DNA from: Escherichia coli
Lineage (GTDB): Bacteria; Pseudomonadota; Gammaproteobacteria; Enterobacterales; Enterobacteriaceae
Length of the DNA: 64,000 nucleotides
NCBI RefSeq assembly: GCF_044324785.1
Contig: NZ_CP172127.1
Direction: 5' to 3' (one strand)
Shown here: positions 1-64,000 of the stretch, in pieces
Layout: each line of letters opens with the position of its first letter
How positions within the stretch are numbered: position 1 is the first letter of the stretch
Position numbers and translations under genes: made by a program
The notes under the pieces: model-generated
What the model was told of the DNA's origin: nothing
Databases searched by the model: none
What the model saw: only the letters and a program-made list of their open reading frames with translations

Positions 1-251
1 GCCAGATTTGCCACTTCCTCCAATGGGATATTATGGCTTTCAGCGAGCTTCTGATAACTCTCTTTCCGTGCCTGATTGATATTTGCTACCAGCTCTCGTG
101 TTTCTGGATCAGTGCTTATAGCCGCAAGGTAGCCATTATGCCTTTCACCTACCCGCCCCTGACTTCTGGCTTCATTCAGGGTTAATGCCATCGCACTACT
201 GCTCACCAGACCAATAATCCATACCGCTATGAGTAATGTTCTTTTCATCAT
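1..251 (-). CDS. ydbL: YdbL (DUF1318 periplasmic protein), 3' part cut by the window edge; start at the Met-Met at 251..246
   Basis: Hand translation of the reverse complement is open from position 3 to an ATG at 249-251, giving MMKRTLLIAVWIIGLVSSSAMA..., a signal-peptide-like N-terminus. It lies downstream of ynbE, matching the K-12 ydbH-ynbE-ydbL order. Confidence 0.7.
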   Translation of the reverse strand, partial: MMKRTLLIAVWIIGLVSSSAMALTLNEARSQGRVGERHNGYLAAISTDPETRELVANINQARKESYQKLAESHNIPLEEVANL

Positions 252-255
252 TACC

Positions 256-441
256 TCAGAAAAGATCGCTACGAGTTTCAAGCAGCTCTTCGACATCTTT
301 GTCTGCCTTGATGATGATCTCATGCTCAATTTTAACGTTCATATTGATAGTGATCGGTTCCTTAGGTGCAGCGACTTCAATGCGAGGCGTACAGCCAACC
401 AGCATAAAAGATGACGTCAACGCAGCCAGTAAAATTTTCAT
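256..441 (-). CDS. ynbE: YnbE lipoprotein, 61 aa
   Basis: ORF track 61 aa MKILLAALTSSFMLVGCTPRIE... with a lipobox. Its start overlaps the ydbH stop by 4 nt. Confidence 0.85.
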   Translation of the reverse strand: MKILLAALTSSFMLVGCTPRIEVAAPKEPITINMNVKIEHEIIIKADKDVEELLETRSDLF

Positions 442-3077
442 TGTTTTTCCTCACACTCTTTTCCTTGCGGACAGTCATTTCCCGGCAGACGCGCGTTCTG
501 CTCCAACCATGCCTGGAGATTATCGCCAAAGCGTAAACTGCGCCACAGCGTAAAAATATTCTCTTCATGATGGTAATTAAGGTTTACCGTACCGCTTTTA
601 CCATCAACGCGACTGGTGCCTGTAATGTTGGCCTGCATGGTTAATAAACCGAGATTATCTAAGTTAATTTTTGTCGATGAACGGCTAATTTCCATATAGC
701 GCAACCAGTTAATTGCTGAACCCGCGGTCATATTGTCTTTCACTACCGCATCTGCGGTGTCTTTATCCAGCCGCAAGGTCATTGGCCCGCTATTTGCCAG
801 CCAACCATCTTTCACTATCCATTTTTCGTTGTTTAGCCATAACGGCAATGCACCACTAAATGCCCCGGACATGGCGAATTGTTTCGGATTGACGGCGCTA
901 ACCAGTTCGCTGGATGAGAGATTATTCAGCCGCAACAGCGCCGGGTCATGTTGCGGCATACGTAATTGTTTCATCAGCACGTTACCGCCTAACACATCGA
1001 CGCTAACATCAGTCAACAGCAATGGTTCTTCTTCTGTCCACGGATAGCGCCCTTGCAAATCAGCCGTAATATTTTTCGCTGTCACCAGATTAATCACTTC
1101 GGCAATTCGCAACGTAACGGGGCCGCGAGTCCCCAGATGCCAGGCTCCATCGGCAAAACGGAAAGGCAGGACAAAATCGACACCGTTAACCTGATTATCT
1201 GGCATCCAGGCACTACCGCCTTTCAACACACCGTGCCCTCCCGCGCGGAATCCTTGTTCAGGCGCAGCAGAAAATGCGACCTGGGCATATAGTTCGCCAT
1301 CGCGTAAGTTCATCTTCCAGTCGGGTGGCACCAGCGGCTGGAATACGGTCAGTGATTGTTTAGGCCACCAGGCGTTACCGCGCAGACGAATACCGTCCCA
1401 GCGACCACTTACCCGAACCGGGCCAATCTCACCAGCATGTAAATCGCCTTTAAAAAGGAAATACGTCGGATCGCGTCCATCGACGCTAAATTTTAAGGTT
1501 GATGGCGGTAACACACTGCCGCCAGTGAACAGCGTTTGCCCGGCGTCCAGTGACAGCGCGCCGCTAAAGGAGGGATGCTGTGCGTCACGTACCCAGACGA
1601 CGGGCTTGTCGAGAATTAGTCGCGGCTTTTCTACCGTCATCGTACCGTATTGTAACTGGTCGAAACCGGTGGAGAGATCGGTCAGCGTAATCGTGCTGTC
1701 ATGCCACTCACCCTTTCCTGCGACGTCCCAGGTGGCATTCATCGGTGTAAAACTGCCTTTTCCCCAGTAGCGCCACTGCCAGCGGCCAGCGTCAGGGAGA
1801 AAATCATTCGCCAGTCCATCCATATGCAGCACGAAATCGCCCAGTTCATTTTCATGCGCCTGCAAAATGGCCTGCAAACGTCCGTCAACACCACGTTGGG
1901 TGACTTTTACACCCGCTAAAGGCCAGCGGATTTCATCGATGTCCAGCGAATCGATGACTCTTCCCTTCGAACGTAATAACGCGCCTGGCTCAAAGGCCAG
2001 CGTTGGGTCAGTCAGACTTCCGCTTAGCTGCGCAGGTAAGCGGGCATATAAAATGAGATCCGCCTGTTTCGCTTCACCGGTCAGCTGCAAAGGCAGCTGG
2101 CTGTTATCCATGCTTAATTTTCCAGGGCCAAAATTAAGCACCGCGTTGCCTTTACCCGCTTGCCCCTGGGTCAGCACACTAAGTCGTCCGCTGACCAGAG
2201 CGTTCTCGAGCCCTGCCTGCCAGTTGTCGACTTTGACACCCAGTCGGCCACTCAAAGGAAAACCTGCATACGGCCAACTCCAGCGACCATCGCTTACGGT
2301 CAATTGTTGACGAGTAATTTGCCACGGCAAATCGAGCAACGGATCGCCGTTATCCCGTGCCAGCACAATCAATTGCCCGCTATTTTCCTGCCAGTCCAGC
2401 TCTGCATCCACCAGTGACGGTTCCTGCGGCAAGTTAAACGTCGCAGTAGTATGCCCACTGACAGGAAGTCCATCCGGCACGAGCGGCATAGTAAATTCCC
2501 CCGCCAGTTTAACCGGCGGCTGATTTTCAAACGCGACGACATCCAGTTCGCTGACTGTAAGTTGTTGCCCTTTCAGCTGGCCTTGAAATTTAACTTTTTC
2601 GCCCTGATAACGCAGTTGCTGGATATCAGAGGTTAATGCGAGAGAGAGTTTTCCCTGCCATTCCTGCCAGGGAGAAAAAATCAGTTTATCGATATTGATC
2701 CAGGTGTTAGGCAGCATGGACTGCCACTGCGCGAGGGTTTTTGGAGCGGCTGGCGATTGCTCCGTCTGCGGCAATTTCGCCAGACAAGCAGAATCAAGTT
2801 CTACCGTGCCGACGTTCAATAACCAGCGGCTGGGATGTGAAAGGCTGGCGTTGGTGATATGCGCAAGCTGACAATCTCCCACCAGATAACGGAGATCGGG
2901 AATGATTAAACCTTTACGCGTAATGCGTGGGCTTTCATCTAATGCAATACGTGTCCCGAGCGGTAGCCAGATGCCCGCCAGCGTGGGAACCCACAAGCCG
3001 AGCGTCATCAGCAGCGTCAACGGCACAAGAATAATCAGTAATAACAGCGCGAGAACGGCTTTATATTTACCCAGCAT
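438..3077 (-). CDS. ydbH: YdbH, large AsmA-like periplasmic/membrane protein, 879 aa
   Basis: 879-aa ORF with N-terminal TM segment. Size and position, divergent from ldhA, match K-12 ydbH. Confidence 0.85.
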   Translation of the reverse strand: MLGKYKAVLALLLLIILVPLTLLMTLGLWVPTLAGIWLPLGTRIALDESPRITRKGLIIPDLRYLVGDCQLAHITNASLSHPSRWLLNVGTVELDSACLAKLPQTEQSPAAPKTLAQWQSMLPNTWINIDKLIFSPWQEWQGKLSLALTSDIQQLRYQGEKVKFQGQLKGQQLTVSELDVVAFENQPPVKLAGEFTMPLVPDGLPVSGHTTATFNLPQEPSLVDAELDWQENSGQLIVLARDNGDPLLDLPWQITRQQLTVSDGRWSWPYAGFPLSGRLGVKVDNWQAGLENALVSGRLSVLTQGQAGKGNAVLNFGPGKLSMDNSQLPLQLTGEAKQADLILYARLPAQLSGSLTDPTLAFEPGALLRSKGRVIDSLDIDEIRWPLAGVKVTQRGVDGRLQAILQAHENELGDFVLHMDGLANDFLPDAGRWQWRYWGKGSFTPMNATWDVAGKGEWHDSTITLTDLSTGFDQLQYGTMTVEKPRLILDKPVVWVRDAQHPSFSGALSLDAGQTLFTGGSVLPPSTLKFSVDGRDPTYFLFKGDLHAGEIGPVRVSGRWDGIRLRGNAWWPKQSLTVFQPLVPPDWKMNLRDGELYAQVAFSAAPEQGFRAGGHGVLKGGSAWMPDNQVNGVDFVLPFRFADGAWHLGTRGPVTLRIAEVINLVTAKNITADLQGRYPWTEEEPLLLTDVSVDVLGGNVLMKQLRMPQHDPALLRLNNLSSSELVSAVNPKQFAMSGAFSGALPLWLNNEKWIVKDGWLANSGPMTLRLDKDTADAVVKDNMTAGSAINWLRYMEISRSSTKINLDNLGLLTMQANITGTSRVDGKSGTVNLNYHHEENIFTLWRSLRFGDNLQAWLEQNARLPGNDCPQGKECEEKQ

Positions 3078-3284
3078 GGGTAGTTAATATCCTGATTTAG
3101 CGAAAAATTAAGCATTCAATACGGGTATTGTGGCATGTTTAACCGTTCAGTTGAAGGTTGCGCCTACACTAAGCATAGTTGTTGATGAATTTTTCAATAT
3201 CGCCATGGCTTTCAATTATATTTGAAATTTTGTAAAATATTTTTAGTAGCTTAAATGTGATTCAACATCACTGGAGAAAGTCTT

Positions 3285-4274
3285 ATGAAACTCGCCGTTT
3301 ATAGCACAAAACAGTACGACAAGAAGTACCTGCAACAGGTGAACGAGTCCTTTGGCTTTGAGCTGGAATTTTTTGACTTTCTGCTGACGGAAAAAACCGC
3401 TAAAACGGCCAATGGCTGCGAAGCGGTATGTATTTTCGTAAACGATGACGGCAGCCGCCCGGTGCTGGAAGAGCTGAAAAAGCACGGCGTTAAATATATC
3501 GCCCTGCGCTGTGCCGGTTTCAATAACGTCGACCTTGACGCGGCAAAAGAACTGGGGCTGAAAGTAGTCCGTGTTCCAGCCTATGATCCAGAAGCCGTTG
3601 CTGAACACGCCATCGGTATGATGATGACGCTGAACCGCCGTATTCATCGCGCGTATCAGCGTACTCGTGACGCCAACTTCTCTCTGGAAGGTCTGACCGG
3701 CTTTACTATGTATGGCAAAACGGCAGGCGTTATCGGTACCGGTAAAATCGGTGTGGCGATGCTGCGCATTCTGAAAGGTTTTGGTATGCGTCTGCTGGCG
3801 TTCGATCCGTATCCAAGTGCGGCGGCACTGGAACTCGGTGTGGAGTATGTCGATCTGCCAACCCTGTTCTCTGAATCAGACGTTATCTCTCTGCACTGCC
3901 CGCTGACACCGGAAAACTACCATCTGTTGAACGAAGCCGCCTTTGATCAGATGAAAAATGGCGTGATGATCGTCAATACCAGTCGCGGTGCATTGATTGA
4001 TTCTCAGGCGGCAATTGAAGCGCTGAAAAATCAGAAAATTGGTTCGTTGGGTATGGACGTGTATGAGAACGAACGCGATCTGTTCTTTGAAGACAAATCC
4101 AACGACGTGATCCAGGATGACGTATTCCGTCGTCTGTCTGCCTGCCACAACGTGCTGTTTACCGGGCACCAGGCATTCCTGACAGCAGAAGCACTGACCA
4201 GTATTTCTCAGACTACGCTGCAAAACTTAAGCAATCTGGAAAAAGGCGAAACCAGCCCGAACGAACTGGTTTAA
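3285..4274 (+). CDS. ldhA: D-lactate dehydrogenase (fermentative), 329 aa
   Basis: MKLAVYSTKQYDKKYLQQVNESFGFELEFFDF... is a 2-hydroxyacid dehydrogenase. GGAG lies 8 nt upstream of the ATG. Confidence 0.95.
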   Translation: MKLAVYSTKQYDKKYLQQVNESFGFELEFFDFLLTEKTAKTANGCEAVCIFVNDDGSRPVLEELKKHGVKYIALRCAGFNNVDLDAAKELGLKVVRVPAYDPEAVAEHAIGMMMTLNRRIHRAYQRTRDANFSLEGLTGFTMYGKTAGVIGTGKIGVAMLRILKGFGMRLLAFDPYPSAAALELGVEYVDLPTLFSESDVISLHCPLTPENYHLLNEAAFDQMKNGVMIVNTSRGALIDSQAAIEALKNQKIGSLGMDVYENERDLFFEDKSNDVIQDDVFRRLSACHNVLFTGHQAFLTAEALTSISQTTLQNLSNLEKGETSPNELV

Positions 4275-4281
4275 TCTTGCC

Positions 4282-4310
4282 GCTCCCCTGCATTCCAGGG
4301 GAGCTTATTC
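4282..4310 (+). terminator. Intrinsic terminator of ldhA
   Basis: GCTCCCCTG-cattc-CAGGGGAGC hairpin followed by a T-rich tract, directly after the ldhA stop. Confidence 0.7.
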
Positions 4311-4384
4311 AGATAATCCCCAAAGACCTTTCATCCTCTATTCTTAAAATAGTCCTGAGTCAGAAACTGTAATTGAGAACCACA

Positions 4385-4807
4385 ATGAAGAAAGTAGCCG
4401 CGCTCGTTGCGCTAAGCCTGCTGATGGCGGGATGTGTAAGTAATGACAAAATTGCTGTAACCCCAGAACAGCTACAGCATCATCGCTTTGTGCTGGAAAG
4501 CGTAAACGGTAAGCCCGTGACCAGCGATAAAAATCCGCCAGAAATCAGCTTTGGTGAAAAGATGATGATTTCCGGCAGCATGTGTAACCGCTTTAGCGGT
4601 GAAGGCAAACTGTCTAATGGTGAACTGACAGCCAAAGGGCTGGCAATGACCCGTATGATGTGCGCTAACCCGCAGCTTAATGAACTCGATAACACCATTA
4701 GCGAAATGCTGAAAGAAGGTGCACAAGTGGATCTGACCGCGAACCAGTTAACGCTGGCGACCGCGAAACAGACATTAACTTATAAGCTGGCGGATTTAAT
4801 GAATTAA
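4385..4807 (+). CDS. hslJ: Heat-shock lipoprotein HslJ
   Basis: MKKVAALVALSLLMAGCVSN... has a lipobox. The ORF-track start at 4373 is probably too far upstream, and the MKK start at 4385 is preferred. Confidence 0.85.
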   Translation: MKKVAALVALSLLMAGCVSNDKIAVTPEQLQHHRFVLESVNGKPVTSDKNPPEISFGEKMMISGSMCNRFSGEGKLSNGELTAKGLAMTRMMCANPQLNELDNTISEMLKEGAQVDLTANQLTLATAKQTLTYKLADLMN

Positions 4808-5070
4808 TAGCTGCCACAGCTCCCGGCGGCAAGTGACTGTTCGCTACAGCGTTTGCCGTTGGGTAATGCACACATCCCAATCGCCGTACCATCCAGTTGA
4901 CGGGCAACAGAAAGCGAACCGCCGATCATTGCACAATTTGCTTCTCCACTACTGGACATCGACGCTTTTAAACCTGGCGCTACGTGCGCCGCAGTCGCCT
5001 GTTGAACAGGTTCACTACTACACGCCGACAACAATAAAGCGGCACACCCTACCCAAAACGCTGCTCGCAT
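4804..5070 (-). CDS. ydbJ: YdbJ, DUF333 small secreted protein, 88 aa
   Basis: 88-aa ORF with signal peptide MRAAFWVGCAALLLSACS. It is convergent with hslJ, with overlapping stops. Confidence 0.8.
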   Translation of the reverse strand: MRAAFWVGCAALLLSACSSEPVQQATAAHVAPGLKASMSSSGEANCAMIGGSLSVARQLDGTAIGMCALPNGKRCSEQSLAAGSCGSY

Positions 5071-5343
5071 CTTTTCTTCCTCTGATCTTCAAGCCAAACG
5101 ACACCGCCATAAATAATAGGCAGCACAGAGGGCGACGTCGAGAGCTGTCCTGCGCGTTGCCCCGCATTTTTACTTTTTTATGGCTATTTTTTTGCCCTCT
5201 GTTTGATCAAAACATTCATTACGCTGATGTGGGGGACACAAAAGCGAAAATGCAGAAGAAAGCCATTTGCTAAAATTGAAAGATAACTACTGGGCGCGCA
5301 GCAATTTCGTGCGCCCCTCATTTGCGCAATGTAAGGGTGTCAT

Positions 5344-8300
5344 ATGATTACTATTGACGGTAATGGCGCGGTTGCTTCGGTGGCGTTTCGCACCAGTGAA
5401 GTTATCGCCATCTACCCTATTACCCCCAGTTCCACGATGGCAGAACAGGCTGATGCATGGGCCGGAAACGGCTTGAAAAACGTCTGGGGAGACACACCAC
5501 GCGTGGTTGAAATGCAGTCGGAAGCAGGTGCTATCGCTACCGTGCATGGCGCTTTGCAGACGGGTGCCCTTTCAACATCGTTTACGTCATCGCAGGGTTT
5601 GCTGCTGATGATCCCGACGCTGTACAAACTGGCAGGCGAACTCACACCGTTTGTCCTACATGTAGCGGCACGTACCGTTGCCACACATGCACTCTCTATT
5701 TTTGGCGATCATTCCGACGTCATGGCGGTGCGCCAGACGGGTTGCGCGATGTTGTGTGCGGCAAACGTCCAGGAAGCGCAAGACTTTGCTCTCATTTCGC
5801 ACATCGCGACGCTGAAAAGCCGCGTGCCATTTATTCATTTCTTTGATGGTTTCCGCACGTCCCACGAAATCAATAAAATTGTCCCGCTGGCCGATGACAC
5901 GATTCTTGATCTCATGCCGCAGGCCGAAATTGATGCTCATCGCGCCCGGGCACTCAACCCGGAACATCCGGTGATCCGCGGTACGTCCGCCAATCCTGAC
6001 ACTTATTTCCAGTCTCGCGAAGCCACCAACCCCTGGTACAACGCGGTCTATGACCATGTTGAGCAGGCGATGAATGATTTCGCTGCCGCGACAGGTCGTC
6101 AGTATCAGCCGTTTGAGTATTACGGGCATCCGCAAGCTGAACGAGTGATTATCCTGATGGGCTCAGCCATTGGCACCTGTGAAGAAGTGGTTGATGAATT
6201 GCTAACCCGTGGCGAAAAAGTCGGCGTGCTGAAAATTCGCCTGTACCGCCCCTTCTCAGCCAAACACTTGCTACAAGCTCTGCCGGGATCCGTACGCAGC
6301 GTGGCGGTACTGGACAGAACCAAAGAACCCGGTGCCCAGGCAGAACCGCTCTATCTGGATGTGATGACCGCACTGGCAGAAGCCTTTAATAATGGCGAGC
6401 GCGAAACCCTGCCCCGTGTCATTGGTGGGCGCTATGGTCTTTCATCCAAAGAATTTGGCCCGGACTGTGTACTGGCGGTATTTGCCGAGCTCAACGCGGC
6501 TAAACCGAAAGCGCGCTTTACGGTTGGTATTTACGATGATGTGACCAATCTGTCACTGCCGTTGCCGGAAAACACCCTGCCAAACTCGGCGAAACTTGAA
6601 GCCTTGTTTTATGGCCTTGGTAGTGATGGCAGCGTTTCCGCGACCAAAAACAATATCAAGATTATCGGTAATTCCACGCCGTGGTACGCACAGGGCTATT
6701 TTGTTTACGACTCCAAAAAGGCGGGCGGCCTGACGGTTTCTCACCTTCGCGTGAGCGAGCAGCCGATTCGTTCCGCTTATCTCATTTCCCAGGCTGATTT
6801 TGTTGGCTGCCACCAGTTGCAGTTTATCGATAAATATCAGATGGTTGAACGTTTAAAACCTAGCGGCATTTTCCTGCTCAACACGCCGTACAGCGCAGAT
6901 GAAGTGTGGTCGCGCTTGCCGCAGGAAGTTCAGGCCGTGTTAAACCAGAAAAAAGCGCGCTTCTATGTGATTAACGCGGCGAAAATCGCCCGCGAATGTG
7001 GCCTGGCGGCCCGTATTAATACCGTCATGCAGATGGCTTTTTTCCATCTGACGCAAATTCTGCCTGGCGATAGCGCCCTCGCAGAATTGCAGGGTGCGAT
7101 TGCCAAAAGTTACAGTAGCAAAGGTCAGGATCTGGTGGAGCGCAACTGGCAGGCTCTGGCGCTGGCGCGTGAATCCGTAGAAGAAGTTCCGTTGCAGCCG
7201 GTTAATCCGCACAGCGCCAATCGACCGCCTGTGGTTTCCGATGCCGCTCCTGATTTCGTGAAAACCGTTACCGCGGCGATGCTCGCCGGGCTTGGTGATG
7301 CCCTCCCCGTTTCGGCGCTGCCGCCAGACGGCACCTGGCCGATGGGCACCACGCGCTGGGAAAAACGCAATATCGCCGAAGAGATCCCCATCTGGAAAGA
7401 GGAACTCTGTACCCAATGTAACCACTGCGTCGCCGCTTGCCCACACTCAGCTATTCGCGCAAAAGTGGTACCGCCTGAAGCGATGGAAAACGCCCCTGCC
7501 AGCCTGCATTCGCTGGATGTGAAATCGCGTGATATGCGCGGGCAGAAATATGTCTTGCAGGTGGCACCGGAAGATTGCACCGGCTGTAACCTGTGCGTCG
7601 AAGTTTGCCCGGCGAAAGACCGTCAGAATCCAGAGATTAAAGCCATCAATATGATGTCGCGCCTGGAACATGTCGAAGAAGAGAAAATCAATTACGATTT
7701 CTTCCTCAACCTGCCAGAAATCGACCGTAGCAAACTGGAACGTATTGATATTCGTACATCGCAGCTGATTACACCGCTGTTTGAATATTCAGGTGCTTGC
7801 TCCGGTTGTGGCGAGACGCCGTATATTAAATTGCTGACTCAGCTCTATGGCGACCGGATGTTGATCGCTAACGCCACGGGCTGTTCTTCAATTTATGGCG
7901 GTAACCTGCCCTCTACACCGTATACTACCGATGCCAACGGTCGAGGACCGGCATGGGCGAACTCGCTGTTTGAAGATAACGCCGAATTTGGCCTTGGTTT
8001 CCGCCTGACGGTCGATCAACACCGTGTCCGCGTGCTGCGTCTGCTGGATCAATTTGCCGATAAAATCCCGGCTGAATTACTAACTGCGTTGAAATCAGAC
8101 GCCACGCCAGAGGTTCGTCGTGAACAGGTTGCAGCTTTACGCCAGCAACTCAAAGATGTTGCCGAAGCACATGAACTGCTACGTGACGCAGATGCGCTGG
8201 TGGAAAAATCAATCTGGCTGATTGGCGGCGACGGCTGGGCTTACGATATCGGCTTTGGCGGTTTGGATCATGTATTGAGTTTGACAGAAAACGTCAACAT

Positions 8301-8868
8301 TCTGGTGCTGGATACGCAATGCTATTCCAACACCGGTGGTCAGGCGTCGAAAGCGACACCGCTGGGTGCAGTAACTAAGTTCGGCGAGCACGGCAAACGT
8401 AAAGCGCGTAAAGATCTTGGCGTCAGTATGATGATGTACGGTCATGTTTATGTGGCGCAGATTTCTCTCGGCGCGCAGCTCAACCAGACGGTGAAAGCGA
8501 TTCAGGAAGCGGAAGCGTATCCGGGGCCATCGCTGATCATCGCTTATAGCCCCTGTGAAGAGCATGGTTACGATCTGGCACTCAGTCACGACCAGATGCG
8601 CCAACTCACTGCTACCGGCTTCTGGCCGCTATATCGCTTTGATCCGCGTCGTGCCGATGAAGGCAAACTGCCGCTGGCGCTGGATTCACGCCCGCCGTCA
8701 GAAGCACTGGAAGAAACGTTACTTCATGAGCAGCGTTTCCGTCGTCTGAATTCGCTGCAGCCAGAAGTGGCAGAACAGTTATGGAAAGATGCTGCAGCTG
8801 ATTTGCAAAAACGCTATGACTTCCTGGCACAAATGGCCGGAAAAGCGGAAAAAAGCAACACCGATTAA
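5344..8868 (+). CDS. ydbK: Pyruvate:flavodoxin/ferredoxin oxidoreductase, 1174 aa
   Basis: 1174-aa ORF with two 4Fe-4S ferredoxin motifs (CTQCNHCVAACP, CTGCNLCVEVCP) and a TPP-binding GDG motif. Length matches E. coli YdbK/Pfo. Confidence 0.95.
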   Translation: MITIDGNGAVASVAFRTSEVIAIYPITPSSTMAEQADAWAGNGLKNVWGDTPRVVEMQSEAGAIATVHGALQTGALSTSFTSSQGLLLMIPTLYKLAGELTPFVLHVAARTVATHALSIFGDHSDVMAVRQTGCAMLCAANVQEAQDFALISHIATLKSRVPFIHFFDGFRTSHEINKIVPLADDTILDLMPQAEIDAHRARALNPEHPVIRGTSANPDTYFQSREATNPWYNAVYDHVEQAMNDFAAATGRQYQPFEYYGHPQAERVIILMGSAIGTCEEVVDELLTRGEKVGVLKIRLYRPFSAKHLLQALPGSVRSVAVLDRTKEPGAQAEPLYLDVMTALAEAFNNGERETLPRVIGGRYGLSSKEFGPDCVLAVFAELNAAKPKARFTVGIYDDVTNLSLPLPENTLPNSAKLEALFYGLGSDGSVSATKNNIKIIGNSTPWYAQGYFVYDSKKAGGLTVSHLRVSEQPIRSAYLISQADFVGCHQLQFIDKYQMVERLKPSGIFLLNTPYSADEVWSRLPQEVQAVLNQKKARFYVINAAKIARECGLAARINTVMQMAFFHLTQILPGDSALAELQGAIAKSYSSKGQDLVERNWQALALARESVEEVPLQPVNPHSANRPPVVSDAAPDFVKTVTAAMLAGLGDALPVSALPPDGTWPMGTTRWEKRNIAEEIPIWKEELCTQCNHCVAACPHSAIRAKVVPPEAMENAPASLHSLDVKSRDMRGQKYVLQVAPEDCTGCNLCVEVCPAKDRQNPEIKAINMMSRLEHVEEEKINYDFFLNLPEIDRSKLERIDIRTSQLITPLFEYSGACSGCGETPYIKLLTQLYGDRMLIANATGCSSIYGGNLPSTPYTTDANGRGPAWANSLFEDNAEFGLGFRLTVDQHRVRVLRLLDQFADKIPAELLTALKSDATPEVRREQVAALRQQLKDVAEAHELLRDADALVEKSIWLIGGDGWAYDIGFGGLDHVLSLTENVNILVLDTQCYSNTGGQASKATPLGAVTKFGEHGKRKARKDLGVSMMMYGHVYVAQISLGAQLNQTVKAIQEAEAYPGPSLIIAYSPCEEHGYDLALSHDQMRQLTATGFWPLYRFDPRRADEGKLPLALDSRPPSEALEETLLHEQRFRRLNSLQPEVAEQLWKDAAADLQKRYDFLAQMAGKAEKSNTD

Positions 8869-8896
8869 ATGTTCTGGATAAGAATTATCCAATTCT

Positions 8897-9006
8897 AAAA
8901 AAAAGCCCGAACGACTGTTCGGGCTTGTCTTTTTATATGTTGGAAAATCAGTGGCAATGCAATGGCCCAACAGAAAATAAAATCTGTGACAATAAAGGCA
9001 TATAAC
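8897..9006 (-). ncRNA. micC: MicC sRNA, Hfq-dependent repressor of ompC/ompD
   Basis: The reverse complement reads GTTATATGCCTTTATTGTCACAGATTTTATTTTCTGTTGGGCCATTGCATTGCCACTGATTTTCCAACATATAAAAAGACAAGCCCGAACAGTCGTTCGGGCTTTTTTTT, which matches the MicC sequence as I remember it. It sits in the pfo-ompN intergenic region as in K-12. Confidence 0.9.
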
Positions 9007-9233
9007 CCGCGCAGAATAACGTATAGCAAATTAAAAGTATAATTTTTATTTTGTATGTATTATCTCCAATACATTCACCAGACTTATTATCATTTCAGAA
9101 GAATTATTTGATTAAGGTTTTACTTAAGGCGTAACAAATAATATTTATCGGCTAACTGAACTTCTCCTTTAGGATGTTTTCACTCCCCGAAATGGGGATA
9201 AAAGGCAAATAAAATAACTAAAGGATTTATTCA

Positions 9234-10367
9234 ATGAAAAGCAAAGTACTGGCACTTTTAATTCCTGCCCTGCTCGCCGCAGGTGCTGCACATGCAGCCG
9301 AAGTTTATAATAAAGACGGCAACAAATTAGATCTGTATGGCAAAGTTGATGGCCTGCATTATTTTTCTGATAATTCAGCGAAAGATGGCGACCAGAGCTA
9401 TGCGCGTCTGGGTTTTAAAGGCGAAACCCAAATTAACGATCAACTAACTGGCTACGGTCAATGGGAATACAATATTCAGGCAAACAACACTGAATCCTCA
9501 AAAAACCAGTCATGGACCCGTCTGGCATTTGCCGGATTGAAATTTGCAGATTACGGTTCTTTCGATTACGGACGTAATTATGGCGTAATGTACGACATCG
9601 AAGGCTGGACCGATATGCTGCCTGAATTTGGCGGTGACTCTTATACCAATGCAGACAACTTTATGACTGGTCGAGCCAATGGCGTCGCGACTTATCGTAA
9701 TACTGATTTCTTCGGTCTGGTAAATGGTCTGAACTTCGCGGTGCAGTATCAAGGTAACAACGAAGGTGCCAGTAATGGTCAGGAAGGCACCAACAACGGA
9801 CGTGATGTTCGCCATGAAAACGGTGACGGCTGGGGTCTTTCCACAACATATGATTTAGGCATGGGCTTTAGCGCTGGTGCGGCATACACCTCTTCTGACC
9901 GCACCAATGACCAGGTTAACCATACTGCGGCGGGTGGTGATAAAGCAGACGCATGGACTGCTGGGCTAAAATACGATGCTAACAATATTTACCTGGCAAC
10001 CATGTATTCAGAAACGCGTAATATGACCCCGTTTGGCGACAGCGATTATGCTGTTGCAAACAAAACCCAGAACTTTGAAGTTACTGCACAGTACCAGTTT
10101 GATTTTGGTCTGCGTCCGGCAGTCTCTTTCCTGATGTCTAAAGGCCGTGACCTGCACGCTGCCGGTGGTGCAGACAACCCGGCAGGTGTTGATGATAAAG
10201 ATCTGGTTAAATACGCCGATGTTGGCGCGACTTACTATTTCAACAAAAATATGTCCACCTACGTTGACTATAAAATCAACCTGTTGGATGAAGATGACAG
10301 CTTCTACGCTGCCAACGGCATCTCTACCGATGATATTGTCGCTTTAGGTCTGGTTTATCAGTTCTAA
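9234..10367 (+). CDS. ompN: Outer-membrane porin OmpN, 377 aa
   Basis: Signal peptide [21 protein letters not shown], a general-porin fold sequence, and C-terminal ...GLVYQF. Confidence 0.9.
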
Positions 10368-10375
10368 ATCCTCCT

Positions 10376-10400
10376 GCCCGCTGTTATGGCGGGCTTTTTC
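10376..10400 (+). terminator. Intrinsic terminator of ompN
   Basis: GCCCGCtgttatgGCGGGC followed by TTTTTC. Confidence 0.75.
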
Positions 10401-10426
10401 TGCTTATTCTTCCTCCTTTGATCTAA

Positions 10427-10942
<516 letters not shown>

Positions 10943-10950
10943 CACTAACG

Positions 10951-10975
10951 CCCGCACATTGCTGCGGGCTTTTTG
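10951..10975 (+). terminator. Intrinsic terminator of uspF
   Basis: CCCGCAcattgcTGCGGG followed by CTTTTT. Confidence 0.7.
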
Positions 10976-11117
10976 ATTCATTTCGCAAATGTGCTGACAT
11001 TTTCCCCTCTAATCCGTACCATACACGCCACTGTTTTTATATCAGATTTCTTATGCTGGGCATTCCGGCATGACGCATACTCTTCTGATGCCATATAACG
11101 AATTGAGTCGCTTTTAA

Positions 11118-12053
11118 ATGTCGCAAAATCAAGAAATTAGTAAGAAAGAACAATACAACCTGAACAAATTACAAAAACGTCTGCGTCGTAACGTGGGCGA
11201 AGCCATTGCTGACTTCAATATGATTGAAGAAGGCGATCGCATCATGGTTTGCCTCTCCGGGGGTAAAGACAGCTATACCATGCTGGAGATTCTGCGCAAT
11301 TTGCAGCAAAGCGCGCCAATCAATTTTTCGCTGGTGGCTGTTAACCTCGATCAAAAGCAACCGGGCTTCCCGGAACACGTTCTGCCCGAGTATCTTGAAA
11401 AGCTGGGCGTTGAGTACAAGATTGTTGAAGAGAACACTTACGGTATCGTGAAAGAGAAAATTCCAGAGGGCAAAACCACTTGCTCACTGTGTTCTCGCCT
11501 GCGTCGCGGTATCCTTTATCGTACCGCAACGGAACTAGGGGCGACGAAGATCGCACTGGGTCACCATCGTGACGATATCCTGCAAACGCTGTTCTTAAAT
11601 ATGTTCTACGGTGGCAAGATGAAAGGTATGCCTCCGAAACTGATGAGCGATGATGGCAAACATATCGTGATTCGTCCGCTGGCCTACTGCCGCGAGAAAG
11701 ATATTCAGCGCTTTGCCGATGCAAAAGCGTTCCCGATTATTCCGTGCAACCTGTGCGGTTCACAGCCTAACCTGCAACGTCAGGTAATTGCTGACATGTT
11801 GCGTGACTGGGATAAACGTTATCCGGGGCGTATCGAGACGATGTTCAGCGCAATGCAGAATGTGGTGCCGTCGCATCTGTGCGATACCAACCTGTTCGAT
11901 TTCAAAGGCATTACCCACGGTTCTGAAGTGGTTAACGGGGGTGATCTGGCGTTTGATCGCGAAGAGATCCCACTACAACCGGCGGGCTGGCAGCCAGAAG
12001 AAGATGAAAATCAGTTGGATGAGTTACGACTGAATGTGGTTGAAGTGAAATAA
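11118..12053 (+). CDS. ttcA: tRNA 2-thiocytidine(32) synthetase TtcA, 311 aa, with a non-K-12 N-terminus
   Basis: SGGKDS PP-loop and CxxC motifs. The N-terminus [17 protein letters not shown] differs from what I remember of K-12 TtcA (MQENQQITKKEQY...), where Rac integration replaces the 5' end. Confidence 0.9.
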
Positions 12054-12098
12054 CCAGGATAGCGCCCGATGCGCAAGCGTATCGGGCTACTCTTATGG

Positions 12099-12132
12099 AG
12101 GCCGGATAAGACGCGGCCAGCGTCGCGTCCGG
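12099..12132. repeat. REP (BIME) element in the ttcA-dbpA intergenic region
   Basis: GGCCGGATAAGACGCGGCCAGCGTCGCGTCCGGC is the canonical E. coli REP palindrome. Confidence 0.75.
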
Positions 12133-12181
12133 CAATCCCGGAGAAGATGTTTACTCTTGCACCCTGCGATTCAACATTTCA

Positions 12182-13555
12182 TTATTTTAATAACCGCACC
12201 CGGCACGTTTTTCCTTTAATCTTCCCGCCCTGCAACTGTTTCCATGCTTTATGAGCAACAGCCTGACGCACCGCGACATAGACATGCGCCGGATGCACGG
12301 CGATTTTGCCAATATCTGCGCCATCAAGCCCGATATCTCCTGTCAGCGCACCTAATACATCACCCGGGCGCATTTTGGCTTTTTTCCCGCCATCGATACA
12401 TAACGTTGCCATTTCGGCTTCCAGCGGCACAATGGAACTATTAACTGGCGGCGTTTGCCAGTTAAGTTTTATCTGCAACATGTCAGAAATGATATTGGCC
12501 CGCTGTGCTTCTTCCGGGGCACAGAAACTGATCGCCAGACCGCTATTTCCTGCACGCGCTGTGCGACCGATGCGATGTACATGAACTTCAGGATCCCACG
12601 CCAGCTCAAAGTTCACCACCAGCTCAAGCGATTTAATATCCAGACCTCGCGCAGCAACATCAGTCGCAACCAGTACACGGGCGCTACCGTTAGCAAAACG
12701 TACCAGGGTCTGATCGCGATCGCGTTGCTCCAGATCGCCGTGTAACGACAATGCACTTTGCCCTACTTCATTCAGCGCGTCGCAGACAGCCTGGCAATCT
12801 TTTTTGGTATTGCAAAACACCACACAAGAGGATGGCTGATGCAAGCTTAATAACCGTTGCAACAGAGGAATTTTGCCTTTACTGGATGTCTCATAAAATT
12901 GTTGTTCAATGGGTGGCAAAGCATCTGTTGAGTCAATTTCAATCGCCAAAGGATCGCGTTGCACTCGTCCGCTGATTGCGGCGATGGCTTCCGGCCAGGT
13001 TGCCGAAAACAGAAGCGTCTGTCGAGATGCAGGCGCAAAACGGATGACATCATCAATGGCATCGCTAAATCCCATATCCAGCATGCGGTCGGCCTCATCC
13101 ATCACCAAAGTATTCAGCGCATCCAGTGATACCGTGCCTTTTTGCAAGTGATCCAGCAAACGACCCGGCGTTGCCACGATAATATGCGGCGCATGTTGCA
13201 ACGAATCACGCTGCAAACCGAACGGTTGACCACCGCACAACGTCAAAATTTTGGTATTTGGCAGAAAACGCGCCAACCGACGCAATTCACCTGCCACCTG
13301 ATCCGCCAGTTCACGCGTAGGACACAGCACTAAAGCCTGGGTTTGAAATAGCGACGCATCAATTTGCTGTAACAAGCCGAGGCCAAAAGCCGCCGTTTTG
13401 CCGCTGCCGGTTTTCGCCTGCACGCGAACATCTTTTCCGGCAAGGATCGCCGGAAGCGCGGCGGCCTGCACCGGCGTCATGGTTAAATAACCCAACTCAT
13501 TAAGGTTCGTGAGTTGGGCGGGAGGCAAAACATTCAGGGTAGAAAAAGCGGTCAC
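12182..13555 (-). CDS. dbpA: ATP-dependent RNA helicase DbpA (23S rRNA-specific DEAD-box), 457 aa, GTG start
   Basis: DEAD-box motifs (AKTGSGKT, DEAD, SAT, HRIGRTAR) and a C-terminal RNA-binding domain. The codon at 13553-13555 is GTG. Confidence 0.9.
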   Translation of the reverse strand: MTAFSTLNVLPPAQLTNLNELGYLTMTPVQAAALPAILAGKDVRVQAKTGSGKTAAFGLGLLQQIDASLFQTQALVLCPTRELADQVAGELRRLARFLPNTKILTLCGGQPFGLQRDSLQHAPHIIVATPGRLLDHLQKGTVSLDALNTLVMDEADRMLDMGFSDAIDDVIRFAPASRQTLLFSATWPEAIAAISGRVQRDPLAIEIDSTDALPPIEQQFYETSSKGKIPLLQRLLSLHQPSSCVVFCNTKKDCQAVCDALNEVGQSALSLHGDLEQRDRDQTLVRFANGSARVLVATDVAARGLDIKSLELVVNFELAWDPEVHVHRIGRTARAGNSGLAISFCAPEEAQRANIISDMLQIKLNWQTPPVNSSIVPLEAEMATLCIDGGKKAKMRPGDVLGALTGDIGLDGADIGKIAVHPAHVYVAVRQAVAHKAWKQLQGGKIKGKTCRVRLLK

Positions 13556-13584
13556 AATCTATTCTCGTGGTCATCGACGCAAAG

Positions 13585-13758
13585 TTAGCAGGCGCGTATC
13601 CTCGCAGATCTACGCTCACGATGCGACAATTTAATCGGTTCTTCATCGGGTGGTGGGTCAGGCATGGGTTGCGGGCGAGGGATTGGATCGGGCACAGGAA
13701 CAGGATCGCCAGGAATCGGTTCAGGGACAGGAATTTGCAAATAAATAAGTGTCGTCAT
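13585..13758 (-). CDS. Candidate small proline-rich protein or leader peptide, 57 aa: MTTLIYLQIPVPEPIPGDPVPVPDPIPRPQPMPDPPPDEEPIKLSHRERRSARIRAC
   Basis: Hand-translated ORF not in the >=60-aa track. The sequence ccGGAGGGaaatATG gives a strong SD 4 nt upstream of the ATG. Its stop lies 27 nt upstream of the dbpA GTG start. Confidence 0.4.
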   Translation of the reverse strand: MTTLIYLQIPVPEPIPGDPVPVPDPIPRPQPMPDPPPDEEPIKLSHRERRSARIRAC

Positions 13759-13815
13759 ATTTCCCTCCGGTCATTGGGTGGACTCTTAAAGGGTAGACGC
13801 TGATAAATAACAGGC

Positions 13816-13844
13816 AAAAAAAAGCCGACTCATCAAAGTCGGCG
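13816..13844 (-). terminator. Intrinsic terminator downstream of zntB
   Basis: On the minus strand, GCCGACTTTGATGAGTCGGC is followed by TTTTTTTT. Confidence 0.75.
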
Positions 13845-14032
13845 TCGTACGAATCAATTGTGCTATGCAGTAATTCAAAAAAGGAAGTAAGACAATATGG
13901 AGCGCAACGCCCATCGCTTGACGTTGCATTCACCTGCAAGGGAGATATTGCCCTGAATGGGTAGAGAGTTTATTGACTTCGCTCAAACTTTGCGGCGTTT
14001 TTGTATACAGACAGCCGGAAAAATTGCTTTTG

Positions 14033-15037
<1,005 letters not shown>

Positions 15038-15270
15038 TTATTTTGTAGTCTAGCCTTCTGGCCCTGTTACGCAACATCTCATCACCCCATTACCCTGAAA
15101 TGATTAATAAAATTCTGTCTAAATTGAATACAAAAAGCAAAATGCTTTTCCATATACAAACCGTGTGAAGTGTTAAATAGCGTCTATCATTATCAGAATT
15201 ATCTGATCATATGACGTGGCTTTTTTGCGATCGGATAGCAACAAAAATTGATAAAAATAATGGGATCTCA

Positions 15271-16503
15271 ATGATTACGCACAACTTCAATACCCTGGAC
15301 TTACTCACCAGTCCTGTCTGGATCGTTTCGCCCTTTGAGGAACAGTTAATTTATGCCAATAGCGCGGCGCGACTGTTGATGCAAGACCTCACGTTTAGTC
15401 AGCTACGAACCGGTCCCTATTCCGTCTCCTCACAAAAAGAACTGCCAAAATACCTCTCCGATCTGCAAAACCAACACGATATTATCGAAATCCTCACCGT
15501 TCAGCGCAATGAAGAGGAAACAGCATTGAGCTGTCGGCTTGTTTTGCGAAAGCTGACAGAAGCAGAACCGGTGATTATTTTCGAAGGTATCGAAGCACCG
15601 GCAACGCTGGGTTTAAAAGCCAGTCGCTCGGCAAATTATCAGCGCAAAAAACAAGGTTTTTATGCGCGCTTTTTTCTGACTAACTCTGCACCAATGTTGT
15701 TGATTGACCCGTCACGAGATGGACAAATCGTCGATGCTAACCTCGCCGCGCTCAATTTCTATGGTTATAACCATGAAACGATGTGCCAGAAACATACCTG
15801 GGAAATAAATATGCTCGGGCGTCGCGTCATGCCTATCATGCATGAAATCTCGCATTTACCCGGTGGTCATAAGCCTTTGAATTTTATTCATAGGCTGGCG
15901 GATGGTTCGACTCGTCATGTGCAGACCTATGCCGGTCCGATTGAAATTTATGGCGACAAGCTCATGTTATGTATTGTGCATGATATTACTGAGCAAAAAC
16001 GGCTGGAGGAGCAGCTGGAACATGCTGCCCACCATGACGCGATGACAGGATTACTGAATCGGCGACAGTTTTATCACATTACCGAGCCAGGCCAAATGCA
16101 GCACCTCGCCATCGCCCAGGATTACAGCTTGTTGCTCATCGACACCGATCGTTTTAAACACATTAACGATCTCTATGGGCATTCTAAAGGTGATGAGGTG
16201 TTATGCGCCCTCGCCCGCACTCTCGAAAGTTGCGCTCGCAAAGGCGATTTGGTGTTTCGTTGGGGAGGCGAAGAGTTTGTCTTATTGCTACCAAGAACCC
16301 CACTGGATACCGCGCTTTCGCTGGCTGAAACTATCCGCGTAAGCGTGACAAAAGTGAGTATTTCGGGCTTACCACGCTTTACCGTCAGCATTGGTGTGGC
16401 GCATCACGAAGGAAATGAAAGCATCGATGAACTGTTTAAACGCGTTGATGATGCTTTGTATCGGGCGAAAAATGATGGACGCAACCGCGTGCTGGCGGCA
16501 TAA
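15271..16503 (+). CDS. dgcM: Diguanylate cyclase DgcM (PAS-PAS-GGDEF), about 410 aa
   Basis: GGEEF motif (RWGGEEFVLLL) with PAS regions. The start at MITHNF (15271) is preferred over the ORF-track 15211. Confidence 0.8.
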   Translation: MITHNFNTLDLLTSPVWIVSPFEEQLIYANSAARLLMQDLTFSQLRTGPYSVSSQKELPKYLSDLQNQHDIIEILTVQRNEEETALSCRLVLRKLTEAEPVIIFEGIEAPATLGLKASRSANYQRKKQGFYARFFLTNSAPMLLIDPSRDGQIVDANLAALNFYGYNHETMCQKHTWEINMLGRRVMPIMHEISHLPGGHKPLNFIHRLADGSTRHVQTYAGPIEIYGDKLMLCIVHDITEQKRLEEQLEHAAHHDAMTGLLNRRQFYHITEPGQMQHLAIAQDYSLLLIDTDRFKHINDLYGHSKGDEVLCALARTLESCARKGDLVFRWGGEEFVLLLPRTPLDTALSLAETIRVSVTKVSISGLPRFTVSIGVAHHEGNESIDELFKRVDDALYRAKNDGRNRVLAA

Positions 16504-16523
16504 GCCGCGGATGCGTCTCGAGA

Positions 16524-17087
16524 TCAACGACTGCGCTTAGCGTGGCGCTCCCAGTTTTCTTGCTTCGCCTGCGCCGTTTTACGTAGTGCGACGTAACACG
16601 CCCCGCTGCCGCCATGATGCGGTAGCGCGGTGCAATATGCCTGAACATCATCAAATTCGGTCAGCCAGCGCGCCACATAGCTGCGGACAATATTGGCATG
16701 CGATTTATCATCCCGCCCTTTACCATGAATAATCAGCACGTTACGCAAACCATCCGCCAGGGCTTGTTGAATAAAACTGAACACCATTTTGCGGCACTCT
16801 TCCACCGGCTGGCGCAAAAGATTCAGGCTCGCCTGTTGCGGATATTTACCACTGCGCAGCTTATCCAGCACCCCATGTTGCAACCCTTCCCGCCGAAACT
16901 CCAGCGGCTGACTTAGTGGGATGATGTCGAGAAATCCGGTGGTGAGGAAATTATCAAGCTGCAGCGTGTCGATACGCTGCGGCGCACGTTGGTTACGCGT
17001 TGGATGCCAGTGGACATCGGTAGCACGTTTCAGCGGCTGGACATCTTCCATGGCGTCAAGAAACAGCGATTTGTCGTCAAGGTTCAT
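16524..17087 (-). CDS. smrA: SmrA (Smr-domain DNA endonuclease, YdaL), 187 aa
   Basis: 187-aa ORF with a C-terminal Smr domain (LIIHGKGRDD...). Position next to dgcM matches K-12 ydaL. Confidence 0.8.
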   Translation of the reverse strand: MNLDDKSLFLDAMEDVQPLKRATDVHWHPTRNQRAPQRIDTLQLDNFLTTGFLDIIPLSQPLEFRREGLQHGVLDKLRSGKYPQQASLNLLRQPVEECRKMVFSFIQQALADGLRNVLIIHGKGRDDKSHANIVRSYVARWLTEFDDVQAYCTALPHHGGSGACYVALRKTAQAKQENWERHAKRSR

Positions 17088-17281
17088 GTAACCTCCTATG
17101 CACCTTCACACGTCGTGATTCAGACGGGTTAATTGTTCATACTTACTGCATCGTTCCCTTCACAGATTGAAACAATACTCTACTTCATACCTGTGAGTAT
17201 CTGCGCAGGCGGGGCATTTTATACTAGCCTGTTAGCAGTATCGAACAGTTTAGCCCGAGTTTAATTCAGCACAGGCTCCGA

Positions 17282-18796
17282 TCAGGATGATTTATTCATA
17301 GCAGGAACCAACAAAAATGCGATAAATAACAGACCACTGATTAGCAGAAAGGTATCCGAAAATGCCATAGTTTGCGCCTCCCTCAGCATCAATTGACTTA
17401 ATAATTTGGTTGAAGCCAGTATTTCCGATGTCTGGTCACTTCCACTGCGATTAAAAAACAAAGCACTTCTGGAAATGAAGTCATTCACCGTATGGGGAAC
17501 AGAAACCATTTTTTCACCCATTCTCGAAAAATGAAAATTAGTTCGATTATTGAGAATAGAGCCACACAGGGCAATACCAATCGCGCCCCCAAGATTACGT
17601 GTTAAATTAAATACACCAGAGGCTAACTTCAGCCGTTCTTTTGGAATTCCCCCCAGCGTTAATGTTACGATGGGGGCCATCGCAAACTGCTGCGAAATCC
17701 CTCTAATTGCCTGTGGAAACAGTAACTCCTGCCATCCCCATTCGTGGGTTATCGGGGTAAAAAGATACATTGAAAACACAAATCCACCCAGCCCCGCCAT
17801 CAACAGCCATCGCAGATTTATTTTTTTACTTAACCAGAAGTAAAAGGGAACAGAAAATAACTGGAAAATACCTGTTGTGCAAACGGCAAAACCTATCTCT
17901 TCGGCATTTAATCCGCGAACCTGCCCCAAAAACACAGGTATTAAATATACAGTAGAGAATATCCCAACCCCTCCAGAAAAAGAAAAAAAACATCCCAGCG
18001 TGAAATTTTTATCCTTAAAAGCATGAAGATCCATTATCGGATTGGATATTGTAAGTGTACGCACAGCAAATAAAATAAAACTCACCAATGCCAGAACTGA
18101 TGTCAGCAAAATAGTATTATCATCCAGCCATCCCCAGCGCGCTCCTTCTTCAACGGTATATTCCAGACATCCCAGTGTCATGGCCAACAGGATAATACTC
18201 GGATAATCAGCAACTTTCAGTAAAGAGAGATCAGGTTTATCAAAATTAACCAGAAAAGGAATACTCAAAACTAAATATATGCCAGGTAATATATTGATAT
18301 AAAATAGCCATCGCCAGTCGAGATTATCAGTGATCCAGCCCCCCAGAGTTGGCCCTAGCGTCGGTGACAGTGAGGCCAGCGCACTGACTACCGCAGCAGC
18401 CAACCCCAGCTCTTTACCCTGGTAATAAATAAACGCCGTCGTGAAAACTAAAGGGATCATGGATGCGCCAGCCGCTCCCTGTAAAGCACGAAACAAAATC
18501 ATGATCTGAATATTCCATGCAAGTCCACACGCGATACTCATTAAAGTAAATATTCCCGCGGATAGAGTAAAAAGCCAACGAGTGGAAAATACCCGTGACA
18601 GCCACCCAGAGAGCGGAATAACAATAATCTCAGCAATTAAATAGCTGGTCTGAAGCCAGGCCATTTCGTCTTTACCTGCGGACAGACCACCACCTATTTC
18701 ATTTAGGGATGACGATACAATTTGAATATCAAGCTGAGCAATAAATAATCCCATACACATACTGGCGAAAGCAATATGTTTACGCATAGACATCAT
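17282..18796 (-). CDS. DHA2-family MFS efflux permease (EmrB/QacA-like, 14 TMS), 504 aa; accessory relative to K-12
   Basis: 504-aa polytopic protein with MFS signature regions and an AT-rich reading frame. Translationally coupled to the upstream HlyD-family gene. Confidence 0.8.
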   Translation of the reverse strand: MMSMRKHIAFASMCMGLFIAQLDIQIVSSSLNEIGGGLSAGKDEMAWLQTSYLIAEIIVIPLSGWLSRVFSTRWLFTLSAGIFTLMSIACGLAWNIQIMILFRALQGAAGASMIPLVFTTAFIYYQGKELGLAAAVVSALASLSPTLGPTLGGWITDNLDWRWLFYINILPGIYLVLSIPFLVNFDKPDLSLLKVADYPSIILLAMTLGCLEYTVEEGARWGWLDDNTILLTSVLALVSFILFAVRTLTISNPIMDLHAFKDKNFTLGCFFSFSGGVGIFSTVYLIPVFLGQVRGLNAEEIGFAVCTTGIFQLFSVPFYFWLSKKINLRWLLMAGLGGFVFSMYLFTPITHEWGWQELLFPQAIRGISQQFAMAPIVTLTLGGIPKERLKLASGVFNLTRNLGGAIGIALCGSILNNRTNFHFSRMGEKMVSVPHTVNDFISRSALFFNRSGSDQTSEILASTKLLSQLMLREAQTMAFSDTFLLISGLLFIAFLLVPAMNKSS

Positions 18797-19824
18797 CTCT
18801 CATCAACACTGACGGTGACGGACAGTCCCGGGCGAAGAAGTTGCTTTAATTCCTTTGCGTCGTCAAATGCAATCCGTACCGGGACACGCTGAACAATTTT
18901 GGTGAAATTGCCAGTGGCATTTTCTATCGGAATCAAGCTGAAACTGGCTCCTGTCGCTGGGGAAAGGCTTTCAATGTGACCGTGAAACACTTCCCCTTTG
19001 AGAATATCAGCACGGATCTCAGCCTTCATTCCTGGCTTCATTCCCGCTATTTGGTTTTCTTTATAATTTGCATCAACCCACAACTCACTGACTGGTACTA
19101 GTGAAACTAACGATGTGCCGCCTTCCACCCAACTGCCTGTATGGGCGCTGCGGTTTGCGACAATGCCATCAATCGGCGCACGAACAAGGGTATATTCCAG
19201 ATCCAGTAGTGCCTGAGTCAAAGCGGCCTGAACTTCTTCGATACTTGCACGTACGTTTTCTTCCTGAGCAGATAAAACTGCCAGCCGTTGCTTCTCCACC
19301 ATGAAATCGTTCGCGGCTTTGCGCTCCTTTGCTGCGACCTGCTGGTAGTCAAACCTGGCGTTATCAATAATTTGTTGCGATATTGCCGCTGATTGTGCGA
19401 GTTTTTCATAACGTTCAGTATCTCGCAGGCGCTTTTGCTCCTCATGTTTTACTGCCTGCCATGTTTCACTGGCACTTTGAATTATCGACTGCTGCATCGC
19501 AATAGTGGCTTGAATGCTTTCGAGATTGGCTTTGCTACTTTTTATTTTTGCCTCAAGCCTGGCGACATTTGCACGATAATCCCGATCATCGAGACGCAGG
19601 ATAATATCGCCTTTTTTTACGCTCTGATTATCGCGCACCTCTATAGCAGAAATATAACCAGAAACTTTACTTGCCACCGTGGTGATATTACCACCAATGT
19701 AAGCATCATCCGTCGTCTGTATAAATCTTCCTTTGCTTACCCACCAGATAAAAAAGACAACGCCAGCCAAAATAATACCGATCGCTACCACCCCAATAAG
19801 CTGTTTTTTAGAAATTATCATCAC
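18793..19824 (-). CDS. HlyD-family membrane fusion/periplasmic adaptor protein (EmrA-like), 343 aa
   Basis: N-terminal TM anchor, long coiled-coil and a C-terminal beta-barrel. Its stop overlaps the MFS start. Confidence 0.8.
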   Translation of the reverse strand: MMIISKKQLIGVVAIGIILAGVVFFIWWVSKGRFIQTTDDAYIGGNITTVASKVSGYISAIEVRDNQSVKKGDIILRLDDRDYRANVARLEAKIKSSKANLESIQATIAMQQSIIQSASETWQAVKHEEQKRLRDTERYEKLAQSAAISQQIIDNARFDYQQVAAKERKAANDFMVEKQRLAVLSAQEENVRASIEEVQAALTQALLDLEYTLVRAPIDGIVANRSAHTGSWVEGGTSLVSLVPVSELWVDANYKENQIAGMKPGMKAEIRADILKGEVFHGHIESLSPATGASFSLIPIENATGNFTKIVQRVPVRIAFDDAKELKQLLRPGLSVTVSVDER

Positions 19825-19917
19825 TCTTTACACCGTATATATCCGGAAACTTGCATTCGTCATATTTAAAATTTAACATGGCTTATTTGATGATTTCTGA
19901 CAAAATACCTACTGTAA

Positions 19918-20733
19918 ATGACAATCACACTGCAACCCAAAGCATCACCAGGGCATCACATTATCGGACTGGATTCGGAACATCTGAATGGAGGCACAGT
20001 TCCCTGGCATAAACATCTCTATGCCCAGTTGCTTTACCCGGCTGAAGGAGTCGTTCGTGTATGGGCTGGAGAAAGCGTCTGGCTAGTCCATGCCAGCAGC
20101 GCGCTTTGGCTGCCCCCACAAATGCCGCATAAGTTTGTTGCGACAGGCAACGTACTTTTAAAAACCGTACTGGTTTCAGAAGCGGAAAGTGAAACGCTGG
20201 GAAAAGTTTGCTTCATGACGGGTATTTCACCCCTGTTAAGAGAATTACTAATTGCAATTAACCAACTTCCACCGTCGCAAAGTACCACAGATAAACAACA
20301 GTTACGTTTTTCAGCCCTCGAGACACTGATACTTCAGGAAATAAAAATGGGGGTGAAAATGTCACTTGAACTCCCTTGGCCAAATGATGAGCGGCTACAG
20401 CAGCTTTGTGAGAATTTGCTAAACAACCAAGGGTATCTACCAACACTGGATAATCTAGCGGATAAAATTAACGTCAGTAGCCGTACACTCATGCGCTTAT
20501 TTGTTAAAGAGACGGGATTAACATTTCGCCACTGGGTTCAGCAAATGCACGTTATTTCTGCAGTGACGCTTCTTGATGATGGATATTCGTTGACCAAAAT
20601 TGCCCATCGTCTGGGCTATGCCTCAGCTGAATCGTTCGGCAATATGTTTAAGCGTCGAACGGGCTACTCGCCCGGTAAATTTACTCGTCGATTAACGATG
20701 CATGATTATGCAATCACAAGACAAATGATTTAA
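19918..20733 (+). CDS. AraC/XylS-family transcriptional regulator with N-terminal cupin-like domain, 271 aa
   Basis: C-terminal double HTH (RTLMRLF... / YSLTKIAHRLGYASAESFGNMFKRRTGYSPGKF). Divergent from the efflux operon. Confidence 0.8.
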   Translation: MTITLQPKASPGHHIIGLDSEHLNGGTVPWHKHLYAQLLYPAEGVVRVWAGESVWLVHASSALWLPPQMPHKFVATGNVLLKTVLVSEAESETLGKVCFMTGISPLLRELLIAINQLPPSQSTTDKQQLRFSALETLILQEIKMGVKMSLELPWPNDERLQQLCENLLNNQGYLPTLDNLADKINVSSRTLMRLFVKETGLTFRHWVQQMHVISAVTLLDDGYSLTKIAHRLGYASAESFGNMFKRRTGYSPGKFTRRLTMHDYAITRQMI

Positions 20734-20803
20734 CTTATATTTTCGTGAAATCTGTCACTGAAGAAAATTGGCAACGGATGGGTAAAACCGTTATAACACT
20801 GTC

Positions 20804-20899
20804 ACCGGTCACCAGGACCCCAGGCCGGATTTAAGACGAGGATGCACTGCTGTGTGTACTGTAGAGTCTGGCGGATGTCGACAGACTCTATTTTTTTAT
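20804..20899 (+). ncRNA. mcaS: McaS (IsrA) sRNA, variant 5' stem-loop
   Basis: The 3' two-thirds (...GGATTTAAGACGAGGATGCACTGCTGTGTGTACTGTAGAGTCTGGCGGATGTCGACAGACTCTATTTTTTTAT) matches K-12 McaS as I remember it. The 5' part differs (ACCGGTCACCAGGACCCCAGGCCGG). It ends at its terminator, adjacent to the abgR stop, as in K-12. Confidence 0.8.
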
Positions 20900-20905
20900 G
20901 CAGTT

Positions 20906-21814
20906 TTAACTTTGCAGATAGCCGCATTCTCGCCGAAATTGCGTGATTAATGACGCGGTCAGTGGTGTCTGGCGACTATCACGCCGCTGAATCAAATAAT
21001 AGGTCGCTTTCGGTAAAATTTCGCTAACCGGCAACATCACCAGCCCCTGTCCGTGCAAGGGATCGCAGCCCATTTCTTCAGGTAGTATGCTGAGAAAATC
21101 GCTTTTTGCCACCAGACTGATACAGGCTGAGAACGTCTCGCAGACTACGCCGACCTGTGGCGTTTGCGCCTGATCGTCAAGCAATTCACTCAAGTGTTTG
21201 TAGTAGCTGCCGTGTGGCGTCGGCATTGTCCAGCTGTAGTCCAGTAACTGTTTGATCGAACGGGCACCAATGGCGGGATGTCCCGGGCGGCAAAAGATCG
21301 CGAATTGTTTTTCCAGTAATTTCTCAAAAGTAAATTCGTGGTCGTAGGGTCCCTGATAATAGGTATTGATGGTGAAATCCAGTTCCCCCTGGCGCAATTC
21401 ATTAATCATCGATACCAGTTGCCCTTCCATAATGCGTACTTTTACCTGCGGATGCTGCTGATGAAAACGAGATATGACAGCTGGCATCAGACTGCGGGAA
21501 ATACTGGCCCCCATGCCGATATTAATTTGCCCTGCCAGTTGCCCTTGTCGTTGGCGAATATCCTCTTGCGCTGCGCGCAGCTCTTCAAGAATAAGACTGG
21601 CGTGCTGATAAAAACTTTCACCGGCATCAGTTAACGTCACGCCTTTACTACGGCGAAAAAAGAGTTGTGCCGCCAACCCTTCTTCCAGCTCCTGAATAGA
21701 TTTACTCAGTGCCGGTTGCGACATATTCAACATTCGGCTCGCTCCGCGAATGCTGCCCTGACGAGCCACTTCAACAAAAGCCCGAATTTGATGAATTTTT
21801 ACCTGAAAAGCCAT
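20906..21814 (-). CDS. abgR: LysR-family regulator AbgR, 302 aa
   Basis: 302-aa LTTR with N-terminal HTH, divergent from abgABT. Confidence 0.85.
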   Translation of the reverse strand: MAFQVKIHQIRAFVEVARQGSIRGASRMLNMSQPALSKSIQELEEGLAAQLFFRRSKGVTLTDAGESFYQHASLILEELRAAQEDIRQRQGQLAGQINIGMGASISRSLMPAVISRFHQQHPQVKVRIMEGQLVSMINELRQGELDFTINTYYQGPYDHEFTFEKLLEKQFAIFCRPGHPAIGARSIKQLLDYSWTMPTPHGSYYKHLSELLDDQAQTPQVGVVCETFSACISLVAKSDFLSILPEEMGCDPLHGQGLVMLPVSEILPKATYYLIQRRDSRQTPLTASLITQFRRECGYLQS

Positions 21815-21989
21815 GACGCCACCGATAACCGTTATTTATCAGACCAAAGAAACTGGCATCTACTTTAATGCAGATGATTGTGTCAGGGTAATTTATGAAC
21901 GGTTAAAACTGTGAAAAATCAGTTAGTGATAAGTAAAAACTATCGCTACGTGAACCGGGTCACACTTTTTACTGATGACGGGAAAGGTT

Positions 21990-23300
21990 ATGGAGTCTTT
22001 GAATCAATTTATTAATTCGCTTGCCCCAAAATTATCGCACTGGCGACGTGATTTTCACCACTATGCAGAGTCTGGCTGGGTGGAATTCCGCACTGCCACC
22101 CTTGTTGCGGAAGAATTGCACCAGCTCGGTTATTCACTGGCGCTGGGCCGCGAAGTAGTTAATGAAAGTAGCCGGATGGGATTACCTGATGAATTCACTC
22201 TACAACGCGAATTCGAGCGCGCTCGTCAACAGGGTGCGCTAGAACAATGGATTGCGGCTTTTGAAGGCGGTTTCACTGGCATCGTCGCTACCCTGGATAC
22301 CGGTCGCCCCGGTCCGGTGATGGCTTTCCGTGTCGATATGGACGCGCTGGATCTCAGTGAAGAACGGGATGTCAGCCATCGCCCCTATCGCGACGGTTTT
22401 GCGTCATGTAACGCCGGAATGATGCATGCCTGTGGTCATGATGGACATACCGCCATTGGGCTTGGGCTGGCGCATACCCTTAAACAGTTCGAGTCCGGAC
22501 TACATGGCGTCATCAAACTGATTTTTCAACCTGCAGAGGAAGGTACGCGTGGCGCGCGGGCGATGGTCGATGCAGGAGTAGTGGATGATGTTGATTATTT
22601 TACTGCCGTGCACATTGGCACTGGTGTACCTGCGGGCACAGTAGTGTGCGGCAGTGATAATTTTATGGCAACCACCAAATTTGACGCGCACTTCACCGGG
22701 ACCGCCGCTCACGCAGGCGCAAAACCAGAAGACGGTCACAATGCCTTGTTGGCGGCAGCACAAGCAACTCTTGCACTGCATGCAATCGCCCCGCACAGCG
22801 AAGGCGCTTCCAGAGTAAACGTGGGCGTTATGCAGGCAGGAAGCGGTCGTAATGTTGTTCCCGCCTCAGCGTTGCTGAAAGTGGAAACACGCGGGGCCAG
22901 CGACGTCATTAATCAATATGTTTTTGACCGTGCACAACAAGCGATTCAGGGCGCAGCAACCATGTATGGTGTCGGCGTTGAAACTCGTCTGATGGGTGCA
23001 GCTACCGCCAGTTCTCCTTCGCCGCAATGGGTCGCATGGTTGCAAAGTCAGGCAGCTCAGGTCGCCGGGGTCAATCAGGCCATTGAACGTGTTGAAGCGC
23101 CTGCGGGTTCCGAAGATGCCACATTAATGATGGCCCGCGTGCAGCAACATCAAGGGCAAGCCTCCTATATGGTGTTTGGCACACAGCTGGCGGCAGGTCA
23201 TCACAACGAAAAATTCGATTTTGACGAGCAGGTTCTCGCTATTGCCGTCGAAACGCTGGCGCGCACCGCGCTCAATTTTCCCTGGACGCGAGGTATCTGA
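21990..23300 (+). CDS. abgA: p-Aminobenzoyl-glutamate hydrolase subunit A (M20 peptidase), about 436 aa
   Basis: M20 family. Start taken at MESLNQF. Confidence 0.85.
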   Translation: MESLNQFINSLAPKLSHWRRDFHHYAESGWVEFRTATLVAEELHQLGYSLALGREVVNESSRMGLPDEFTLQREFERARQQGALEQWIAAFEGGFTGIVATLDTGRPGPVMAFRVDMDALDLSEERDVSHRPYRDGFASCNAGMMHACGHDGHTAIGLGLAHTLKQFESGLHGVIKLIFQPAEEGTRGARAMVDAGVVDDVDYFTAVHIGTGVPAGTVVCGSDNFMATTKFDAHFTGTAAHAGAKPEDGHNALLAAAQATLALHAIAPHSEGASRVNVGVMQAGSGRNVVPASALLKVETRGASDVINQYVFDRAQQAIQGAATMYGVGVETRLMGAATASSPSPQWVAWLQSQAAQVAGVNQAIERVEAPAGSEDATLMMARVQQHQGQASYMVFGTQLAAGHHNEKFDFDEQVLAIAVETLARTALNFPWTRGI

Positions 23301-24745
23301 TGCAGGAAATCTATCGTTTTATCGACGATGCGATTGAAGCCGATCGCCAACGTTATACCGATATTGCCGATCAAATCTGGGATCATCCAGAAACACGTTT
23401 TGAAGAGTTCTGGTCAGCGGAGCATCTGGCTTCGGCGCTGGAGTCTGCAGGCTTCACCGTTACCCGCAACGTAGGCAATATCCCAAATGCCTTTATTGCT
23501 TCGTTTGGTCAAGGCAAACCGGTTATCGCCCTGCTGGGGGAATATGACGCCCTGGCAGGTTTAAGTCAGCAAGCCGGTTGCGCGCAACCTACATCCGCGA
23601 CGCCCGGTGAAAATGGTCACGGTTGCGGACACAATTTGCTGGGAACCGCCGCCTTTGCCGCAGCAATAGCCGTCAAGAAATGGCTGGAACAATATGGGCA
23701 AGGCGGCACGGTGCGCTTTTATGGTTGTCCTGGCGAAGAAGGCGGCTCGGGTAAAACGTTCATGGTCCGCGAGGGGGTATTTGATGATGTGGATGCGGCA
23801 CTCACCTGGCACCCGGAAGCCTTTGCCGGTATGTTCAATACCCGCACGCTGGCAAACATTCAGGCATCATGGCGCTTTAAAGGGATCGCAGCACATGCCG
23901 CGAACTCCCCTCATTTGGGACGCAGCGCCCTTGATGCCGTAACGTTGATGACCACTGGCACCAACTTCCTCAACGAACATATTATTGAAAAAGCGCGCGT
24001 ACACTATGCCATCACAGATAGCGGCGGGATCTCGCCCAACGTGGTCCAGGCGCAGGCAGAAGTGCTTTATCTTATCCGCGCCCCCGAAATGACCGATGTG
24101 CAGCATATTTATGATCGGGTCGCCAAAATCGCCGAAGGTGCGGCATTGATGACCGAAACCACGGTTGAATGCCGCTTCGACAAAGCCTGTTCCAGTTATC
24201 TCCCGAATCGCACCTTAGAAAATGCCATGTACCAGGCCCTATCCCATTTTGGTACCCCGGAATGGAACTGCGAAGAACTGGCTTTTGCGAAACAAATTCA
24301 GGCTACGCTCACCTCCAACGATCGGCAAAACAGTCTGAATAATATCGCCGCAACCGGTGGCGAAAACGGCAAGGTTTTTGCACTACGTCATCGTGAAACG
24401 ATACTGGCGAATGAAGTCGCTCCATATGCCGCCACCGATAACGTGCTTGCGGCATCGACTGATGTCGGCGACGTCAGTTGGAAACTGCCTGTTGCCCAGT
24501 GTTTCAGCCCCTGTTTTGCCGTCGGTACACCGCTACATACGTGGCAACTGGTTAGCCAGGGGCGAACATCTATTGCTCATAAAGGAATGCTGCTGGCGGC
24601 GAAAACTATGGCAGCAACCACAGTCAATCTCTTCATTGATTCAGGGCTATTGCAAGAATGCCAACAAGAGCATCAGCAAGTTACGGACACGCAACCGTAT
24701 CACTGCCCTATCCCGAAAAACGTGACACCGTCACCTTTAAAATAA
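23300..24745 (+). CDS. abgB: p-Aminobenzoyl-glutamate hydrolase subunit B (M20 peptidase), 481 aa
   Basis: 481-aa M20 peptidase. Its start overlaps the abgA stop. Confidence 0.85.
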   Translation: MQEIYRFIDDAIEADRQRYTDIADQIWDHPETRFEEFWSAEHLASALESAGFTVTRNVGNIPNAFIASFGQGKPVIALLGEYDALAGLSQQAGCAQPTSATPGENGHGCGHNLLGTAAFAAAIAVKKWLEQYGQGGTVRFYGCPGEEGGSGKTFMVREGVFDDVDAALTWHPEAFAGMFNTRTLANIQASWRFKGIAAHAANSPHLGRSALDAVTLMTTGTNFLNEHIIEKARVHYAITDSGGISPNVVQAQAEVLYLIRAPEMTDVQHIYDRVAKIAEGAALMTETTVECRFDKACSSYLPNRTLENAMYQALSHFGTPEWNCEELAFAKQIQATLTSNDRQNSLNNIAATGGENGKVFALRHRETILANEVAPYAATDNVLAASTDVGDVSWKLPVAQCFSPCFAVGTPLHTWQLVSQGRTSIAHKGMLLAAKTMAATTVNLFIDSGLLQECQQEHQQVTDTQPYHCPIPKNVTPSPLK

Positions 24746-24775
24746 CAACAACAACGCAAACACAACAAACGAGGA

Positions 24776-26308
24776 ATGCCCATGAGTATGTCATCCATAC
24801 CGTCGTCCTCCCAATCCGGGAAGCTCTATGGCTGGGTCGAAAGAATTGGTAACAAGGTTCCCCATCCTTTTTTGCTCTTTATCTATTTGATTATCGTACT
24901 CATGGTGACGACGGCAATTTTGTCGGCCTTTGGCGTCAGTGCGAAAAACCCGACCGATGGTACGCCGGTGGTCGTGAAAAACCTGCTCAGTGTGGAAGGA
25001 TTACACTGGTTTTTACCCAATGTGATTAAAAACTTTAGCGGTTTTGCTCCACTTGGTGCGATCCTGGCGCTGGTTTTAGGTGCCGGCCTAGCGGAGCGCG
25101 TCGGCTTACTGCCAGCGCTAATGGTTAAAATGGCATCGCATGTGAATGCCCGCTACGCCAGTTATATGGTGCTGTTTATTGCTTTTTTCAGCCACATTTC
25201 TTCCGATGCGGCGTTAGTGATCATGCCACCGATGGGTGCGCTAATTTTTCTGGCGGTGGGCAGGCATCCAGTTGCAGGTTTACTGGCCGCCATTGCAGGC
25301 GTAGGTTGCGGCTTTACGGCTAATTTACTGATTGTCACAACCGACGTGTTGCTGTCGGGGATCAGCACGGAGGCTGCGGCTGCGTTCAATCCGCAAATGC
25401 ACGTCAGTGTAATTGATAACTGGTATTTTATGGCCAGCTCCGTAGTCGTACTGACGATTGTTGGCGGCCTGATAACCGACAAAATCATTGAGCCACGTTT
25501 AGGTCAATGGCAGGGAAACAGCGATGAGAAACTGCAGACATTAACCGAAAGTCAGCGTTTTGGTTTACGCATAGCAGGTGTCGTATCGCTACTTTTTATT
25601 GCTGCGATTGCGCTGATGGTGATCCCGGAAAACGGGATATTGCGCGATCCGATTAATCACACCGTGATGCCATCCCCCTTTATTAAAGGTATCGTGCCAC
25701 TGATCATTCTTTTTTTCTTTGTGGTCTCGCTGGCTTATGGCATCGCTACCCGCACAATTCGACGTCAGGCGGATTTACCGCATTTAATGATTGAACCGAT
25801 GAAAGAGATGGCGGGATTTATCGTGATGGTTTTTCCCCTCGCCCAGTTTGTCGCCATGTTTAACTGGAGCAACATGGGGAAATTCATCGCCGTGGGGCTG
25901 ACCGATATACTGGAAAGTTCAGGGCTTAGCGGCATCCCGGCGTTTGTCGGTCTGGCGTTGCTTTCCTCTTTCTTATGCATGTTTATCGCCAGCGGTTCCG
26001 CAATCTGGTCGATTCTGGCCCCCATTTTCGTACCGATGTTTATGCTACTTGGCTTTCACCCGGCATTTGCGCAAATCCTCTTTCGTATTGCCGACTCATC
26101 CGTATTGCCTTTAGCGCCGGTATCTCCTTTTGTTCCACTGTTTCTTGGATTCCTGCAACGTTACAAACCAGACGCGAAACTGGGTACTTACTATTCGTTA
26201 GTTTTGCCCTATCCACTTATCTTTTTGGTGGTATGGCTGCTGATGTTGCTGGCGTGGTATCTTGTTGGCTTGCCGATAGGTCCGGGTATTTACCCACGTT
26301 TGTCTTAA
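24776..26308 (+). CDS. abgT: p-Aminobenzoyl-glutamate transporter AbgT, about 508-510 aa
   Basis: Polytopic AbgT-family transporter. Confidence 0.85.
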
Positions 26309-26318
26309 GAGAGAACGG

Positions 26319-26834
26319 ATGCTGAGATTACTTGAAGAAAAAATTGCCACGCCACTGGGTCCACTGAGGGTGATTTGCGATGAGCAATTTCGCCTGCGGG
26401 CGGTTGAATGGGAAGAGTACAGCGAACGCATGGTGCAGCTGCTGGACATCCATTATCGCAAAGAAGGCTATGAGCGCATTTCTGCCACCAACCCAGGTGG
26501 TTTAAGCGACAAGCTTCGTGAATATTTTGCCGGTAATCTTAGCATTATTGATACGCTTCCCACTGCCACGGGGGGGACGCCATTTCAGCGCGAAGTCTGG
26601 AAAACACTGCGCACTATCCCCTGCGGGCAGGTAATGCATTATGGCCAACTGGCTGAACAATTAGGCCGCCCAGGCGCGGCGCGTGCCGTTGGTGCGGCAA
26701 ACGGATCGAATCCCATCAGCATCGTCGTACCTTGCCATCGGGTTATTGGCCGAAACGGCACCATGACCGGATATGCAGGCGGAGTTCAGCGAAAAGAGTG
26801 GTTATTGCGCCACGAAGGTTATCTTTTGCTGTAA
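26319..26834 (+). CDS. ogt: O6-methylguanine-DNA methyltransferase Ogt, 171 aa
   Basis: Active-site PCHRV motif ([13 protein letters not shown]). Confidence 0.9.
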
Positions 26835-26995
26835 ACATTAAACAATTTGTGCCAGCTTGTTCACACTTTTATGTAAAGTCACCCTTAACAACTTAAGGGT
26901 TTTCAAATAGATAGACATATATTTACATCTAATATCGGAATTCTCTGCTGTTAAGGTTTGCTTAGACTTACTTGCTCCCTAAAAAGATGTTAAAA

Positions 26996-27009
26996 TTGAC
27001 AAATATCAA
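26996..27009. promoter_or_regulatory. FNR box (TTGAC-aaat-ATCAA) in the fnr promoter, the autoregulation site
   Basis: A match to the TTGAT-N4-ATCAA FNR consensus about 25 bp upstream of the fnr start codon. fnr negative autoregulation is established. Confidence 0.7.
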
Positions 27010-27031
27010 TTACGGCTTGAGCAGACCTATG

Positions 27032-27781
27032 ATCCCGGAAAAGCGAATTATACGGCGCATTCAGTCTGGCGGTTGTGCTATCCATTGCCAGGATTGCAGC
27101 ATCAGCCAGCTTTGCATCCCGTTCACACTCAACGAACATGAGCTTGATCAGCTTGATAATATCATTGAGCGGAAGAAGCCTATTCAGAAAGGCCAGACGC
27201 TGTTTAAGGCTGGTGATGAACTTAAATCGCTTTATGCCATCCGCTCCGGTACGATTAAAAGTTATACCATAACTGAGCAAGGCGACGAGCAAATCACTGG
27301 TTTCCATTTAGCAGGCGACCTGGTGGGATTTGACGCCATCGGCAGCGGCCATCACCCGAGCTTCGCGCAGGCCCTGGAAACCTCGATGGTATGTGAAATC
27401 CCGTTCGAAACGCTGGACGATTTGTCCGGTAAAATGCCGAATCTGCGTCAGCAGATGATGCGTCTGATGAGCGGTGAAATCAAAGGCGATCAGGACATGA
27501 TCCTGCTGTTGTCGAAGAAAAATGCCGAGGAACGTCTGGCTGCATTCATCTACAACCTGTCCCGTCGTTTTGCCCAACGCGGCTTCTCCCCTCGTGAATT
27601 CCGCCTGACGATGACTCGTGGCGATATCGGTAACTATCTGGGCCTGACGGTAGAAACCATCAGCCGTCTGCTGGGTCGCTTCCAGAAAAGCGGTATGCTG
27701 GCAGTCAAAGGTAAATACATCACCATCGAAAATAACGATGCGCTGGCCCAGCTTGCTGGTCATACGCGTAACGTTGCCTGA
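27032..27781 (+). CDS. fnr: Global anaerobic regulator FNR, 250 aa
   Basis: [29 protein letters not shown]... has N-terminal Cys cluster and CRP-family HTH. The ORF-track start at 26972 is too far upstream. Confidence 0.95.
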
Positions 27782-27932
27782 TTTTTCCGCATAACTCACT
27801 ATCCTTCTGTCATATCATTAAATTTTTCTGATTTATTGATCTGACAGAAGGTTCATCACTGTTTCATTCACCAGATATGGGTTAATCTTTTAATTACAAA
27901 CTGCGTTGACAGTTGTTGTAAGGAGACCCTGT

Positions 27933-28883
27933 ATGGCTATGTATCAGAACATGCTCGTTGTTATCGATCCTAACCAGGACGACCAACCAGCATTGCGGCG
28001 AGCTGTTTATTTACATCAACGGATTGGTGGCAAAATTAAAGCCTTTTTGCCGATCTATGACTTCTCATACGAAATGACCACCCTGCTCTCTCCGGACGAA
28101 CGTACCGCTATGCGTCAGGGCGTCATCAGCCAGCGTACAGCCTGGATCCACGAGCAGGCAAAATATTATCTCAATGCTGGCGTTCCCATTGAAATTAAAG
28201 TGGTCTGGCATAACCGTCCTTTCGAAGCCATCATTCAGGAAGTGATCAGCGGCGGGCACGATTTGGTGCTAAAAATGGCGCACCAACATGACCGTCTGGA
28301 AGCGGTGATTTTTACGCCAACGGACTGGCATCTGTTACGCAAATGCCCAAGCCCGGTGTGGATGGTGAAAGACCAGCCGTGGCCGGAAGGGGGTAAGGCG
28401 CTGGTGGCGGTGAATCTCGCCAGTGAAGAGCCGTATCATAATGCGCTCAATGAAAAACTGGTCAAAGAGACGATCGAACTGGCGGAACAAGTCAACCATA
28501 CCGAAGTTCATCTGGTTGGCGCTTATCCGGTAACGCCAATTAATATCGCGATTGAACTGCCGGAATTTGATCCGAGCGTTTATAACGATGCCATTCGTGG
28601 GCAACATTTGCTGGCAATGAAAGCCCTGCGGCAGAAATTCGGCATTAATGAAAACATGACGCACGTAGAAAAAGGTCTGCCAGAAGAGGTGATTCCTGAT
28701 TTGGCGGAGCATTTACAGGCGGGGATTGTGGTTCTGGGCACGGTCGGACGCACCGGTATTTCAGCGGCATTCCTCGGCAACACGGCGGAACAGGTGATTG
28801 ATCATCTTCGCTGCGACCTGCTGGTCATTAAACCTGACCAGTATCAGACACCCGTTGAACTGGATGACGAAGAAGACGATTAA
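27933..28883 (+). CDS. uspE: Universal stress protein E (tandem Usp domains), about 316 aa
   Basis: [17 protein letters not shown]... has two Usp domains and a C-terminal acidic tail DDEEDD. Confidence 0.9.
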
Positions 28884-28904
28884 CGACTCTTCAATAACTG
28901 ACAA

Positions 28905-28930
28905 GGCCCGAGTTATCGGGCCTATTTTTT
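28905..28930. terminator. Bidirectional intrinsic terminator shared by uspE (+) and ynaJ (-)
   Basis: GGCCCGAgttaTCGGGCC flanked by an A-tract upstream and T-tract downstream, between two convergent genes. Confidence 0.75.
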
Positions 28931-28932
28931 AC

Positions 28933-29190
28933 TTACTGCTCTTCGCCGCCAAGGAAATAAATTCCCAACGGGATTGCCAGCAACACAGTAAAGACCAGGC
29001 TATAAACAAAAATCATCGATGACTGAATCACATACATTGATGTCGTCCACTCAGACAGCGGAATATTGTACTGTTCTATCACGCCGCCGATGGTCGCGCG
29101 AGTCACAACCGACGCCGCAATAATGAAAACCGCCAACAAACCAAAGAGAAATTTCTTCCCTTTCGCTGACTTCAGTTTCGCCATAATCAT
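28933..29190 (-). CDS. ynaJ: YnaJ (DUF2534 inner-membrane protein), 85 aa
   Basis: 85-aa two-TM ORF. Position matches K-12. Confidence 0.8.
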   Translation of the reverse strand: MIMAKLKSAKGKKFLFGLLAVFIIAASVVTRATIGGVIEQYNIPLSEWTTSMYVIQSSMIFVYSLVFTVLLAIPLGIYFLGGEEQ

Positions 29191-29433
29191 GATGTAATCC
29201 TTGTGCAGACAAATTTCTTGTTACCTAAACGTAACAATACCATGACATTTTACCGTTGTCTGCTCTGAAAACCTTACCTCTTAGCTGGATTTACAATCAA
29301 CGCATTGATTAGTTAGCTAATGTTGCTACTTCCTTCCCTGACTATTGATGATCTGAATGAATTGTCGCGGTAAAATAGCCCCGCCAGGGGTTTCCGGCAT
29401 GACGACAATTATCTGGAGGAGCCTGATAAAACA

Positions 29434-30465
29434 ATGATCGCTGAACTGTTTACAAATAATGCGCTTAATCTGGTCATTATTTTCGGTAGCTGCGCAGCAT
29501 TGATTCTGATGAGCTTTTGGTTTCGCCGCGGAAATCGTAAAAGAAAAGGTTTTTTATTCCATGCGGTGCAATTTTTAATCTACACCATAATTATCAGTGC
29601 TGTTGGTAGCATCATTAATTATGTTATAGAAAACTATAAACTCAAATTTATCACCCCAGGCGTTATCGATTTTATCTGTACGTCCCTGATTGCGGTTATT
29701 CTGACGATTAAGCTATTTCTGCTGATTAATCAGTTTGAAAAACAGCAGATTAAAAAAGGTCGCGATATCACCAGTGCGCGGATTATGTCGCGTATCATCA
29801 AAATCACCATTATTGTGGTGCTTGTTCTGCTTTATGGCGAACATTTCGGCATGAGCCTTTCTGGCTTGTTGACCTTTGGTGGTATTGGTGGTCTGGCTGT
29901 CGGTATGGCCGGTAAAGATATTCTGAGTAACTTCTTTTCCGGGATTATGCTCTATTTCGACCGTCCTTTTAGTATTGGCGACTGGATCCGTTCACCGGAC
30001 AGAAATATCGAAGGTACAGTAGCGGAAATTGGCTGGCGAATTACCAAAATTACGACCTTTGATAATCGTCCATTGTACGTACCGAACTCGCTGTTTTCGT
30101 CAATCAGCGTAGAAAACCCTGGACGAATGACCAACCGGCGCATTACCACGACCATTGGTTTACGTTATGAGGATGCGGCAAAAGTGGGCGCTATTGTCGA
30201 AGCCGTACGTGAGATGCTGAAAAATCACCCGGCCATCGACCAGCGACAAACCCTACTGGTTTATTTCAACCAGTTTGCTGACTCTTCATTGAATATTATG
30301 GTTTATTGCTTTACCAAAACCACGGTATGGGCTGAATGGCTTGCTGCACAGCAAGACGTTTATTTGAAGATTATCGATATTGTACAGTCACACGACGCGG
30401 ACTTTGCCTTCCCCAGCCAGACGCTGTATATGGATAACATTACACCGCCGGACCAGGGTCGCTAA
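29434..30465 (+). CDS. ynaI: MscS-family low-conductance mechanosensitive channel YnaI, 343 aa
   Basis: 343 aa with N-terminal TM helices followed by an MscS beta-domain. Confidence 0.85.
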
Positions 30466-30515
30466 ATCAGACATCACTGGCGTTATCCACAAGGGTAACG
30501 CCAGTTCCCATTACA

Positions 30516-30691
30516 TCAATGCTTCACAATATACATAGTCCGACTGTACGCCACATCTTCAGGGTTATTAATGGGATAACCTTTCAGCCACGGCTTGATT
30601 AATCGTCCATTGGTATATTGATAAATTGGTGCAATCGGTGCTTGCTCCATGAGGATTTTTTCTGCCGCATTGTAATCGGCATTACGCGCTT
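30516..30691 (-). pseudogene. mppA: mppA 3' fragment (C-terminal 57 codons) severed by IS1
   Basis: The minus-strand translation ...RNADYNAAEKILMEQAPIAPIYQYTNGRLIKPWLKGYPINNPEDVAYSRTMYIVKH* continues the MppA frame across the IS1 insertion. Confidence 0.8.
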
Positions 30692-30746
30692 GGTGATGCT
30701 GCCAACTTACTGATTTAGTGTATGATGGTGTTTTTGAGGTGCTCCA

Positions 30747-31022
30747 GTGGCTTCTGTTTCTATCAGCTGTCCCTCCTGTTCAGCTACTGACGGGGTGGTG
30801 CGTAACGGCAAAAGCACCGCCGGACATCAGCGCTATCTCTGCTCTCACTGCCGTAAAACATGGCAACTGCAGTTCACTTACACCGCTTCTCAACCCGGTA
30901 CGCACCAGAAAATCATTGATATGGCCATGAATGGCGTTGGATGCCGGGCAACTGCCCGCATTATGGGCGTTGGCCTCAACACGATTTTACGTCACTTAAA
31001 AAACTCAGGCCGCAGTCGGTAA
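30747..31022 (+). CDS. insA: IS1 InsA, 91 aa
   Basis: [40 protein letters not shown]... matches canonical InsA. Confidence 0.95.
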
Positions 31023-31444
31023 CCTCGCGCATACAGCCGGGCAGTGACGTCATCGTCTGCGCGGAAATGGACGAACAGTGGGGCTATGTCGGGGCTAAAT
31101 CGCGCCAGCGCTGGCTGTTTTACGCGTATGACAGTCTCCGGAAGACGGTTGTTGCGCACGTATTCGGTGAACGCACTATGGCGACGCTGGGGCGTCTTAT
31201 GAGCCTGCTGTCACCCTTTGACGTGGTGATATGGATGACGGATGGCTGGCCGCTGTATGAATCCCGCCTGAAGGGAAAGCTGCACGTAATCAGCAAGCGA
31301 TATACGCAGCGAATTGAGCGGCATAACCTGAATCTGAGGCAGCACCTGGCACGGCTGGGACGGAAGTCGCTGTCGTTTTCAAAATCGGTGGAGCTGCATG
31401 ACAAAGTCATCGGGCATTATCTGAACATAAAACACTATCAATAA
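30941..31444 (+). CDS. insB: IS1 InsB frame; transposase InsAB' is made by a -1 frameshift
   Basis: The 167-aa frame overlaps insA, the standard IS1 organisation. Confidence 0.9.
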
Positions 31445-31459
31445 GTTGGAGTCATTACC

Positions 31460-32927
31460 TACGCGCTTTAACGGTATTTTCCGTTGATGCCTGGGCCAGT
31501 ACTTTGTCGTATGCCGGATTGTTAAAGCGTGAAATATTCCCTGAATGCGTTGACGTTAACAACGTAAGGAAAGTGGAGGGTTCATTATAATCCCCTACCC
31601 ATGAGGCGCGGATAACATCAAAATTGCCGGTGTTACGGCTATCGATATAGGTTTTCCATTCCTGATTCTGCAATTTAACATCTACGCCAAGGTTCTTTTT
31701 CCACATCGATGCTACAGCAATCGCAATTTTTTGATGGTTTTCTGAAGTGTTATACAAAAGCGTCAGCTTCAGCGGTTTTTGCGGACCATAACCAGCTGCG
31801 CTCAACAAAGTTTTTGCCTGCGCATTCAGTTCTTCCTGACTCATTTGTTCAAACGGCGAAGGCTCCGGCGTAAAACCGGCAGTAACATCTGGTGTAAAAT
31901 GCCACGCTGGCTTTTCCCCCGTCCCCAACACTTTTTCGGTCATCAGGCGGCGATCTATCGTCATACTTAATGCCAGGCGAACACGCTGATCGGCCGTCGG
32001 CCCTTTTTGCGTGTTAAACGCATAATAATAGGTCCCGAGCTGCGGCGGCGTATAAACCTGCCCCGGAATATCCTTCAACAGCTTCTGATACATATTTTTC
32101 GGGAAGGATTCGGTGATATCAATATCCCCCGCGAGGTAACGCTTAGTGGCTGCGGATTCCTGATTAATTGGCAAGAAGGTCACTTTTTGCAGTACCGTTT
32201 TGGCGTTATCCCAATAATGGGTATTCGGTACCACGACCAGTTTTTCATTGACTACGCGCTCTTCAAGAACATAAGCGCCATTACCGATCAGTTTTCCGGG
32301 TTTCGTCCACTCTTTAATGCTTTCTACGTTGGCTTTTTGCACCGGGAAGAAGGCAAAGTTAGCGGTTAAATTCACAAACCACGGCAACGGTTTATCAAGC
32401 TGGATTTTCAAAGTATGGGCATCAACTGCGGTGACGCCAAGCTGGTCAGGCGTGGCTTTACCATCAATAATCGCCTGTGCGTTGTTGATTCCCGCCAGCG
32501 CGGCAAACCATGCAAATGGCGACAATGTTTTTGGGTCCACCAGACGTTGCCAGCTGTAGACAAAATCTTGCGCCGTTACCGGTGTGCCATCCGCCCATTT
32601 TGCGTTATCGCGCAAGGTAAATGTCCAGATACGGTTGTCATTACTTTTCCACTGAGTCGCAACGCCGGGGACAATCTCCCCTTTCTCGTTCTGATTCACC
32701 AGTCCTTCAAACAGATCGCGAATGACCTGAATCTCTGGCAGGCCCACGGCTTTAGCGGGATCCAGCGACGCAGGTTCATCTTTAATGTGGCGCACCAACT
32801 CCTGCTTCTCTGCCAGTACTGTGCCGCTCGGAACTTCTGCAGCATACGAAAGAGAAATGCTGCTGACCAACAGCGCACAACACGTGACTGAAACAGAGTG
32901 CTTCATAAGTTTCCCTCTAACCGACAT
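31460..32927 (-). pseudogene. mppA: mppA 5' portion, truncated by IS1; the fusion frame ends ...TVKARR*
   Basis: Sec signal MKHSVSVTCCALLVSSISLSYA followed by an SBP family-5 (OppA-like) body. The last codons and the stop come from the IS1 end and the TSD. Confidence 0.85.
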
Positions 32928-33242
32928 TAAAATTGATGCGTAATTATTTGTTTCGCCTTAAAGAAATGCAAACAACTTCCATCAAAAAAGTGACAAAGGA
33001 AGCATCAAATGTTTTAAGTATCAATATATCAAATCAGATTTAGCGTAAATAATAGTCTCCAAAATGCGGTAAAGCACATAGAACTCCGAACACTACGTTC
33101 GGGCTTCGCACGTTCAAACCCGTTTTCGGTATCATAATCAGCATCTGTCGCCATTGTGCGAAGAATAAAAAATGACCAAAACGTTGAAAGGAACTGAGAA
33201 TACGTTAAGAGAAGAATTAAATTAATGTATCAGCAAGTAGTG

Positions 33243-34142
33243 CTAAACAGCACCTTTATACTTCAGCCTATCTATAAATAATGAGAATGCCGAGCCAGCA
33301 TGTCGACGGTGTGGATAGTACAGGTGATAACCGGGTAAATCTGGTGTGAATTTATCCAAAACACGTATCAGTTTTTTTTCTTTAATAGCCCGCTCAACCT
33401 GATCATAAGGTAGATACGCCAACCCATGCCCATCAATTGCAGCATCAATGATCAGGTCTATCGTATTCAGTAAAAGCTGACCTTCCATGCGAACACGAAC
33501 TTCACGTCCACCGCGTATTAATCTCCAGCGATTTGCTGTACCCGATGTGGGAAGATACAAATTAATTGCCTGATGATCTATTAATTGTGACACTGACGTT
33601 GGAGCACTTCGACGAGAAAAATAATCCGGTGAGCCAACAATAGCCATTGGTATATCTGGCCCGATTCGAATGGCGATCATATCTTTATCCATCTCCCCAC
33701 CCAGACGGACGCCTGCATCAAAACGTTCAGAAACGACATCGGTCAAACCATAATCAATGGTAAGCTGGATATCAATTTCAGGATGCGATTTCAGGAATGT
33801 GCGCATAGCTGGTAACAATATCGTTTTTGCTGCATGTTCTACAGTAGTAATACGTATTGTCCCGGATGGGCGGTTCTGCAGATCGCTCAGGGATGTCAGG
33901 GCAGAATCTATGTCATGCAACATAGGGCCAAGAACAGACAAAAGATGCTCGCCCGCTTCAGTGGGTACAACGCTGCGCGTGGTTCGCGTCAGAAGCCGCA
34001 ATCCTAATCGTTCTTCTATACGGCGCACTATCTGGCTTAAAGCTGACTGCGCCATGCTCAGGCGGGCTGCTGCGCGAGTGAAGCTACGCTCCTCTGCAAC
34101 GACGACAAACGCCATCAGATCAGCGATTTCTTCACGCTTCAT
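33243..34142 (-). CDS. pgrR: LysR-family regulator PgrR (YcjZ), 299 aa
   Basis: 299-aa LTTR. Position between mppA and ycjY matches K-12 ycjZ. Confidence 0.8.
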   Translation of the reverse strand: MKREEIADLMAFVVVAEERSFTRAAARLSMAQSALSQIVRRIEERLGLRLLTRTTRSVVPTEAGEHLLSVLGPMLHDIDSALTSLSDLQNRPSGTIRITTVEHAAKTILLPAMRTFLKSHPEIDIQLTIDYGLTDVVSERFDAGVRLGGEMDKDMIAIRIGPDIPMAIVGSPDYFSRRSAPTSVSQLIDHQAINLYLPTSGTANRWRLIRGGREVRVRMEGQLLLNTIDLIIDAAIDGHGLAYLPYDQVERAIKEKKLIRVLDKFTPDLPGYHLYYPHRRHAGSAFSLFIDRLKYKGAV

Positions 34143-34279
34143 TCAGTATCTCCATACAATCTATTAATCATTTAAATGATAGGTCTAATCATGATTTTGG
34201 GTCTAATCAACTTAATGATCAATATCTATAGTGATATCACCAACCGTCAAAACGAACCGACAACTCCATGAGGAACGGA

Positions 34280-35200
34280 ATGATGAATAATAAAGTCAGC
34301 TTCACTAACAGCAATAATCCAACCATCTCTTTGTCTGCAGTGATCTATTTCCCTCCAAAATTTGATGAAACCCGTCAGTATCCGGCAATTGTGGTATCTC
34401 ACCCAGGTGGGGGCGTTAAAGAGCAAACGGCCGGAACCTATGCCGAAAAACTGGCGGAAAAGGGATTTGTCACTATTGCTTATGACGCATCTTATCAAGG
34501 TGAAAGCGGCGGCGAGCCGCGTCAGTTAGAAAACCCATACATTCGTACTGAAGACGTCAGTGCCGTGATTGATTACCTGACAACGCTTTCTTATGTCGAC
34601 AATACCCGAATTGGTGCGATGGGAATTTGTGCCGGTGCAGGATATACAGCCAATGCTGCAATTCAGGATCGCCGCATCAAGGCCATCGGTACTGTTAGTG
34701 CGGTCAATATTGGTTCGATGTTCCGTAATGGTTGGGAAAACAATGTGAAATCTATTGATGCCCTACCATACGTTGACGCGGGTTCAAACGCCCGAACCAG
34801 CGATATTAGCAGCGGAGAATACGCCACTATGCCACTGGCACCAATGAAGGAGTCCGATGCGCCGAACGAAGAACTGCGTCAGGCCTGGGAGTATTACCAC
34901 ACCCCTCGCGCGCAGTATCCAACAGCACCGGGTTACGCTACTTTGCGCAGCCTTAACCAGATTATTACCTATGATGCTTACCATATGGCGGAAGTGTACC
35001 TGACTCAGCCGATACAGATTGTGGCGGGCAGCCAGGCAGGGAGCAAATGGATGAGTGACGACCTGTACGATCGAGCATCAAGCCAGGATAAACGCTATCA
35101 CATTGTTGAAGGCGCAAACCATATGGATCTTTATGACGGCAAAGCCTATGTGGCTGAAGCAATTTCAGTATTAGCTCCGTTCTTTGAGGAAACTCTGTAA
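34280..35200 (+). CDS. ycjY: YcjY, alpha/beta-hydrolase (dienelactone hydrolase / S9-like), about 306 aa
   Basis: Nucleophile elbow GICAGAGY. Divergent from pgrR. Confidence 0.8.
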   Translation: MMNNKVSFTNSNNPTISLSAVIYFPPKFDETRQYPAIVVSHPGGGVKEQTAGTYAEKLAEKGFVTIAYDASYQGESGGEPRQLENPYIRTEDVSAVIDYLTTLSYVDNTRIGAMGICAGAGYTANAAIQDRRIKAIGTVSAVNIGSMFRNGWENNVKSIDALPYVDAGSNARTSDISSGEYATMPLAPMKESDAPNEELRQAWEYYHTPRAQYPTAPGYATLRSLNQIITYDAYHMAEVYLTQPIQIVAGSQAGSKWMSDDLYDRASSQDKRYHIVEGANHMDLYDGKAYVAEAISVLAPFFEETL

Positions 35201-36132
35201 TGAAACATATTCAAATCCGCAATAGTGATATGGCCTGGCATATTGCTGCCAATATTCAGTTTCCACCAAATTTTGATGAGTCAAAACAGTATCCGGCGAT
35301 TATCAGCGTCCATCCTTTTGGCAGTTGTAAGGAGCAGACGTCTGGCAATATCTATGGCAAGGCATTGGCTGAAAAAGGCTATGTCGTTCTCGCTTATGAC
35401 GCCAGTTTCCAGGGAGAATCTGGTGGGGAGCCTCGTTGGATAGAAGATCCGACACAGCGCGTTGAGGATATTAGCCGTGTTATCGATTATGCAGTAACTC
35501 TGCCATATGTTGATGCTGAACGCATTGGCGTGCTGGGTGTGTGTGGGGGGGGTGGCTATGCCATTAATGCCGCGCTGACAGAAAAACGAATTAAAGCTGT
35601 AGTGAGTATTACGGGTGTTAATATCGGGCGTCTTTTTCGAGAAGGTTTCAGCAATTACGATCCGATTGGCGCATTGAATGCAATGGCGTCGCAACGAACC
35701 AAAGAGGCTCGTGGTGGAGAATTACAGATCAACGAATTACTTCCCGCCAGCCTGGATGCAGCAAAAGCCCATGGACTGACCGAACGCGATGTTTATGAAG
35801 CAACTGACTACTATAAAACACCACGCGGGCAACAACCGGGAGGTGCGACAAAAATGTTGTTCTCACATGCACAGAAAACGCTGGCCTGGGATGCCTTCGC
35901 ATTTACTGAAGTGTTACTGACTCAGCCGGTGATGGTAGTAGTTGGTGAAAAAGTCGGTGCCTTCGGTGCTTATCGTGATGGACTGGAAGTCTATGGCCGG
36001 GCGATGGTTTCGCAGGATCGTCAGTTAGTTTCGTTACCCGATTTCTCACATTATGAACTGTATGACAAACCGGAAGCAGTTCAGGAGGCGCTGGAAAAAG
36101 TTATTCCTTTTTTCAACACCCATCTGGGATAA
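35200..36132 (+). CDS. ymjD: Intact paralogue of YcjY (alpha/beta-hydrolase), 310 aa; a pseudogene fragment in K-12
   Basis: The 310-aa paralogue shares QYPAI..SVHP..GG.KEQT..IAYDAS.QGESGGEPR with YcjY. Its start overlaps the ycjY stop (ATGA). Confidence 0.6.
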   Translation: MKHIQIRNSDMAWHIAANIQFPPNFDESKQYPAIISVHPFGSCKEQTSGNIYGKALAEKGYVVLAYDASFQGESGGEPRWIEDPTQRVEDISRVIDYAVTLPYVDAERIGVLGVCGGGGYAINAALTEKRIKAVVSITGVNIGRLFREGFSNYDPIGALNAMASQRTKEARGGELQINELLPASLDAAKAHGLTERDVYEATDYYKTPRGQQPGGATKMLFSHAQKTLAWDAFAFTEVLLTQPVMVVVGEKVGAFGAYRDGLEVYGRAMVSQDRQLVSLPDFSHYELYDKPEAVQEALEKVIPFFNTHLG

Positions 36133-36149
36133 GTTTCATGAGAAATATT

Positions 36150-36788
36150 ATGAAAAAAGTACTCATTCTTGGTGCTGGCGGTCAGATAGCCCGCCATGTG
36201 ATTAATCAACTGGCAGATAAACAAACCATTAAACAAACTTTATTTGCTCGTCAGCCAGCAAAAATACACAAACCCTATCCAACTAATAGCCAGATTATTA
36301 TGGGGGATGTACTGAATCATGCAGCACTGAAGCAGGCCATGCAGGGACAGGATGTTGTGTATGCCAACCTTACGGGGGAAGATTTAGATATTCAGGCAAA
36401 TTCAGTGATCGCTGCGATGAAAGCCTGTGATGTTAAACGTCTGATCTTTGTTCTTTCCCTCGGTATTTATGATGAAGTTCCAGGAAAATTTGGCGAATGG
36501 AATAATGCAGTTATTGGTGAACCCCTAAAACCATTCCGCAGGGCTGCGGATGCAATTGAGGCTTCTGGACTGGAATATACAATTCTTCGCCCTGCCTGGC
36601 TGACTGATGAAGATATTATTGATTATGAGCTTACCTCACGCAATGAACCATTCAAAGGTACGATCGTATCACGTAAGAGTGTCGCCGCATTAATTACAGA
36701 TATCATCGATAAACCTGAGAAACACATTGGTGAGAATATAGGCATCAATCAACCCGGGACTGATGGCGATAAACCCTTCTTCATGTAA
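36150..36788 (+). CDS. ymjC: NAD(P)-binding NmrA/SDR-like protein, about 212 aa; a pseudogene fragment in K-12
   Basis: Rossmann motif ILGAGGQIARHV at the N-terminus. Confidence 0.6.
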   Translation: MKKVLILGAGGQIARHVINQLADKQTIKQTLFARQPAKIHKPYPTNSQIIMGDVLNHAALKQAMQGQDVVYANLTGEDLDIQANSVIAAMKACDVKRLIFVLSLGIYDEVPGKFGEWNNAVIGEPLKPFRRAADAIEASGLEYTILRPAWLTDEDIIDYELTSRNEPFKGTIVSRKSVAALITDIIDKPEKHIGENIGINQPGTDGDKPFFM

Positions 36789-36806
36789 ATCAATTATATA
36801 GCTACC

Positions 36807-36838
36807 ATCGTACTGTACTATGTGCAGTACGATTTATT
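36807..36838 (+). terminator. Putative intrinsic terminator after the ycjY-ymjD-ymjC unit
   Basis: ATCGTACTG-tactatgtg-CAGTACGAT followed by TTATT. Confidence 0.5.
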
Positions 36839-37078
36839 AAACTTATTAAGGTGAACTGATCAATCAGATGCGATTAACATGTGTAGAACCAGTAAGAATA
36901 AAATACGCCATGTATATAACATTACGACAATTCTAATATCTGCACATCAATGAAAATGCAAACAACTTCTGGCAAAAAAGTGATACAAGATCGATGACAT
37001 AGCGTTGAAGAAAAGGATTTGATAATCCGCAAAATTTGCACAACACTGCCTGTAATACTTCCTGAACCAGAGACGATC

Positions 37079-37807
37079 ATGACCGTAACCCGCCCACGCG
37101 CCGAACGCGGCGCATTTCCGCCCGGAACAGAACATTACGGACGTTCATTATTGGGCGCGCCGTTAATCTGGTTTCCTGCCCCTGCAGCCAGCCGCGAAAG
37201 TGGTTTGATTCTGGCTGGCACTCACGGTGATGAAAACTCTTCGGTCGTCACGCTCTCCTGTGCTCTGCGGACGTTGACACCTTCTTTGCGCCGTCATCAT
37301 GTGGTGCTGTGTGTAAATCCTGACGGCTGCCAGTTGGGGTTACGGGCCAATGCTAATGGTGTGGATTTAAACAGAAACTTTCCGGCGGCGAACTGGAAGG
37401 AAGGTGAAACCGTTTATCGCTGGAACAGCGCCGCTGAAGAACGTGATGTCGTTTTACTGACAGGTGACAAACCTGGCTCCGAACCTGAAACCCAGGCGCT
37501 GTGCCAGCTTATACACCGCATTCAACCTGCCTGGGTGGTCTCATTCCACGATCCACTGGCCTGTATTGAAGATCCCAGACACAGCGAATTAGGCGAATGG
37601 CTAGCCCAGGCGTTTGAATTGCCTCTGGTAACCAGCGTCGGTTATGAAACACCTGGCTCTTTCGGTAGTTGGTGTGCGGATCTCAACCTGCATTGCATAA
37701 CCGCAGAGTTTCCGCCCATCTCCTCCGACGAAGCCAGCGAAAAATATCTCTTTGCGATGGCAAACTTGCTGCGCTGGCATCCTAAAGATGCAATTCGCCC
37801 GTTGTGA
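37079..37807 (+). CDS. mpaA: Murein peptide amidase A (gamma-D-Glu-Dap amidase, M14 family), about 242 aa
   Basis: MTVTRPRAERGAFPPGTEHYGRSLLGAPLIWFPAP... contains HGDE, the zinc carboxypeptidase motif. Confidence 0.85.
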   Translation: MTVTRPRAERGAFPPGTEHYGRSLLGAPLIWFPAPAASRESGLILAGTHGDENSSVVTLSCALRTLTPSLRRHHVVLCVNPDGCQLGLRANANGVDLNRNFPAANWKEGETVYRWNSAAEERDVVLLTGDKPGSEPETQALCQLIHRIQPAWVVSFHDPLACIEDPRHSELGEWLAQAFELPLVTSVGYETPGSFGSWCADLNLHCITAEFPPISSDEASEKYLFAMANLLRWHPKDAIRPL

Positions 37808-38747
37808 ACTGAAGCGCCGGTTCCACATCTACCGCCAGCCAGGTCGGTCCGTCAAGATCGGCGAAACTGACCTGCGGCACCAGCGGTAAAGCGGCGCTAA
37901 TGGCACGAGAGGTACACAACATGCAGCCCAGCATCAGACTAAAACCTTGTGCACGTGCTTCAGTCGCCAGCGCCAGCGCTTCCGTCAGGCCACCCGTTTT
38001 ATCGAGCTTAATGTTAACCATCTCATAGCGCCCTTTCAGCGCCTTCAGATTGCTACGAGTATGACAACTTTCATCTGCACAAATCGGTAACGGATGAATA
38101 AAATTCTCCAGTGCCGCATCGTCCTGCGCAGGGAGCGGTTGTTCAAGCATCGCAACGCCTAAATCCGCCAATAGCTGGCAACGCGCCGCCAACCCTTCTG
38201 CACGCCAGGATTCATTTGCGTCAACGATCAGCGTCGCATCGGGCACAGCTGTGCGAATTGCCACCATCCGCTCACTGATAAGATGGTTATCCAGCTTCAC
38301 TTTCAGTAATTTCGCGCCTGCCTGCCAGAATGTTGATGCACTATTGGCCATCTGATCAGGCGTACCGATGACTACCGTCTGTGCAGTGGTGACTATCTCG
38401 GGAAGCGTTACGCCGATCAAATCAGCCAGCGATTGCTGCTGTTTTCGCGCCGCCAGATCCCACAATGCACAATCCAGCGCATTACGTGCTGCGCCGGCAG
38501 GGAGAATTTTTTGCAACTCCTCCCGTGTCAGCCCTTTCTCTAATTGCGGCACGACGCTCATAATTTGCGCCATTACCGAGGCATCACTTTCTCCATAGCG
38601 CGGATAGGGCGTGCATTCACCGGTGCCTTTAATACCCTCTTCTTCCAGTTCAACCACCACCACGCGCGCTTCACTGCGACTTCCCCGAGCAATCACAAAC
38701 GGGGTATGTAAGGGCCAGGCTTCCTCAAATACCTTAACGGTTCTCAT
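37782..38747 (-). CDS. ycjG: L-Ala-D/L-Glu epimerase YcjG (enolase superfamily), about 321 aa
   Basis: MRTVKVFEEAWPLHTPFVIARGSRSEARVVVVELEEEGIKGTGE... The 3' end overlaps mpaA convergently. Confidence 0.85.
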   Translation of the reverse strand: MRTVKVFEEAWPLHTPFVIARGSRSEARVVVVELEEEGIKGTGECTPYPRYGESDASVMAQIMSVVPQLEKGLTREELQKILPAGAARNALDCALWDLAARKQQQSLADLIGVTLPEIVTTAQTVVIGTPDQMANSASTFWQAGAKLLKVKLDNHLISERMVAIRTAVPDATLIVDANESWRAEGLAARCQLLADLGVAMLEQPLPAQDDAALENFIHPLPICADESCHTRSNLKALKGRYEMVNIKLDKTGGLTEALALATEARAQGFSLMLGCMLCTSRAISAALPLVPQVSFADLDGPTWLAVDVEPALQFTTGELHL

Positions 38748-38865
38748 CTTTACTCCTTGTTGTCGCAGTGGTCTGCGGATTAAGCGCAAATAGCGTTTGC
38801 TGTGTTATTGACAGTTAGCATAAACTAGGTGTGACGTTAACTATATGTAAACAGGAAAGATAATC

Positions 38866-39372
38866 ATGTCACAAACCGTTCATTTCCAGGGCAACCCGGT
38901 TACAGTCGCCAATTCCATCCCGCAGGCGGGTAGCAAAGCGCAGACTTTTACTCTCGTGGCAAAAGATCTGTCTGACGTCACCCTCGGTCAGTTTGCGGGT
39001 AAACGCAAAGTGCTGAACATTTTCCCGAGTATTGATACCGGTGTTTGCGCCGCATCAGTACGTAAGTTTAACCAACTGGCAACAGAGATCGACAACACCG
39101 TTGTGCTGTGTATCTCTGCCGATCTGCCGTTCGCCCAGTCTCGTTTCTGCGGCGCAGAAGGTCTGAACAACGTTATCACCCTCTCCACTTTCCGTAACGC
39201 TGAGTTCCTGCAAGCTTACGGTGTGGCAATTGCTGATGGCCCACTGAAAGGTCTGGCAGCGCGTGCCGTTGTGGTTATTGATGAAAATGACAATGTGATT
39301 TTCAGCCAGCTGGTGGATGAAATCACCACCGAGCCGGATTACGAAGCAGCTCTGGCTGTACTGAAAGCATAA
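38866..39372 (+). CDS. tpx: Thiol peroxidase Tpx, 168 aa
   Basis: [35 protein letters not shown]... with peroxidatic Cys in IDTGVC. Confidence 0.95.
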
Positions 39373-39375
39373 GTT

Positions 39376-39410
39376 AATATGCCTGATGGTGTTGCACCAT
39401 CAGGCATATT
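39376..39410. terminator. Bidirectional terminator between tpx (+) and tyrR (-)
   Basis: Perfect 15-bp stem AATATGCCTGATGGTG-ttgc-CACCATCAGGCATATT between convergent genes. Confidence 0.7.
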
Positions 39411-39415
39411 CGCGC

Positions 39416-40957
39416 TTACTCTTCGTTCTTCTTCTGACTCAGACCGTATTCCCGCAACTTATTGGCAATCGCGGTATGCGAAACGCCCAGGCGTTTTGCC
39501 AGTTTGCGCGTGCTGGGATAATTGCGATAAAGCTGGGTTAATACCGAGCGTTCAAAACGGCTGGTGATTTCGTCCAGCGAACCTTCCATCGCATCTTCGC
39601 CCACGGCTACCGTTGCGGCGTCATAATCCGGTAACAAAATATCCTGTGGACGCAGCTCATAACCGTCCAGTTGTGTTAGTGCGCGATAAATAGCGTTCTT
39701 TAACTGCCGCACATTTCCCGGCCACGCATAACGCGTAAGTACAGTATTCAGGTCAGCGGCCAGTTTCGGACGCGGCACGCCCTGCTCGTCGGCAAAGCGG
39801 GCGACGAACAGCTCGGTTAACGGCATGATGTCCTGCGGACAGTCACGTAGCGGCGGCAGATTGAGCGTCAACACGTTCAGACGATAATAGAGATCTTCAC
39901 GGAACACGCCTTTTTGCACCAGTTCGACAAGATTCTTCTGCGTCGCGCAAATCACCCGCACATCGACATGCACCTCATGGTCTTCGCCAACCCGACGGAA
40001 AGTGCCATCATTAAGGAAACGCAGTAATTTCGCCTGCATCCGTGGTGACATCTCACCTATTTCATCCAGCAGTACCGAACCACCGTTCGCCTGCTCAAAG
40101 AACCCTTTCTTCCCTTCCGGAGCATGACCAAACAGTTCACTCTCGACCGCATCTTCCGGGATAGAAGCACAGTTCAGCGCCAGATAGGGTTTGCCCGCGC
40201 GTGGGCTTGCCTGATGACAGGCATACGCAAAGAGATCTTTTCCGGTGCCGGTATCACCCGTAATCAGCAGCGGCGCGCTTAGCATCGCCAGTTTTTGCGC
40301 CTGTTCGACAACATGCTTCATTTTCGGGCTGACAGCGACAATTTGACTAAAGGCGCTGACGTCCTGGGCGGCGACATTTTGCAACTGACGGCCCATACGA
40401 ATCGTTGATCGCAACATCACCACCGCACCGGTCAGGACGTGTTGATCATTTTCATCCTGAAGATAAACAGGCGTAATCTCCATCAGGAAATTCTGCCCAT
40501 TAATAACGACATGCTCGTTATGCGAATCTTGCGGTTCGCTTTCCAGCCAACGTAAAAAATTAAAGCCGTTAATCAATTGTGCGGCGGTATGGTTGCGCAG
40601 GCGATCCAATTTTTGCCCAAAAAGCTGACAGCTCGCCGGGTTCGCCATATCCACTTTGCTTTTCATATCGACAGAGAGCACAGGTTCAGGCAACGCCTCC
40701 AGTAACGCGCTCAACGCCAGATGCTCACGTTCGGAAGGCATCCACGGGACAGTACGGACATCGGTAACACCTGCAATACGGCGTATTTCGGCCATCAGAC
40801 TGCTGAAACTCTCAAACTCCAGTTCAGCAAAATTGAGGTAGATTCGCCCAATGGGGTCAATCTCAATACCGCGTAAATCAATGCCTCTTAGCACGAGTAG
40901 ATCGAGTAATTCGCGGGTCAGACCGAGTCGGTCTTCACAAAAGACTTCCAGACGCAT
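39416..40957 (-). CDS. tyrR: TyrR, aromatic amino acid regulon regulator (sigma54-activator-like AAA+ with C-terminal HTH), 513 aa
   Basis: MRLEVFCEDRLGLTRELLDLLV... has ACT/PAS, a GDTGTGKD Walker A and a C-terminal HTH. Confidence 0.95.
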   Translation of the reverse strand: MRLEVFCEDRLGLTRELLDLLVLRGIDLRGIEIDPIGRIYLNFAELEFESFSSLMAEIRRIAGVTDVRTVPWMPSEREHLALSALLEALPEPVLSVDMKSKVDMANPASCQLFGQKLDRLRNHTAAQLINGFNFLRWLESEPQDSHNEHVVINGQNFLMEITPVYLQDENDQHVLTGAVVMLRSTIRMGRQLQNVAAQDVSAFSQIVAVSPKMKHVVEQAQKLAMLSAPLLITGDTGTGKDLFAYACHQASPRAGKPYLALNCASIPEDAVESELFGHAPEGKKGFFEQANGGSVLLDEIGEMSPRMQAKLLRFLNDGTFRRVGEDHEVHVDVRVICATQKNLVELVQKGVFREDLYYRLNVLTLNLPPLRDCPQDIMPLTELFVARFADEQGVPRPKLAADLNTVLTRYAWPGNVRQLKNAIYRALTQLDGYELRPQDILLPDYDAATVAVGEDAMEGSLDEITSRFERSVLTQLYRNYPSTRKLAKRLGVSHTAIANKLREYGLSQKKNEE

Positions 40958-41027
40958 GGGAACCTTCACCTGAAAAAAGAACAATTAATATGATGATATG
41001 ACACTATTTGGATAGCAGGAAGGTTTC

Positions 41028-41045
41028 TGTCAACAATCATTGACA
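41028..41045. promoter_or_regulatory. TyrR box (TGTCAA-N6-TTGACA) in tyrR's own promoter
   Basis: Palindrome TGTCAACAATCATTGACA matches the TyrR-box consensus TGTAAA-N6-TTTACA in the autoregulated tyrR promoter. Confidence 0.7.
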
Positions 41046-41104
41046 CAAAGACGGAAAAACGGGCACTTCGGCGTAAAGATATCCGGTCAGCACCCGATAT
41101 TGCA

Positions 41105-42166
41105 TTATTTTTCGCTGGGCGTTTTGCCTTTTTGCAGCGTTTCTTTCACCTGACCGATAAGCTGACGACGGAAATCCCCAAGGCGAGGTTTGTCATCGTC
41201 AATCCACGGCAGAGGGCGGCAAAGCTCCATAGCTTTAATCCCCAGTCGTGCCGTCAGAAGTCCAGCACCAATCCCCTGAGCTGCCCGGGTAGACAAACGC
41301 GCAGCGAGATCTTGCGACATCCAGTCCATCCCCACTTCGCGCACCAGTTCGCTGGCCCCGGCGAAAGCGATATTCAGCAATACCAGCTTAAACAGGCGCA
41401 AACGGCTGTAATATCCCAGTTCAATGCCATACAGCGTGGCGATGCGATTGATCAAACGCAGATTGCGCCAGGCGATAAATGCCATATCCACCAGCGCCAG
41501 CGGGCTAACGGCGATCATCAACGTTGATTCCGCTGCCGAACGGCTGATTTCGCGCCGCGCCTGGGCATCTAAAACTGGCTGGACCAGATGAGCATACAGG
41601 CTGACCACTTCACGATCGTTCTGCGTTTCATGGATTGAGGCATACCAGCGTTGCAGTGCCGGATGCGACTGGTCGATGCCCGCCTGCTGCGCCAGTTTTT
41701 CGCAAAATGCGCGGCCTTTACCCGTGCCGTGACTGTGCAACAAATCGCGCGCTTCGTCGCGTTCATGGGCGCGCTGTCGCAAGCGCCATAAGCGCCGCCA
41801 CTCTGTTACCACAGAACCTACGCCAGCGCCGATAATCAATGCCCCAGCGGCACATCCACCCAGCGCTACCCAATCCTGAGTTTGCCAGGCGTTCATTGTC
41901 CACTGTACGCCCTGCCCGACAACGCTTGCGCCAAACAGAGCCAGCCCGCCCATCACCATTTTGCGCCACAGGCTGCGTTTCGGACGTAACGCTGCGTCCA
42001 TCACCGCTTCAACTTGCCCTTCTTCTTCCGGTGCTTCGTCGAGCGTGGCCGGAGCAAAATTTTGCGCCTGATTTTCGTCAAAGGTCTGCTGCGCCCTGAA
42101 TTTTGGATTCTGATCGACCTCCAGTGGACCGTCGAAATCAATACGTGGTTTTAACGGTTCGGTCAT
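41105..42166 (-). CDS. ycjF: YcjF (DUF697 inner-membrane protein), 353 aa
   Basis: 353 aa with a central TM pair. Translationally coupled to ycjX. Confidence 0.8.
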
Positions 42167-43560
42167 CGCAATTTATCTCCTATTAAAAATTCCAGCGCAG
42201 CATCAAGACGAATATGCGGCAGCGGTTTGTCGACATCCATCACCTGCGGACGAAACGCCTCAAACTGGAAGCCTTGCTTATCCCAGAACGCCTGACCAGG
42301 TAAACGTGCGGGAACTTCGCCAGGATAAACAGTGAGCGGTGCGCCATCGCTGAGTCGATTACCGCGCAGCGCCGGGATTTTCTCACCGTTAACATCAATA
42401 ATGCCGCTGGTGGTCGCCTGAACTGACGCCAGCCCCAGGCAGTCCATGCTGATCCCTTCGAAAGCCGCATTTTGCCAGGCATCCTGAATTAGTTGTTGCA
42501 GTAATGAAACCATATTGGCGTGCTGATCGATGGTCACATGGTCTGCTTTAGTGGCAGCAAACAATAGCTTATCGATAACCGGCGAAAACAAACGCCGGAA
42601 CAGGGTTCGCTGCCCGTAGTGGAAACTTTGCATCAGCTGCGTCAGCGCCAGACGCATATCATTAAATGCCTGTGGCCCACTGTTGAGAGGCTGCAGGCAA
42701 TCCACCAGCACAATCTGGCGGTCAAAGCGCAGAAAATGATTCTTATAGAATCCCTTCACCACTTTCTCGCAGTAATAATTAAACCGCTCGCGCAGCATTC
42801 CGGCATTGGTATGCTTATCGGCCTGCGCCAGTTTGGACTCGCCCCAGGCATCGACATCCGGCCACGGGAAGAATTGCAGCGCGGGCGCACCTGCCATATC
42901 TCCCGGCAAGACAAAGCGCCCAGGCTGAATAAAGTGCAACCCCTGCTGTTTGCAGTGGTGGAGATACTCGGTCCAGGCGGCGGCAATGTCTGCCAGCCGG
43001 TTTTCGTCGGCAGGCGCTAGCGGATCCAGCCCTTCGCACATCATTCGCCATTTCGCCGACCATTCGCCGCGCTGACCATTAAGTAAGCCCGTCATCTGGC
43101 GCGACCAGCTTAAATAGTCCTGCGCCAACATCGGCAGATCGAGCAGCCATTCGCCGGGATAATCCACAATCTCCAGATACAGCGTGGAGGTGTCCTTGAA
43201 GTGGCGTAGCAGCGAATCGTTCGATTTAAAACGTAACGCCAGGCGAATTTCACTGACGCCGCGCGTAGGCGTCGGCCAGGCGGGAGGATCGCCATATAAC
43301 TGCGCCAACCCTTCATCATAGGTGAAGCGCGGAATGCCAAAGTCACGCTGGGGAATGCGTTTTACGCCCAGCAGGCGCTCTTCACGCACCGCACTTAAAA
43401 GCGGCAAACGTGCTCCGGCATGAATATTGAGCAACTGATTAACCATCGCGGTGATAAACGCTGTTTTGCCGCTGCGGCTAAGTCCGGTTACAGCGAGGCG
43501 CAGATGTCTGTCGACACCCCGATTCACCAGCGCATTAAGTTCATTTTTAAGTCGCTTCAT
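42163..43560 (-). CDS. ycjX: YcjX (DUF463 P-loop NTPase), 465 aa
   Basis: Walker A GLSRSGKT near the N-terminus. Confidence 0.8.
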
Positions 43561-43678
43561 TGCTGTCCTGTGCCAGAAAGCTGTAGAAAGGATTAGATAC
43601 TGGAGATAATAATGTGGGTTAATTTTGATTTATCAAATGAATAAGCGGCGTTGTTTACACCGCTCAATAAGTAATTTG

Positions 43679-43993
43679 TTAACCTTTGACCTTCGGCATT
43701 GCGATGTCTTTCAGGCCACCGGCGTTCTCAACGTGGGTATATCCCATCTCGCTAAGGATCTCTTTTGCCTGCCCTGACTGGCGTCCGGCATTGCAATACA
43801 CTTTCACGGTGTCGTTTTTATCCGGAACGGCGGTGGCAATGCGCTCTTTTACTTCCTTCAGGGGAATATTGATGGCCCCCTGAACGTGCTCTTGCTGATA
43901 CTGCTCTGGAACACGAACATCGATCCAGTGTTCAGCGGCGAAAACGGGCAGTGAAAACACCAGTGTCAGAGCAAGTAAGCCTTTTTTAAACAT
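43679..43993 (-). CDS. pspE: PspE periplasmic rhodanese (thiosulfate sulfurtransferase), 104 aa
   Basis: MFKKGLLALTLVFSLPVFAAEHWIDVRVPEQYQQEHVQGAINIP... with active-site CNAGRQS. Confidence 0.9.
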   Translation of the reverse strand: MFKKGLLALTLVFSLPVFAAEHWIDVRVPEQYQQEHVQGAINIPLKEVKERIATAVPDKNDTVKVYCNAGRQSGQAKEILSEMGYTHVENAGGLKDIAMPKVKG

Positions 43994-44067
43994 GTAAGCG
44001 TCCTTCTATGGATGAAAATTGCCATCCATAATATGCCTTAGCTTTAACAATTTTTGCGAAACTCCCC

Positions 44068-44289
44068 TCACCTTTTATAACGCTGCGCCAGTTTATTGGC
44101 AGCCCGACTTAACAGCGGTTCCAGCGCCACGGCCAGCAACATTTTCAGTGGTCGGCGAGCAACTGATTTTATCGCCCAGCCAGCTACACCCGCCGGGCCA
44201 TAGCGCAGTGCGGTAAGAAGTACCAGCTTGCCTGCTAATTTGAAACCAGGCTTCACCTTTTGCCCGGCCTGTTGCCAGCGAGTATTCAT
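44068..44289 (-). CDS. pspD: PspD, 73 aa
   Basis: [25 protein letters not shown]... Confidence 0.85.
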
Positions 44290-44297
44290 AACTTTCC

Positions 44298-44657
44298 TCA
44301 CAGTTGACGGAAACGGCTACGTAACGTGAAAGTATCGGAAGTGACATAACGTTCCATCTCGCGTAAACGCGTTTCACTTGCCGCCAGTTCACGGTCGACT
44401 TCATCCAACAATTCGCTGCTGGAAGGTAGCTGCTCACCAAAGGCCATGTTGTCCGGCATTGGATCAAGCGCAAATGACAAAATGATGTAAGCAACCAGGG
44501 TAAACAGCGCCAGACCGAAGAAAATCGACAGCACCACCAGGATACGCACCAGTTTTACCGGTACATCAAAATAGTTGGCAATCCCGGCGCAAACGCCGCG
44601 TACCATGCCCTGCTGCGGAATACGCCATAATTTTTTATTGAGATTAATGCCCGCCAT
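44298..44657 (-). CDS. pspC: PspC, 119 aa
   Basis: [30 protein letters not shown]... Confidence 0.9.
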
Positions 44658-44881
44658 TAGCGATCCCTCCAGTTCGGATGTTCTGCATCAAGAATAGATT
44701 CCAGCGCCTGAGTACGTTCGCGCATCCGTTTTGCTTCATCAGCCAGTTGCGCTAATCGCTGCTGCTCACTTTGCGACAATTCACTGCGACCAGAACGATT
44801 GCTGTAATGCAGCCATAACCAGATCGGTAAAACAAACAGCACAAAAATGGTTAACGGAATAGCCAGAAATAGCGCGCTCAT
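44657..44881 (-). CDS. pspB: PspB, 74 aa
   Basis: MSALFLAIPLTIFVLFVLPIWLWLHY... Confidence 0.9.
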   Translation of the reverse strand: MSALFLAIPLTIFVLFVLPIWLWLHYSNRSGRSELSQSEQQRLAQLADEAKRMRERTQALESILDAEHPNWRDR

Positions 44882-44934
44882 AAGGACTCCTTAGACGATG
44901 AGCGGCGGCGCGTTCGGACGCCGCCTGGATGTTA

Positions 44935-45675
<741 letters not shown>

Positions 45676-45769
45676 TTATCTTTTTGATTTATAAAGATCT
45701 GATTGAAGAATCAACAGCAGCATGCCAGGATAAGTTAGCGAATTACACTAACAAGTGGCGAATTTCATC

Positions 45770-46747
45770 ATGGCAGAATACAAAGATAATTTACTCGGCG
45801 AGGCGAACAGCTTTCTCGAAGTGCTGGAACAGGTTTCGCATCTCGCACCGCTGGACAAACCGGTGCTCATCATCGGCGAGCGCGGCACAGGTAAAGAGCT
45901 GATTGCCAGCCGTCTGCATTATCTCTCCTCCCGTTGGCAGGGGCCGTTTATTTCCCTTAACTGCGCGGCGTTAAATGAAAATCTGCTGGATTCCGAACTG
46001 TTTGGTCACGAAGCGGGCGCGTTTACCGGTGCGCAAAAACGTCATCCAGGGAGATTTGAACGTGCCGACGGCGGTACGCTATTTCTTGATGAACTCGCTA
46101 CGGCACCGATGATGGTACAGGAGAAATTATTGCGCGTGATTGAGTACGGTGAACTGGAGCGCGTTGGCGGCAGCCAGCCATTGCAGGTGAATGTGCGGTT
46201 GGTATGCGCGACGAATGCCGATCTCCCGGCGATGGTCAATGAAGGTACTTTTCGCGCTGACCTGCTCGACCGGCTGGCTTTCGATGTAGTGCAACTGCCG
46301 CCCCTGCGCGAGCGCGAAAGCGACATTATGCTGATGGCAGAACACTTTGCCATTCAGATGTGTCGGGAAATCAAGCTGCCTCTGTTCCCGGGGTTTACGG
46401 AGCGCGCCAGAGAAACATTGCTGAATTATCGCTGGCCGGGAAATATTCGTGAATTGAAAAACGTGGTGGAACGTTCAGTGTATCGCCACGGCACCAGCGA
46501 TTATCCGCTTGATGACATCATTATTGATCCCTTTAAACGGCGTCCGCCTGAAGACGCTATCGCCGTTTCAGAAACCATCTCGCTTCCAACACTGCCGCTG
46601 GATTTACGTGAGTTTCAGATGCAGCAGGAAAAAGAGTTGCTGCAACTCAGTTTGCAACAAGGGAAATATAACCAGAAGCGCGCGGCTGAATTACTGGGGT
46701 TAACCTATCATCAGTTCCGCGCGTTGTTGAAAAAGCACCAGATTTAG
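45770..46747 (+). CDS. pspF: PspF, sigma54 enhancer-binding activator (no receiver domain), about 325 aa
   Basis: MAEYKDNLLGEANSFLEVLEQVSHLA... has GERGTGKE Walker A, GAFTGA and a C-terminal HTH. Confidence 0.9.
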   Translation: MAEYKDNLLGEANSFLEVLEQVSHLAPLDKPVLIIGERGTGKELIASRLHYLSSRWQGPFISLNCAALNENLLDSELFGHEAGAFTGAQKRHPGRFERADGGTLFLDELATAPMMVQEKLLRVIEYGELERVGGSQPLQVNVRLVCATNADLPAMVNEGTFRADLLDRLAFDVVQLPPLRERESDIMLMAEHFAIQMCREIKLPLFPGFTERARETLLNYRWPGNIRELKNVVERSVYRHGTSDYPLDDIIIDPFKRRPPEDAIAVSETISLPTLPLDLREFQMQQEKELLQLSLQQGKYNQKRAAELLGLTYHQFRALLKKHQI

Positions 46748-46828
46748 CGAAGTTGGGCAATACAACTTGCCGGATGCGGCGTGAATTGAACTGCACCCCA
46801 AATGTTGGACATAATCTGACATCTGAAG

Positions 46829-47359
46829 GTGCAGTTTATGAAACATTCATTTGAAGTAAAACTTGCCGCTGTAAATCATTACCTGGCTGGTCATGCAGGC
46901 ATCATTTCTACGGCAAAACTCTTTCAACTTTCTCACACCAGCCTCTCACACTGGATTAATCTTTTTCTTCTTCACGGTCCTCGGGCACTGGATTGCAGAC
47001 ACAAGCGTAGCTATTCTCCTGAAGATAAACTTTGCGTGGTTCTTTATGCTCTCGGGCATTCTGAGTCTCTACCCCGGGTAGCTGCCCGGTTTAACATTCC
47101 CAGCCACAACACGGTTAAAAACTGGATAAAAGGCTACCGCAAATCTGGTAATGAGGCCTTTATCAGGCGCAGGAAGGAGAAAAGCATGACCCGTTCTGAT
47201 GATACCCATGAAAACGAGGCAAACATGACGCCGGAAGAGATGAAGAATGAGCTGCGTTATCTTCGCGCAGAAAATGCATATCTGAAAGCCATGCAGGAGC
47301 ATCTCCTGGAAAAAAAGCGCCAGGAGCTGGAGAAAAAACGAAAGTCATCCGGAGCCTGA
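46829..47359 (+). CDS. IS3-family OrfA (HTH/leucine-zipper transposase N-terminal part), 176 aa
   Basis: MKHSFEVKLAAVNHYLAGHAG... with a coiled-coil C-terminus. A slippery A7G heptamer near 47307-47313 suggests a programmed -1 frameshift. Confidence 0.8.
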   Translation: MQFMKHSFEVKLAAVNHYLAGHAGIISTAKLFQLSHTSLSHWINLFLLHGPRALDCRHKRSYSPEDKLCVVLYALGHSESLPRVAARFNIPSHNTVKNWIKGYRKSGNEAFIRRRKEKSMTRSDDTHENEANMTPEEMKNELRYLRAENAYLKAMQEHLLEKKRQELEKKRKSSGA

Positions 47360-47463
47360 GGTGCGGACACTGCCAGTCTGACCTGTTAAAGGCTGCAGGG
47401 CTGGCCAGAAGCACGCTGTACTACCAGCTGTCACTGCAGAAGGCTAAGGACAAGTATGCTGAT

Positions 47464-48218
<755 letters not shown>

Positions 48219-48313
48219 GAATGCTTTATCCGGCATACATAATCAATACGTCGTTTGCAGGCCTGATAAGCGCAGCGCATCAGACATTATTGCGTTGACC
48301 CTGCTTCTGCGTA

Positions 48314-49579
48314 TTAATCTTTCAGCGCATCCTGCAAAATTTTCATTGCCGCATCGAATTGCGCATCCGGGATGGTCAGCGGATACAGGAAACGAATCAC
48401 GTTGCCGTATGCGCCACAGGTCAGCAGAAGCAGCCCCTGCGCCAGCGCGCGTTGCTGGATTTTCTGTGCAATCGCCGCTGACGGCTCGCCCGTTTGCGGA
48501 TCGTTAAACTCTGCCGCAATCATAGACCCCAGACCGCGTACCGCCGCGATGGCCGGAACGCTTTCTTTGGCATCAATCAACGTGTTTGTCAGGCGCTGGC
48601 CCAGTTGATTCGCGCGTTCACAGAGTGATTCTTTGTCGATAATGTTGAGCACAGCGTGCGCGGCAGCCACCGCCAGCGGGTTCCCGGCGTAAGTACCACC
48701 CAACCCGCCCGGCGCGGGCGCGTCCATAATATTCGCGTTACCGACCACGCCCGAAAGCGGCATGCCGCCTGCGAGGCTTTTCGCCATCGTCATTAAGTCC
48801 GGCTTATCGGCGTAGTGATCCATGGCAAACAGTTTACCGGTACGCGCAAAGCCGCTTTGCACTTCATCGGCAATCATCACAATGCCGTGCTCGTCGCACA
48901 GGCGGCGAATGGCGGCAACCAGCTCTTTGGGTGCAACGTTGAAACCGCCCTCGCCCTGCACCGGTTCGAAAATAATCGCCGCCACCTGCTTCGCTTCAAT
49001 GTCCGATTTAAACAAGCGTTCGATGGCGTCGAGGGAGTCCTGCGTTGAAACGCCATGTAAATCTGACGGATAAGGTACGTGATATACCGAACCGGGGAAC
49101 GGGCCGAAGCCGATTTTGTACGGCGCGACCTTTCCGGTCAGCGCCATGGTCATATATGTACGACCGTGGAAGCCGCCGCTAAACGCAATCACGCCAGGGC
49201 GTCCGGTATGGGCGCGGGCGATTTTCACCGCGTTCTCCACCGCTTCCGCACCGGTAGTGAAGAACGCAGTTTTAGCCTGCCCGCTCACCGGGGCAAGGGC
49301 GTTGATTTTCTCCGCCAGGGTGACGTAGCTTTCGTACGGCACAATCTGATACGCCGTGTGGGTAAACTGTTGCAATTGCTGCTCCACCGCCGCGACCAGA
49401 TCAGGGTGGCGATGCCCGGTATTCAGCACCGCAATGCCTGCGGCGAAATCGATATATTCGTTGCCCTCTACATCCTTCAGCGTGGCGTTTTCTGCCGACT
49501 GGGCGAAGAAGTTACACATCACGCCAACCCCGCGTGGGGTAGCAGAAAGACGACGCTGATGGAATTCATTGTTGCTCAT
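48314..49579 (-). CDS. puuE: 4-Aminobutyrate aminotransferase PuuE, 421 aa
   Basis: Class-III PLP aminotransferase, 421 aa. Confidence 0.9.
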   Translation of the reverse strand: MSNNEFHQRRLSATPRGVGVMCNFFAQSAENATLKDVEGNEYIDFAAGIAVLNTGHRHPDLVAAVEQQLQQFTHTAYQIVPYESYVTLAEKINALAPVSGQAKTAFFTTGAEAVENAVKIARAHTGRPGVIAFSGGFHGRTYMTMALTGKVAPYKIGFGPFPGSVYHVPYPSDLHGVSTQDSLDAIERLFKSDIEAKQVAAIIFEPVQGEGGFNVAPKELVAAIRRLCDEHGIVMIADEVQSGFARTGKLFAMDHYADKPDLMTMAKSLAGGMPLSGVVGNANIMDAPAPGGLGGTYAGNPLAVAAAHAVLNIIDKESLCERANQLGQRLTNTLIDAKESVPAIAAVRGLGSMIAAEFNDPQTGEPSAAIAQKIQQRALAQGLLLLTCGAYGNVIRFLYPLTIPDAQFDAAMKILQDALKD

Positions 49580-49616
49580 GTTTCACACCTTTTGACTCTT
49601 CACTGTTAATCGGAAA

Positions 49617-50897
49617 TTAAACGCCCAGACGATCGCGCAGGCTGTAATAAGCCGCGCCCATCGCGGTAAATGGCACGCGCAGCGTGCGCCCGCCGGGGAA
49701 CGGGTAATGCGGCAGATTGGCGAAGGCGTCGAAGCGTTCGGCGTCACCGCGCAGCAGTTCAGCAATCAAACGCCCGGCAAGATGGGTACAGGTGACGCCG
49801 TGGCCGCTGTAACCCTGCATGTAATAGATGTTGGTATCAAGGCGACCGAACTGCGGCATGCGCGACAAGGTCAGCAGGAAGTTGCCCGTCCAGCGGTAAT
49901 CAATTTTCACGCCCTTCAGCTGCGGGAAGGTTTTCAGCAGTTTCGGCACAACAAGACGCTCAACGTCATCTGGGTCGCGCGCGCCGTAGACCACGCCGCC
50001 GCCGTACAGCAGGCGGTTATCGGCAGTCAGGCGGTAGTAATCAAGCAGATAGTTACAGTCTTCCACGCAGTAGTTTTTCGGGATCAGCGAACGGGCTAAA
50101 TCATCGGAAAGCCGCTCGGTGGTGATCACCTGCGTACCGCACGGCATGCTGCGTTTCGCTAGTTCCGGCTCTACTTTATCGCCCAGATACGCATTCCCGG
50201 CGACAACCACATACTTCGCCGTCACCTGACCATTGGCAGTCCGCACCACGGCTGGCGTGGTGTGCTGGATCTGCGTCACGGCGGAAAGCTCATACACGCG
50301 CCCGCCGTTCAGGCGGATGGCATCGGCTTCACCAATGGCGAGGTTTAGCGGGTGAATATGCCCACCGCTGTGATCCAGCAGCGCACCAGTGTAGCGATCG
50401 CTGGCGACCTCGCGGCGAATAGCGTTGGCGTCCAGCAGCTCCAGCTGTTTATTGCCGTAGCGTTCCCAGTTCTCTTTCTGCTCTTCGAGTGTGGCGAGTT
50501 GTTTATCATTCATCGCCACAAACAGACCGCCGGGGCGATAGTCGCAGTCAATCTGATAACGTTTGATACGTTCGCGGATGATCTCGCCACCCTCGAACAT
50601 CATGCTGCCGAGCATACGGGCGGTGTCCATGCCGTAGCTTTTTTCGATCACGTCGATGTCGCGGCTGTAGGAGTTCACAAGCTGCCCGCCGTTGCGTCCG
50701 CTTGCGCCGAAGCCGATGCGTGAGGCTTCAAGAACCACCACGTCAAAGCCCGCTTCTGCCAGATGCAGCGCGGAGGAAAGCCCGGTATAGCCGCCGCCGA
50801 CCACGCAAACATCGCAGGAAATCGACTCATTCAGTGTGTCGAATGGCGCGTATTTATTCGCACTGGCGGCGTAATAACTGCTGGTATGTTCGGTCAT
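49617..50897 (-). CDS. puuB: Gamma-glutamylputrescine oxidase PuuB (FAD), 426 aa
   Basis: FAD-binding motif VCVVGGGYTGLSSA near the N-terminus. Confidence 0.9.
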   Translation of the reverse strand: MTEHTSSYYAASANKYAPFDTLNESISCDVCVVGGGYTGLSSALHLAEAGFDVVVLEASRIGFGASGRNGGQLVNSYSRDIDVIEKSYGMDTARMLGSMMFEGGEIIRERIKRYQIDCDYRPGGLFVAMNDKQLATLEEQKENWERYGNKQLELLDANAIRREVASDRYTGALLDHSGGHIHPLNLAIGEADAIRLNGGRVYELSAVTQIQHTTPAVVRTANGQVTAKYVVVAGNAYLGDKVEPELAKRSMPCGTQVITTERLSDDLARSLIPKNYCVEDCNYLLDYYRLTADNRLLYGGGVVYGARDPDDVERLVVPKLLKTFPQLKGVKIDYRWTGNFLLTLSRMPQFGRLDTNIYYMQGYSGHGVTCTHLAGRLIAELLRGDAERFDAFANLPHYPFPGGRTLRVPFTAMGAAYYSLRDRLGV

Positions 50898-50898
50898 T

Positions 50899-52386
50899 TC
50901 AGGCCTCCAGGCTTATCCAGATGGTTTTCAGTTCGGTGAATTTTTCAAGGGCATGCAGGGATTTGTCGCGACCGTTGCCGCTCTGCTTATAGCCGCCAAA
51001 CGGCACTGTCATATCGCCATCGTTGTAGTTATTGACGAAGACGGAACCGGCTTTCAGGCGGCGACTCATGCGGTGCGCGCGGGAGAGGTCGCGCGTCCAT
51101 ACTGCCGCGCCGAGGCCGTACTGGCTGTCGTTAGCAAGCTGAAGCGCCTGATCTTCTGATGTGAAACGCGTGACCACCAACACCGGGCCGAAAATCTCTT
51201 CGCGGCTTAAGGACGCATTCGGGTCTACATCCACAAAGATGGTCGGGCCGATGGCGGCAGCCAGCTCGGCGTTACGGCCATCCAGCAGCAGTTGCCCTTT
51301 GCCTTCGCCTTCACGAATAAAGCTATGCACCGAGTCGGCGTGGGCGCAGTCGATTAAGGTGCCCATGGTGGTTGCGGGATCAAGTGGATGGCCCGGCTGC
51401 CAGTTTTGCGCCTGCTGTTTTAACAGGGCTAAGAATTCATCGGCGATGCTCTCTTCCAGCAACAAACGCGTTCCGGCGATGCACACCTGGCCCTGGTTGT
51501 AGAAAATGCCTGCGGCGGTGGCGCTTGCCGCCTGTTGCAAATTCGGGCAGTCGGCGAAAACGATGTTGGCGCTTTTGCCGCCCGCCTCCAGCCAGACGCG
51601 TTTCATGTTGCTGTCGCCCGCGTCCTTCAGCAGCTGTTTCCCGGTGCGGGTTGAGCCAGTAAAGGCAATGGCATCGATATCGTTATGGCGCGAAAGCGCC
51701 TGCCCGGCTTCATGACCAAAACCCGTCACCACGTTCAACACACCATCCGGCAGCCCCGCGTCTTTCGCCAGCCCCGCGAGACGAATCGCACTGAGCGGTG
51801 ATTTTTCAGACGGTTTTAGAATCACGCTGTTTCCCGCCGCCAGCGCCGGGCCGAGTTTCCAGCAAGTCAGCAGCAGCGGGAAGTTCCACGGCACGATGGC
51901 GGCAATCACGCCGACCGGTTCACGCACGATCATCGCCAGCTCATGGCTACTGGTGGTCGCCACTTCGCCATACACTTTGTCGATCGCTTCGGCGTACCAG
52001 CGAATGGCGCGCGCCGCGCCGGGAATATCATCACGCAGGCTGTGACGAATCGGTTTACCGGTGTCGAGCGTTTCCAGCAGTGCCAGCTCTTCGGCGTTGG
52101 CTTCCATTAAATCGGCGAGTTTATTCAGTACCGCTTTACGTTTAGCCGGAGAAGAGAGTGACCAGTCGCCGCGTTCAAATACGCCGCGTGCTGCGCTCAC
52201 CGCACGGTCGATATCGACGCTCTTGCCGCGGGCAATTTTCGCCAGCGGTGCCTGGGTGACCGGATCAACGGTTTCAAAAGTTTCATTTTCCGCCGCAGCA
52301 GTATATTCACCGTTAATAAATAAGCGGGTTTCAATGGCGAGACTTAACGCTTTATCCTGCCAGTAAGCCAGATGATGAAAATTCAT
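50899..52386 (-). CDS. puuC: Gamma-glutamyl-gamma-aminobutyraldehyde dehydrogenase PuuC, about 495 aa
   Basis: Aldehyde dehydrogenase family. Start taken at MNFHHLAYWQDK. Confidence 0.85.
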   Translation of the reverse strand: MNFHHLAYWQDKALSLAIETRLFINGEYTAAAENETFETVDPVTQAPLAKIARGKSVDIDRAVSAARGVFERGDWSLSSPAKRKAVLNKLADLMEANAEELALLETLDTGKPIRHSLRDDIPGAARAIRWYAEAIDKVYGEVATTSSHELAMIVREPVGVIAAIVPWNFPLLLTCWKLGPALAAGNSVILKPSEKSPLSAIRLAGLAKDAGLPDGVLNVVTGFGHEAGQALSRHNDIDAIAFTGSTRTGKQLLKDAGDSNMKRVWLEAGGKSANIVFADCPNLQQAASATAAGIFYNQGQVCIAGTRLLLEESIADEFLALLKQQAQNWQPGHPLDPATTMGTLIDCAHADSVHSFIREGEGKGQLLLDGRNAELAAAIGPTIFVDVDPNASLSREEIFGPVLVVTRFTSEDQALQLANDSQYGLGAAVWTRDLSRAHRMSRRLKAGSVFVNNYNDGDMTVPFGGYKQSGNGRDKSLHALEKFTELKTIWISLEA

Positions 52387-52535
52387 TATGACTCCTGTTT
52401 CACGTCTATCAGATATATGCAGTTTGTGAACGTCAGGGCGCAGAGATCCCCGGGCCGTATGCCCGTTTATTTCTGGCGACATTCTTTATAGATTGCCGGG
52501 CGCATTGCGCTTACCCGGCTTACAGAACAAAAAGA

Positions 52536-53093
52536 TTAAAACGTGGTGGGCGTATGGGCGCTGATAATTCGGCAAATACCTGCCGACGTATTACTGAAAC
52601 TGTGCGGGATGCCGGTATTAATGGCATAACTTTGCCCCGCGACGAGGTGGTAATCCTGACCATTAATCGTCAGAACAATTTCACCTTCCAGTACAGTGCC
52701 TATTTCCTCACCCTGATGCTTAATTCTTTCCCCAGTGGTTGTGCCCGGCTGGTAAGTTTCAAAGATCATCGCCAGCGTGCGATTCGGGTTACCGTTATGA
52801 ACCAGCTTCATTGACACACCCTGACTGCCCATCTCAATTAAGTCGTCCTGATTAATGACGACCTGCGGCTCATCAGGTTTTTCCGGCTCGGAAAAGAATT
52901 CCGAGAGTGACAGACCATACACCTTCAGCAGCTTTTGCAGCGTACTTATGGCAGGGCTGACTTTATCTTGTTCTATCGTACTGATAGCACTGTGAGTCAG
53001 CCCGGAGAGTTCGGCGGCACGACGTTGTGAAAGCCCCTGCTGCTGGCGGATTTCCGACAAGCGTTTTCCTGGCGCCAGTCCCTCATCACTCAT
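52536..53093 (-). CDS. puuR: PuuR repressor (XRE HTH plus cupin), 185 aa
   Basis: N-terminal HTH_XRE and C-terminal cupin. Confidence 0.9.
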   Translation of the reverse strand: MSDEGLAPGKRLSEIRQQQGLSQRRAAELSGLTHSAISTIEQDKVSPAISTLQKLLKVYGLSLSEFFSEPEKPDEPQVVINQDDLIEMGSQGVSMKLVHNGNPNRTLAMIFETYQPGTTTGERIKHQGEEIGTVLEGEIVLTINGQDYHLVAGQSYAINTGIPHSFSNTSAGICRIISAHTPTTF

Positions 53094-53119
53094 ATTTGCA
53101 TTTCCTTAAACTGTAGTGG

Positions 53120-53884
53120 TCAGAGTCGCTGTTTTTCAGCGATATGGTGCTGACAAGCGGTGATAAAGCCCTCGAACAATATACGCGAAAGCGCGTACTC
53201 GCTACTGTTCCATTCCGGGTGCCACTGTACGCCCAGCGCAAAAGGATGATTGATGACGCTAACCGCCTCAACTAAGCCATCCGGCGAGCGAGCTTCAACA
53301 CGCAACCGTGGGCTAACGACCTTCGCCCCTTGTCCATGCAGAGAGTTTACCCAAAAGTTGCTACATTCAGGTAACAACGCAGACAGTAATCCCCCCTCTT
53401 CAACCAGAACTTCATGCGACGGCGCATATTGCTGCTCCACCGGCAGTTCGGGATCTTCCCGATGTTCCAGCAATTCAGGCTGTTCGCACAGCTTGCGATG
53501 CAACGAACCACCGGTTGCCACCACCAGTTCCTGTAAACCCCGGCAGATGGCGAAAATGGGGATGCGCCTTTCGAGTGCGGCATTAATTAACGCCATGCTC
53601 AGAAGATCACGCCCAGGATCGGCGTCAGGCTCATCGCCGTTTTCACCATATAGGTGCGGCTGCACATTGCTGGGACTACCAGGAAGATAAATACCATCGA
53701 GTTTCGGCAAAAGTTGTTCAAGTAATGACGGTTCCGCCAGCGCATGTGGCAGCGCAATTGGCAAGCCGCCTGCGTGGATGATGGCATTCAGGTACTTTTC
53801 TTGCAGAGTCTGGGTCGCATGACCCTTAAGCCTGTTCCTGCACATTACGACACCGATAACCGGATTGTTCATTATATTTTCCAT
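53120..53884 (-). CDS. puuD: Gamma-glutamyl-GABA hydrolase PuuD (class-I glutamine amidotransferase), about 254 aa
   Basis: MENIMNNPVIGVVMCRNRL... with a catalytic Cys in AICRGLQ. Confidence 0.9.
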   Translation of the reverse strand: MENIMNNPVIGVVMCRNRLKGHATQTLQEKYLNAIIHAGGLPIALPHALAEPSLLEQLLPKLDGIYLPGSPSNVQPHLYGENGDEPDADPGRDLLSMALINAALERRIPIFAICRGLQELVVATGGSLHRKLCEQPELLEHREDPELPVEQQYAPSHEVLVEEGGLLSALLPECSNFWVNSLHGQGAKVVSPRLRVEARSPDGLVEAVSVINHPFALGVQWHPEWNSSEYALSRILFEGFITACQHHIAEKQRL

Positions 53885-54095
53885 GCTCAATCTCACAAAG
53901 TGGACTAAATTATCGCCATTACTGCGCTTTAAATGACCTTTATGTTCAATATTTTTTCAATCTAGCAGTGGGTTTTCATTTTTGCAAACTCAATTTAACA
54001 TTTGACAAACATTTAGTTTGCATACAGATTCGAATGGTGGTCATTATATTTTACGCTTTGATAACGAGCGGAAAACAAACCAAAGGCGAAGAATC

Positions 54096-55514
54096 ATGGA
54101 AACCAATATCGTTGAAGTAGAGAACTTTGTTCAGCAGTCAGAAGAGAGGCGGGGTAGCGCCTTTACGCAGGAAGTGAAACGCTACCTGGAGCGCTACCCG
54201 AATACGCAATATGTTGATGTTTTACTTACCGATTTAAATGGTTGCTTCCGTGGAAAACGTATTCCTGTTTCAAGCCTGAAGAAGCTCGAGAAAGGGTGTT
54301 ATTTCCCGGCCTCGGTATTTGCAATGGATATTCTGGGCAACGTAGTAGAAGAAGCGGGTCTGGGTCAGGAAATGGGCGAACCGGATCGTACCTGTGTTCC
54401 TGTTCTCGGTTCCTTAACCCCTTCTGCCGCCGATCCAGAGTTTATCGGTCAGATGCTCCTGACCATGGTCGATGAAGATGGCGCTCCCTTTGACGTTGAG
54501 CCGCGGAACGTTCTTAACCGCCTGTGGCAGCAGCTGCGCCAGCGCGGATTGTTCCCGGTCGTAGCGGTAGAGCTGGAGTTCTATTTACTGGATCGCCAGC
54601 GCGACGCTGAAGGGTATCTGCAACCGCCCTGCGCGCCTGGCACCGATGACCGCAATACACAAAGCCAGGTTTACTCCGTTGATAACCTCAACCACTTCGC
54701 CGACGTGCTCAATGATATTGATGAGCTGGCGCAGTTACAGCTGATTCCGGCAGATGGCGCGGTCGCCGAGGCCTCGCCAGGTCAGTTTGAAATCAATCTT
54801 TACCATACCGATAACGTGCTGGAAGCTTGCGATGATGCGCTGGCACTAAAACGCCTGGTGCGTCTGATGGCAGAAAAGCATAAGATGCACGCCACTTTTA
54901 TGGCGAAGCCGTATGAAGAGCACGCGGGCAGCGGGATGCATATCCATATCAGTATGCAAAATAATCGTGGCGAGAACGTGCTTTCTGACGCGGAAGGCGA
55001 AGATTCGCCGCTGCTGAAAAAGATGCTCGCCGGGATGATTGACCTGATGCCGTCATCAATGGCGTTGCTGGCACCAAACGTGAACTCGTATCGCCGCTTC
55101 CAGCCGGGAATGTATGTGCCGACGCAGGCGTCGTGGGGCCATAACAACCGCACCGTTGCCCTGCGTATTCCGTGCGGCGATCGTCATAATCACCGCGTGG
55201 AATATCGCGTGGCGGGTGCCGATGCCAACCCATATCTGGTGATGGCAGCGATTTTTGCCGGTATTTTGCATGGCCTTGATAACGAGCTGCCGTTGCAGGA
55301 AGAAGTCGAAGGCAACGGGCTGGAACAGGAAGGCTTACCCTTCCCGATTCGCCAGAGCGATGCCCTGGGTGAGTTTATCGAGAATGATCACCTGCGCCGC
55401 TATTTAGGCGAACGCTTCTGCCATGTCTATCACGCCTGTAAAAATGATGAGCTGTTGCAGTTTGAGCGCCTCATCACAGAAACAGAAATTGAGTGGATGT
55501 TGAAAAACGCGTAA
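54096..55514 (+). CDS. puuA: Glutamate-putrescine ligase PuuA (glutamine-synthetase family), about 472 aa
   Basis: METNIVEVENFVQQSEERRG... Divergent from puuD. Confidence 0.9.
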   Translation: METNIVEVENFVQQSEERRGSAFTQEVKRYLERYPNTQYVDVLLTDLNGCFRGKRIPVSSLKKLEKGCYFPASVFAMDILGNVVEEAGLGQEMGEPDRTCVPVLGSLTPSAADPEFIGQMLLTMVDEDGAPFDVEPRNVLNRLWQQLRQRGLFPVVAVELEFYLLDRQRDAEGYLQPPCAPGTDDRNTQSQVYSVDNLNHFADVLNDIDELAQLQLIPADGAVAEASPGQFEINLYHTDNVLEACDDALALKRLVRLMAEKHKMHATFMAKPYEEHAGSGMHIHISMQNNRGENVLSDAEGEDSPLLKKMLAGMIDLMPSSMALLAPNVNSYRRFQPGMYVPTQASWGHNNRTVALRIPCGDRHNHRVEYRVAGADANPYLVMAAIFAGILHGLDNELPLQEEVEGNGLEQEGLPFPIRQSDALGEFIENDHLRRYLGERFCHVYHACKNDELLQFERLITETEIEWMLKNA

Positions 55515-55816
55515 TACCCCTTGCGGGGTTGTTTCATCGGCCTGAGCGGAGCCAGGCCTGACATTTGCTGGTAATCCAGACATTTTCCGGATGTCGCGTT
55601 ATGGAGCGCAGGCGGCAACGGGCTTCCGTTAACGATTAAGACTGTGACGAGGAAATGAGATGATGCCGATGATTAAATCCCCGCATGGCGAGGGAGGCTG
55701 CGTATGCGCCCCTCCTGCGACTGACTGGACTCCGCCCCCTTTGCTTCCCTTGCTAAACAGGTTTGATTTCAGGTCGACACGACCGCAAACCTTATTACGC
55801 AGGGGAGGCAGCAATT

Positions 55817-57202
55817 ATGGCTATTAATTCACCACTGAATATTGCTGCGCAACCCGGCAAAACCCGTCTGCGAAAATCACTGAAATTGTGGCAGGTGGTG
55901 ATGATGGGTCTGGCCTATCTCACGCCGATGACTGTGTTCGATACCTTTGGTATTGTCTCCGGCATTAGCGACGGTCACGTTCCGGCGTCCTATTTGCTGG
56001 CGCTGGCGGGCGTGCTGTTTACCGCTATCAGCTACGGCAAACTGGTTCGCCAGTTTCCGGAAGCCGGTTCGGCCTATACCTACGCGCAAAAGTCGATTAA
56101 CCCGCACGTCGGATTTATGGTCGGCTGGTCATCGCTGCTGGATTATCTCTTTTTGCCGATGATCAACGTCTTGTTGGCGAAAATCTATCTCTCCGCCCTC
56201 TTCCCGGAAGTGCCGCCGTGGGTGTGGGTGGTAACCTTCGTCGCCATTTTAACCGCCGCGAATCTGAAGAGCGTCAACCTGGTCGCAAACTTCAATACCC
56301 TGTTTGTACTGGTGCAAATCTCCATCATGGTGGTGTTTATCTTCCTGGTGGTTCAGGGACTGCATAAAGGAGAAGGCGTTGGCACCGTCTGGTCACTTCA
56401 GCCGTTTATCAGCGAGAACGCGCACCTGATCCCGATTATTACCGGGGCGACGATTGTCTGTTTCTCCTTCCTCGGTTTCGATGCGGTGACCACGCTTTCG
56501 GAAGAGACGCCGGACGCCGCACGCGTGATCCCTAAAGCCATCTTCCTGACGGCGGTATACGGCGGCGTTATCTTTATCGCTGCGTCGTTCTTTATGCAGC
56601 TGTTCTTTCCCGATATCAGCCGCTTTAAAGACCCGGACGCCGCACTGCCTGAAATTGCGCTGTACGTCGGCGGCAAGCTCTTCCAGTCGATTTTCCTCTG
56701 CACCACGTTTGTGAACACGTTAGCGTCTGGCCTGGCTTCACATGCCAGCGTGTCGCGTCTGCTGTATGTGATGGGGCGTGACAATGTGTTTCCGGAGCGC
56801 GTGTTTGGCTATGTGCACCCGAAATGGCGCACGCCAGCGCTGAACGTCATTATGGTCGGGATTGTTGCGCTGTCGGCGCTGTTCTTTGATTTAGTCACCG
56901 CGACAGCATTGATTAACTTCGGTGCTCTGGTGGCATTTACCTTCGTAAATCTGTCGGTGTTTAATCATTTCTGGCGGCGTAAAGGAATGAATAAAAGCTG
57001 GAAGGATCACTTCCACTATTTGCTGATGCCGCTGGTTGGCGCGCTGACGGTGGGTGTGCTGTGGGTTAACCTCGAGTCAACGTCACTGACACTCGGTTTG
57101 GTATGGGCTTCATTAGGCGGCGCATATTTGTGGTATCTGATCCGCCGCTATCGCAAAGTGCCGTTGTATGATGGTGACAGAACGCCGGTGAGCGAAACGT
57201 AA
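55817..57202 (+). CDS. puuP: Putrescine importer PuuP (APC family), about 461 aa
   Basis: [34 protein letters not shown]... is a 12-TM APC permease. Confidence 0.9.
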
Positions 57203-57335
57203 TAGTCGGATGCGCGGCGCATTATCCTGCCTGAGGGTAATGCACCGCGCCATTAACTATAAAAAGATGTATGACCCGGATCACGAGTGCTATCATCCGC
57301 CCTTATGCTTAGCGCATTAACCCCAGGGGCAAACA

Positions 57336-57581
57336 ATGAACCACGATATCCCGCTAAAATATTTTGATATTGCCGATGAGTACGCGACCGAATGCGCAGA
57401 GCCTGTCGCAGACGCTGAACGCACACCGCTGGCCCACTACTTCCAGTTACTGCTCACCCGTTTGATGAACAATGAAGAAATCAGCGAAGAAGCCCAACAT
57501 GAAATGGCTGCTGAAGCGGGGATTAATCCCGTACGCATTGATGAGATCGCAGAGTTTTTGAATCAATGGGGTAATGAGTAA
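57336..57581 (+). CDS. ymjA: YmjA (DUF2543), 81 aa
   Basis: 81-aa acidic protein. Position matches K-12. Confidence 0.8.
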
Positions 57582-57623
57582 TTATTTCATTGCAGACGCT
57601 CGGTCAGTATCGTTGCCCGGATA

Positions 57624-57660
57624 AAGCGTTCACGCCGCATCCGGCTAAAAATGACACGCA
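57624..57660. repeat. REP element in the ymjA-sapA intergenic region
   Basis: GCCCGGATAAAGCGTTCACGCCGCATCCGGC. Confidence 0.7.
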
Positions 57661-57893
57661 CTGCAGCGTGCCTTAATGGGTTTCTCACGATCGTACCGCT
57701 CTGCTCCTCGCTAAGTTGTTCTGTGAGTTATAGTTATAGAGAAATCACGGGTACGAATGTTGAACAGATGGCGACGTCACCTGTTCAACGACCAACCACA
57801 CGGCCCTCATTAAGACCCCTGAACACAAACGGTAATGGCAAATGTCATTAAATATTAGTAAGATAGCCTCTTTACATAAAATCCCTTAATATT

Positions 57894-59537
57894 ATGCGCC
57901 AGGTATTATCGTCTCTTTTGGTGATTGCTGGACTTGTGAGTGGTCAGGCAATCGCCGCGCCTGAATCCCCCCCGCATGCTGATATCCGCGACAGCGGTTT
58001 TGTCTATTGCGTTAGCGGGCAAGTCAACACCTTTAACCCATCCAAAGCGAGCAGTGGGTTAATTGTCGATACCCTTGCCGCCCAGTTTTATGATCGACTG
58101 CTGGATGTCGATCCCTATACCTATCGCCTGATGCCGGAACTTGCCGAAAGCTGGGAAGTTCTCGACAACGGCGCGACCTATCGCTTCCACCTGCGTCGCG
58201 ATGTTCCGTTTCAAAAAACCGACTGGTTTACTCCCACTCGTAAAATGAATGCCGACGATGTGGTGTTTACCTTCCAGCGAATTTTTGACCGCAACAACCC
58301 GTGGCATAACGTCAACGGCAGCAACTTCCCCTACTTCGACAGCCTGCAATTTGCCGATAACGTGAAAAGCGTCCGCAAACTGGATAATCATACGGTTGAG
58401 TTCCGACTCGCCCAGCCGGATGCTTCTTTTTTGTGGCACCTGGCGACCCATTATGCATCGGTCATGTCGGCAGAATATGCCGGGAAGTTAGAGAAAGAAG
58501 ATCGCCAGGAACAACTCGACCGTCAACCGGTTGGCACCGGTCCGTATCAGTTGTCGGAATACCGCGCCGGGCAATTTATTCGCTTACAACGTCATGATGA
58601 TTTCTGGCGTGGTAAGCCGTTGATGCCACAAGTGGTGGTGGATTTAGGCTCTGGCGGTACAGGACGATTGTCGAAACTCCTGACCGGGGAGTGCGACGTT
58701 CTGGCCTGGCCTGCTGCCAGTCAGCTATCCATTTTGCGTGACGACCCACGCTTGCGTTTAACGCTGCGTCCTGGGATGAACGTCGCCTATCTGGCATTTA
58801 ACACCGCCAAGCCGCCGCTAAATAATCCCGCTGTCCGCCATGCGCTGGCACTGGCGATCAATAACCAGCGTCTGATGCAATCCATCTATTATGGTACGGC
58901 TGAAACGGCAGCCTCTATTTTACCGCGCGCCTCGTGGGCCTATGACAACGAGGCTAAAATTACTGAATACAATCCGGCGAAATCGCGCGAACAGTTGAAG
59001 GCGTTGGGGCTGGAAAACTTAACGCTGAAACTGTGGGTGCCAACACGTTCGCAGGCGTGGAACCCCAGTCCACTGAAAACCGCCGAACTGATTCAGGCGG
59101 ATATGGCACAGGTTGGCGTAAAAGTGGTGATTGTGCCGGTAGAAGGTCGCTTTCAGGAGGCGCGGTTGATGGATATGAGCCATGATCTGACGTTATCCGG
59201 TTGGGCGACTGACAGTAACGACCCGGACAGTTTCTTCCGTCCGTTACTGAGCTGCGCAGCAATTCATTCGCAGACCAACCTCGCCCACTGGTGCGATCCG
59301 AAATTCGACAGCGTGTTGCGTAAGGCGCTCTCCTCGCAGCAGCTGGCGGCGCGTATTGAAGCCTATGACGAAGCGCAAAGTATTCTGGCGCAGGAATTAC
59401 CTATTCTGCCGCTGGCGTCGTCATTGCGTTTGCAGGCCTATCGGTACGATATCAAAGGTCTGGTACTTAGTCCGTTTGGTAACGCCTCCTTTGCTGGGGT
59501 GTATCGCGAGAAACAGGATGAGGTGAAAAAACCATGA
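57894..59537 (+). CDS. sapA: SapA periplasmic peptide-binding protein, 547 aa
   Basis: Signal peptide followed by an SBP family-5 domain, first gene of sapABCDF. Confidence 0.9.
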
Positions 59538-60499
59538 TTATCTTCACCTTACGCCGCATTTTGTTATTGATTGTCACCTTGTTCCTGCTGACCTTCGTTG
59601 GCTTCAGTTTGAGCTATTTCACTCCACACGCGCCGTTACAAGGCGCGTCACTGTGGAATGCCTGGGTGTTCTGGTTTAATGGCCTGATCCACTGGGATTT
59701 TGGTGTTTCCAGCATTAACGGTCAACCAATTGCCGAACAGTTAAAAGAGGTCTTCCCGGCGACGATGGAACTGTGCATCCTCGCCTTCGGTTTTGCGCTG
59801 ATTGTTGGCATCCCCGTGGGGATGATTGCCGGGATTACGCGCCATAAGTGGCAGGATAACTTGATCAACGCCATCGCCTTACTGGGCTTTTCAATCCCGG
59901 TGTTCTGGCTGGCGCTTCTGTTGACGCTGTTTTGTTCACTCACGCTAGGTTGGTTGCCCGTTTCAGGGCGTTTCGATCTGCTCTACGAAGTGAAACCGAT
60001 TACCGGTTTTGCGTTGATTGATGCCTGGCTTTCGGACTCACCATGGCGGGATGAAATGGTCATGAGCGCAATCCGCCATATGATATTGCCCGTGATCACC
60101 CTGTCGGTTGCGCCAACAACTGAAGTGATCCGACTGATGCGTATCAGCACTATCGAAGTGTATGACCAGAACTATGTTAAAGCAGCGGCGACCCGCGGTT
60201 TGTCGCGCTTTACTATTTTGCGTCGCCACGTTCTGCATAACGCGTTACCTCCGGTTATTCCTCGCCTGGGCTTACAGTTTTCTACCATGCTGACGCTGGC
60301 GATGATCACCGAAATGGTTTTTAGCTGGCCGGGTTTAGGCCGCTGGTTAATTAACGCTATCCGCCAGCAGGATTACGCAGCCATTTCCGCCGGAGTGATG
60401 GTGTGTGGCTCACTGGTCATTATTGTTAACGTGATTTCTGATATTTTGGGTGCCATGGCTAACCCTCTGAAACATAAGGAATGGTATGCCTTACGATAG
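59534..60499 (+). CDS. sapB: SapB ABC permease, 321 aa
   Basis: DppB-like permease. Confidence 0.9.
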
Positions 60500-61376
60500 C
60501 GTATACAGCGAAAAGCGCCCGCCGGGCACGCTGCGTACCGCCTGGCGCAAATTTTATAGTGATGCCTCTGCGATGGTCGGCCTGTACGGCTGCGCGGGGC
60601 TGGCTGTACTGTGTATTTTTGGCGGCTGGTTTGCGCCTTACGGCATCGATCAGCAATTTCTCGGTTATCAATTATTGCCGCCGTCATGGTCGCGCTATGG
60701 CGAAGTTTCTTTCTTCCTGGGGACTGACGACCTCGGACGCGATGTTTTAAGCCGTTTACTGAGCGGAGCTGCGCCAACCGTAGGCGGCGCATTTGTGGTG
60801 ACGCTTGCCGCTACGATCTGTGGCCTGGTACTGGGCACCTTCGCCGGGGCGACGCACGGCCTACGCTCAGCGGTGCTTAACCATATTCTGGATACCTTAC
60901 TGGCGATCCCTTCCCTGCTGCTGGCAATTATCGTTGTAGCGTTTGCCGGACCGAGTTTGTCTCACGCCATGTTTGCCGTCTGGCTGGCGCTACTGCCGCG
61001 TATGGTACGTTCGATTTACAGCATGGTGCATGACGAACTGGAAAAAGAGTACGTCATCGCCGCCCGTCTGGATGGCGCATCAACGCTGAATATTCTCTGG
61101 TTTGCTGTGATGCCAAACATCACCGCCGGGCTGGTCACCGAGATCACCCGCGCACTGTCGATGGCAATTCTCGATATCGCCGCGCTGGGCTTTCTCGATC
61201 TCGGCGCGCAACTCCCCTCGCCTGAATGGGGAGCGATGCTCGGTGATGCGCTGGAACTGATTTATGTCGCCCCGTGGACTGTCATGCTGCCAGGTGCGGC
61301 AATTATGATTAGCGTGCTGTTGGTTAACCTCCTTGGCGACGGTGTCCGTCGTGCAATTATTGCGGGGGTGGAATAA
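60486..61376 (+). CDS. sapC: SapC ABC permease, 296 aa
   Basis: DppC-like permease. Confidence 0.9.
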
Positions 61377-62368
61377 TGCCATTACTCGATATTCGTAACC
61401 TGACCATTGAATTTAAAACCGGTGATGAGTGGGTTAAAGCCGTCGACCGCGTAAGTATGACCTTAACCGAAGGTGAAATCCGCGGTCTTGTTGGTGAATC
61501 CGGTTCCGGCAAGAGTTTGATTGCGAAAGCAATTTGTGGGGTGAATAAAGATAACTGGCGTGTTACAGCTGATCGTATGCGTTTTGATGATATCGATTTG
61601 CTGCGTCTCTCCGCACGCGAACGGCGCAAGCTGGTTGGTCACAACGTGTCGATGATTTTCCAGGAACCGCAGTCGTGTCTTGACCCTTCAGAACGTGTGG
61701 GTCGCCAGTTGATGCAAAACATCCCAGCCTGGACCTATAAAGGCCGTTGGTGGCAGCGTTTTGGCTGGCGCAAACGCCGTGCCATTGAACTGCTGCACCG
61801 CGTGGGGATTAAAGATCACAAAGATGCGATGCGCAGTTTTCCCTATGAGTTGACCGAAGGTGAATGTCAGAAAGTGATGATAGCCATTGCACTGGCGAAT
61901 CAACCGCGTCTGCTGATTGCTGACGAACCGACAAACTCAATGGAGCCAACAACCCAGGCGCAAATCTTTCGCCTGCTGACGCGTCTCAACCAAAACAGCA
62001 ATACCACTATTTTGCTTATCAGCCATGACTTACAAATGCTTAGCCAATGGGCGGATAAAATTAACGTGCTTTACTGCGGTCAAACGGTGGAAACCGCGCC
62101 AAGTAAGGAGTTGGTGACAATGCCACATCATCCTTATACCCAGGCGCTGATCCGCGCGATACCAGACTTCGGCAGCGCGATGCCGCATAAAAGTCGCCTC
62201 AATACGCTGCCCGGCGCTATCCCACTGCTGGAACAGTTACCGATTGGGTGTCGTCTGGGGCCGCGTTGCCCGTATGCACAACGAGAATGCATTGTGACGC
62301 CACGTTTGACGGGGGCGAAAAATCATCTCTATGCCTGTCATTTCCCGCTGAACATGGAGAAAGAGTGA
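61376..62368 (+). CDS. sapD: SapD ABC ATPase, 330 aa
   Basis: Walker A GESGSGKS. Confidence 0.9.
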
Positions 62369-62369
62369 G

Positions 62370-63176
62370 ATGATCGAAACGTTGCTTGAAGTGCGTAATT
62401 TAAGTAAAACGTTCCGCTACCGGACCGGCTGGTTTCGTCGTCAGACCGTAGAAGCGGTAAAACCCTTGAGCTTTACGCTACGTGAAGGCCAGACACTGGC
62501 GATCATTGGCGAGAATGGTTCTGGTAAATCCACGCTGGCAAAAATGCTGGCGGGAATGATAGAACCTACCAGCGGCGAGTTATTGATTGACGATCATCCG
62601 CTGCATTTTGGCGATTATTCCTTCCGCAGTCAGCGTATCCGCATGATTTTTCAGGATCCTTCGACCTCGTTGAATCCCCGTCAACGTATCTCGCAAATTC
62701 TGGATTTTCCACTGCGTCTGAACACCGATCTGGAACCTGAACAGCGTCGCAAACAGATTATTGAAACGATGCGTATGGTTGGGCTGCTACCGGATCACGT
62801 CAGTTACTATCCGCATATGTTGGCACCCGGGCAAAAACAGCGTCTGGGGCTGGCGCGCGCGCTGATATTGCGCCCAAAAGTCATTATTGCCGATGAAGCC
62901 CTCGCCTCACTGGATATGTCGATGCGTTCGCAGTTGATTAATCTGATGCTGGAGTTACAGGAAAAACAGGGCATTTCGTATATTTATGTTACCCAGCATA
63001 TCGGAATGATGAAGCACATTAGCGACCAGGTGCTGGTGATGCATCAGGGCGAGGTTGTCGAGCGAGGCAGCACCGCGGATGTGCTGGCATCGCCGCTGCA
63101 TGAACTCACCAAACGGCTTATTGCCGGTCATTTTGGCGAGGCATTGACGGCGGATGCGTGGCGTAAGGACCGTTAA
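62370..63176 (+). CDS. sapF: SapF ABC ATPase, 268 aa
   Basis: Walker A GENGSGKST. Confidence 0.9.
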   Translation: MIETLLEVRNLSKTFRYRTGWFRRQTVEAVKPLSFTLREGQTLAIIGENGSGKSTLAKMLAGMIEPTSGELLIDDHPLHFGDYSFRSQRIRMIFQDPSTSLNPRQRISQILDFPLRLNTDLEPEQRRKQIIETMRMVGLLPDHVSYYPHMLAPGQKQRLGLARALILRPKVIIADEALASLDMSMRSQLINLMLELQEKQGISYIYVTQHIGMMKHISDQVLVMHQGEVVERGSTADVLASPLHELTKRLIAGHFGEALTADAWRKDR

Positions 63177-63805
63177 CAGGTTTCCTGGCTAGTACAATAT
63201 TCTTCACCGATAGCATCAGGGTCGATAAAGGGATACTCATTTTGCATAATATCCTGTAAATATTGTGCAAAATTAACAGCAATGACCTGATAGCTATCGG
63301 GATCATGTAAATAACGAACAATTTGTCCAGATTTTCCTTTTGGAGATGGAGAAAAGTCGATATATAAACGTGAAGTGCCGCCATTATTAATGCAATGAGC
63401 AAAACAGAGCCAGCGATGAAACGGTACAGTTGGATCTATACGTTCATCAACATCGACTTCGTCCATTTGCCCATCGTAGATTTTCATGATGGATTCCTGA
63501 CCAAACCATGACTTTCTTTCCTCCAAAATCTGCTGGGCAGACTGGAGATAATAGGGATATTCTCCGCCTTCAACATCCGCCCCTAAAACGGGTAAAAATA
63601 CCTTTTTATCCTGATGTTGTTGAAAATAAGTTCCCTTGATCTGGCGAAGCAAACCGAGTAAATCCTCCGAAGAATCAGGATATTCATGGAGAAGTTCTGT
63701 TATATCGCTTTCTTGCGCTCCAGACAGTGTTGCAAATAATGCCCTGACATCCGTTGGCAAATGTGCGGCAAGCCCGGCCAAATATTCCTGATACATTGTC
63801 ATCAT
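63173..63805 (-). CDS. SMI1/KNR4 (SUKH-1) family protein, a putative orphan immunity protein, 210 aa
   Basis: The 210-aa ORF has a C-terminal ...WLCFAHCINNGGTSRLYIDFSP...GQIVRYLHDPDSYQVIAVNFAQYLQ block, which resembles the SMI1/KNR4 signature. The DNA is AT-rich. Its stop shares the TTAA tetranucleotide with the sapF stop. Confidence 0.6.
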   Translation of the reverse strand: MMTMYQEYLAGLAAHLPTDVRALFATLSGAQESDITELLHEYPDSSEDLLGLLRQIKGTYFQQHQDKKVFLPVLGADVEGGEYPYYLQSAQQILEERKSWFGQESIMKIYDGQMDEVDVDERIDPTVPFHRWLCFAHCINNGGTSRLYIDFSPSPKGKSGQIVRYLHDPDSYQVIAVNFAQYLQDIMQNEYPFIDPDAIGEEYCTSQETC

Positions 63806-64000
63806 AACGTCCTTTTTTAATCCATAATGAACAGCGTGTTTTGACTGTTTTTCTTAACAAAAGTTCCTGCTGTGCAACGCTCTGGCTCTTTAGTCCTTTC
63901 GTCGCTTATAATAGCTTTTTTCGGTCTTCCTCTTTCTCAAGAGAAAAGCTGCCTGATGTACAGGCACTGAAACGAGTATCAACAATAAGGATTAAAGCTA

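Follow-up and report, generated by a model that had tools for sequence, protein, structure and literature searches.

Introduction

Several described systems resemble the locus analysed here in layout. The Salmonella leaders MgtP and MgtL/MgtQ are, like ynaL, short open reading frames (ORFs) that carry consecutive prolines and/or a motif combining proline with acidic residues in front of a larger gene, and as models for ynaL they suggest that translation speed at prolines could in principle set downstream expression. These leaders work by alternative stem-loops, attenuators or rut exposure, with few codons mattering. In arrest peptides of the SecM, MifM and TnaC type, the N-terminus varies, about a tunnel length of sequence is conserved towards the C-terminus, and the ORF precedes a gene related to the machinery being monitored, an outline that ynaL recalls. 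Finally, the proline-rich rod of TonB is, as in YnaL, a low-complexity stretch of alternating proline and acidic residues that is predicted to be extended.

Here, we analyse the ORF upstream of dbpA in a 64,000-nucleotide stretch of the Escherichia coli contig NZ_CP172127.1 (hereafter, the window). The first-pass annotation had proposed a ribosome-stalling leader peptide coupling dbpA translation to EF-P or translation status, with an unannotated small protein as the alternative; the sequence evidence backs the leader-peptide claim weakly, and the small-protein fallback is borne out. Motifs of the DPPPD type, as found in YnaL, are expected to depend on EF-P, and the DbpA helicase remodels the A-loop/H92 region of rRNA, the site of Pro-Pro bond formation. 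That DbpA acts on the rRNA where Pro-Pro bonds are formed would give a sensing role its interest, and a link made by ynaL between EF-P or peptidyl-transferase performance and this 50S assembly helicase would, if true, amount to a novel feedback loop acting on the biogenesis of ribosomes. Our analysis sharpens the question of function: only an acidic proline-rich core with a near-invariant DPPPD is selected as peptide, and the tail of ynaL is a by-product of an embedded dbpA promoter-like element.

Results and discussion

The ORF upstream of dbpA is ynaL

The ORF and its neighbors are as follows:

13585..13758, minus strand: ynaL coding sequence (ORF list, Pfam PF23677, RefSeq, SPA-tagged identical K-12 protein)
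12182..13555, minus strand: dbpA, ATP-dependent RNA helicase, GTG start (ORF list, annotation)
13816..13937, minus strand: fnrS small RNA gene with its intrinsic terminator, hairpin 13843..13824 and T8 run (Rfam RF01796, terminator scan, MG1655 annotation)

Enclosed whole by the interval 13556..13815, the minus-strand ORF at 13585..13758 consists of an ATG-initiated frame of 57 codons followed by TAA (ORF list and sequence) and encodes exactly MTTLIYLQIPVPEPIPGDPVPVPDPIPRPQPMPDPPPDEEPIKLSHRERRSARIRAC, in which 16 of the 57 residues are proline. The first-pass annotation had this ORF and its product exactly right, as it did the GTG start of dbpA, but gave 27 nt for the gap between the two genes; the distance from stop to GTG is 29 nt (13584..13556). 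It had also assigned the terminator upstream of the ORF to zntB, and this assignment has to be revised. The FnrS model of Rfam (RF01796) scores 134.8 bits over 13937..13820, and the one strong terminator in this region is the hairpin of FnrS (13843..13824) with its T8 run. The zntB gene (14033..15016, minus strand) ends farther upstream than fnrS, which lies between zntB and ynaL, and the conserved gene order is zntB - fnrS - ynaL - dbpA - ttcA.

The ORF is the already catalogued gene ynaL (b4743), a genuine gene of the core Enterobacteriaceae that encodes the "proline-rich small protein YnaL". The product matches the Pfam family PF23677 (YnaL) at 136.9 bits (cutoff 27), with residues 1-57 placed on profile positions 1-57. 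Of 5426 complete E. coli genomes, 5392 are matched by a 481-nt query covering the region and 5390 carry the locus over at least 80% of the query length at no less than 95% identity, and RefSeq annotates a ynaL coding sequence ("protein YnaL" or "proline-rich small protein YnaL") in all 29 full-length E. coli matches that were sampled. In MG1655, ynaL (b4743) occupies 1409308..1409481 and is flanked by fnrS and dbpA. The strain behind the window is an E. coli other than K-12: over the 481-nt region, identity is 99.2% with K-12 derivatives and 99.6% with the best match; the 57-residue protein itself is the same in K-12 and in the window, and the position between fnrS and dbpA and the Shine-Dalgarno (SD) sequence are alike. 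Thus, the gene catalogue gains nothing from this ORF, which is present in RefSeq, Pfam and the small-protein literature: the suggestion of a small protein was sound, but the protein is not an unannotated one.

The identical 57-residue sequence has been given at these K-12 coordinates (VanOrsdel 2018, PMC6001520). In that study, ynaL was a previously unidentified positive in tetracycline-inhibited ribosome profiling, YnaL was seen by immunoblot in K-12 after the chromosomal copy of the ORF had received a 3'-terminal SPA tag, and ynaL was noted to adjoin dbpA, with an operon possibly common to both (VanOrsdel 2018, PMC6001520). The gene is translated from an ATG preceded by a strong SD. Since the tag is C-terminal, its detection means that in the wild type ribosomes get past the proline run and translate the ORF to its end, although the SPA tag may stabilise an otherwise short-lived peptide. 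Searches of the literature for ynaL or dbpA together with EF-P, FnrS or the ribosome returned this study as the only relevant work, and it gives no function for YnaL.

Conservation of ynaL across genera

Loci were anchored on DbpA residues 1-200, and 80 of them were fetched from species-representative genomes. The gene dbpA is directly preceded by a ynaL homologue in Citrobacter, Enterobacter, Klebsiella, Salmonella, Leclercia and Pseudescherichia, as well as in Kosakonia, Pseudocitrobacter, Pseudenterobacter, Intestinirhabdus and other genera; the order zntB - ynaL - dbpA - ttcA was also found in look-ups of Klebsiella and Raoultella. A protein search recovered 162 YnaL homologues; among the matches listed, all carry PF23677 and all named sources are Enterobacteriaceae. 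No homologue was found in a search of plasmids, where the low-complexity filter of BLAST may mask matches, and a search of the PDB yielded no YnaL relative.

Within this survey of 80 loci, ynaL is absent upstream of dbpA in Atlantibacter, Phytobacter, Mangrovibacter and Morganellaceae. Kluyvera also lacks the gene, its SD and proline-rich core being deleted, with one species keeping a remnant. In one Shigella flexneri genome, a frameshift or rearrangement affects ynaL and the match to dbpA begins only at residue 12, so that both genes look like pseudogenes. Elsewhere, indels in YnaL are in frame only, an example being the 10-residue tandem duplication within the PxP core of a Salmonella enterica variant (PIPDPRPHPQPMPDPRPHPQPMPDPPP), from which it appears that the repeat-like core can grow without loss of frame.

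A bare 57-codon ORF is in itself unremarkable, and what lifts this one above chance is that the ORF, SD and ATG are kept over about 25 loci with a signature of coding selection. The conservation in Enterobacteriaceae therefore concerns the ORF and not just the DNA, with SD, ATG and frame retained across approximately 25 genus- or species-level loci.

The proline-rich core is conserved as a peptide

Two parts of YnaL are central to the argument:

13627..13722, minus strand: acidic proline-rich core EPIPGDPVPVPDPIPRPQPMPDPPPDEEPIKL, codons 13-44 (codon-position conservation, dN/dS, AF2)
13656..13648, minus strand: PPP within DPPPD, codons 35-37, CCA CCA CCC (sequence; conserved in homologues)

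The core consensus among homologues is SDPxPTDPVPxPDPIPRPQPMPDPPPDEEPIK[LM]SH, and PPP is kept in 110 of the 120 YnaL homologues listed (162 found). In an alignment of 25 sequences, the first and second positions of codons 13-41 are ~1.00 identical, while at the third position the E. coli nucleotide is matched in 4-60% of sequences for most codons. Pairwise Nei-Gojobori estimates give a dN/dS of 0.07 (dS 1.1) for the core and 0.04 for dbpA codons 2-196 from the same genomes, and hence selection on the core as a peptide is of about the same strength as that on the helicase. The first ~12 codons of ynaL are variable at all positions and contain indels. Antisense coding does not account for this pattern, as wobble fits the ynaL frame alone. 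On this evidence, the functional part of YnaL is the ~30-residue acidic, alternating-proline core (PxPxP...DPPPDEEPIK).

These data bear directly on two readings in which the peptide itself has no role. The first is that ynaL is a chance ORF or an annotation artefact without function, in keeping with its short length, low complexity and lack of a known phenotype. Such a reading retains virtually no probability: SD, ATG and frame are conserved, purifying selection extends over many genera and the protein has been detected experimentally, so that it is refuted by the SPA-tag detection, the codon-position pattern and the dN/dS. The second holds that translation of ynaL merely keeps a long transcript free of Rho and feeds the poor dbpA start, the peptide being functionless. 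The strong SD of ynaL set against the weak SD and GTG of dbpA, the short intercistronic distance and the C-rich RNA would all suit passive protection of this kind. Nevertheless, it leaves unexplained a dN/dS of 0.07 over ~30 codons in which wobble positions are saturated and the non-proline residues D, I, R, Q, M, E and K are fixed, and taxa that have no ynaL share the same dbpA start region; we therefore give passive coupling only a small probability.

With the family alignment as input, AF2 produced no helix or strand (pTM 0.22), with high confidence confined to residues 21-40 (pLDDT ~90), and an extended rod that resembles polyproline II and lacks a fold is accordingly predicted for the core. 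The resemblance to the TonB rod is one of composition only: YnaL has neither a membrane anchor nor a C-terminal domain, and it scores 20.8 bits against the TonB model, its only match in NCBIfam (cutoff 315), and 11 against Pfam TonB_N (cutoff 33). Membership among the proline-rich antimicrobial peptides of the oncocin/Bac7 type can likewise be dismissed, because these have cationic PRP-rich sequences, whereas core residues 13-44 are acidic, with 7 Asp/Glu versus 2 Arg/Lys.

CCG is the commonest proline codon of E. coli. In this strain, the proline codons of ynaL are CCT (7), CCG (3), CCC (3) and CCA (3), and conservation between genera does not extend to their third positions.

The 3' end of ynaL contains a putative dbpA promoter

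Downstream of the core, the pattern of conservation changes, and two nucleotide-invariant blocks overlap the last codons of ynaL:

13621..13638, minus strand: block A CCGATTAAATTGTCGCAT, codons 41-46; proposed UP/-35 region of a dbpA-proximal promoter (invariance at all codon positions)
13591..13611, minus strand: block B AGATCTGCGAGGATACGCGCC, codons 50-56; contains the extended -10-like TGCGAGGAT at 13606..13598 (invariance, motif likeness)

Both blocks are invariant at all three codon positions in the 25-sequence alignment, and the variable stretch of 9 nt between them is of fixed length. In block B, TGCGAGGAT (TGcGAGGAT) is followed by a GC-rich ACGCGCC discriminator, 42 nt before the dbpA GTG. 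Kluyvera keeps blocks A and B and the same dbpA start region despite the deletion of ynaL. In six loci, the stop codon of ynaL directly follows PIK[LM]S(H)R, leaving 57-63 nt to the GTG, and the nucleotides downstream are still invariant. Because the blocks persist in Kluyvera and in these six early-stop loci, the basic tail RSARIRAC is not selected as protein; it is encoded because the ynaL frame runs through a nucleotide-invariant element.

Equivalent motifs of the form TGnTAGnAT, at a similar distance from the GTG, are found in taxa that never had ynaL. Atlantibacter and Phytobacter, in which another gene lies upstream, carry TGCTAGCAT (TGcTAGCAT) at the aligned position, and Morganellaceae carry TGATAGTAT (TGaTAGTAT) 43 nt before the dbpA GTG. 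In this family, a CTCACGACA...TGATAGTATCATT motif is conserved at about 43 nt upstream of the GTG; it aligns with block B and resembles an extended -10 promoter.

The best remaining reading of blocks A and B, which we infer from the invariance at wobble positions, the fixed 9-nt spacer, the retention in Kluyvera and the equivalent motif in taxa without ynaL, is that of a putative dbpA-proximal promoter. A scan of 13400..14100 on both strands for consensus sigma-70 promoters had no match, both promoters proposed in this study falling below the threshold of 9/12, and the two proposals are therefore based on comparative conservation.

Other causes of the invariance were considered and set aside. 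Autoregulation by DbpA through an rRNA mimic is not supported, as alignment of the region from block A to the dbpA start with 23S nt 2440-2620 scores 14 (shuffle mean 14.7) and with the whole 23S rRNA scores 19 (shuffle 19.5). An overlapping ORF in an alternative frame (MKNRLNCRI...DLRGYAP) lacks its ATG in several genera (GAC GAA GAA for GAT GAA GAA) and measures anywhere between 28 and 48 aa, and Kluyvera retains the blocks although it lacks this ORF. A consensus RNA fold was not found by RNAalifold either.

Expression of ynaL and dbpA

The signals that would govern ynaL and dbpA are the following:

13790..13817, minus strand: putative ynaL promoter, TTGCCT (13817..13812), 16 nt, TACCCT (13795..13790) (multi-genus alignment)
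13763..13768, minus strand: Shine-Dalgarno GGAGGG, 4 nt before the ynaL ATG (sequence; GGAGG conserved across genera)
13556..13584, minus strand: spacer of 29 nt between the ynaL stop and the dbpA GTG, with a weak SD-like CGAGAA at 13567..13562 (sequence)

The SD of ynaL is as strong as had been claimed, GGAGGG (13768..13763) being separated from the ATG by AAAT, that is, by 4 nt. Upstream, abutting the tail of the FnrS terminator, the multi-genus alignment shows conservation of the TTGCCT and TACCCT hexamers and of the distance between them, and ynaL may have its promoter in TTGCCT-N16-TACCCT. Kluyvera, too, has kept CTACCCT. The distance from the ynaL stop to the GTG ranges from 14 to 63 nt among genera and is thus not conserved; dbpA is GTG-initiated with a weak SD, and both of these features recur in taxa that lack ynaL. 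No terminator was found between ynaL and dbpA, all minus-strand terminator-like sites in 13400..14100 being within fnrS (its terminator and an internal hairpin).

We favor, with a probability of about 0.5, the reading that YnaL is a peptide product whose acidic proline rod is functional and which is co-expressed with dbpA but is not needed for dbpA expression. According to this scenario, a transcript would start at the ynaL promoter next to the FnrS terminator and, because no terminator intervenes, would run on into dbpA, such that dbpA would be made from both a long ynaL-dbpA mRNA and a short mRNA independent of ynaL. YnaL would act as a peptide, possibly as a short rigid proline-rich ligand or spacer produced together with DbpA; its synthesis would need EF-P at DPPPD, and it would not be an obligatory cis-acting switch for dbpA. 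That dbpA is likely independent of ynaL follows from the shared weak SD and GTG in taxa lacking ynaL and from the loss of ynaL in Kluyvera.

The trans-acting function at the heart of this reading is one that we infer from peptide-level conservation, which would equally fit a function of the nascent chain in cis. Indeed, a variable N-terminus followed by ~30 conserved C-proximal residues, as seen in YnaL, is the pattern of arrest peptides too, and a linear motif acting in trans would give the same pattern. The strict adjacency of ynaL to dbpA in all genera that have it is also compatible with a functional link in cis.

Leader-peptide models

Could YnaL then regulate dbpA during its own translation? 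In one such model, the ribosome would pause at DPPPD on the long mRNA, and the consequence, either Rho loading or less reinitiation, would change the output of dbpA. By the first route, poor performance of EF-P or of the peptidyl-transferase centre would uncouple translation from transcription and allow Rho to load on the C-rich ynaL RNA; by the second, fewer ribosomes would get to the ynaL stop and be available for the nearby GTG. Much at the locus suits an EF-P or peptidyl-transferase sensor of this sort. DPPPD is near-invariant, and the conserved stretch of ~30 residues ends just past PPP, which is roughly the length of the exit tunnel. The RNA of the 96-nt core is C-rich and G-poor (C 37 versus G 18, a sense-strand GC skew of about -0.42), and as unstructured RNA of ~80 nt or more lying upstream it has the makings of a rut-like site. 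The weak SD and GTG of dbpA stand 14-63 nt after the ynaL stop with no terminator in between. Precedents exist in Salmonella, namely mgtP with EF-P and the leader ORFs that combine proline with acidic residues, and EF-P-dependent polarity is known from E. coli reporters, in which a polyproline motif located upstream of either a rut site or a terminator made downstream expression dependent on EF-P (Elgamal 2016, PMC5021804).

Several observations nonetheless make the sensing model unlikely. An mgtP-type attenuator has consecutive proline codons, which ynaL possesses, and a terminator/antiterminator pair, which is missing before dbpA, where no intrinsic terminator of any kind was detected after ynaL. 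The C-richness of the core is an automatic by-product of its proline codons. Moreover, the likely dbpA promoter lies downstream of PPP, and part of the dbpA mRNA would consequently be made without ynaL; the stop-to-GTG distance is not conserved; and Kluyvera dispenses with ynaL, just as other taxa without it use the same weak dbpA start. A polyproline pause needs few codons, whereas ~30 residues of YnaL are fixed, including D, I, R, Q, M, E and K. The accumulation of the full-length tagged protein implies that any pause is not terminal in the wild type. Our literature search found no link of ynaL or dbpA expression to EF-P, and in the part of the EfpL/EF-P pause table that was available, a dbpA motif is listed and there is no ynaL entry among the entries listed.

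A more specific version, in which YnaL serves as a "monitoring substrate" of the peptidyl-transferase centre, with EF-P or A-loop/H92 deficiency causing a pause that tunes DbpA synthesis through Rho or reinitiation, appears to us rather improbable.

A switch in RNA structure was sought directly. RNAalifold, applied to 28 aligned leaders, returned a consensus of -4 kcal/mol with trivial helices only. Partition-function calculations for 24 loci put the mean accessibility of the dbpA start at 0.47 when the RNA was free, and at 0.46 and 0.47, respectively, when a ribosome occupied PPP or the stop codon. With no RNA switch and an accessibility that the modelled ribosome leaves unchanged, an alternative structure that exposes the ribosome-binding site, as in SecM, MifM or ErmCL, finds no support, and a SecM/Erm-type RNA switch is unlikely for ynaL; the same results weigh against the sensing model above. 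In ynaL, unlike SecM, MifM and TnaC, a stalled ribosome is not predicted to unmask the dbpA ribosome-binding site, and the downstream gene apparently has its own promoter inside the ORF. Similarly, ynaL differs from the mgt leaders in that no terminator or alternative structure was found, in that ~30 residues are conserved as a peptide and in that a full-length product accumulates.

The composition of PDPPPDEEP, in which proline is combined with acidic residues (review PMC12856214; mgtQ PMC8092293), also invites comparison with uORFs of the IRD type such as MgtL/MgtQ, in which the motif would abort translation in response to Mg2+ or the state of the ribosome and thereby control the downstream gene. 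For ynaL, this has a very small probability. The motif occupies residues 33-41 and not the vicinity of the N-terminus, where the nascent chain is short; C-terminally tagged, full-length YnaL is readily detected; and no alternative stem-loops were found. Its placement at residues 33-41 and the full-length tagged product set ynaL outside the MgtL/MgtQ class.

Other observations at the locus and at dbpA homologues

In Oxalobacteraceae (Massilia, Duganella and Telluria), the dbpA homologue is closely preceded by a different conserved ORF of ~74-84 aa (MRDKKDNATIDLPGFEPAAPL...LDLTGLPVWAP), which is unrelated to YnaL. In the window, the dbpA-ttcA spacer contains at 12100..12138 a palindromic match to naRNA4 (REP-like) on both strands, which at 22-24 bits is below the gathering score of 59.5. 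On the other side of the locus, a 15-codon ORF (15030..15077, minus strand) ends 13 nt upstream of the zntB start and, compared by position alone, corresponds to the 48-nt coding sequence annotated as "protein YnaN" in K-12 derivatives.

Follow-up and report, generated by a model that had tools for sequence, protein, structure and literature searches.

A putative EmrAB-type efflux module with an AraC-family regulator, horizontally acquired between smrA and mcaS in Escherichia coli

In the stretch of the Escherichia coli genome analysed here (the window, 64,000 nt of contig NZ_CP172127.1, RefSeq assembly GCF_044324785.1), smrA and the gene for the small RNA McaS are separated by an acquired block of 3600 bp that consists of a spacer and three genes (Table 1). 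The genes encode an MFS pump, an HlyD-family adaptor and a divergently transcribed AraC-family regulator, and together they probably form a self-contained, horizontally acquired efflux module that works in the EmrAB-type tripartite manner. Of 5426 complete E. coli genomes, 1457 carry the block (B2 strains as well as others), or roughly one in four; it is an ordinary accessory island of efflux genes. It is far from universal in the species: K-12 does not have it, and 3858 of the 5426 genomes lack it and carry a 111-bp allele at this position. No complete genome matches the first 15 kb of the window at more than 98.8% identity.

Table 1. Features of the smrA–mcaS interval, in window coordinates
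Feature	Position	Strand	Basis and remarks
smrA, core gene	16524..17087	-	Pfam Smr domain
smrA-side spacer, MFS stop to smrA	17098..17281	-	Part of the acquired DNA
MFS efflux permease, DHA2 family, EmrB-like	17282..18796	-	504 aa; ORF intact in the window
HlyD-family periplasmic adaptor, EmrA-like	18793..19821	-	342 aa from ATG at 19821; GTG at 19824 is an alternative start
Divergent control region	19822..19917	.	96-nt spacer between adaptor and regulator genes
AraC-family regulator, N-terminal cupin/AraC_binding domain	19918..20733	+	271 aa
Acquired block	17098..20697	.	Junctions relative to C600, GC content, presence in 1457/5426 genomes
McaS promoter region, retained	20745..20797	+	Read from sequence; CRP-like, -35-like and -10-like sites
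McaS sRNA gene	20804..20899	+	Rfam RF00115, 113.5 bits

Comparison with the K-12-type strain C600 placed one junction at 17097/17098, with 10 nt between it and the smrA ATG downstream, and the other at 20697/20698, within the AraC open reading frame and 36 nt short of its 3′ end. Codons 261–271 of the regulator gene and its stop codon (20698–20733) are native E. coli DNA, homology to K-12 beginning at 20698. The original prediction had described a 3.6-kb insertion between the divergent smrA and mcaS promoters. The size agrees, and a foreign block is indeed present, but the insertion is not a pure one, since the 3600 bp replaced 111 bp of native DNA, and instead of two intact promoters flanking the block we found that the native smrA upstream region had been removed. 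Likewise, smrA and mcaS are divergent neighbours in K-12-type genomes as had been stated, but the smrA ATG and the McaS start are 227 nt apart rather than about 150. The lower GC content attributed to the block was confirmed: it is 44.1%, compared with 50.0% and 51.1% in the flanks, and ranges from 39 to 48% within the block, the lowest value being 39.2% at 17750–18249. Silencing of the block by H-NS would be consistent with its moderate AT-richness, the one feature that points to it. No integrase, transposase or tRNA gene was found among the block's genes, and a repeat search detected no terminal repeats at its ends. The 5-nt sequence ATGCA at 17098 recurs at 20698, which may reflect microhomology or chance.

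The 111 bp found in K-12 match the DNA upstream of smrA in E. fergusonii (score 51; shuffle maximum 28), homologous segments are present in a Citrobacter-like genome and another enteric, and in a distant enteric colinearity with K-12 extends from smrA across the 111-bp segment to mcaS. Because these 111 bp are the native smrA upstream region, conserved in other enterics, the K-12 arrangement is, on these alignments, ancestral, and the block is the insertion that replaced it. In outgroup selection, SmrA clusters at 90% identity merge all Escherichia, and the faster-evolving DgcM was used as the marker; two odd-length SmrA variants (P0120 and P0223) were discarded as outgroups, being E. coli proteins with C-terminal frameshifts. 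Nucleotide homology to the corresponding module of Kluyvera covers 17297–20695 and ends 2 nt before homology to K-12 resumes. The native 111 bp of other enterics, the occurrence of the module in unrelated contexts and the position at which Kluyvera homology ends together show that the block is of foreign origin, and bear out the predicted horizontal acquisition.

Alternatively, E. coli could have had the block ancestrally, and K-12 could have come to its arrangement by deleting it, leaving the shared 36 nt behind as a relic of the regulator gene. E. ruysiae carries the block at the identical site, E. albertii holds relics of it, and over the 208 nt on the right-hand side of the block it is K-12 that stands apart: its identity to every carrier is 87–89%, against 96–97% among carriers of different species. 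We nevertheless consider such a deletion highly improbable. The 111 bp of K-12 are the conserved smrA upstream region and have no similarity above shuffled controls to the block, to its smrA-side spacer or to the E. albertii spacer. The endpoint of a deletion would need to coincide, to within 2 nt, with the point where the foreign module naturally ends. The block genes have dS values 2- to 10-fold below those of the core genes beside them, whether species or E. coli lineages are compared, and representative genomes of other Escherichia species yielded no copy of the MFS gene. The 36 nt themselves were rejected as a deletion relic because regulator homologues end there (those in other genera stop 9–12 residues sooner), Kluyvera homology stops at 20695 and the 111 bp are native. 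The replacement of native DNA by the block is an old event. E. ruysiae has an intact copy, and in E. albertii decay has left only relics. E. albertii has kept the smrA-side spacer and lost the pump genes. No E. ruysiae-like copy of the block was found in the E. coli genome set, in which full-length matches to E. ruysiae MFS and HlyD queries were at most 94% identical.

The pump belongs by profile score to the DHA2 family of drug:H+ antiporters: it scored 406 bits against the DHA2/EmrB subfamily model TIGR00711 (cutoff 230.2), with residues 9–496 covering profile positions 3–480 of 485, and 139.7 bits against Pfam MFS_1. Residues 12–489 align with EmrB chain 8zal_J (E 5.8e-56). A crude hydropathy scan found 12 clear segments, and the alignment with EmrB, which has 14 transmembrane segments, implies two more within residues 350–480. 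Antiporter motif C (GP..GG) is present in TM5, where SPTLGPTLGGWI aligns to APICGPILGGYI of EmrB; the strict G-x3-GP-x2-GG pattern is mismatched at its first G. Against the EmrB exception model NF000391 the protein reached 220.2 bits, under the cutoff of 925, so that by profile score it is a paralogue of EmrB and not EmrB itself. The adaptor was assigned to the HlyD/membrane-fusion protein family by its domains (Pfam HlyD_D23 67.5, cutoff 30; HlyD_3 60.9, cutoff 22.2; Biotin_lipoyl_2 41.3, cutoff 29.8) and by a predicted N-terminal membrane anchor, a single hydrophobic segment at residues 8–26 in the hydropathy plot. Its residues 5–340 align with EmrA chain 8zar_A (E 2e-43). The best NCBIfam match was the EmrA/EmrK subfamily TIGR00998 at 267.4 bits (cutoff 390.8), and the EmrA equivalog NF011715 gave 207.5 bits (cutoff 563); despite falling below their cutoffs, these two are the best-scoring families, the AaeA and MdtN models matching with lower scores. 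Both proteins thus align end to end with the 8zal/8zar chains, as the efflux assignment demanded, and on these scores they are paralogous relatives of EmrAB rather than orthologues, so the substrate of EmrAB cannot be transferred to the block pump.

The predicted emrAB-like two-gene operon with overlapping stop and start was also found, the adaptor stop codon and the MFS start codon sharing 4 nt (ATGA). The divergent regulator had been called an AraC/cupin protein, and its domain scores exceed the Pfam cutoffs for an AraC/XylS transcription factor with a putative cupin sensor domain (HTH_18 78, cutoff 33.6; AraC_binding 34.9, cutoff 21.1; Cupin_2 29.7, cutoff 27.2); no NCBIfam equivalog cutoff was reached. 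Alignment of the divergent spacer from E. coli, E. ruysiae, Kluyvera, Salmonella, Providencia and another enteric revealed a conserved 41-nt element at 19868–19908. Eighteen nucleotides beside the adaptor start are missing in E. coli and E. ruysiae and present in the other genera.

The architecture of an adaptor–pump operon divergent from the AraC gene recurs in Kluyvera, Salmonella, Providencia and another enteric, each time in a different neighbourhood. Modules of identical gene order, orientation and sizes were found in Kluyvera (K. cryocrescens CP134165, K. intermedia and K. ascorbata), Providencia rettgeri and, rarely, Salmonella enterica, and they share the control element of the divergent spacer with the E. 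coli block. For K. cryocrescens, amino acid identity is 82% for the MFS protein (505 aa, colinear), 68% for the HlyD protein and 79% for the AraC protein, with 71% nucleotide identity over the homologous region. These modules differ from the E. coli block in their neighbourhoods and in having regulators of 259–262 aa, whereas the block has the 11-residue regulator tail of native DNA and lacks the 18 nt by the adaptor start. Alpha- and Betaproteobacteria conserve just the HlyD–MFS pair, and in Acinetobacter a 40%-identical AraC homologue is likewise divergent from an MFS exporter gene. Neither the block nor the orthologous modules examined contain an outer-membrane factor gene, nor is the module accompanied by metabolic genes next to it. 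Full-text searches returned no experiment or publication on it, and we found no characterisation of the Kluyvera, Providencia or Salmonella copies.

In the working model that we favour, the AraC-family protein would, by homology, sense a small molecule through its cupin domain and control the divergent promoter in the 96-nt spacer, the direction of this regulation being inferred. The adaptor and pump genes would be transcribed from that promoter and translationally coupled through the ATGA overlap. The EmrA-like adaptor, anchored in the inner membrane, would join the proton-driven DHA2 antiporter to an outer-membrane channel encoded elsewhere, by analogy most probably TolC, and the three together would export a hydrophobic or aromatic compound. 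The closest known parallel is EmrAB-TolC of E. coli K-12 (solved structures 8zal/8zar), likewise a two-gene operon of adaptor then pump without an outer-membrane factor gene, with a DHA2 MFS pump and an N-terminally anchored adaptor that align over the residues given above. It differs in that the match is at the level of paralogues (220 vs 925 bits for EmrB and 207 vs 563 for the EmrA equivalog), in that EmrAB is core and the block accessory, and in that the block has a divergent cupin-AraC regulator rather than the MarR-type EmrR, which is encoded upstream of emrAB. EmrKY and MdtNOP of E. coli K-12 are core genes at other loci; the block adaptor matches the shared EmrA/EmrK profile at 267 bits (below the 391 cutoff) and the MdtN equivalog at 163 bits (below 376).

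It is possible, at a lower grade of confidence, that the pump exports an endogenous or dietary metabolite or eases envelope or acid stress rather than conferring drug resistance, the cupin-AraC protein sensing the metabolite. The dedicated ligand-binding regulator kept with the pump across enterics fits such a role, as do the adaptor's lower-scoring matches to AaeA and MdtN; nothing specific speaks against it, yet the top profile matches are to the multidrug-type EmrA and EmrB, and no metabolic genes move with the module to indicate a substrate. AaeAB-type relief valves and AmfAB/AmfCD are cited as precedent. In A. baumannii, AmfAB and AmfCD are EmrAB-like adaptor plus MFS pairs in operons without an outer-membrane gene; these pumps influence growth when the pH is acid or bile salts are present, leave antibiotic MICs unchanged and have no antibiotic phenotype (PMC10812440). 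Such pumps may thus serve stress adaptation rather than antibiotic resistance; PMC10812440 does not mention an AraC regulator, which the block has.

All three open reading frames are intact in the window, and dN/dS of the block genes relative to E. ruysiae is 0.10–0.17, which indicates purifying selection. That the cluster is instead a decaying, dead remnant of unpurged pseudogenes seems quite unlikely. RefSeq does flag the MFS gene as frameshifted in N3, UTI89, SE15, ETEC4071, F344 and WCHEC96200, and genuine inactivations occur in several lineages and in E. albertii: the ST73 group (Nissle 1917, ATCC 25922-type) has an internal deletion of ~1.85 kb, IS1 insertions hit the MFS gene, and strains N3 and ETEC4071 have homopolymer indels in the block. 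The 18 nt missing from the control region could be counted with these. However, the 504-codon MFS frame is open in the window, UTI89, SE15, EC958, F344 and WCHEC96200 and is colinear with the Kluyvera orthologue and EmrB. The frameshift flag would be explained if the reference protein came from a variant without T17355, which stops at 17341–17343, and in EC958 the gene is annotated as intact. The adaptor and regulator genes are intact in seven of seven E. coli genomes checked, and the low dN/dS likewise argues for a module maintained by selection.

The block also alters its neighbours' surroundings. In the block haplotype, smrA lies on the same strand as the MFS gene, 194 nt downstream of it, and has lost its native upstream region, so its expression must now come from a promoter in the acquired spacer or from read-through of the pump operon. 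This spacer has no similarity to K-12 or to the Kluyvera module, and its sequence is shared, in conserved form, with E. ruysiae and with E. albertii (alignment score 110; shuffle maximum 38). A candidate replacement promoter, TCGATA-17-TAAAAT on the minus strand from 17244 to 17216, is a consensus match only; promoter and terminator counts in the scan were not clearly above shuffled expectation, and single sites serve as leads only. No terminator was predicted between the MFS gene and smrA. On the other side, McaS starts 70 nt past the AraC stop codon on the same strand, just as predicted. Upstream of it are a CRP-like GTGA-N6-TCAC (20745–20758), a -35-like TTGGCA (20768–20773) and a -10-like TATAAC (20792–20797), and this region is common to both haplotypes and E. 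ruysiae; McaS expression we take to be CRP-dependent. The block-linked McaS allele has a variant first hairpin. The scan detected no terminator-like site between the AraC stop codon and McaS.

We think it unlikely that the block has rewired two neighbouring core functions, smrA and McaS, in the carrier lineages (B2 and others). Were it so, induction of the efflux operon would extend to smrA, which encodes a DNA nuclease, or smrA would be expressed from a promoter on the foreign spacer, and the AraC transcript would cross the McaS promoter and terminate at the McaS terminator, so that expression of the regulator would be coupled to the abundance of McaS, an sRNA of biofilm formation and motility. 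What the junctions do establish is a rewired transcriptional context for smrA, and possibly for McaS; apart from that, the block is a routine accessory islet.

In roughly one in four sequenced E. coli, the module adds a ninth putative TolC-type efflux system together with a dedicated sensor-regulator, and it is missing from K-12-based efflux inventories. Since many RefSeq records call the pump gene a pseudogene despite an intact open reading frame, pangenome and resistome screens could miss it. The major extraintestinal pathogenic lineages of B2 (ST131, ST95 and SE15-like strains) are among the carriers, and if the pump exports a drug, a bile component or a host metabolite, the module would be a lineage-specific fitness or tolerance factor. 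The locus is, moreover, a clean natural experiment in which the smrA promoter has been replaced and the context of McaS altered.

The DNA between smrA and mcaS in the window encodes a HlyD-family adaptor, a DHA2-type MFS pump and a divergently transcribed AraC-type regulator, and gene calls, profile searches and windowed GC analysis bore out every structural detail of the original prediction of an AT-rich efflux module. The block has a GC content of 44.1%, compared with 50-51% in the flanks, and a minimum of 39%. In an NCBIfam profile search the top match of the adaptor was the EmrA/EmrK subfamily model, albeit at 267 bits, under the 391-bit cutoff. The proposed homology to EmrA and EmrB was confirmed, as end-to-end alignments were obtained for both proteins with the EmrA/EmrB chains of solved structures 8zar/8zal. 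The adaptor has a single hydrophobic anchor, which is N-terminal, and its stop codon overlaps the pump start codon in the sequence ATGA.

Coordinates of the features discussed (window positions)
Feature	Position	Strand	Remarks
dgcM	15271-16503
smrA	16524-17087	minus	left neighbour of the block
Block	17098-20697		3600 bp
Spacer S	17098-17281		leftmost block DNA, between MFS stop codon and smrA
ATGCA, left and right	17098-17102, 20698-20702
Promoter-like site in spacer S	17244 to 17216		consensus match; conserved in E. ruysiae and E. albertii
MFS permease gene	17282-18796	minus	504 aa; 406 bits on TIGR00711 (DHA2/EmrB subfamily), cutoff 230
Part left as relic in E. albertii	17354-17412		MFS 3' part
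C6 tracts	17649-17654, 18339-18344
Lowest GC	17750-18249
A8 tract	17976-17983
Adaptor gene	18793-19821	minus	342 aa; HlyD family
Site of missing 18 nt	19822-19845
Conserved 41-nt element	19868-19908
Regulator gene	19918-20733	plus	271 aa; divergent; cupin/AraC_binding and HTH_18 domains
Right-flank stretch	20698-20905		208 nt
McaS CRP-like site	20745-20758		promoter intact, with -35 and -10 elements
McaS sRNA gene	20804-20899	plus	Rfam, 113.5 bits
McaS first hairpin	20804-20830
Stretch absent from genomes with the abg deletion	21120-26162

The junctions were set by comparing the window with the K-12-type genome C600. Homology to K-12 stops on the left at 17097, 10 nt upstream of the smrA ATG, and restarts on the right 36 nt inside the AraC open reading frame, such that the block stands where K-12 has 111 unrelated bp. 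The spacing of about 150 bp originally given for mcaS and smrA in K-12 was too short, as 227 nt separate the smrA ATG from the McaS start in that strain. Kluyvera DNA is homologous to positions 17297-20695, and this homology stops two bases ahead of the point where K-12 homology restarts. The regulators of other genera are 9-12 residues shorter at the C-terminus than the E. coli protein, and the extra tail of the latter, MHDYAITRQMI, derives from the 36 nt common to the window and K-12. These two observations indicate that the stop codon of the foreign AraC gene was lost at the junction, with the reading frame now extending into native E. coli sequence. Spacer S, the leftmost 184-199 nt of the block, has no match in Kluyvera or K-12. 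The pentamer ATGCA begins both the block and the native right flank; this repeat could reflect microhomology at insertion, a target duplication or chance, and the pentamer occurs 8 times in the 3.8 kb.

Outgroups were retrieved via the fast-evolving neighbour DgcM. The 111-bp segment of K-12 is homologous to the DNA just upstream of smrA in three genomes: E. fergusonii (score 51 versus a shuffle maximum of 28), a Citrobacter-like one and that of another enteric. Furthermore, a distant enteric (~75% identical to E. coli) is colinear with K-12 over smrA, the 111-bp segment, the McaS promoter and mcaS, with ogt directly following. The conservation of this segment upstream of outgroup smrA genes, together with the colinearity of the distant enteric, shows that the K-12 arrangement is ancestral, which upholds the proposed horizontal acquisition; the block is an insertion that replaced the conserved native upstream region of smrA. 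The alternative of a deletion in K-12 is rejected, as the 111-bp segment is native in outgroups.

The outgroup loci differ in other respects. In E. fergusonii (L041, 14886-15079) the native smrA upstream segment is present for its first 47 nt, which run straight into the 3' half of mcaS, followed by ogt, and McaS appears to be truncated; this species also has a pca/CoA-transferase cluster between dgcM and smrA. The locus from Logan SRR26188688 (~75% identical to E. coli) holds a full McaS-like gene with a CRP-like promoter between smrA and ogt (its positions 3074-3434). The abg operon is absent from it, suggesting that mcaS was at the locus before abgRABT arrived.

The module of MFS, adaptor and divergent AraC genes is also found in Kluyvera cryocrescens, K. 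intermedia, Providencia rettgeri, a few Salmonella enterica genomes and one further enteric. Its neighbourhood differs in each of these enterics, with no mobility genes. Amino acid identities to the K. cryocrescens proteins are 82% (MFS), 68% (adaptor) and 79% (AraC). A stretch of 18 nt directly upstream of the adaptor start codon, kept in all other genera (L029, L033, L035 and L037), is missing from E. coli and E. ruysiae; this loss could have altered the 5' UTR or the promoter of the operon.

Within E. coli the block is not universal: it was detected in 1457 of 5426 complete genomes, with at least 80% of its length in 1316 of these, and the 111-bp allele in 3858. Carriers include the B2 strains UTI89, 536, SE15 and EC958/ST131; the Nissle 1917/ATCC 25922-type group has kept half of the block after an internal deletion. 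Positions 1-15000 of the window are at most 98.8% identical to any complete E. coli genome, the top match being strain N3, to which smrA and dgcM are 100% and the block 99.8% identical. The window belongs to a lineage that is sparsely sampled or locally mosaic. Two GTDB species representatives, 'Shigella flexneri SFBU1023' and 'E. coli ECMA0423' (L004 and L005, locus positions 7612-5927), have a block whose adaptor gene contains a ~1.7-kb insertion, and numerous small indels in neighbouring core genes; they are probably error-rich assemblies or decaying genomes.

E. ruysiae has an intact block with identical junctions. E. albertii shares the left junction and retains spacer S (score 110 versus 38), a short relic of the MFS gene (score 56 versus a shuffle maximum of 32) and another, also short, from the 3' end of AraC, beyond which come McaS and the same abg remnants. 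A search of representative genomes of other Escherichia species did not find the MFS gene. In the comparison of the window with E. ruysiae, dS was 0.08-0.16 for the block genes and 0.35 for smrA; against the B2 strain SE15, it was 0.004-0.024 for the block genes and 0.06-0.08 for adjacent core genes. Block genes thus fall far below adjacent core genes in both comparisons. dgcM is unusually diverged from E. ruysiae, with a dS of 0.95 and 83.6% nucleotide identity. To the right of the block, a stretch of 208 nt is 96-97% identical among carriers of different species but 87-89% identical to K-12, compared with 97.6-98.6% for flanking core genes between the two haplotypes. An old insertion is the simplest reading, and its haplotype would later have moved among Escherichia lineages by homologous recombination.

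The dN/dS of the E. coli versus E. ruysiae copies is 0.10-0.17. The 504-codon MFS frame is open in the window, UTI89, SE15, EC958, F344 and WCHEC96200, and all seven E. coli genomes checked have intact adaptor and regulator genes. RefSeq/PGAP nonetheless labels the pump gene 'frameshifted' in most genomes with an open frame (L022, L023, L026 and L027), whereas the EC958 annotation treats a gene of the same sequence type as intact (WP_000987381.1). The pseudogene as annotated ends at 17341 in the window, the stop codon of a variant without T17355 that is seen in L004 and L005, which suggests that the reference protein is itself a frameshifted form and may be the source of the label. Genuine lesions were homopolymer indels (N3, ETEC4071), IS1 insertions, the ST73-type internal deletion and the decay in E. 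albertii. In N3 and ETEC4071, 1-nt deletions fall at two C6 tracts and an A8 tract inside the MFS gene, which could be slippage hot spots or sites of long-read sequencing errors. Given the purifying dN/dS, the intact frames and the recurrent lesions, the module looks conditionally useful and dispensable.

Both neighbours have acquired a new context. Only the Shine-Dalgarno region survives of the native DNA upstream of smrA. This gene is now preceded on its strand, at a distance of 194 nt, by the pump gene, and no terminator was predicted in the gap. Similarly, the McaS promoter now follows the AraC stop codon directly and in the same orientation, and no terminator-like site separates the two. 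That this rewiring has regulatory effects is speculation. The block is linked to a McaS allele whose first hairpin (GGUCACCAGGACCCCAGGCC) differs from that of K-12 (GGCGCAGAGGAGACAAUGCC) by a single compensatory pair change that retains the GGA loop. Next to McaS, some genomes have a deletion that takes out abgA and abgB entirely, along with the 5' part of abgR and most of abgT; its junction is present in 1170 of 5426 E. coli genomes (loci with the deletion: L003, L004, L005, L022, L023, L025 and L040), and its end points are (near-)identical in B2 E. coli (UTI89, SE15, EC958), E. ruysiae and E. albertii. Block and deletion occur together in UTI89, SE15 and EC958; the block accompanies an intact abg operon in the window, N3, F344, ETEC4071 and WCHEC96200.

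By homology, the cupin-AraC protein would bind a small molecule and regulate the divergent promoter, and a 41-nt element conserved from E. coli to Providencia in the spacer alignment is the top operator candidate. Adaptor and pump would form a complex with an outer-membrane channel whose gene lies elsewhere, presumably TolC by analogy to EmrAB, which likewise joins this channel. The EmrAB-like Amf pumps of A. baumannii serve as a warning that a system of this kind may act on stress tolerance and not on antibiotic MICs (PMC10812440). Judged from sequence, the block was correctly read as a horizontally acquired EmrAB-type efflux islet. Although unsurprising to a specialist, the islet has modest interest for the cataloguing of efflux systems in pathogenic E. 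coli lineages and for the quality of annotation.

Follow-up and report, generated by a model that had tools for sequence, protein, structure and literature searches.

A 37-bp direct repeat between mppA and mpaA of Escherichia coli: probable scar of cassette insertion into a predicted divergent promoter region

Two copies of a 37-bp motif bound an insert between mppA and mpaA

We analysed a 64,000-nt stretch of Escherichia coli DNA (the window) in which mppA and mpaA, encoding the murein tripeptide binding protein and the murein tripeptide amidase, point away from each other and are separated by the LysR-type regulator gene pgrR (ycjZ), a three-enzyme operon and, at either end of this insert, one copy of a 37-bp motif (Table 1). 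Because an IS1 element interrupts its 3′ part, mppA has 484 codons instead of 537. Its start, placed at 32927 by an initial annotation made from the sequence alone, was corrected to 32906, where a conserved ATG with the ribosome-binding site GAGGGAAA agrees with the RefSeq annotation of E. coli N3; the start given for mpaA was correct.

Table 1 Features of the mppA/mpaA locus in the window
Feature	Position	Strand	Remarks
mppA	31455–32906	−	Murein tripeptide binding protein
Predicted mppA −10 hexamer	32943–32948	−	AATAAT; outside the repeat, within the invariant block GTAATTATTTGTTTC
Predicted mppA −35 hexamer	32966–32971	−	TTGCAT; inside the left copy
Left copy	32964–33000	+	37-bp direct repeat; covers about −28 to −64 relative to the predicted start of mppA transcription; holds the predicted mppA −35 hexamer
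Insert between the copies	33001–36953		3,953 bp
AT-rich junction segments of the insert	33001–33243 and 36860–36953		
Cassette core	33244–36859		
pgrR (ycjZ)	33243–34142	−	LysR-type regulator (RefSeq annotation)
Palindrome TAATCATTTAAATGATA	34165–34181		Between the divergent pgrR and ycjY genes; no relation to the 37-bp motif
Cassette operon	34268–36788	+	Three enzyme genes
ycjY	34268–35200	+	Alpha/beta hydrolase (annotation)
ymjD in K-12	35200–36132	+	Second alpha/beta hydrolase
ymjC in K-12	36138–36788	+	NmrA-like SDR
Terminator-like hairpin	36807–36839	+	12-bp stem, 3-nt loop, then UUUAUU
Right copy	36954–36990	+	37-bp direct repeat; about 64–100 bp ahead of the predicted start of mpaA transcription
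Predicted mpaA promoter	37019–37047	+	TTGATA (37019–37024), 17 bp, AACACT (37042–37047); outside the repeat
mpaA	37079–37807	+	Murein tripeptide amidase

A repeat search found both copies where the annotation had placed them, on the plus strand and at a spacing of 3990 nt. Without gaps the two 37-nt copies are identical at 31/37 positions (84%), and the previously noted identity of about 34/37 holds only with a gap in the tail. The 30-nt pattern AAATGCAAACAACTTC-N3-CAAAAAAGTGA has exactly two exact matches in the whole 64-kb window, while 100 dinucleotide-preserving shuffles gave no match at up to three mismatches; over this core all 27 specified bases are equal and all three central bases differ (CAT vs TGG). 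A search for further genomic copies, proposed initially as a check, found few (a median of 2 places per E. coli genome, at most 4): the motif is not a dispersed repeat element of the REP or MITE type. An Rfam search (E ≤ 1) gave no family of structured RNA at either copy.

A single motif copy lies in the ancestral spacer

Among 80 Enterobacteriaceae species loci, 73 have mppA and mpaA adjacent and divergent with one motif copy between them, central in a spacer of about 182 bp. These single-copy loci come from Citrobacter, Enterobacter, Leclercia, Kluyvera and other genera, and also from E. ruysiae, E. whittamii and two further Escherichia lineages. The adjacent, divergent pair with a shared spacer is the ancestral arrangement, and the presence of the motif in orthologous promoters of more than 70 species upholds its initial assignment to regulatory DNA. 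The left flank of the left copy is colinear with the mppA-proximal half of this spacer and the right flank of the right copy with the mpaA-proximal half, and the same unoccupied arrangement, with one copy and colinear outer flanks, was found both in relatives and in E. coli itself (168–173 of 5,426 complete genomes). The flanks of the two copies are indeed dissimilar, as initially remarked, because the outer ones come from opposite halves of a single ancestral spacer and the inner ones belong to the ends of the insert. In the window, the right copy is one base off the single copy of an Escherichia sp. outgroup (L003); in E. coli N3 it is identical to it.

Conservation within the motif is uneven: mean column identity reaches 95% over the left nine bases and 82% over AAAGTGAT, and falls to 57% in the centre and 53% in the tail. 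The well-conserved right part (73 species) is sited between two promoter-like sites; past the left nine bases the motif reads CTT-N6-GAAAGTTGAT in most genera and CTTCC-N-CAAAAAAGTGAT in E. coli. The motif is absent upstream of mpaA at two loci without an mppA neighbour (L076 and L077) and in S. arizonae (L024), all three of which retain the proximal promoter blocks.

The insert is a foreign cassette

No integrase or transposase is annotated in the insert, only pgrR, two hydrolases and an SDR, the enzymes being classified by the Pfam families of their homologues. Copies from Klebsiella, Salmonella and other hosts are homologous to precisely the cassette core, at about 79% identity; they reside in conjugative elements and on plasmids of Klebsiella and Salmonella, and beside arsenic-resistance or defence genes, and at about 69% the cassette is also found on Rhizobium and Agrobacterium plasmids. 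Klebsiella, Raoultella, Kluyvera and Salmonella also carry homologues of pgrR itself at 88–89% identity, again on plasmids and conjugative elements. Neither the motif nor mppA/mpaA was found near the cassette copies elsewhere, and pgrR cassettes lacked the motif at 8 loci. The cassette is foreign to this spacer and mobile in nature. The insert carries neither a mobility enzyme nor terminal inverted repeats: no inverted repeats link its two junction segments, which occur nowhere else in the window and show no homology to the cassettes on plasmids or in conjugative elements. Directly 3′ of the SDR gene, within the core, a terminator-like hairpin is predicted at −16.2 kcal/mol (z = −4.65).

The two copies arose by duplication with insertion, and the cassette can be lost again

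Duplication and insertion at this site gave rise to the copies of the motif, which explains why they repeat directly and why their inner flanks are unrelated. Their common orientation, taken initially as an argument for an orientation-independent operator, follows automatically from this origin and carries no such implication. A horizontally acquired 3.95-kb cassette integrated centrally into the mppA/mpaA spacer of E. coli, and integration duplicated 37 bp of it, leaving one copy at each end of the insert. Transposon target duplications are far shorter than 37 bp, and we know of no transposition mechanism that yields a target duplication of this length.

The 37-bp repeats in turn serve as recombination substrates for deletion of the cassette. 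Ten E. coli genomes carry an exact chimera of left-copy CCAT and right-copy GATACAAGATCG (100% over 104 nt), and a chimeric single copy was aligned in strain GF4-3. As this recombinant copy is the expected product of a crossover within the repeats, the cassette has been lost there by recombination between them. Most empty-site E. coli have a CCGG centre and could represent never-occupied alleles instead of deletions. The K-12-type deletion, which removes the terminator-like hairpin, has one end no more than 1 nt away from the left boundary of the right copy, so that the repeat edge is possibly a recombination hot spot. A left-edge hot spot common to Salmonella was considered and rejected, since the cdt islet of S. 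diarizonae has its junction within the motif, which S. arizonae has lost.

The left part of the motif belongs to a predicted mppA promoter

A promoter scan found TTTGCA-18-AATAAT at 32972–32943 on the minus strand, equivalently TTGCAT-17-AATAAT, with the −10 hexamer ending 36 nt ahead of the mppA ATG. Over the region the scan was at chance (10 sites found vs 9.3 expected) and the promoter call therefore rests on conservation. In 72 species the −35 hexamer is TTGCAT (55), TTGCAA (13) or TTGCTT (4), and all 72 have the 17-bp spacing and the −10 hexamer AATAAT, with spacer columns only 30–60% identical. Consistently with a sigma-70 site, two hexamers thus stand at the right distance, with hexamers and spacer length conserved and spacer sequence varying. 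From this pattern we infer that the first nine bases of the motif, AAATGCAAA, correspond in reverse complement to the −35 region of a sigma-70-type mppA promoter. The initial statement that the motif is not a core promoter would accordingly be wrong for its left third.

The predicted mpaA promoter lies outside the repeat: TTGATT or TTGATA, 17 bp and a weak AACACT are found 30–32 nt ahead of the mpaA ATG in 72 of 73 species, and these proximal blocks persist where the motif is absent (L076, L077, L024). The approximately 25 bp that follow the first nine bases of the motif are moderately conserved and extend upstream of the predicted mppA −35 region, covering about −40 to −60 relative to the start of mppA and about −70 to −80 relative to that of mpaA. 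Such a position would suit an upstream element of the mppA promoter or a site for an activator of mppA, possibly one shared by both genes. The functional part of the mppA promoter would then be the left copy; an orphaned −35 region facing the cassette would remain in the right copy, which may be a relic or may keep the upstream element beside mpaA. Its preservation, as good as that of the outgroup sequence, would fit some function. A literature search for transcription-start data or promoter names gave nothing useful.

Discussion

These data favour, with a probability of about 0.78, the reading that the two copies are one piece of a promoter region doubled by insertion of the cassette, an ordinary scar, whose left part is the −35 region of mppA. 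The initial annotation is thereby partly supported: its observation is real and its interpretation mostly wrong.

That interpretation, in which the motif before mppA and mpaA serves PgrR as its operator in a peptidoglycan-recycling regulon, we consider highly improbable. LysR-type sites follow a loose T-N11-A rule, which is fitted by the ACTT-N9-AAGT found in the Escherichia and Citrobacter motif copies, and pgrR sits between both copies; across species, however, the dyad is no better than chance, with no 4-bp dyad in the motif of 45% of the 73 species vs 54% of shuffles. The motif is conserved in these species without pgrR in the spacer, and the cassette elsewhere never bears it. The pgrR/ycjY spacer instead holds its own palindrome, TAATCATTTAAATGATA, invariant among cassettes otherwise only about 79% identical and the sole such site in the window, which is the probable PgrR operator; the published SELEX peak of PgrR is at ycjY/ycjZ. 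The SELEX targets comprise ycjY/ycjZ and ten other loci, with neither mppA nor the mpaA-proximal spacer among them; databases place ycjY-ymjDC-mpaA and ycjG in the PgrR regulon (PMC5934670). In K-12-type alleles the ycjY promoter can reach mpaA because the terminator is deleted, and no motif site is needed for this.

Another reading, which we hold as a tentative minority view, accepts the duplication origin and differs on present function: both copies would be working operators of one putative regulator of murein-peptide uptake and breakdown, conserved across Enterobacteriaceae, binding CTT-N6-GAAAGTTGAT and acting on both divergent promoters, with the duplication tolerated or selected and each gene keeping its own copy. 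It is favoured by the 82% conservation of the motif's right part, which stands between the two promoter-like sites, by the identity of the E. coli N3 right copy to the outgroup, by a predicted mpaA −10 hexamer as weak as in activator-dependent promoters, and by the absence of mppA and mpaA from the main text on promoters constitutive for RpoD only (PMC3946193). It is weakened by the lack of an inverted repeat beyond chance and by the loss of the motif upstream of mpaA in L076, L077 and S. arizonae; E. coli genomes hold no further close copies, and there is no candidate protein. The related claim that the 37 bp hold a real shared control element for murein peptides, and that the insertion survived because the element was duplicated and both genes kept control, is to us doubtful. 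Among known binding sites, a ChIP-seq table assigns the CRP site CGTGAACCGGGTCACA to 'ycjZ/mppA' (PMC4287617). We rejected it at mppA, since it maps to window positions 21949–21964, 11 kb away. There it is flanked on one side by a minus-strand ORF of 302 aa and on the other by plus-strand ORFs of 441/481 aa, which by their sizes and layout we take to be abgR and abgAB. TyrR, CRP, FNR, IHF and PurR boxes and sigma-54 sites were also rejected: by-eye matches were partial, specific to E. coli or mis-spaced, and other genera lacked them.

Alternatively, the 37 bp might be the common core of attL and attR, left when a site-specific recombinase integrated a circular element already bearing the sequence. 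The enclosure of foreign DNA by direct repeats, the existence of empty sites with a single copy (chimeras included), a later K-12-type deletion ending exactly at the repeat edge and a CATCAA(A)TG adjoining the inner side of both copies would all suit such an origin, which is nevertheless improbable: the insert has no integrase gene or terminal inverted repeats, cassette copies elsewhere lack the motif at their ends, and the common junction sequence is at most 8–10 nt. Moreover, 37 bp are long enough for RecA-dependent crossover, so that the chimeras need no dedicated enzyme, and the Salmonella cdt islet entered the same spacer at another junction, inside the motif.

On the preferred reading of an insertion scar, pgrR-ycjY-ymjD-ymjC is an acquired module within the mppA/mpaA promoter region and not part of the original murein-recycling locus, which weakens the locus-based case for PgrR as a dedicated peptidoglycan-recycling regulator. 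Loss of the cassette terminator hairpin in K-12-type alleles may account for the apparent co-transcription of mpaA with ycjY in K-12. The promoter predictions for mppA and mpaA, conserved across Enterobacteriaceae, provide a testable map, and the presence/absence polymorphism of the cassette in E. coli, driven by the 37-bp repeats, a population marker. If the element does prove to be shared, the locus would offer a bidirectional promoter split naturally without loss of control. Overall, this is a tidy account of a curious repeat that does not overturn current understanding.

Relation to known systems

As in a LysR-type operator, here that of PgrR (YcjZ), the motif lies near a LysR gene and its E. 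coli copies allow a loose T-N11-A reading; it differs in not co-occurring with pgrR across genomes, in being unrelated to the palindrome of the pgrR spacer and in not being a listed SELEX target. The resemblance to back-to-back divergent sigma-70 promoters is closer, with two conserved hexamer pairs facing opposite ways at a fixed 17-bp spacing, −35 elements 54–57 bp apart in 64 of 72 species, and a motif covering one −35 element plus the DNA between the promoters; unlike in the usual divergent pairs, an insertion has here divided the predicted mppA/mpaA region, the centre of which is now present twice. Finally, the locus shares with islets flanked by Campbell-type repeats or target duplications an empty site with one copy and an occupied site with two direct copies, outer flanks colinear with the empty site, and a foreign insert known from plasmids and conjugative elements and lost via crossover between the repeats. 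It departs from them in the lack of any integrase, transposase, tRNA target or terminal inverted repeats in the insert, in the absence of the 37-bp sequence from donor copies, and in a duplication far longer than the target duplications of transposons.

Organization of the mppA-mpaA locus

Both copies of the motif that the initial annotation had seen upstream of mppA and mpaA proved real. They lie on the + strand 3990 bp apart, are identical at 31 of 37 positions without gaps, and flank a cassette comprising pgrR, ycjY, a second alpha/beta hydrolase and an NmrA-like SDR. A 30-nt core pattern had exactly two matches in the window, with none expected from shuffled sequences even when three mismatches were allowed. 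The gene map, which combines ORFs with the RefSeq annotation of an E. coli genome 99.6% identical, corrected the mppA start from 32927 to 32906 and placed ycjG, tpx and tyrR downstream of mpaA.

Coordinates of genes, repeat copies and the predicted mpaA promoter in the window
Feature	Position	Strand	Basis
mppA	ATG at 32906	-	ORF + RefSeq annotation
Left copy	32964-33000		
pgrR	33243-34142	-	ORF + RefSeq annotation
ycjY alpha/beta hydrolase	34268-35200	+	ORF + RefSeq annotation
Second alpha/beta hydrolase	35200-36132	+	ORF + RefSeq annotation
NmrA-like SDR	36138-36788	+	ORF + RefSeq annotation
Right copy	36954-36990		
Predicted mpaA hexamer pair	37019-37047	+	conserved in 72/73 species; outside repeat
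mpaA	37079-37807	+	ORF + RefSeq annotation

An IS1 element (30691-31459) breaks mppA (31455-32906), with an 8-nt overlap relative to an uninterrupted allele; the interrupted gene reaches a stop after 484 of 537 codons and its remainder resumes past IS1. In this genome mppA has probably lost its activity, and the left copy may therefore be without purpose.

The repeat marks an ancestral spacer split by an insertion

Loci around mpaA relatives were compared in 80 genomes, each from a different species; in 73 of them mppA and mpaA were adjacent and divergent, separated by a spacer of ~182 bp with a single motif copy in its middle. Species with this arrangement belong to Citrobacter, Enterobacter, Leclercia, Lelliottia, Kluyvera, Trabulsiella and other genera; Escherichia itself is represented by E. 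ruysiae, E. whittamii and two more lineages. Base-by-base alignment matched the window, between the mppA ATG and the last base of the left copy, to the left half of this ancestral spacer; the right half aligned with the right copy and all that follows it up to the mpaA ATG. Since the flanks match the two halves, the window holds the old mppA-mpaA spacer interrupted by 3,953 bp of inserted DNA (33001-36953), with the same 37 bp at either end of the insert. The unrelated inner flanks of the copies are thereby explained, as is their shared orientation, which had been mistaken for the mark of an orientation-independent operator. The 37-bp duplication could have arisen when a circle already bearing the 37 bp integrated, or by repair of a staggered break; no mobility genes were found in the insert and no terminal repeats in the junction segments.

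Across 5,426 complete E. coli genomes, places with the motif numbered a median of two and a maximum of four per genome, so that it is not a dispersed repeat. Twelve "plasmid" places of this chromosomal locus trace to records 4.8-4.9 Mb long or to large replicons of 250-385 kb labelled plasmids; some of these look like mislabelled chromosomes. Empty sites, with mppA beside mpaA and one copy, were present in 168-173 of these genomes. Ten of them, strain GF4-3 included, matched at 100% a chimera with the start of the left copy (centre CCAT) and the end of the right copy (GATACAAGATCG), the expected leftover of a crossover inside the repeats, which are thus able to delete the cassette. The outgroup-type centre CCGG was seen in most of the other empty sites; these may never have been occupied or may stem from crossovers further left.

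A different insert, of ~3 kb, occupies the same spacer in Salmonella enterica subsp. arizonae (L024 3848-7000) and diarizonae (L025 3562-7000), where the promoter blocks on the mppA side have given way to other sequence; diarizonae keeps the right half of the motif, whereas arizonae has none of it. Judging by the translations, sizes and layout of its three ORFs, the insert may be a cytolethal distending toxin cluster of the cdtABC type. Foreign DNA seems to have entered the mppA-mpaA spacer repeatedly.

The cassette is a mobile module with a palindrome of its own in the pgrR spacer

PgrR homologues 88-89% identical were found in Klebsiella, Raoultella, Kluyvera, Enterobacter, Citrobacter and Salmonella, within a LysR, hydrolase, hydrolase and SDR block to which an extra SDR (short-chain dehydrogenase) and an old-yellow-enzyme gene are often added (loci L085-L093). 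The settings of the block varied, from conjugative elements and the vicinity of arsenic-resistance or defence genes to Klebsiella plasmids, and copies at ~69% identity were present on Rhizobium and Agrobacterium plasmids; the plasmid matches are H112-H119. Nucleotide homology between these cassette loci and the window covered exactly 33244-36859, at ~79% identity, and motif, mppA and mpaA were absent from all of them; the motif thus belongs to the mppA/mpaA spacer and not to the cassette. Given its spread on plasmids and conjugative elements, peptidoglycan recycling is unlikely to be the native role of the pgrR/two-hydrolase/SDR module.

The initial annotation had proposed the motif as a shared operator of the peptidoglycan-recycling regulon, to be tried with PgrR; a PgrR operator is made unlikely by the divergent pgrR spacer. 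This spacer holds a different palindrome, TAATCATTTAAATGATA with repeated GTCTAATCA, invariant among cassettes otherwise ~79% identical, and no similar sites occur elsewhere in the window; the published SELEX target of PgrR at this locus is ycjY/ycjZ (PMC5934670). At the end of the intact cassette, a strong hairpin precedes a U-rich run. The K-12-type allele lacks two internal stretches, 35258-36149 and 36289-36952 in window coordinates; the second deletion removes this terminator hairpin and stops no more than one base from the point where the right copy begins. Loss of the hairpin may explain the reported ycjY-ymjDC-mpaA operon, with no need for a PgrR site at the motif. The deletions leave the second hydrolase and the SDR as the fragments ymjD and ymjC (L002 6664-6876, L006 6665-6877), with identical endpoints in E. 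coli and Escherichia sp. E1V33.

A ChIP-seq table lists the CRP site CGTGAACCGGGTCACA under "ycjZ/mppA" (PMC4287617). Its perfect match in the window is at 21949-21964, between a 302-aa LysR-sized ORF and 441/481-aa ORFs. From sizes and layout we take these ORFs to be abgR and abgAB, so the K-12 gene label in the table looks wrong.

The motif contains a predicted mppA promoter element

The 73-species alignment revealed clear footprints across the spacer, including two near-invariant blocks, GTAATTATTTGTTTC and GAAATGCAAA. On the mppA strand these read TTGCAT (55 species), TTGCAA (13) or TTGCTT (4), followed after exactly 17 bp of variable sequence by AATAAT in 72/72 species. A consensus promoter scan of the window returned the same site (32972..32943); by itself, the scan was not above chance for the region. 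Because the hexamers keep a fixed 17-bp spacing, the first nine bases of the motif constitute the predicted mppA -35 region, and the earlier view that the motif is not a core promoter is probably wrong. Column identity was 95% in these nine bases, 57% in the centre, 82% in the AAAGTGAT part and 53% in the tail; a dyad in the motif was not supported by conservation across species.

For mpaA, the pair TTGATT/TTGATA and AACACT, 17 bp apart, lay 30-32 nt before the ATG in 72/73 species. The conserved right part of the motif lies between the two predicted -35 elements, at roughly -45 to -57 relative to the presumed mppA start and -69 to -81 relative to that of mpaA, and is a putative upstream element or activator site. 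At two loci with mpaA away from mppA (L076, L077), as in S. arizonae, the proximal mpaA blocks were retained and the motif was lost, which ties it more to mppA than to mpaA.

A 16-nt block upstream of mpaA, TTTTGCACAACACTGC (37030-37050), is almost invariant across genera (72 species), beyond what a weak -10 hexamer would need; on the opposite strand the sequence is GGCA-N-TGCA, whose spacing is a single base less than that of a sigma-54 promoter. The orphaned -35 TTGCAT of the right copy is followed after 17 bp by TATTAG, a poor -10 without the final T; the pair (36933-36961, minus strand) is directed antisense into the cassette and is probably inactive.

Of the initial interpretation, regulatory DNA conserved in orthologous promoters therefore stands; the orientation argument does not, the PgrR operator is unlikely, and the exclusion of a core promoter is probably wrong.

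Follow-up and report, generated by a model that had tools for sequence, protein, structure and literature searches.

The stretch of Escherichia coli DNA analysed here (64,000 nucleotides, in the following the window) carries three consecutive genes on the + strand, ycjY, ymjD and ymjC, which lie between pgrR (ycjZ) and mpaA, as the order of the open reading frames confirms for the initial annotation (Table 1). The three reading frames are open and contain no frameshifts that the initial annotation had missed, and their lengths agree with those of the Serratia and Afipia orthologues (306-314, 311-322 and 211 amino acids). For ycjY and ymjD, translational coupling by an ATGA overlap had been proposed; the overlap exists, but its sequence is TAATG (35198-35202), in which stop and start codon share one nucleotide. 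The TAATG overlap is conserved in Enterobacterales; outside this order, the two hydrolase genes are separated by gaps of 30-145 nt and do not overlap.

Table 1. Features of the pgrR-ycjY-ymjD-ymjC locus, given with position in the window, strand and remarks.
Left copy of the 32-bp direct repeat (AAATGCAAACAACTTC...CAAAAAAGTGA)	32964..32995		mppA side; 28/32 identical to the right copy
pgrR (ycjZ), LysR-type regulator	33243..34142	-	divergent from the hydrolase operon; member of the cassette
Putative PgrR operator region	34167..34219		ATCA-N6-TGAT dyads at 34167-34180 and 34206-34219; GTCTAATC repeats at 34183-34190 and 34201-34208
ycjY (hydrolase 1, H1)	34280..35200	+	306 aa from the K-12/PDB start; 310 aa from 34268
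Intact ymjD (hydrolase 2, H2)	35200..36132	+	310 aa
Deletion 1 (absent from K-12 and ~76% of complete E. coli genomes)	35255..36121	+	867 bp = 289 codons, in frame; leaves the 21-aa ymjD
Intact ymjC	36150..36788	+	212 aa (PGAP start); 216 aa from the alternative ATG at 36138
Deletion 2 (absent from K-12-like genomes)	about 36289..36953	+	~665 bp; junction within 1 nt
Hairpin, probable intrinsic terminator of the cassette	36807..36833	+	12-bp stem, 3-nt loop, then UUUAUU
Right copy of the 32-bp direct repeat	36954..36985		mpaA side

The products of ycjY and ymjD (H1 and H2) are 42% identical over 299 residues (E = 4e-72), in agreement with their earlier description as tandem paralogues. The motifs claimed for them, QYPAI..HP, KEQT and AYDAS.QGESGGEPR, were found, and the nucleophile elbow contains the expected Cys in both proteins, which is Cys117 in H1 (GICAGAGY) and Cys115 in H2 (GVCGGGGY). 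H1 is an alpha/beta hydrolase with His281, H2 has His284, and Cys43 of H2 is specific to its family. In either paralogue family, conservation reaches at least 95% for the Cys, the His, the HP motif and five Arg residues. At the position of the canonical acid after strand beta-7, the family consensus has Ala (H1) or Val (H2), and Asp232/231 might serve as the third residue of the triad. H1 matches the K-12 YcjY structure (PDB 5XB6) with an E-value of 1e-201, and H2 aligns with YcjY over residues 12-307 (E = 1e-68). Full-length similarity and a fold with elbow Cys and His thus place both proteins in the YcjY/PA2218 family of alpha/beta hydrolases. The AlphaFold2 model of H2 is good in the core and poor in the cap, with pLDDT values below 50 at residues 149-218. 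A 489-amino-acid fusion of H2 with the reductase (P0002) occurs on one contig only and was not considered further, as a frameshift or an error of assembly probably produced it. Our literature searches retrieved neither functional information nor a descriptive paper on 5XB6 or PA2218, and no biochemical data on ycjY or ymjD/ymjC; in papers on O157 machine learning, olaquindox and Shigella PhoP, ycjY appears as a table entry only.

The third product had been described as an NmrA-like Rossmann protein, and Pfam supports this by a match to NAD_binding_10 (PF13460) with 184.2 bits over profile positions 1-184 of 184 and a match to NmrA with 43.7 bits. A glycine-rich dinucleotide-binding motif, LILGAGGQIA, starts at residue 5 near the N-terminus, and together with the full-length Pfam match it identifies YmjC as an atypical SDR of the NAD_binding_10/NmrA-like type. 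The sole trace of the Tyr-x3-Lys motif of classical SDRs is Y-x5-K (YDEVPGK), and atypical SDRs often lack this motif. The hairpin noted earlier downstream of ymjC is present and folds with -16.2 kcal/mol (z = -4.65 vs shuffles). The U-tract that follows it is weak, and a consensus scan for promoters and terminators, in which the counts stayed at shuffle level, did not call the hairpin.

The DNA of the window aligns collinearly with K-12, and ycjY, ymjD and ymjC are indeed the intact counterparts of the K-12 genes, as had been proposed. The K-12 fragments ymjD and ymjC occupy the same locus, share the start codons and are 95-98% identical at the DNA level over the retained parts, and two deletions account for them as remnants of 21 and 60 amino acids, compared with the full-length copies of 310 and 212 amino acids in the window. 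K-12 ymjD consists of H2 codons 1-18 fused in frame to the final three codons, and K-12 ymjC consists of reductase codons 1-46 followed by the DNA that is found upstream of mpaA in the window. Deletion 2 takes away the last 500 nt of ymjC together with the hairpin and extends on the right directly up to the right copy of the 32-bp repeat. Among 5,426 complete E. coli genomes, the ycjY region is present in 5,242 (96.6%), the interior of H2 in 1,282 and the 3' part of ymjC in 2,942. Since nearly all genomes with H2 have a full-length ymjC, there is no sizeable class that carries deletion 2 only. Deletion 1 occurred first and deletion 2 on that background, with K-12 carrying both. K-12 YcjY itself has exchanged family-invariant residues (P35Q, V39L, M147I), and its codon differences comprise 8 nonsynonymous versus 5 synonymous changes, which is a small count. 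Judged from the sequence, these substitutions would fit relaxed constraint after the loss of the partner.

Citrobacter, Enterobacter mori and Klebsiella oxytoca have mpaA next to mppA in divergent orientation, with a distance of about 185 bp. In the Escherichia lineage, the cassette lies within this spacer; in the window, pgrR, ycjY, ymjD and ymjC form a 3.96-kb block there, with a G+C content of 46% versus 54% for mpaA and ycjG. Citrobacter, Enterobacter and Klebsiella have only one copy, between mppA and mpaA, of the 32-bp sequence that flanks the block as a direct repeat. The adjacency of mppA and mpaA in the outgroups, the flanking repeat and the lower G+C content argue that the cassette was inserted and is not ancestral, and it has the appearance of an independent mobile module that was set beside genes for the recycling of cell-wall peptides. 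We consider this account of an intact cassette, its insertion and its subsequent decay to be highly probable.

The distribution of the cassette in other bacteria was analysed in 55 non-Escherichia loci that were found with H2. LysR, H1 and H2 are collinear in 34 of these loci, and a PgrR-like LysR regulator, mostly with 55-89% identity, is located directly upstream and in divergent orientation in 37; in some loci, H2 has no adjacent H1. The hosts include Serratia, Klebsiella (also on plasmids), many Alphaproteobacteria and Pseudoalteromonas. PLSDB contains 63 plasmid records with an H2 relative, 44 of them below 60% identity (52-87% among the matches listed), and on the one Klebsiella IncF plasmid that was inspected, recombinase genes and IS1 flank the cassette. 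The partner genes all encode oxidoreductases: a YmjC-like SDR in 11 loci, with decayed fragments in 3 more, and elsewhere classical SDRs, a Flavodoxin_4-like protein, an OYE flavin reductase or MDR quinone-oxidoreductase-like genes. As the reductase is missing from most cassettes, it is not obligatory. All-against-all clustering of the open reading frames of 60 loci yielded no further conserved neighbours besides LysR, the two hydrolases and the assorted oxidoreductases. These data show that the cassette is a conserved unit across several bacterial classes and on plasmids.

In the collinear non-Escherichia cassettes, H1 is mostly 67-93% and H2 61-89% identical to the window proteins. This high conservation across taxa, compared with a mutual identity of only about 40%, indicates that H1 and H2 represent two distinct orthologue groups that have been kept as a pair. 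It also bears on the possibility that they are redundant tandem duplicates without functional coupling, in which case the loss of one copy would be neutral. Most E. coli genomes have lost H2 and kept ycjY, and both paralogues have the same catalytic residues, as redundancy would predict. Against it stand the age of the duplication, with distinct conserved groups encoded side by side across bacterial classes, the fixed family-specific residues before the KEQ motif (GGV vs GSC) and the conservation of the TAATG overlap in Enterobacterales, and we therefore regard redundancy as unlikely.

The comparison with other genera also revises the earlier proposal that the trio belongs to a larger ancestral peptidoglycan-peptide locus; as fellow members of mppA, mpaA and ycjG, the enzymes would act on murein peptides or gamma-glutamyl compounds. 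These three genes do adjoin the trio in Escherichia, and over-expression of ycjY in K-12 causes filamentation. Secondary regulon tables for K-12 list ycjY-ymjDC-mpaA and ycjG under PgrR, and there are weak Pfam matches to the peptidase families S15 and S9. These matches cover the N-terminal part only, however, and the nucleophile is Cys, as opposed to Ser in S9 and S15, so that the hydrolases do not belong to these serine peptidases. Moreover, in the outgroup genera mpaA directly adjoins mppA and the cassette is missing, in the window a duplicated target sequence encloses the cassette, and in none of the 55 non-Escherichia loci is mpaA, ycjG or mppA found at a distance of 8 kb or less, which argues against membership in the mppA-mpaA-ycjG recycling locus by co-location across taxa. 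The partners are oxidoreductases, neither peptidases nor transporters, and H2 is absent from about 76% of the E. coli genomes. In view of these results, an ancestral role in peptidoglycan-peptide catabolism appears very unlikely. Nonetheless, because YcjY alone is kept in 96.6% of the E. coli genomes and causes filamentation when over-expressed, it may by itself exert an activity linked to the cell envelope.

The ATCA-N6-TGAT dyad of the pgrR-ycjY intergenic region recurs in 27 of 30 cassette intergenic regions, and in 23 of the 30 it is followed downstream by a CTAAT element, with a spacing of exactly 36 nt in nearly all of them, including those of Alphaproteobacteria. Genomic SELEX located PgrR binding in the ycjY/ycjZ spacer of K-12, and PgrR is autoregulated. 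We infer that the dyad is the putative PgrR operator.

Our best guess for the function is a PgrR-controlled pair of Cys-nucleophile hydrolases that acts together with a reductase on a small lactone or ester. PgrR would bind the conserved dyad in the divergent promoter region and would control the operon in response to some small molecule. The TAATG coupling would allow Enterobacterales to produce the paralogous Cys-His hydrolases in a fixed proportion, and both may cooperate, either sequentially or as a hetero-oligomer. Their substrate would be a small, probably anionic lactone, ester or thioester, and YmjC might then reduce the product, or else the substrate, at a carbonyl, ene or quinone group. 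We propose such a hydrolase-plus-reductase small-molecule pathway tentatively, at rather less than even odds.

Two more specific assignments have to be weighed against this pathway. The top NCBIfam match for both hydrolases is the UilS family (NF047920; E = 1e-24 and 1e-21, full-length for H2), and Serratia UilS degrades acyl-homoserine lactones experimentally (PMC11633161), which would make H1 and H2 cytoplasmic N-acyl-homoserine lactonases involved in quorum quenching. Yet, with 87.3 and 77.6 bits they score far below the curated family cut-off of 400 bits, and thus they are not UilS orthologues. In addition, the neighbourhood contains no gene related to quorum sensing, and the opening of a lactone ring requires neither a pair of hydrolases nor a reductase. 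A role as UilS-like lactonases is therefore highly improbable, even more so than the other assignments considered here.

The second assignment is a classical dienelactone hydrolase that operates with a maleylacetate-reductase-like step in (chloro)aromatic catabolism. Matches to Pfam DLH (PF01738) reach 37.2 bits for H1 and 35.7 bits for H2 against a gathering score of 21, and the G-x-C-x-G-G elbow resembles that of ClcD-type enzymes. A carboxylate substrate is suggested by several invariant Arg residues, a gene downstream encodes an NAD(P)H reductase, and operons of this kind typically have a LysR regulator. The DLH match, however, is confined to the N-terminal half (profile positions 11-123 for H1 and 10-129 for H2, of 217), and the Asp after strand beta-7 is absent: in the alignment to the ClcD motif, Cys and His of the Cys-His-Asp triad of dienelactone hydrolases are present, but Ala or Val takes the position of the canonical Asp (G-x-x-D). 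Furthermore, genes for catechol dioxygenase or cycloisomerase were found in none of the loci examined. Maleylacetate reductases belong to the iron-type alcohol-dehydrogenase family, and the reductase of the window is NmrA-like and thus differs from them. A dienelactone pathway accordingly has little probability.

Returning to the small-molecule cassette, the published link of PgrR and ycjY to peptidoglycan recycling in K-12 could be at least partly secondary. The hairpin sets the cassette apart from mpaA, and with its removal by deletion 2 the PgrR-controlled promoter could read into mpaA in strains that carry this deletion. Such a read-through artefact in K-12 is plausible, if slightly short of an even chance. 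Taken as a whole, the explanation by an intact four-gene cassette that was inserted and is decaying in E. coli, with the inferred small-molecule mechanism and the read-through in K-12, has a probability of about 0.6. A stronger version would regard LysR, H1 and H2, with or without the reductase, as a widespread two-subunit Cys-hydrolase system for one particular step in the detoxification or catabolism of a small molecule, with PgrR as its dedicated sensor, and the recycling role as a by-product of the deletion that fused mpaA to the operon in the K-12 lineage; this version is rather unlikely, although less so than the alternatives discussed above.

The intact trio is not new, because PGAP annotates it in about 1,280 of the 5,426 complete E. 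coli genomes, and crystal structures are already solved for two of the three proteins, YcjY (5XB6) and, in a nearly identical copy, the NmrA-like protein (3QVO). By itself, it therefore matters little. K-12, however, is a poor model for this locus, as it is devoid of H2 and of the reductase and its YcjY, which is the crystallised variant, shows signs of drift. The simplest view of PgrR is that it regulates a mobile hydrolase cassette, and both the name of PgrR and its role in recycling deserve re-examination. Finally, a conserved pair of Cys-hydrolases with interchangeable NAD(P)H or flavin reductases, present across bacterial classes and on plasmids, constitutes a well-defined orphan enzyme system for substrate screening.

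Among known proteins, K-12 YcjY (PDB 5XB6) and Pseudomonas aeruginosa PA2218 (PDB 2HDW) are fellow alpha/beta hydrolases of the H1/H2 family. The crystallised YcjY differs from H1 of the window in that its source genome no longer encodes the partner hydrolase and in that family-invariant positions are replaced. The UilS family comprises distant relatives of the window hydrolases, with H2 aligning over the full length, and compared with the dienelactone hydrolases (PF01738; Cys-His-Asp), the window proteins are about 70 residues longer and have a large cap. The ymjC product closely corresponds to the PDB 3QVO protein (E = 4.5e-138), and its further relatives among the atypical SDRs of the NmrA-like/NAD_binding_10 type are the Veillonella protein 3R6D, ChuY/ShuY and biliverdin-IX-beta/flavin reductase; as the similarity to ChuY and the flavin reductases is weak (about 30 bits), their substrates cannot be transferred to YmjC. 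In contrast to LysR systems for catabolism or detoxification, PgrR was named in K-12 for peptidoglycan recycling. Nonetheless, the cassette shares with LysR-regulated divergent catabolic and detoxification operons the divergent LysR gene, the interrupted dyad and a second element at a fixed distance.

Three open reading frames run uninterrupted between pgrR (ycjZ), a divergent LysR-type regulator gene, and mpaA, and form the intact ycjY-ymjD-ymjC unit claimed in the initial annotation. The first encodes YcjY (hydrolase 1), which matches the crystallised K-12 protein (PDB 5XB6, E 1e-201). The intact ymjD product (hydrolase 2) is a true paralogue, sharing 42% identity with YcjY across 299 residues (E 4e-72), and has full-length matches to 5XB6 and to P. 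aeruginosa PA2218 (2HDW). The hydrolase motifs quoted previously are found in the sequence, but the junction of the two genes is TAATG with a one-base overlap instead of the proposed ATGA. The ymjC product has a match to Pfam NAD_binding_10 over the whole profile (184 bits) and another to NmrA, and is almost identical to PDB 3QVO, "NmrA family protein" (E 4.5e-138). A hairpin does follow ymjC (12-bp stem, -16.2 kcal/mol, z = -4.65 versus shuffles) as a probable terminator; its U-tract is weak and the consensus terminator scan did not call it. The intact genes are already known, being annotated and structurally covered; the value left lies in a clearly delimited orphan enzyme cassette, consisting of pgrR, ycjY, ymjD and ymjC.

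Features of the cassette and its surroundings (window coordinates)
Feature	Position	Strand	Remark
IS1	30692-31459		768 bp
Left 32-bp repeat	32964-32995		28/32 bases identical to right copy
pgrR	33243-34142	-	left border of three-ORF stretch
ycjY (hydrolase 1)	34268/34280-35200	+	306 residues from ATG at 34280
ymjD, intact (hydrolase 2)	35200-36132	+	310 aa
Deletion 1	35255-36121		867 bp = 289 codons, in frame; segment missing in K-12
ymjC, intact	36138/36150-36788	+	NmrA-like
Deletion 2	~36289-36953		665 bp, junction placed only to within 1 nt; segment missing in K-12
Hairpin	36807-36833		3' of ymjC
Right 32-bp repeat	36954-36985		28/32 bases identical to left copy
mpaA	37079-37807	+	right border of three-ORF stretch

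Alignment of the window to MG1655 revealed two K-12 deletions within these genes, which establishes K-12 ymjD and ymjC as their remnants, as had been proposed. Deletion 1 leaves a 21-aa ymjD, in which hydrolase 2 codons 1-18 are fused to the last three; deletion 2 takes away the hairpin and the last 500 nt of ymjC, which is left at 60 aa. Among 5,426 complete E. coli genomes, the ycjY region was matched in 5,242, the hydrolase 2 interior in 1,282 and the ymjC 3' part plus spacer in 2,942, giving three allele classes: about 1,280 intact, about 1,660 with deletion 1 only and about 2,300 K-12-like genomes with both deletions. The intact class includes O157, O26, O111 and O145 strains; in PGAP its genes are annotated as "alpha/beta hydrolase (x2)" and "SDR family oxidoreductase". 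No deletion-2-only class of sizeable number was found in these genomes. The deletion 1 junction in K-12 equals that of a deletion-1-only strain, save for two point differences beyond the joint on its downstream side, so that a single event is the likely origin. The locus has therefore decayed stepwise.

Further variation was observed at this locus. At the ymjC start (window 36138-36161), a 12-nt indel separates the window form ATGAGAAATATTATGAAAAAAGTA (MRNIMKKV) from ATGAAAAATGTA (MKNV) in K-12 and strain 09-02E, both of which also have deletion 1. In Shigella flexneri SFBU1023 (locus L037, 6550-8000), a 1.45-kb insertion splits hydrolase 2 at the equivalent of window 35550. Homology of L037 and a second locus, L064, to the window ends within pgrR at window 33707, and this common endpoint suggests a shared rearrangement or an IS insertion there. 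K-12 YcjY (L001 6934-7854) differs from window 34280-35200 by eight nonsynonymous and five synonymous codons, and its replacements P35Q, V39L and M147I fall at positions where at least 43 of 46 family members agree. These substitutions are a weak hint that YcjY depends on its partner hydrolase, and the K-12 protein of structure 5XB6 may not be representative of the functional enzyme.

The mppA and mpaA genes are direct, divergently transcribed neighbours in Citrobacter, Enterobacter mori and Klebsiella oxytoca, separated by some 185 bp, with ycjG, tpx and tyrR next, matching E. coli. The mppA-mpaA spacers of Citrobacter, Enterobacter and Klebsiella contain a single copy of a 32-bp sequence that is present in the window as a direct repeat (AAATGCAAACAACTTC...CAAAAAAGTGA), and homology to the outgroup spacer carries on outward from either copy. 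The two copies enclose 3.96 kb that comprise exactly pgrR, ycjY, ymjD and ymjC, at 46.2% G+C compared with 54% in mpaA and ycjG. A cryptic-clade Escherichia genome carries the cassette at the identical site. These observations are most simply explained by insertion of the cassette between mppA and mpaA in the Escherichia lineage, and the larger ancestral peptidoglycan-peptide catabolic locus of the initial annotation is therefore not supported. That inference runs in the wrong direction: the cassette is an intruder, now being lost again. The 32 bp are long for a transposon target duplication. Nearby, an IS1 element with a 9-bp target duplication (TACGCGCTT) lies some 170 nt upstream of the mppA stop codon and shortens MppA to a 490-aa reading frame, versus 537 aa in K-12; the window genome is thus probably without a functional murein-tripeptide binding protein. 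The K-12 IS5 between ynaI and ynaJ is missing from the window.

Outside Escherichia, hydrolase 2 relatives are found at 85-88% identity in Klebsiella and Serratia, and at ~80% in Afipia, Mesorhizobium, Agrobacterium, Sphingobium and Brevundimonas. The window's gene order, from the divergent LysR gene through hydrolase 1 and hydrolase 2 to the NmrA-like gene, is shared by Serratia marcescens and Afipia carboxidovorans. A hydrolase 2 scan of one genome per species yielded 59 loci (55 non-Escherichia), which were searched with the window proteins: hydrolase 1 adjoins hydrolase 2 in 39/55, a divergent LysR gene lies immediately upstream in 37/55 and all three occur together in 34/55, while mpaA, ycjG and mppA were found in none of the 55 within 8-kb flanks. 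On this gene order, the conserved unit is the cassette that includes pgrR. A YmjC-like gene follows the cassette in 11 loci, counting the separately found Serratia and Afipia loci, and is reduced to fragments in three further alphaproteobacterial loci, indicating reductase decay independent of E. coli K-12. These fragments lie 3' of hydrolase 2 in Agrobacterium, Camelimonas and Microvirga (L015 8945-9268, L019 8992-9315, L020 9045-9356). Elsewhere, the neighbours are other oxidoreductases: classical SDR genes, which separate the two hydrolase genes in Mixta, Cedecea and Pantoea (L052 7195-7950, L060 7196-7951, L053 7018-7962), an OYE-type flavin reductase, MDR quinone-oxidoreductase-like genes in Streptomyces, and, in Pseudoalteromonas and Alteromonas, a Flavodoxin_4-like protein. 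Brevundimonas and a Lysobacterales MAG show the order hydrolase 2, reductase, hydrolase 1. Plasmid relatives of hydrolase 2 (63 records) are mostly distant, with 44 below 60% identity. The Klebsiella variicola IncF plasmid NZ_CP103422.1 (L070 952-7933) carries two adjacent related modules, with recombinase genes and IS1 on their flanks. One consists of LysR, alpha/beta hydrolase, SDR and NADH-dependent flavin oxidoreductase genes, the other of LysR, hydrolase 1 and hydrolase 2. A 489-aa hydrolase 2-NmrA-like fusion (P0002), from one contig of one sequencing-run assembly, probably reflects a frameshift or a misassembly and not a natural fusion.

The pgrR-ycjY spacer of the window contains an ATCA-N6-TGAT dyad that recurs in 27 of 30 cassette spacers compared; in 23 it is followed by a CTAAT element, nearly always exactly 36 nt downstream. 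This arrangement is common to Enterobacterales and Alphaproteobacteria, and the dyad is a putative conserved LysR operator, in agreement with the SELEX peak for PgrR in the K-12 ycjY/ycjZ spacer and with PgrR autoregulation.

In an alignment of 47 hydrolase 1 and 57 hydrolase 2 sequences, the elbow cysteine (C117/C115), a histidine close to the C-terminus (H281/H284), the HP motif at the oxyanion position, the K-E-Q and Q-G-x-S-G-G-x-P-R motifs, five arginines and Asp232/231 are conserved at ≥95% in both families. Following strand beta-7, the canonical acid is replaced by Ala or Val, and hydrolase 2 has a second, family-specific cysteine (HPxGSCKEQ). The two hydrolases have no signal peptides. 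This absence, the Cys-His site, the conserved arginines, the pairing, LysR control and the interchangeable NAD(P)H/flavin reductases suggest, at a rough probability of one in three, hydrolysis of a small anionic lactone, ester or thioester with coupled reduction, in a detoxification or catabolic route; interaction of the two hydrolases is putative. Against this role, of the two hydrolases only YcjY is kept in nearly all E. coli genomes, and YcjY over-expression in K-12 is reported to cause filamentation. Family searches assign the hydrolases to no described family. The acyl-homoserine lactonase UilS is the best curated family, yet scores reach 78-87 bits versus a 400-bit cut-off, and lactonase activity of this kind is less likely. 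The same holds for action on murein peptides and for a classical dienelactone reading; Pfam DLH, like S15 and S9, matches within the N-terminal half only.

On its right side, deletion 2 stops exactly where the right repeat copy starts. With the hairpin lost, deletion 2 would bring mpaA directly behind the PgrR-controlled promoter in K-12-like strains. The K-12 operon, given in the literature as "ycjY-ymjD-ymjC-mpaA", may thus be a product of deletion 2. Some of the grounds on which PgrR has been called a regulator of peptidoglycan recycling in K-12 may likewise stem from deletion 2, and PgrR is worth re-examining where the locus is intact.

Follow-up and report, generated by a model that had tools for sequence, protein, structure and literature searches.

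A rare SUKH-1 (SMI1/KNR4 family) gene cassette in the sapF-fabI slot of Escherichia coli

Not all SUKH proteins are immunity proteins: Syd binds SecY, and Knr4/Smi1 is a signalling hub for cell-wall stress. Bacterial SUKH proteins have been documented or predicted to act as immunity proteins for diverse toxins, and the fold is described as a set of conserved helices, a beta-hairpin and a four-stranded beta-meander that together form a split sheet (Zhang, Iyer & Aravind 2011, PMC3113570). Orphan SUKH immunity proteins of Bacteroidales protect against a T6SS WHH nuclease effector (PMC12247911). The interval between sapF and fabI in E. coli has been described in a survey of more than 20,000 assemblies that gives eefRABCD or ycjD as the sole alleles, the former in phylogroups B2, D, E, F and G and the latter in phylogroups A, B1 and C (Microb Genom 2026, PMC12817139). 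The term "SMI1" has zero occurrences in that paper, and a SUKH-1 allele is not mentioned there. Here we describe a locus at which a SUKH-1 gene occupies this interval.

The gene between sapF and fabI

Within the window, by which we mean the whole 64,000-nt stretch of E. coli DNA that was analysed, the sapF-fabI interval contains a 210-aa ORF that converges on sapF (Table 1). As the original prediction had read from the sequence, the two stop codons (TAA at 63174-63176 on the plus strand for sapF, and TAA at 63173-63175 on the minus strand for the SUKH-1 gene) lie within a common TTAA, and the resulting 4-nt overlap between the coding sequences leaves zero intergenic space and therefore none for a terminator. 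The same layout is annotated at loci L003-L005 and in strain N3 (NZ_CP031609.1), which carries the gene at the identical locus under the accession WP_200834211.1, "SMI1/KNR4 family protein". All 18 draft E. coli contigs with the gene that were read (17 with P0001 and one with P0002) have the order sapF-SUKH-fabI; carriers number roughly 20-30 assemblies. The Shine-Dalgarno-like AAGGA lies 4 nt 5' of the ATG at 63803-63805 and 7 nt 5' of the ATG at 63800-63802. We conclude that the ORF is a real gene, because it has full-length homologues in other phyla (E=1e-41 to 1e-51) and because two E. coli alleles are both in frame, with a dN/dS of 0.21. The family-level annotation given by NCBI is already correct.

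Table 1. Coordinates of the features at the sapF-fabI locus, in window positions.
Feature	Position	Strand	Basis and remarks
sapF	62370..63176	+	ORF list; named sapF in strain N3 and K-12; closes the sapABCDF operon; borders the cassette on the left
SUKH-1 (SMI1/KNR4 family) gene, 210 aa	63173..63805	-	ORF list; ATG start
TTAA, overlap of sapF and SUKH-1 gene	63173..63176	convergent	Direct reading
Low-GC cassette, 774 bp	63177..63950		Alignments against K-12 and O157, blastn, repeat scan
Divergent intergenic region, SUKH-1 gene/fabI	63806..63999		Alignments against K-12 and O157
AAGGA, Shine-Dalgarno-like	63810..63814	-	Direct reading; putative
Hairpin TGCCTG-ATGTA-CAGGCA	63950..63966		T-rich tail on the minus strand
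fabI start codon, first base (A)	64000	+	Strain N3 annotation (locus 7101 = window 64000), alignments; right flank of the cassette

Alleles of the slot and history of the cassette

K-12 has ycjD (DUF559, plus strand) at the same position, bearing out the earlier claim that the SUKH-1 gene stands in the place of ycjD. In O157:H7 and strain A33, the interval is occupied by a TetR regulator and an RND efflux operon, corresponding to eefRABCD as described in PMC12817139. Of 5,426 complete E. coli genomes, 3,346 had ycjD when counted at a query coverage of at least 80%, and 2,044 had the eefR region; the SUKH-1 gene was present in one (strain N3), and about 35 genomes had disrupted or other content between sapF and fabI. 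Based on these counts, we conclude that the slot has essentially two forms (ycjD or eefRABCD) plus a rare third one, and is not the hypervariable islet that had been proposed. The SUKH-1 cassette fills the slot that the ycjD and eefRABCD alleles occupy, which extends from the sapF stop codon to about 50 bp upstream of fabI. It has no detectable similarity to either allele, and it also swaps out the stretch from -125 to -50 relative to fabI that those two alleles have in common. Within that stretch, a TATAAT at 63907-63912 (plus strand) lines up with a TATAAT upstream of fabI in K-12 and O157, and the rest is unrelated to the K-12 and O157 alleles. We detected no remnants of ycjD or eef within the cassette; the only segment shared by blastn was 63951-63999, the last 49 nt before fabI.

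The ORF had been described as AT-rich, and its composition agrees: the GC content of the SUKH-1 gene is 41.2% (GC3 34.6%), compared with 51.3% (GC3 56.5%) in sapF and a window-wide value of 50.2%. The cassette is foreign in composition and was acquired horizontally. We rejected the idea that it is a mobile element: a repeat scan and the ORF list revealed no notable direct or inverted flanking repeats, no IS element and no integrase at its edges, and homologues were absent from 50,697 phage records and from enterobacterial plasmids. Among GTDB species representatives, there was no homologue of more than 50% identity except in Escherichia sp. MOD1-EC7003, which has a 62% identical paralogue at another locus.

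The history of the cassette is decoupled from that of its flanks. The sap flank of the window has a top identity of 99.0% to any complete genome. Relative to strain N3, a single mismatch falls in the 823 positions of the cassette, and 38 fall in the 3,643 of the sapB-sapF flank (p=0.006); relative to the second allele, L005, the cassette has 56 mismatches over 823 positions and the flank has 64 over 3,643 (p=7e-13). The L005 allele, which differs at 50 of 633 nt and retains an intact reading frame, encodes a protein with 89% amino-acid identity, and synonymous divergence is 0.23 in the SUKH-1 gene versus 0.08 in sapF and sapD. The dN/dS of 0.21 between the two E. coli alleles indicates purifying selection, and we rejected diversifying selection between them on that basis. 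The cassette appears to pass from one lineage to another through recombination within the conserved flanks, and its alleles presumably predate the divergence of the surrounding backbone.

The fabI gene, which is essential and targeted by triclosan, also bears on a further claim of the original prediction, namely that a hairpin near the end of the window marks the end of a minus-strand gene, either a cognate toxin or a further orphan, located past position 64000. The hairpin and its T-rich tail are present, and on the minus strand (63966-63950) they do resemble a terminator. However, position 64000 begins plus-strand fabI in strain N3 and in the carrier contigs that were read, and K-12 and O157:H7, despite their differing neighbour genes, both keep the hairpin ahead of fabI (GCCTGATTTTCAGGC). 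Moreover, the one terminator-like site observed equals the chance expectation (1.2 +/- 1.0 in shuffled sequence). Hence, we rejected the proposed gene, to which we assign a negligible probability. From the alignments, we read the GCCTG...CAGGC hairpin as a conserved part of the fabI leader that is found in all three alleles.

The predicted protein and its homologues

The 210-aa protein matched the Pfam model PF09346 (SMI1_KNR4) over residues 65-184 with an E-value of 2.6e-9 and a score of 38.2 bits, above the curated gathering cut-off of 25.4 bits, and PF09346 was present in all 120 homologues listed. There were zero matches to NCBIfam models. An AlphaFold2 model for which 56 homologues served as input was confident (pLDDT 94.5, pTM 0.91), with strands at residues 62-64 and 67-69, which pair, and at 132-138, 146-150, 161-166 and 171-176, followed by a helix at 179-188; the modelled protein is consistent with the published description of the SUKH fold (PMC3113570). 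The top solved structure in a Foldseek search with this model was the core of yeast Knr4 (E=4e-9, TM about 0.6); further matches were the SUKH domain of human FBXO3 (E=7e-5) and Bacteroides BF1740 (E=3e-3), and Syd (E=0.027) and B. subtilis YobK (TM 0.37) matched weakly. A sequence search of the PDB also returned Knr4 as the best match (E=1e-3). The Pfam score and the fold match to Knr4 uphold the earlier assignment of the protein to SUKH-1.

The structured core of S. cerevisiae Knr4/Smi1 (PDB 5j1b, 8aj2) is thus the closest solved structure by both sequence and fold, and it has in common with the 210-aa protein a C-terminal motif block, ...NNGG..(L/I).(I/V)D..P...G..(G/A)QI(V/I)...D.D...VIA.N(F/W)..(Y/F)L. 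However, the identity between the two proteins is merely 16-19%, Knr4 has long disordered N- and C-terminal arms that the 210-aa protein lacks, and the cell-wall signalling context of Knr4 has no bacterial equivalent. The HMM match and the fold tie the protein to the SUKH-1 family (PF09346; PMC3113570), here as a stand-alone single domain; compared with SUKH-1 proteins in general, it belongs to a longer subgroup (195-210 aa) that is unusually conserved and has an N-terminal helical extension. Judged by structural similarity of the model, the 210-aa protein is closer to eukaryotic Knr4/FBXO3 (TM 0.6) than to the short YobK-type SUKH protein (TM 0.37), and we place it in the Knr4-like longer subgroup, not in the YobK type. 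The protein is cytoplasmic and acidic (pI 4.4), with a single domain in addition to the extension, and the subfamily is very acidic throughout (median pI 4.3, net charge about -21). Members from Bacteroidota, Bacillota and Pseudomonadota share 45-49% identity and 28 invariant residues. The 210-aa protein keeps all 28, and it is not shortened in comparison with homologues from other phyla.

We kept 80 of 411 matched species-level loci for the neighbourhood comparison, in which neighbours were scanned in part and gene calling in high-GC loci was crude, so an effector-linked member of the subfamily may have been missed. No such member was found among about 90 loci inspected, and no toxin gene was seen upstream or downstream of the SUKH-1 gene or of its homologues at these loci. 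A same-strand gene of Rhs or CdiA size did not precede the SUKH gene at any of 83 homologous loci, and a same-strand toxin was not found upstream in those 83 loci, in three plasmid loci or in further contigs that were looked up. At the locus described here, where the neighbours are the convergent sapF and the divergent fabI, there are no adjoining toxin, Rhs, CdiA, PAAR, LXG or T6SS genes, nor do the window's large ORFs include an evident one. A cognate immunity gene is expected directly 3' of, and on the same strand as, a toxin gene whose product has a secretion-related N-terminal region and a variable C-terminal toxin domain, and the SUKH-1 gene has no such position. Nor does it lie in an array of immunity genes, which often has a recombinase or traces of mobile elements: the gene is single and is without repeats, an IS element or an integrase. 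Some of its homologues do lie in arrays.

Many SUKH homologues stand alone in a housekeeping neighbourhood. Where upstream neighbours were scanned, they are housekeeping genes, among them those for a polyprenyl synthetase, cytochrome bd II with bestrophin, an OEP/HlyD pair, a UvrA-like ATPase, a fucosidase, an aldehyde dehydrogenase, MscS, an MFS transporter and an ECF sigma factor. Synteny of the Stenotrophomonas homologue extends over at least 29 species-level genomes; a divergent dienelactone hydrolase gene is immediately upstream and a Mur-ligase-like gene is on the other side, in a neighbourhood that also includes alpha-amylase and polyprenyl synthetase genes. Large ORFs of 1,041-1,471 aa in these high-GC Stenotrophomonas loci were discarded as spurious; they have no Pfam match, and the true divergent neighbour is the dienelactone hydrolase gene. 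Synteny was also found in four Burkholderia genomes, with cytochrome bd II and bestrophin genes as neighbours, and on Bacillus megaplasmids the homologue is solitary. Tandem SUKH copies were present in 3 of 80 loci. Around P0055, a metagenomic homologue, small genes form same-strand arrays, and one array includes a GAD-like/T6SS_Tdi1_C immunity gene scoring above Pfam thresholds. The small genes in the arrays that contain P0106 and P0060 mostly have no Pfam match, the remainder being mainly DUF4303, DUF7832 and DUF7716, and a Pseudomonas locus (L013) has a second SUKH gene together with a DUF7716 gene. Four independent homologue contexts look like immunity islands.

Candidate functions of the SUKH-1 protein

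The best single hypothesis, which we hold tentatively and at somewhat less than even odds, is that the 210-aa protein is a stand-alone ("orphan") immunity protein. The 774-bp foreign cassette has displaced the usual sapF-fabI content, probably via homologous recombination in the conserved flanks, and it carries one intact gene for a strongly acidic, cytoplasmic single-domain SUKH-1 protein of the Smi1/Knr4 type. According to the hypothesis, this protein would bind and block a competitor's toxin domain delivered by T6SS, CDI or Rhs; the target would probably be a basic, nucleic-acid-targeting domain, and the strain would be protected without producing the toxin itself. Consistent with an immunity role, PF09346 scores above its cut-off, the model has the SUKH fold, and some homologues lie in contexts resembling immunity islands; in addition, the gene is foreign, rare and decoupled from its flanks, and has been kept functional (dN/dS 0.21). 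The acidity of the protein fits binding of basic nuclease toxins, although this trait is not specific to immunity proteins. The closest described parallel is provided by the Bacteroidales rAID orphan SUKH genes (PMC12247911), which likewise are SUKH genes without an effector. The likeness extends to the small-gene arrays around some homologues, one of which contains a T6SS immunity gene, and to the acidity of the protein, which fits an electrostatic binding interface. By contrast with rAID, the E. coli locus has a single gene and not an array, no recombinase or repeats, and one SUKH domain where rAID has two; no effector-linked homologue was present among the loci inspected, and selection is purifying, not diversifying. 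Against an immunity role more generally, there is no linked toxin, and homologues are syntenic among housekeeping genes or solitary on Bacillus megaplasmids. The cross-phylum identity of 45-49%, the 28 invariant residues and the purifying selection are also unlike what is seen for a rapidly diversifying immunity gene. In structure, the protein comes closest to Knr4, which is not an immunity protein, whereas the match to the YobK type, a predicted immunity group, is poor (TM 0.37).

The same observations bear on the other explanations. An unlikely but serious competitor is that the protein acts as an adaptor that binds other proteins in a cellular role unrelated to conflict, and that E. coli acquired it as an accessory gene. 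The position of Knr4 at the top of both the sequence and the structure matches among solved structures is consistent with such a role, as are the cross-phylum conservation with its many invariant residues, the solitary and syntenic placement among housekeeping genes in Stenotrophomonas and Burkholderia, the purifying selection, and the failure to find a linked toxin at any locus examined. However, the extreme rarity and patchiness of the gene in E. coli indicate that E. coli can do without it, some homologues are found in arrays that resemble immunity islands, and no partner is known; moreover, the invariant positions mostly belong to the block shared with Knr4 (NNGG, D, G-Q-I/V), and so need not mark a specific partner. 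We give a low probability to a more specific proposal, in which the Knr4-like SUKH-1 subgroup is a non-immunity counterpart of Knr4/Smi1 with a conserved cellular partner, and in which the cassette, because it provides a new fabI promoter region, could alter fabI expression. That the gene is a functionless passenger or decaying remnant, whose ORF is intact by chance, is very improbable: it is rare, AT-rich and an orphan without recognisable operon partners, as such a remnant might be, but its length is complete when set beside homologues from other phyla, the frame is intact in both of two alleles with 50 differences in 633 nt (dN/dS 0.21), all 28 invariant residues are retained, and an RBS-like AAGGA precedes the start codon.

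It is also improbable that the gene is a detached part of another conflict system, either a module of SWIM with DUF6493, DUF7824 and DUF7825 or the PADLOC phage-defence candidate PDC-M40. This explanation is suggested by the 62% paralogue (E. coli/Escherichia sp.), which is located 13 nt downstream of a SWIM gene within an insert of the form yegX-[DUF6493/7824/7825 x2 - SWIM - SUKH]-yegW, and by matches of the 210-aa protein to PADLOC PDC-M40A (E=9.4e-11) and of the SWIM protein to SWIM_XIII. However, K. aerogenes, Chryseobacterium and Bacteroides have the DUF6493 and SWIM module with no SUKH gene, indicating that the SWIM-SUKH link is not conserved, and we rejected a functional tie on these grounds. 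The module is present at just 1 of 80 species-level subfamily loci, and the phage records contain zero homologues. PDC-M40 is a putative system only, on which we found no literature; the match concerns its component A, and the immediate neighbours of the gene are sapF and fabI. Literature searches on DUF4132 with SWIM and on DUF6493 returned nothing, and a search on SUKH and SWIM returned nothing relevant.

The SUKH-1 gene is of an ordinary, already-annotated kind, and current understanding is unchanged by it. With this gene, the sapF-fabI slot, published as carrying ycjD or the EefABC efflux operon, gains a rare third allele, and the slot exchanges cassettes independently of its flanks. The locus also brings to notice a mostly solitary, well-conserved SUKH-1 subgroup. 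If the protein is an orphan immunity factor, the cassette would be a simple E. coli example of acquired defence against a competitor's toxin.

Relatives of the SUKH gene and their neighbours

A paralogue 62% identical to the SUKH protein is found in rare E. coli and in Escherichia sp. MOD1-EC7003, where its gene is the last in a low-GC insert flanked by yegX and yegW, together with genes for two DUF6493/DUF7824/DUF7825 proteins, of 855 and 887 aa, and a SWIM zinc-finger protein. On its own, this DUF6493+SWIM module is present in K. aerogenes, Chryseobacterium and Bacteroides (comparison loci L101, L103 and L104). The SWIM protein is 65–80% identical between these phyla, and this level of sequence identity implies that this uncharacterised module would have moved between phyla recently. 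A literature search for the DUF6493+SWIM module found nothing.

We also observed that DUF7716 proteins repeatedly adjoin members of the SUKH subfamily in unrelated contexts, in Pseudomonas sp. PDM28 on the one hand and in a metagenomic MAG on the other; the array of the same MAG contains two DUF4303 genes. Separately, a record titled Nocardiopsis yanglingensis A18 (JBJNRH010000002.1; locus L052) groups with Stenotrophomonas loci. It shares their synteny and their 332-aa polyprenyl-synthetase neighbour, suggesting contamination or mislabelling of the assembly.

Coordinates of the features discussed (L, comparison loci; all others, window positions)
Feature	Position	Further loci or remarks
sapA ORF	57894-59537	
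sapF/SUKH gene overlap	63173-63176	tail-to-tail
SUKH gene beyond the overlap	63177-63805	
Replaced segment upstream of fabI	63875-63950	fabI -125 to -50
TATAAT	63907-63912	
Leader hairpin	63950-63966	
sapA of E. coli N3	L001:996-2638	
IS1203-truncated eef operon, E. coli O157:H7 strain 9234	L015:1-1931	
yegX-yegW insert with SUKH paralogue	L006:1413-8624	L007, L008, L018
DUF7716 beside SUKH subfamily	L013:5443-5775; L112:7614-8234	L014, L113-L115

The sap operon and its overlap with the SUKH gene

E. coli N3 is the sole complete genome with the SUKH allele, and its sapA is annotated as frameshifted; the sapA ORF of the window is intact. The sapF and SUKH genes overlap tail-to-tail, and we found no terminator-like site on the plus strand 3' of sapF in the window. 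Based on this arrangement, sap operon transcripts would be expected to read through into the SUKH gene in antisense orientation, and those of the SUKH gene to extend into sapF, with mutual transcriptional interference between the two genes being possible.

The region upstream of fabI

In E. coli O157:H7 strain 9234, an IS1203 insertion truncates the eef operon beside fabI, and the periplasmic adaptor gene of the operon is annotated as partial. In the SUKH allele, unrelated sequence replaces an upstream segment of fabI that is common to the ycjD and eef alleles, with only a TATAAT and a leader hairpin being retained; hence, the promoter region of fabI, which is essential and the target of triclosan, differs in this allele.
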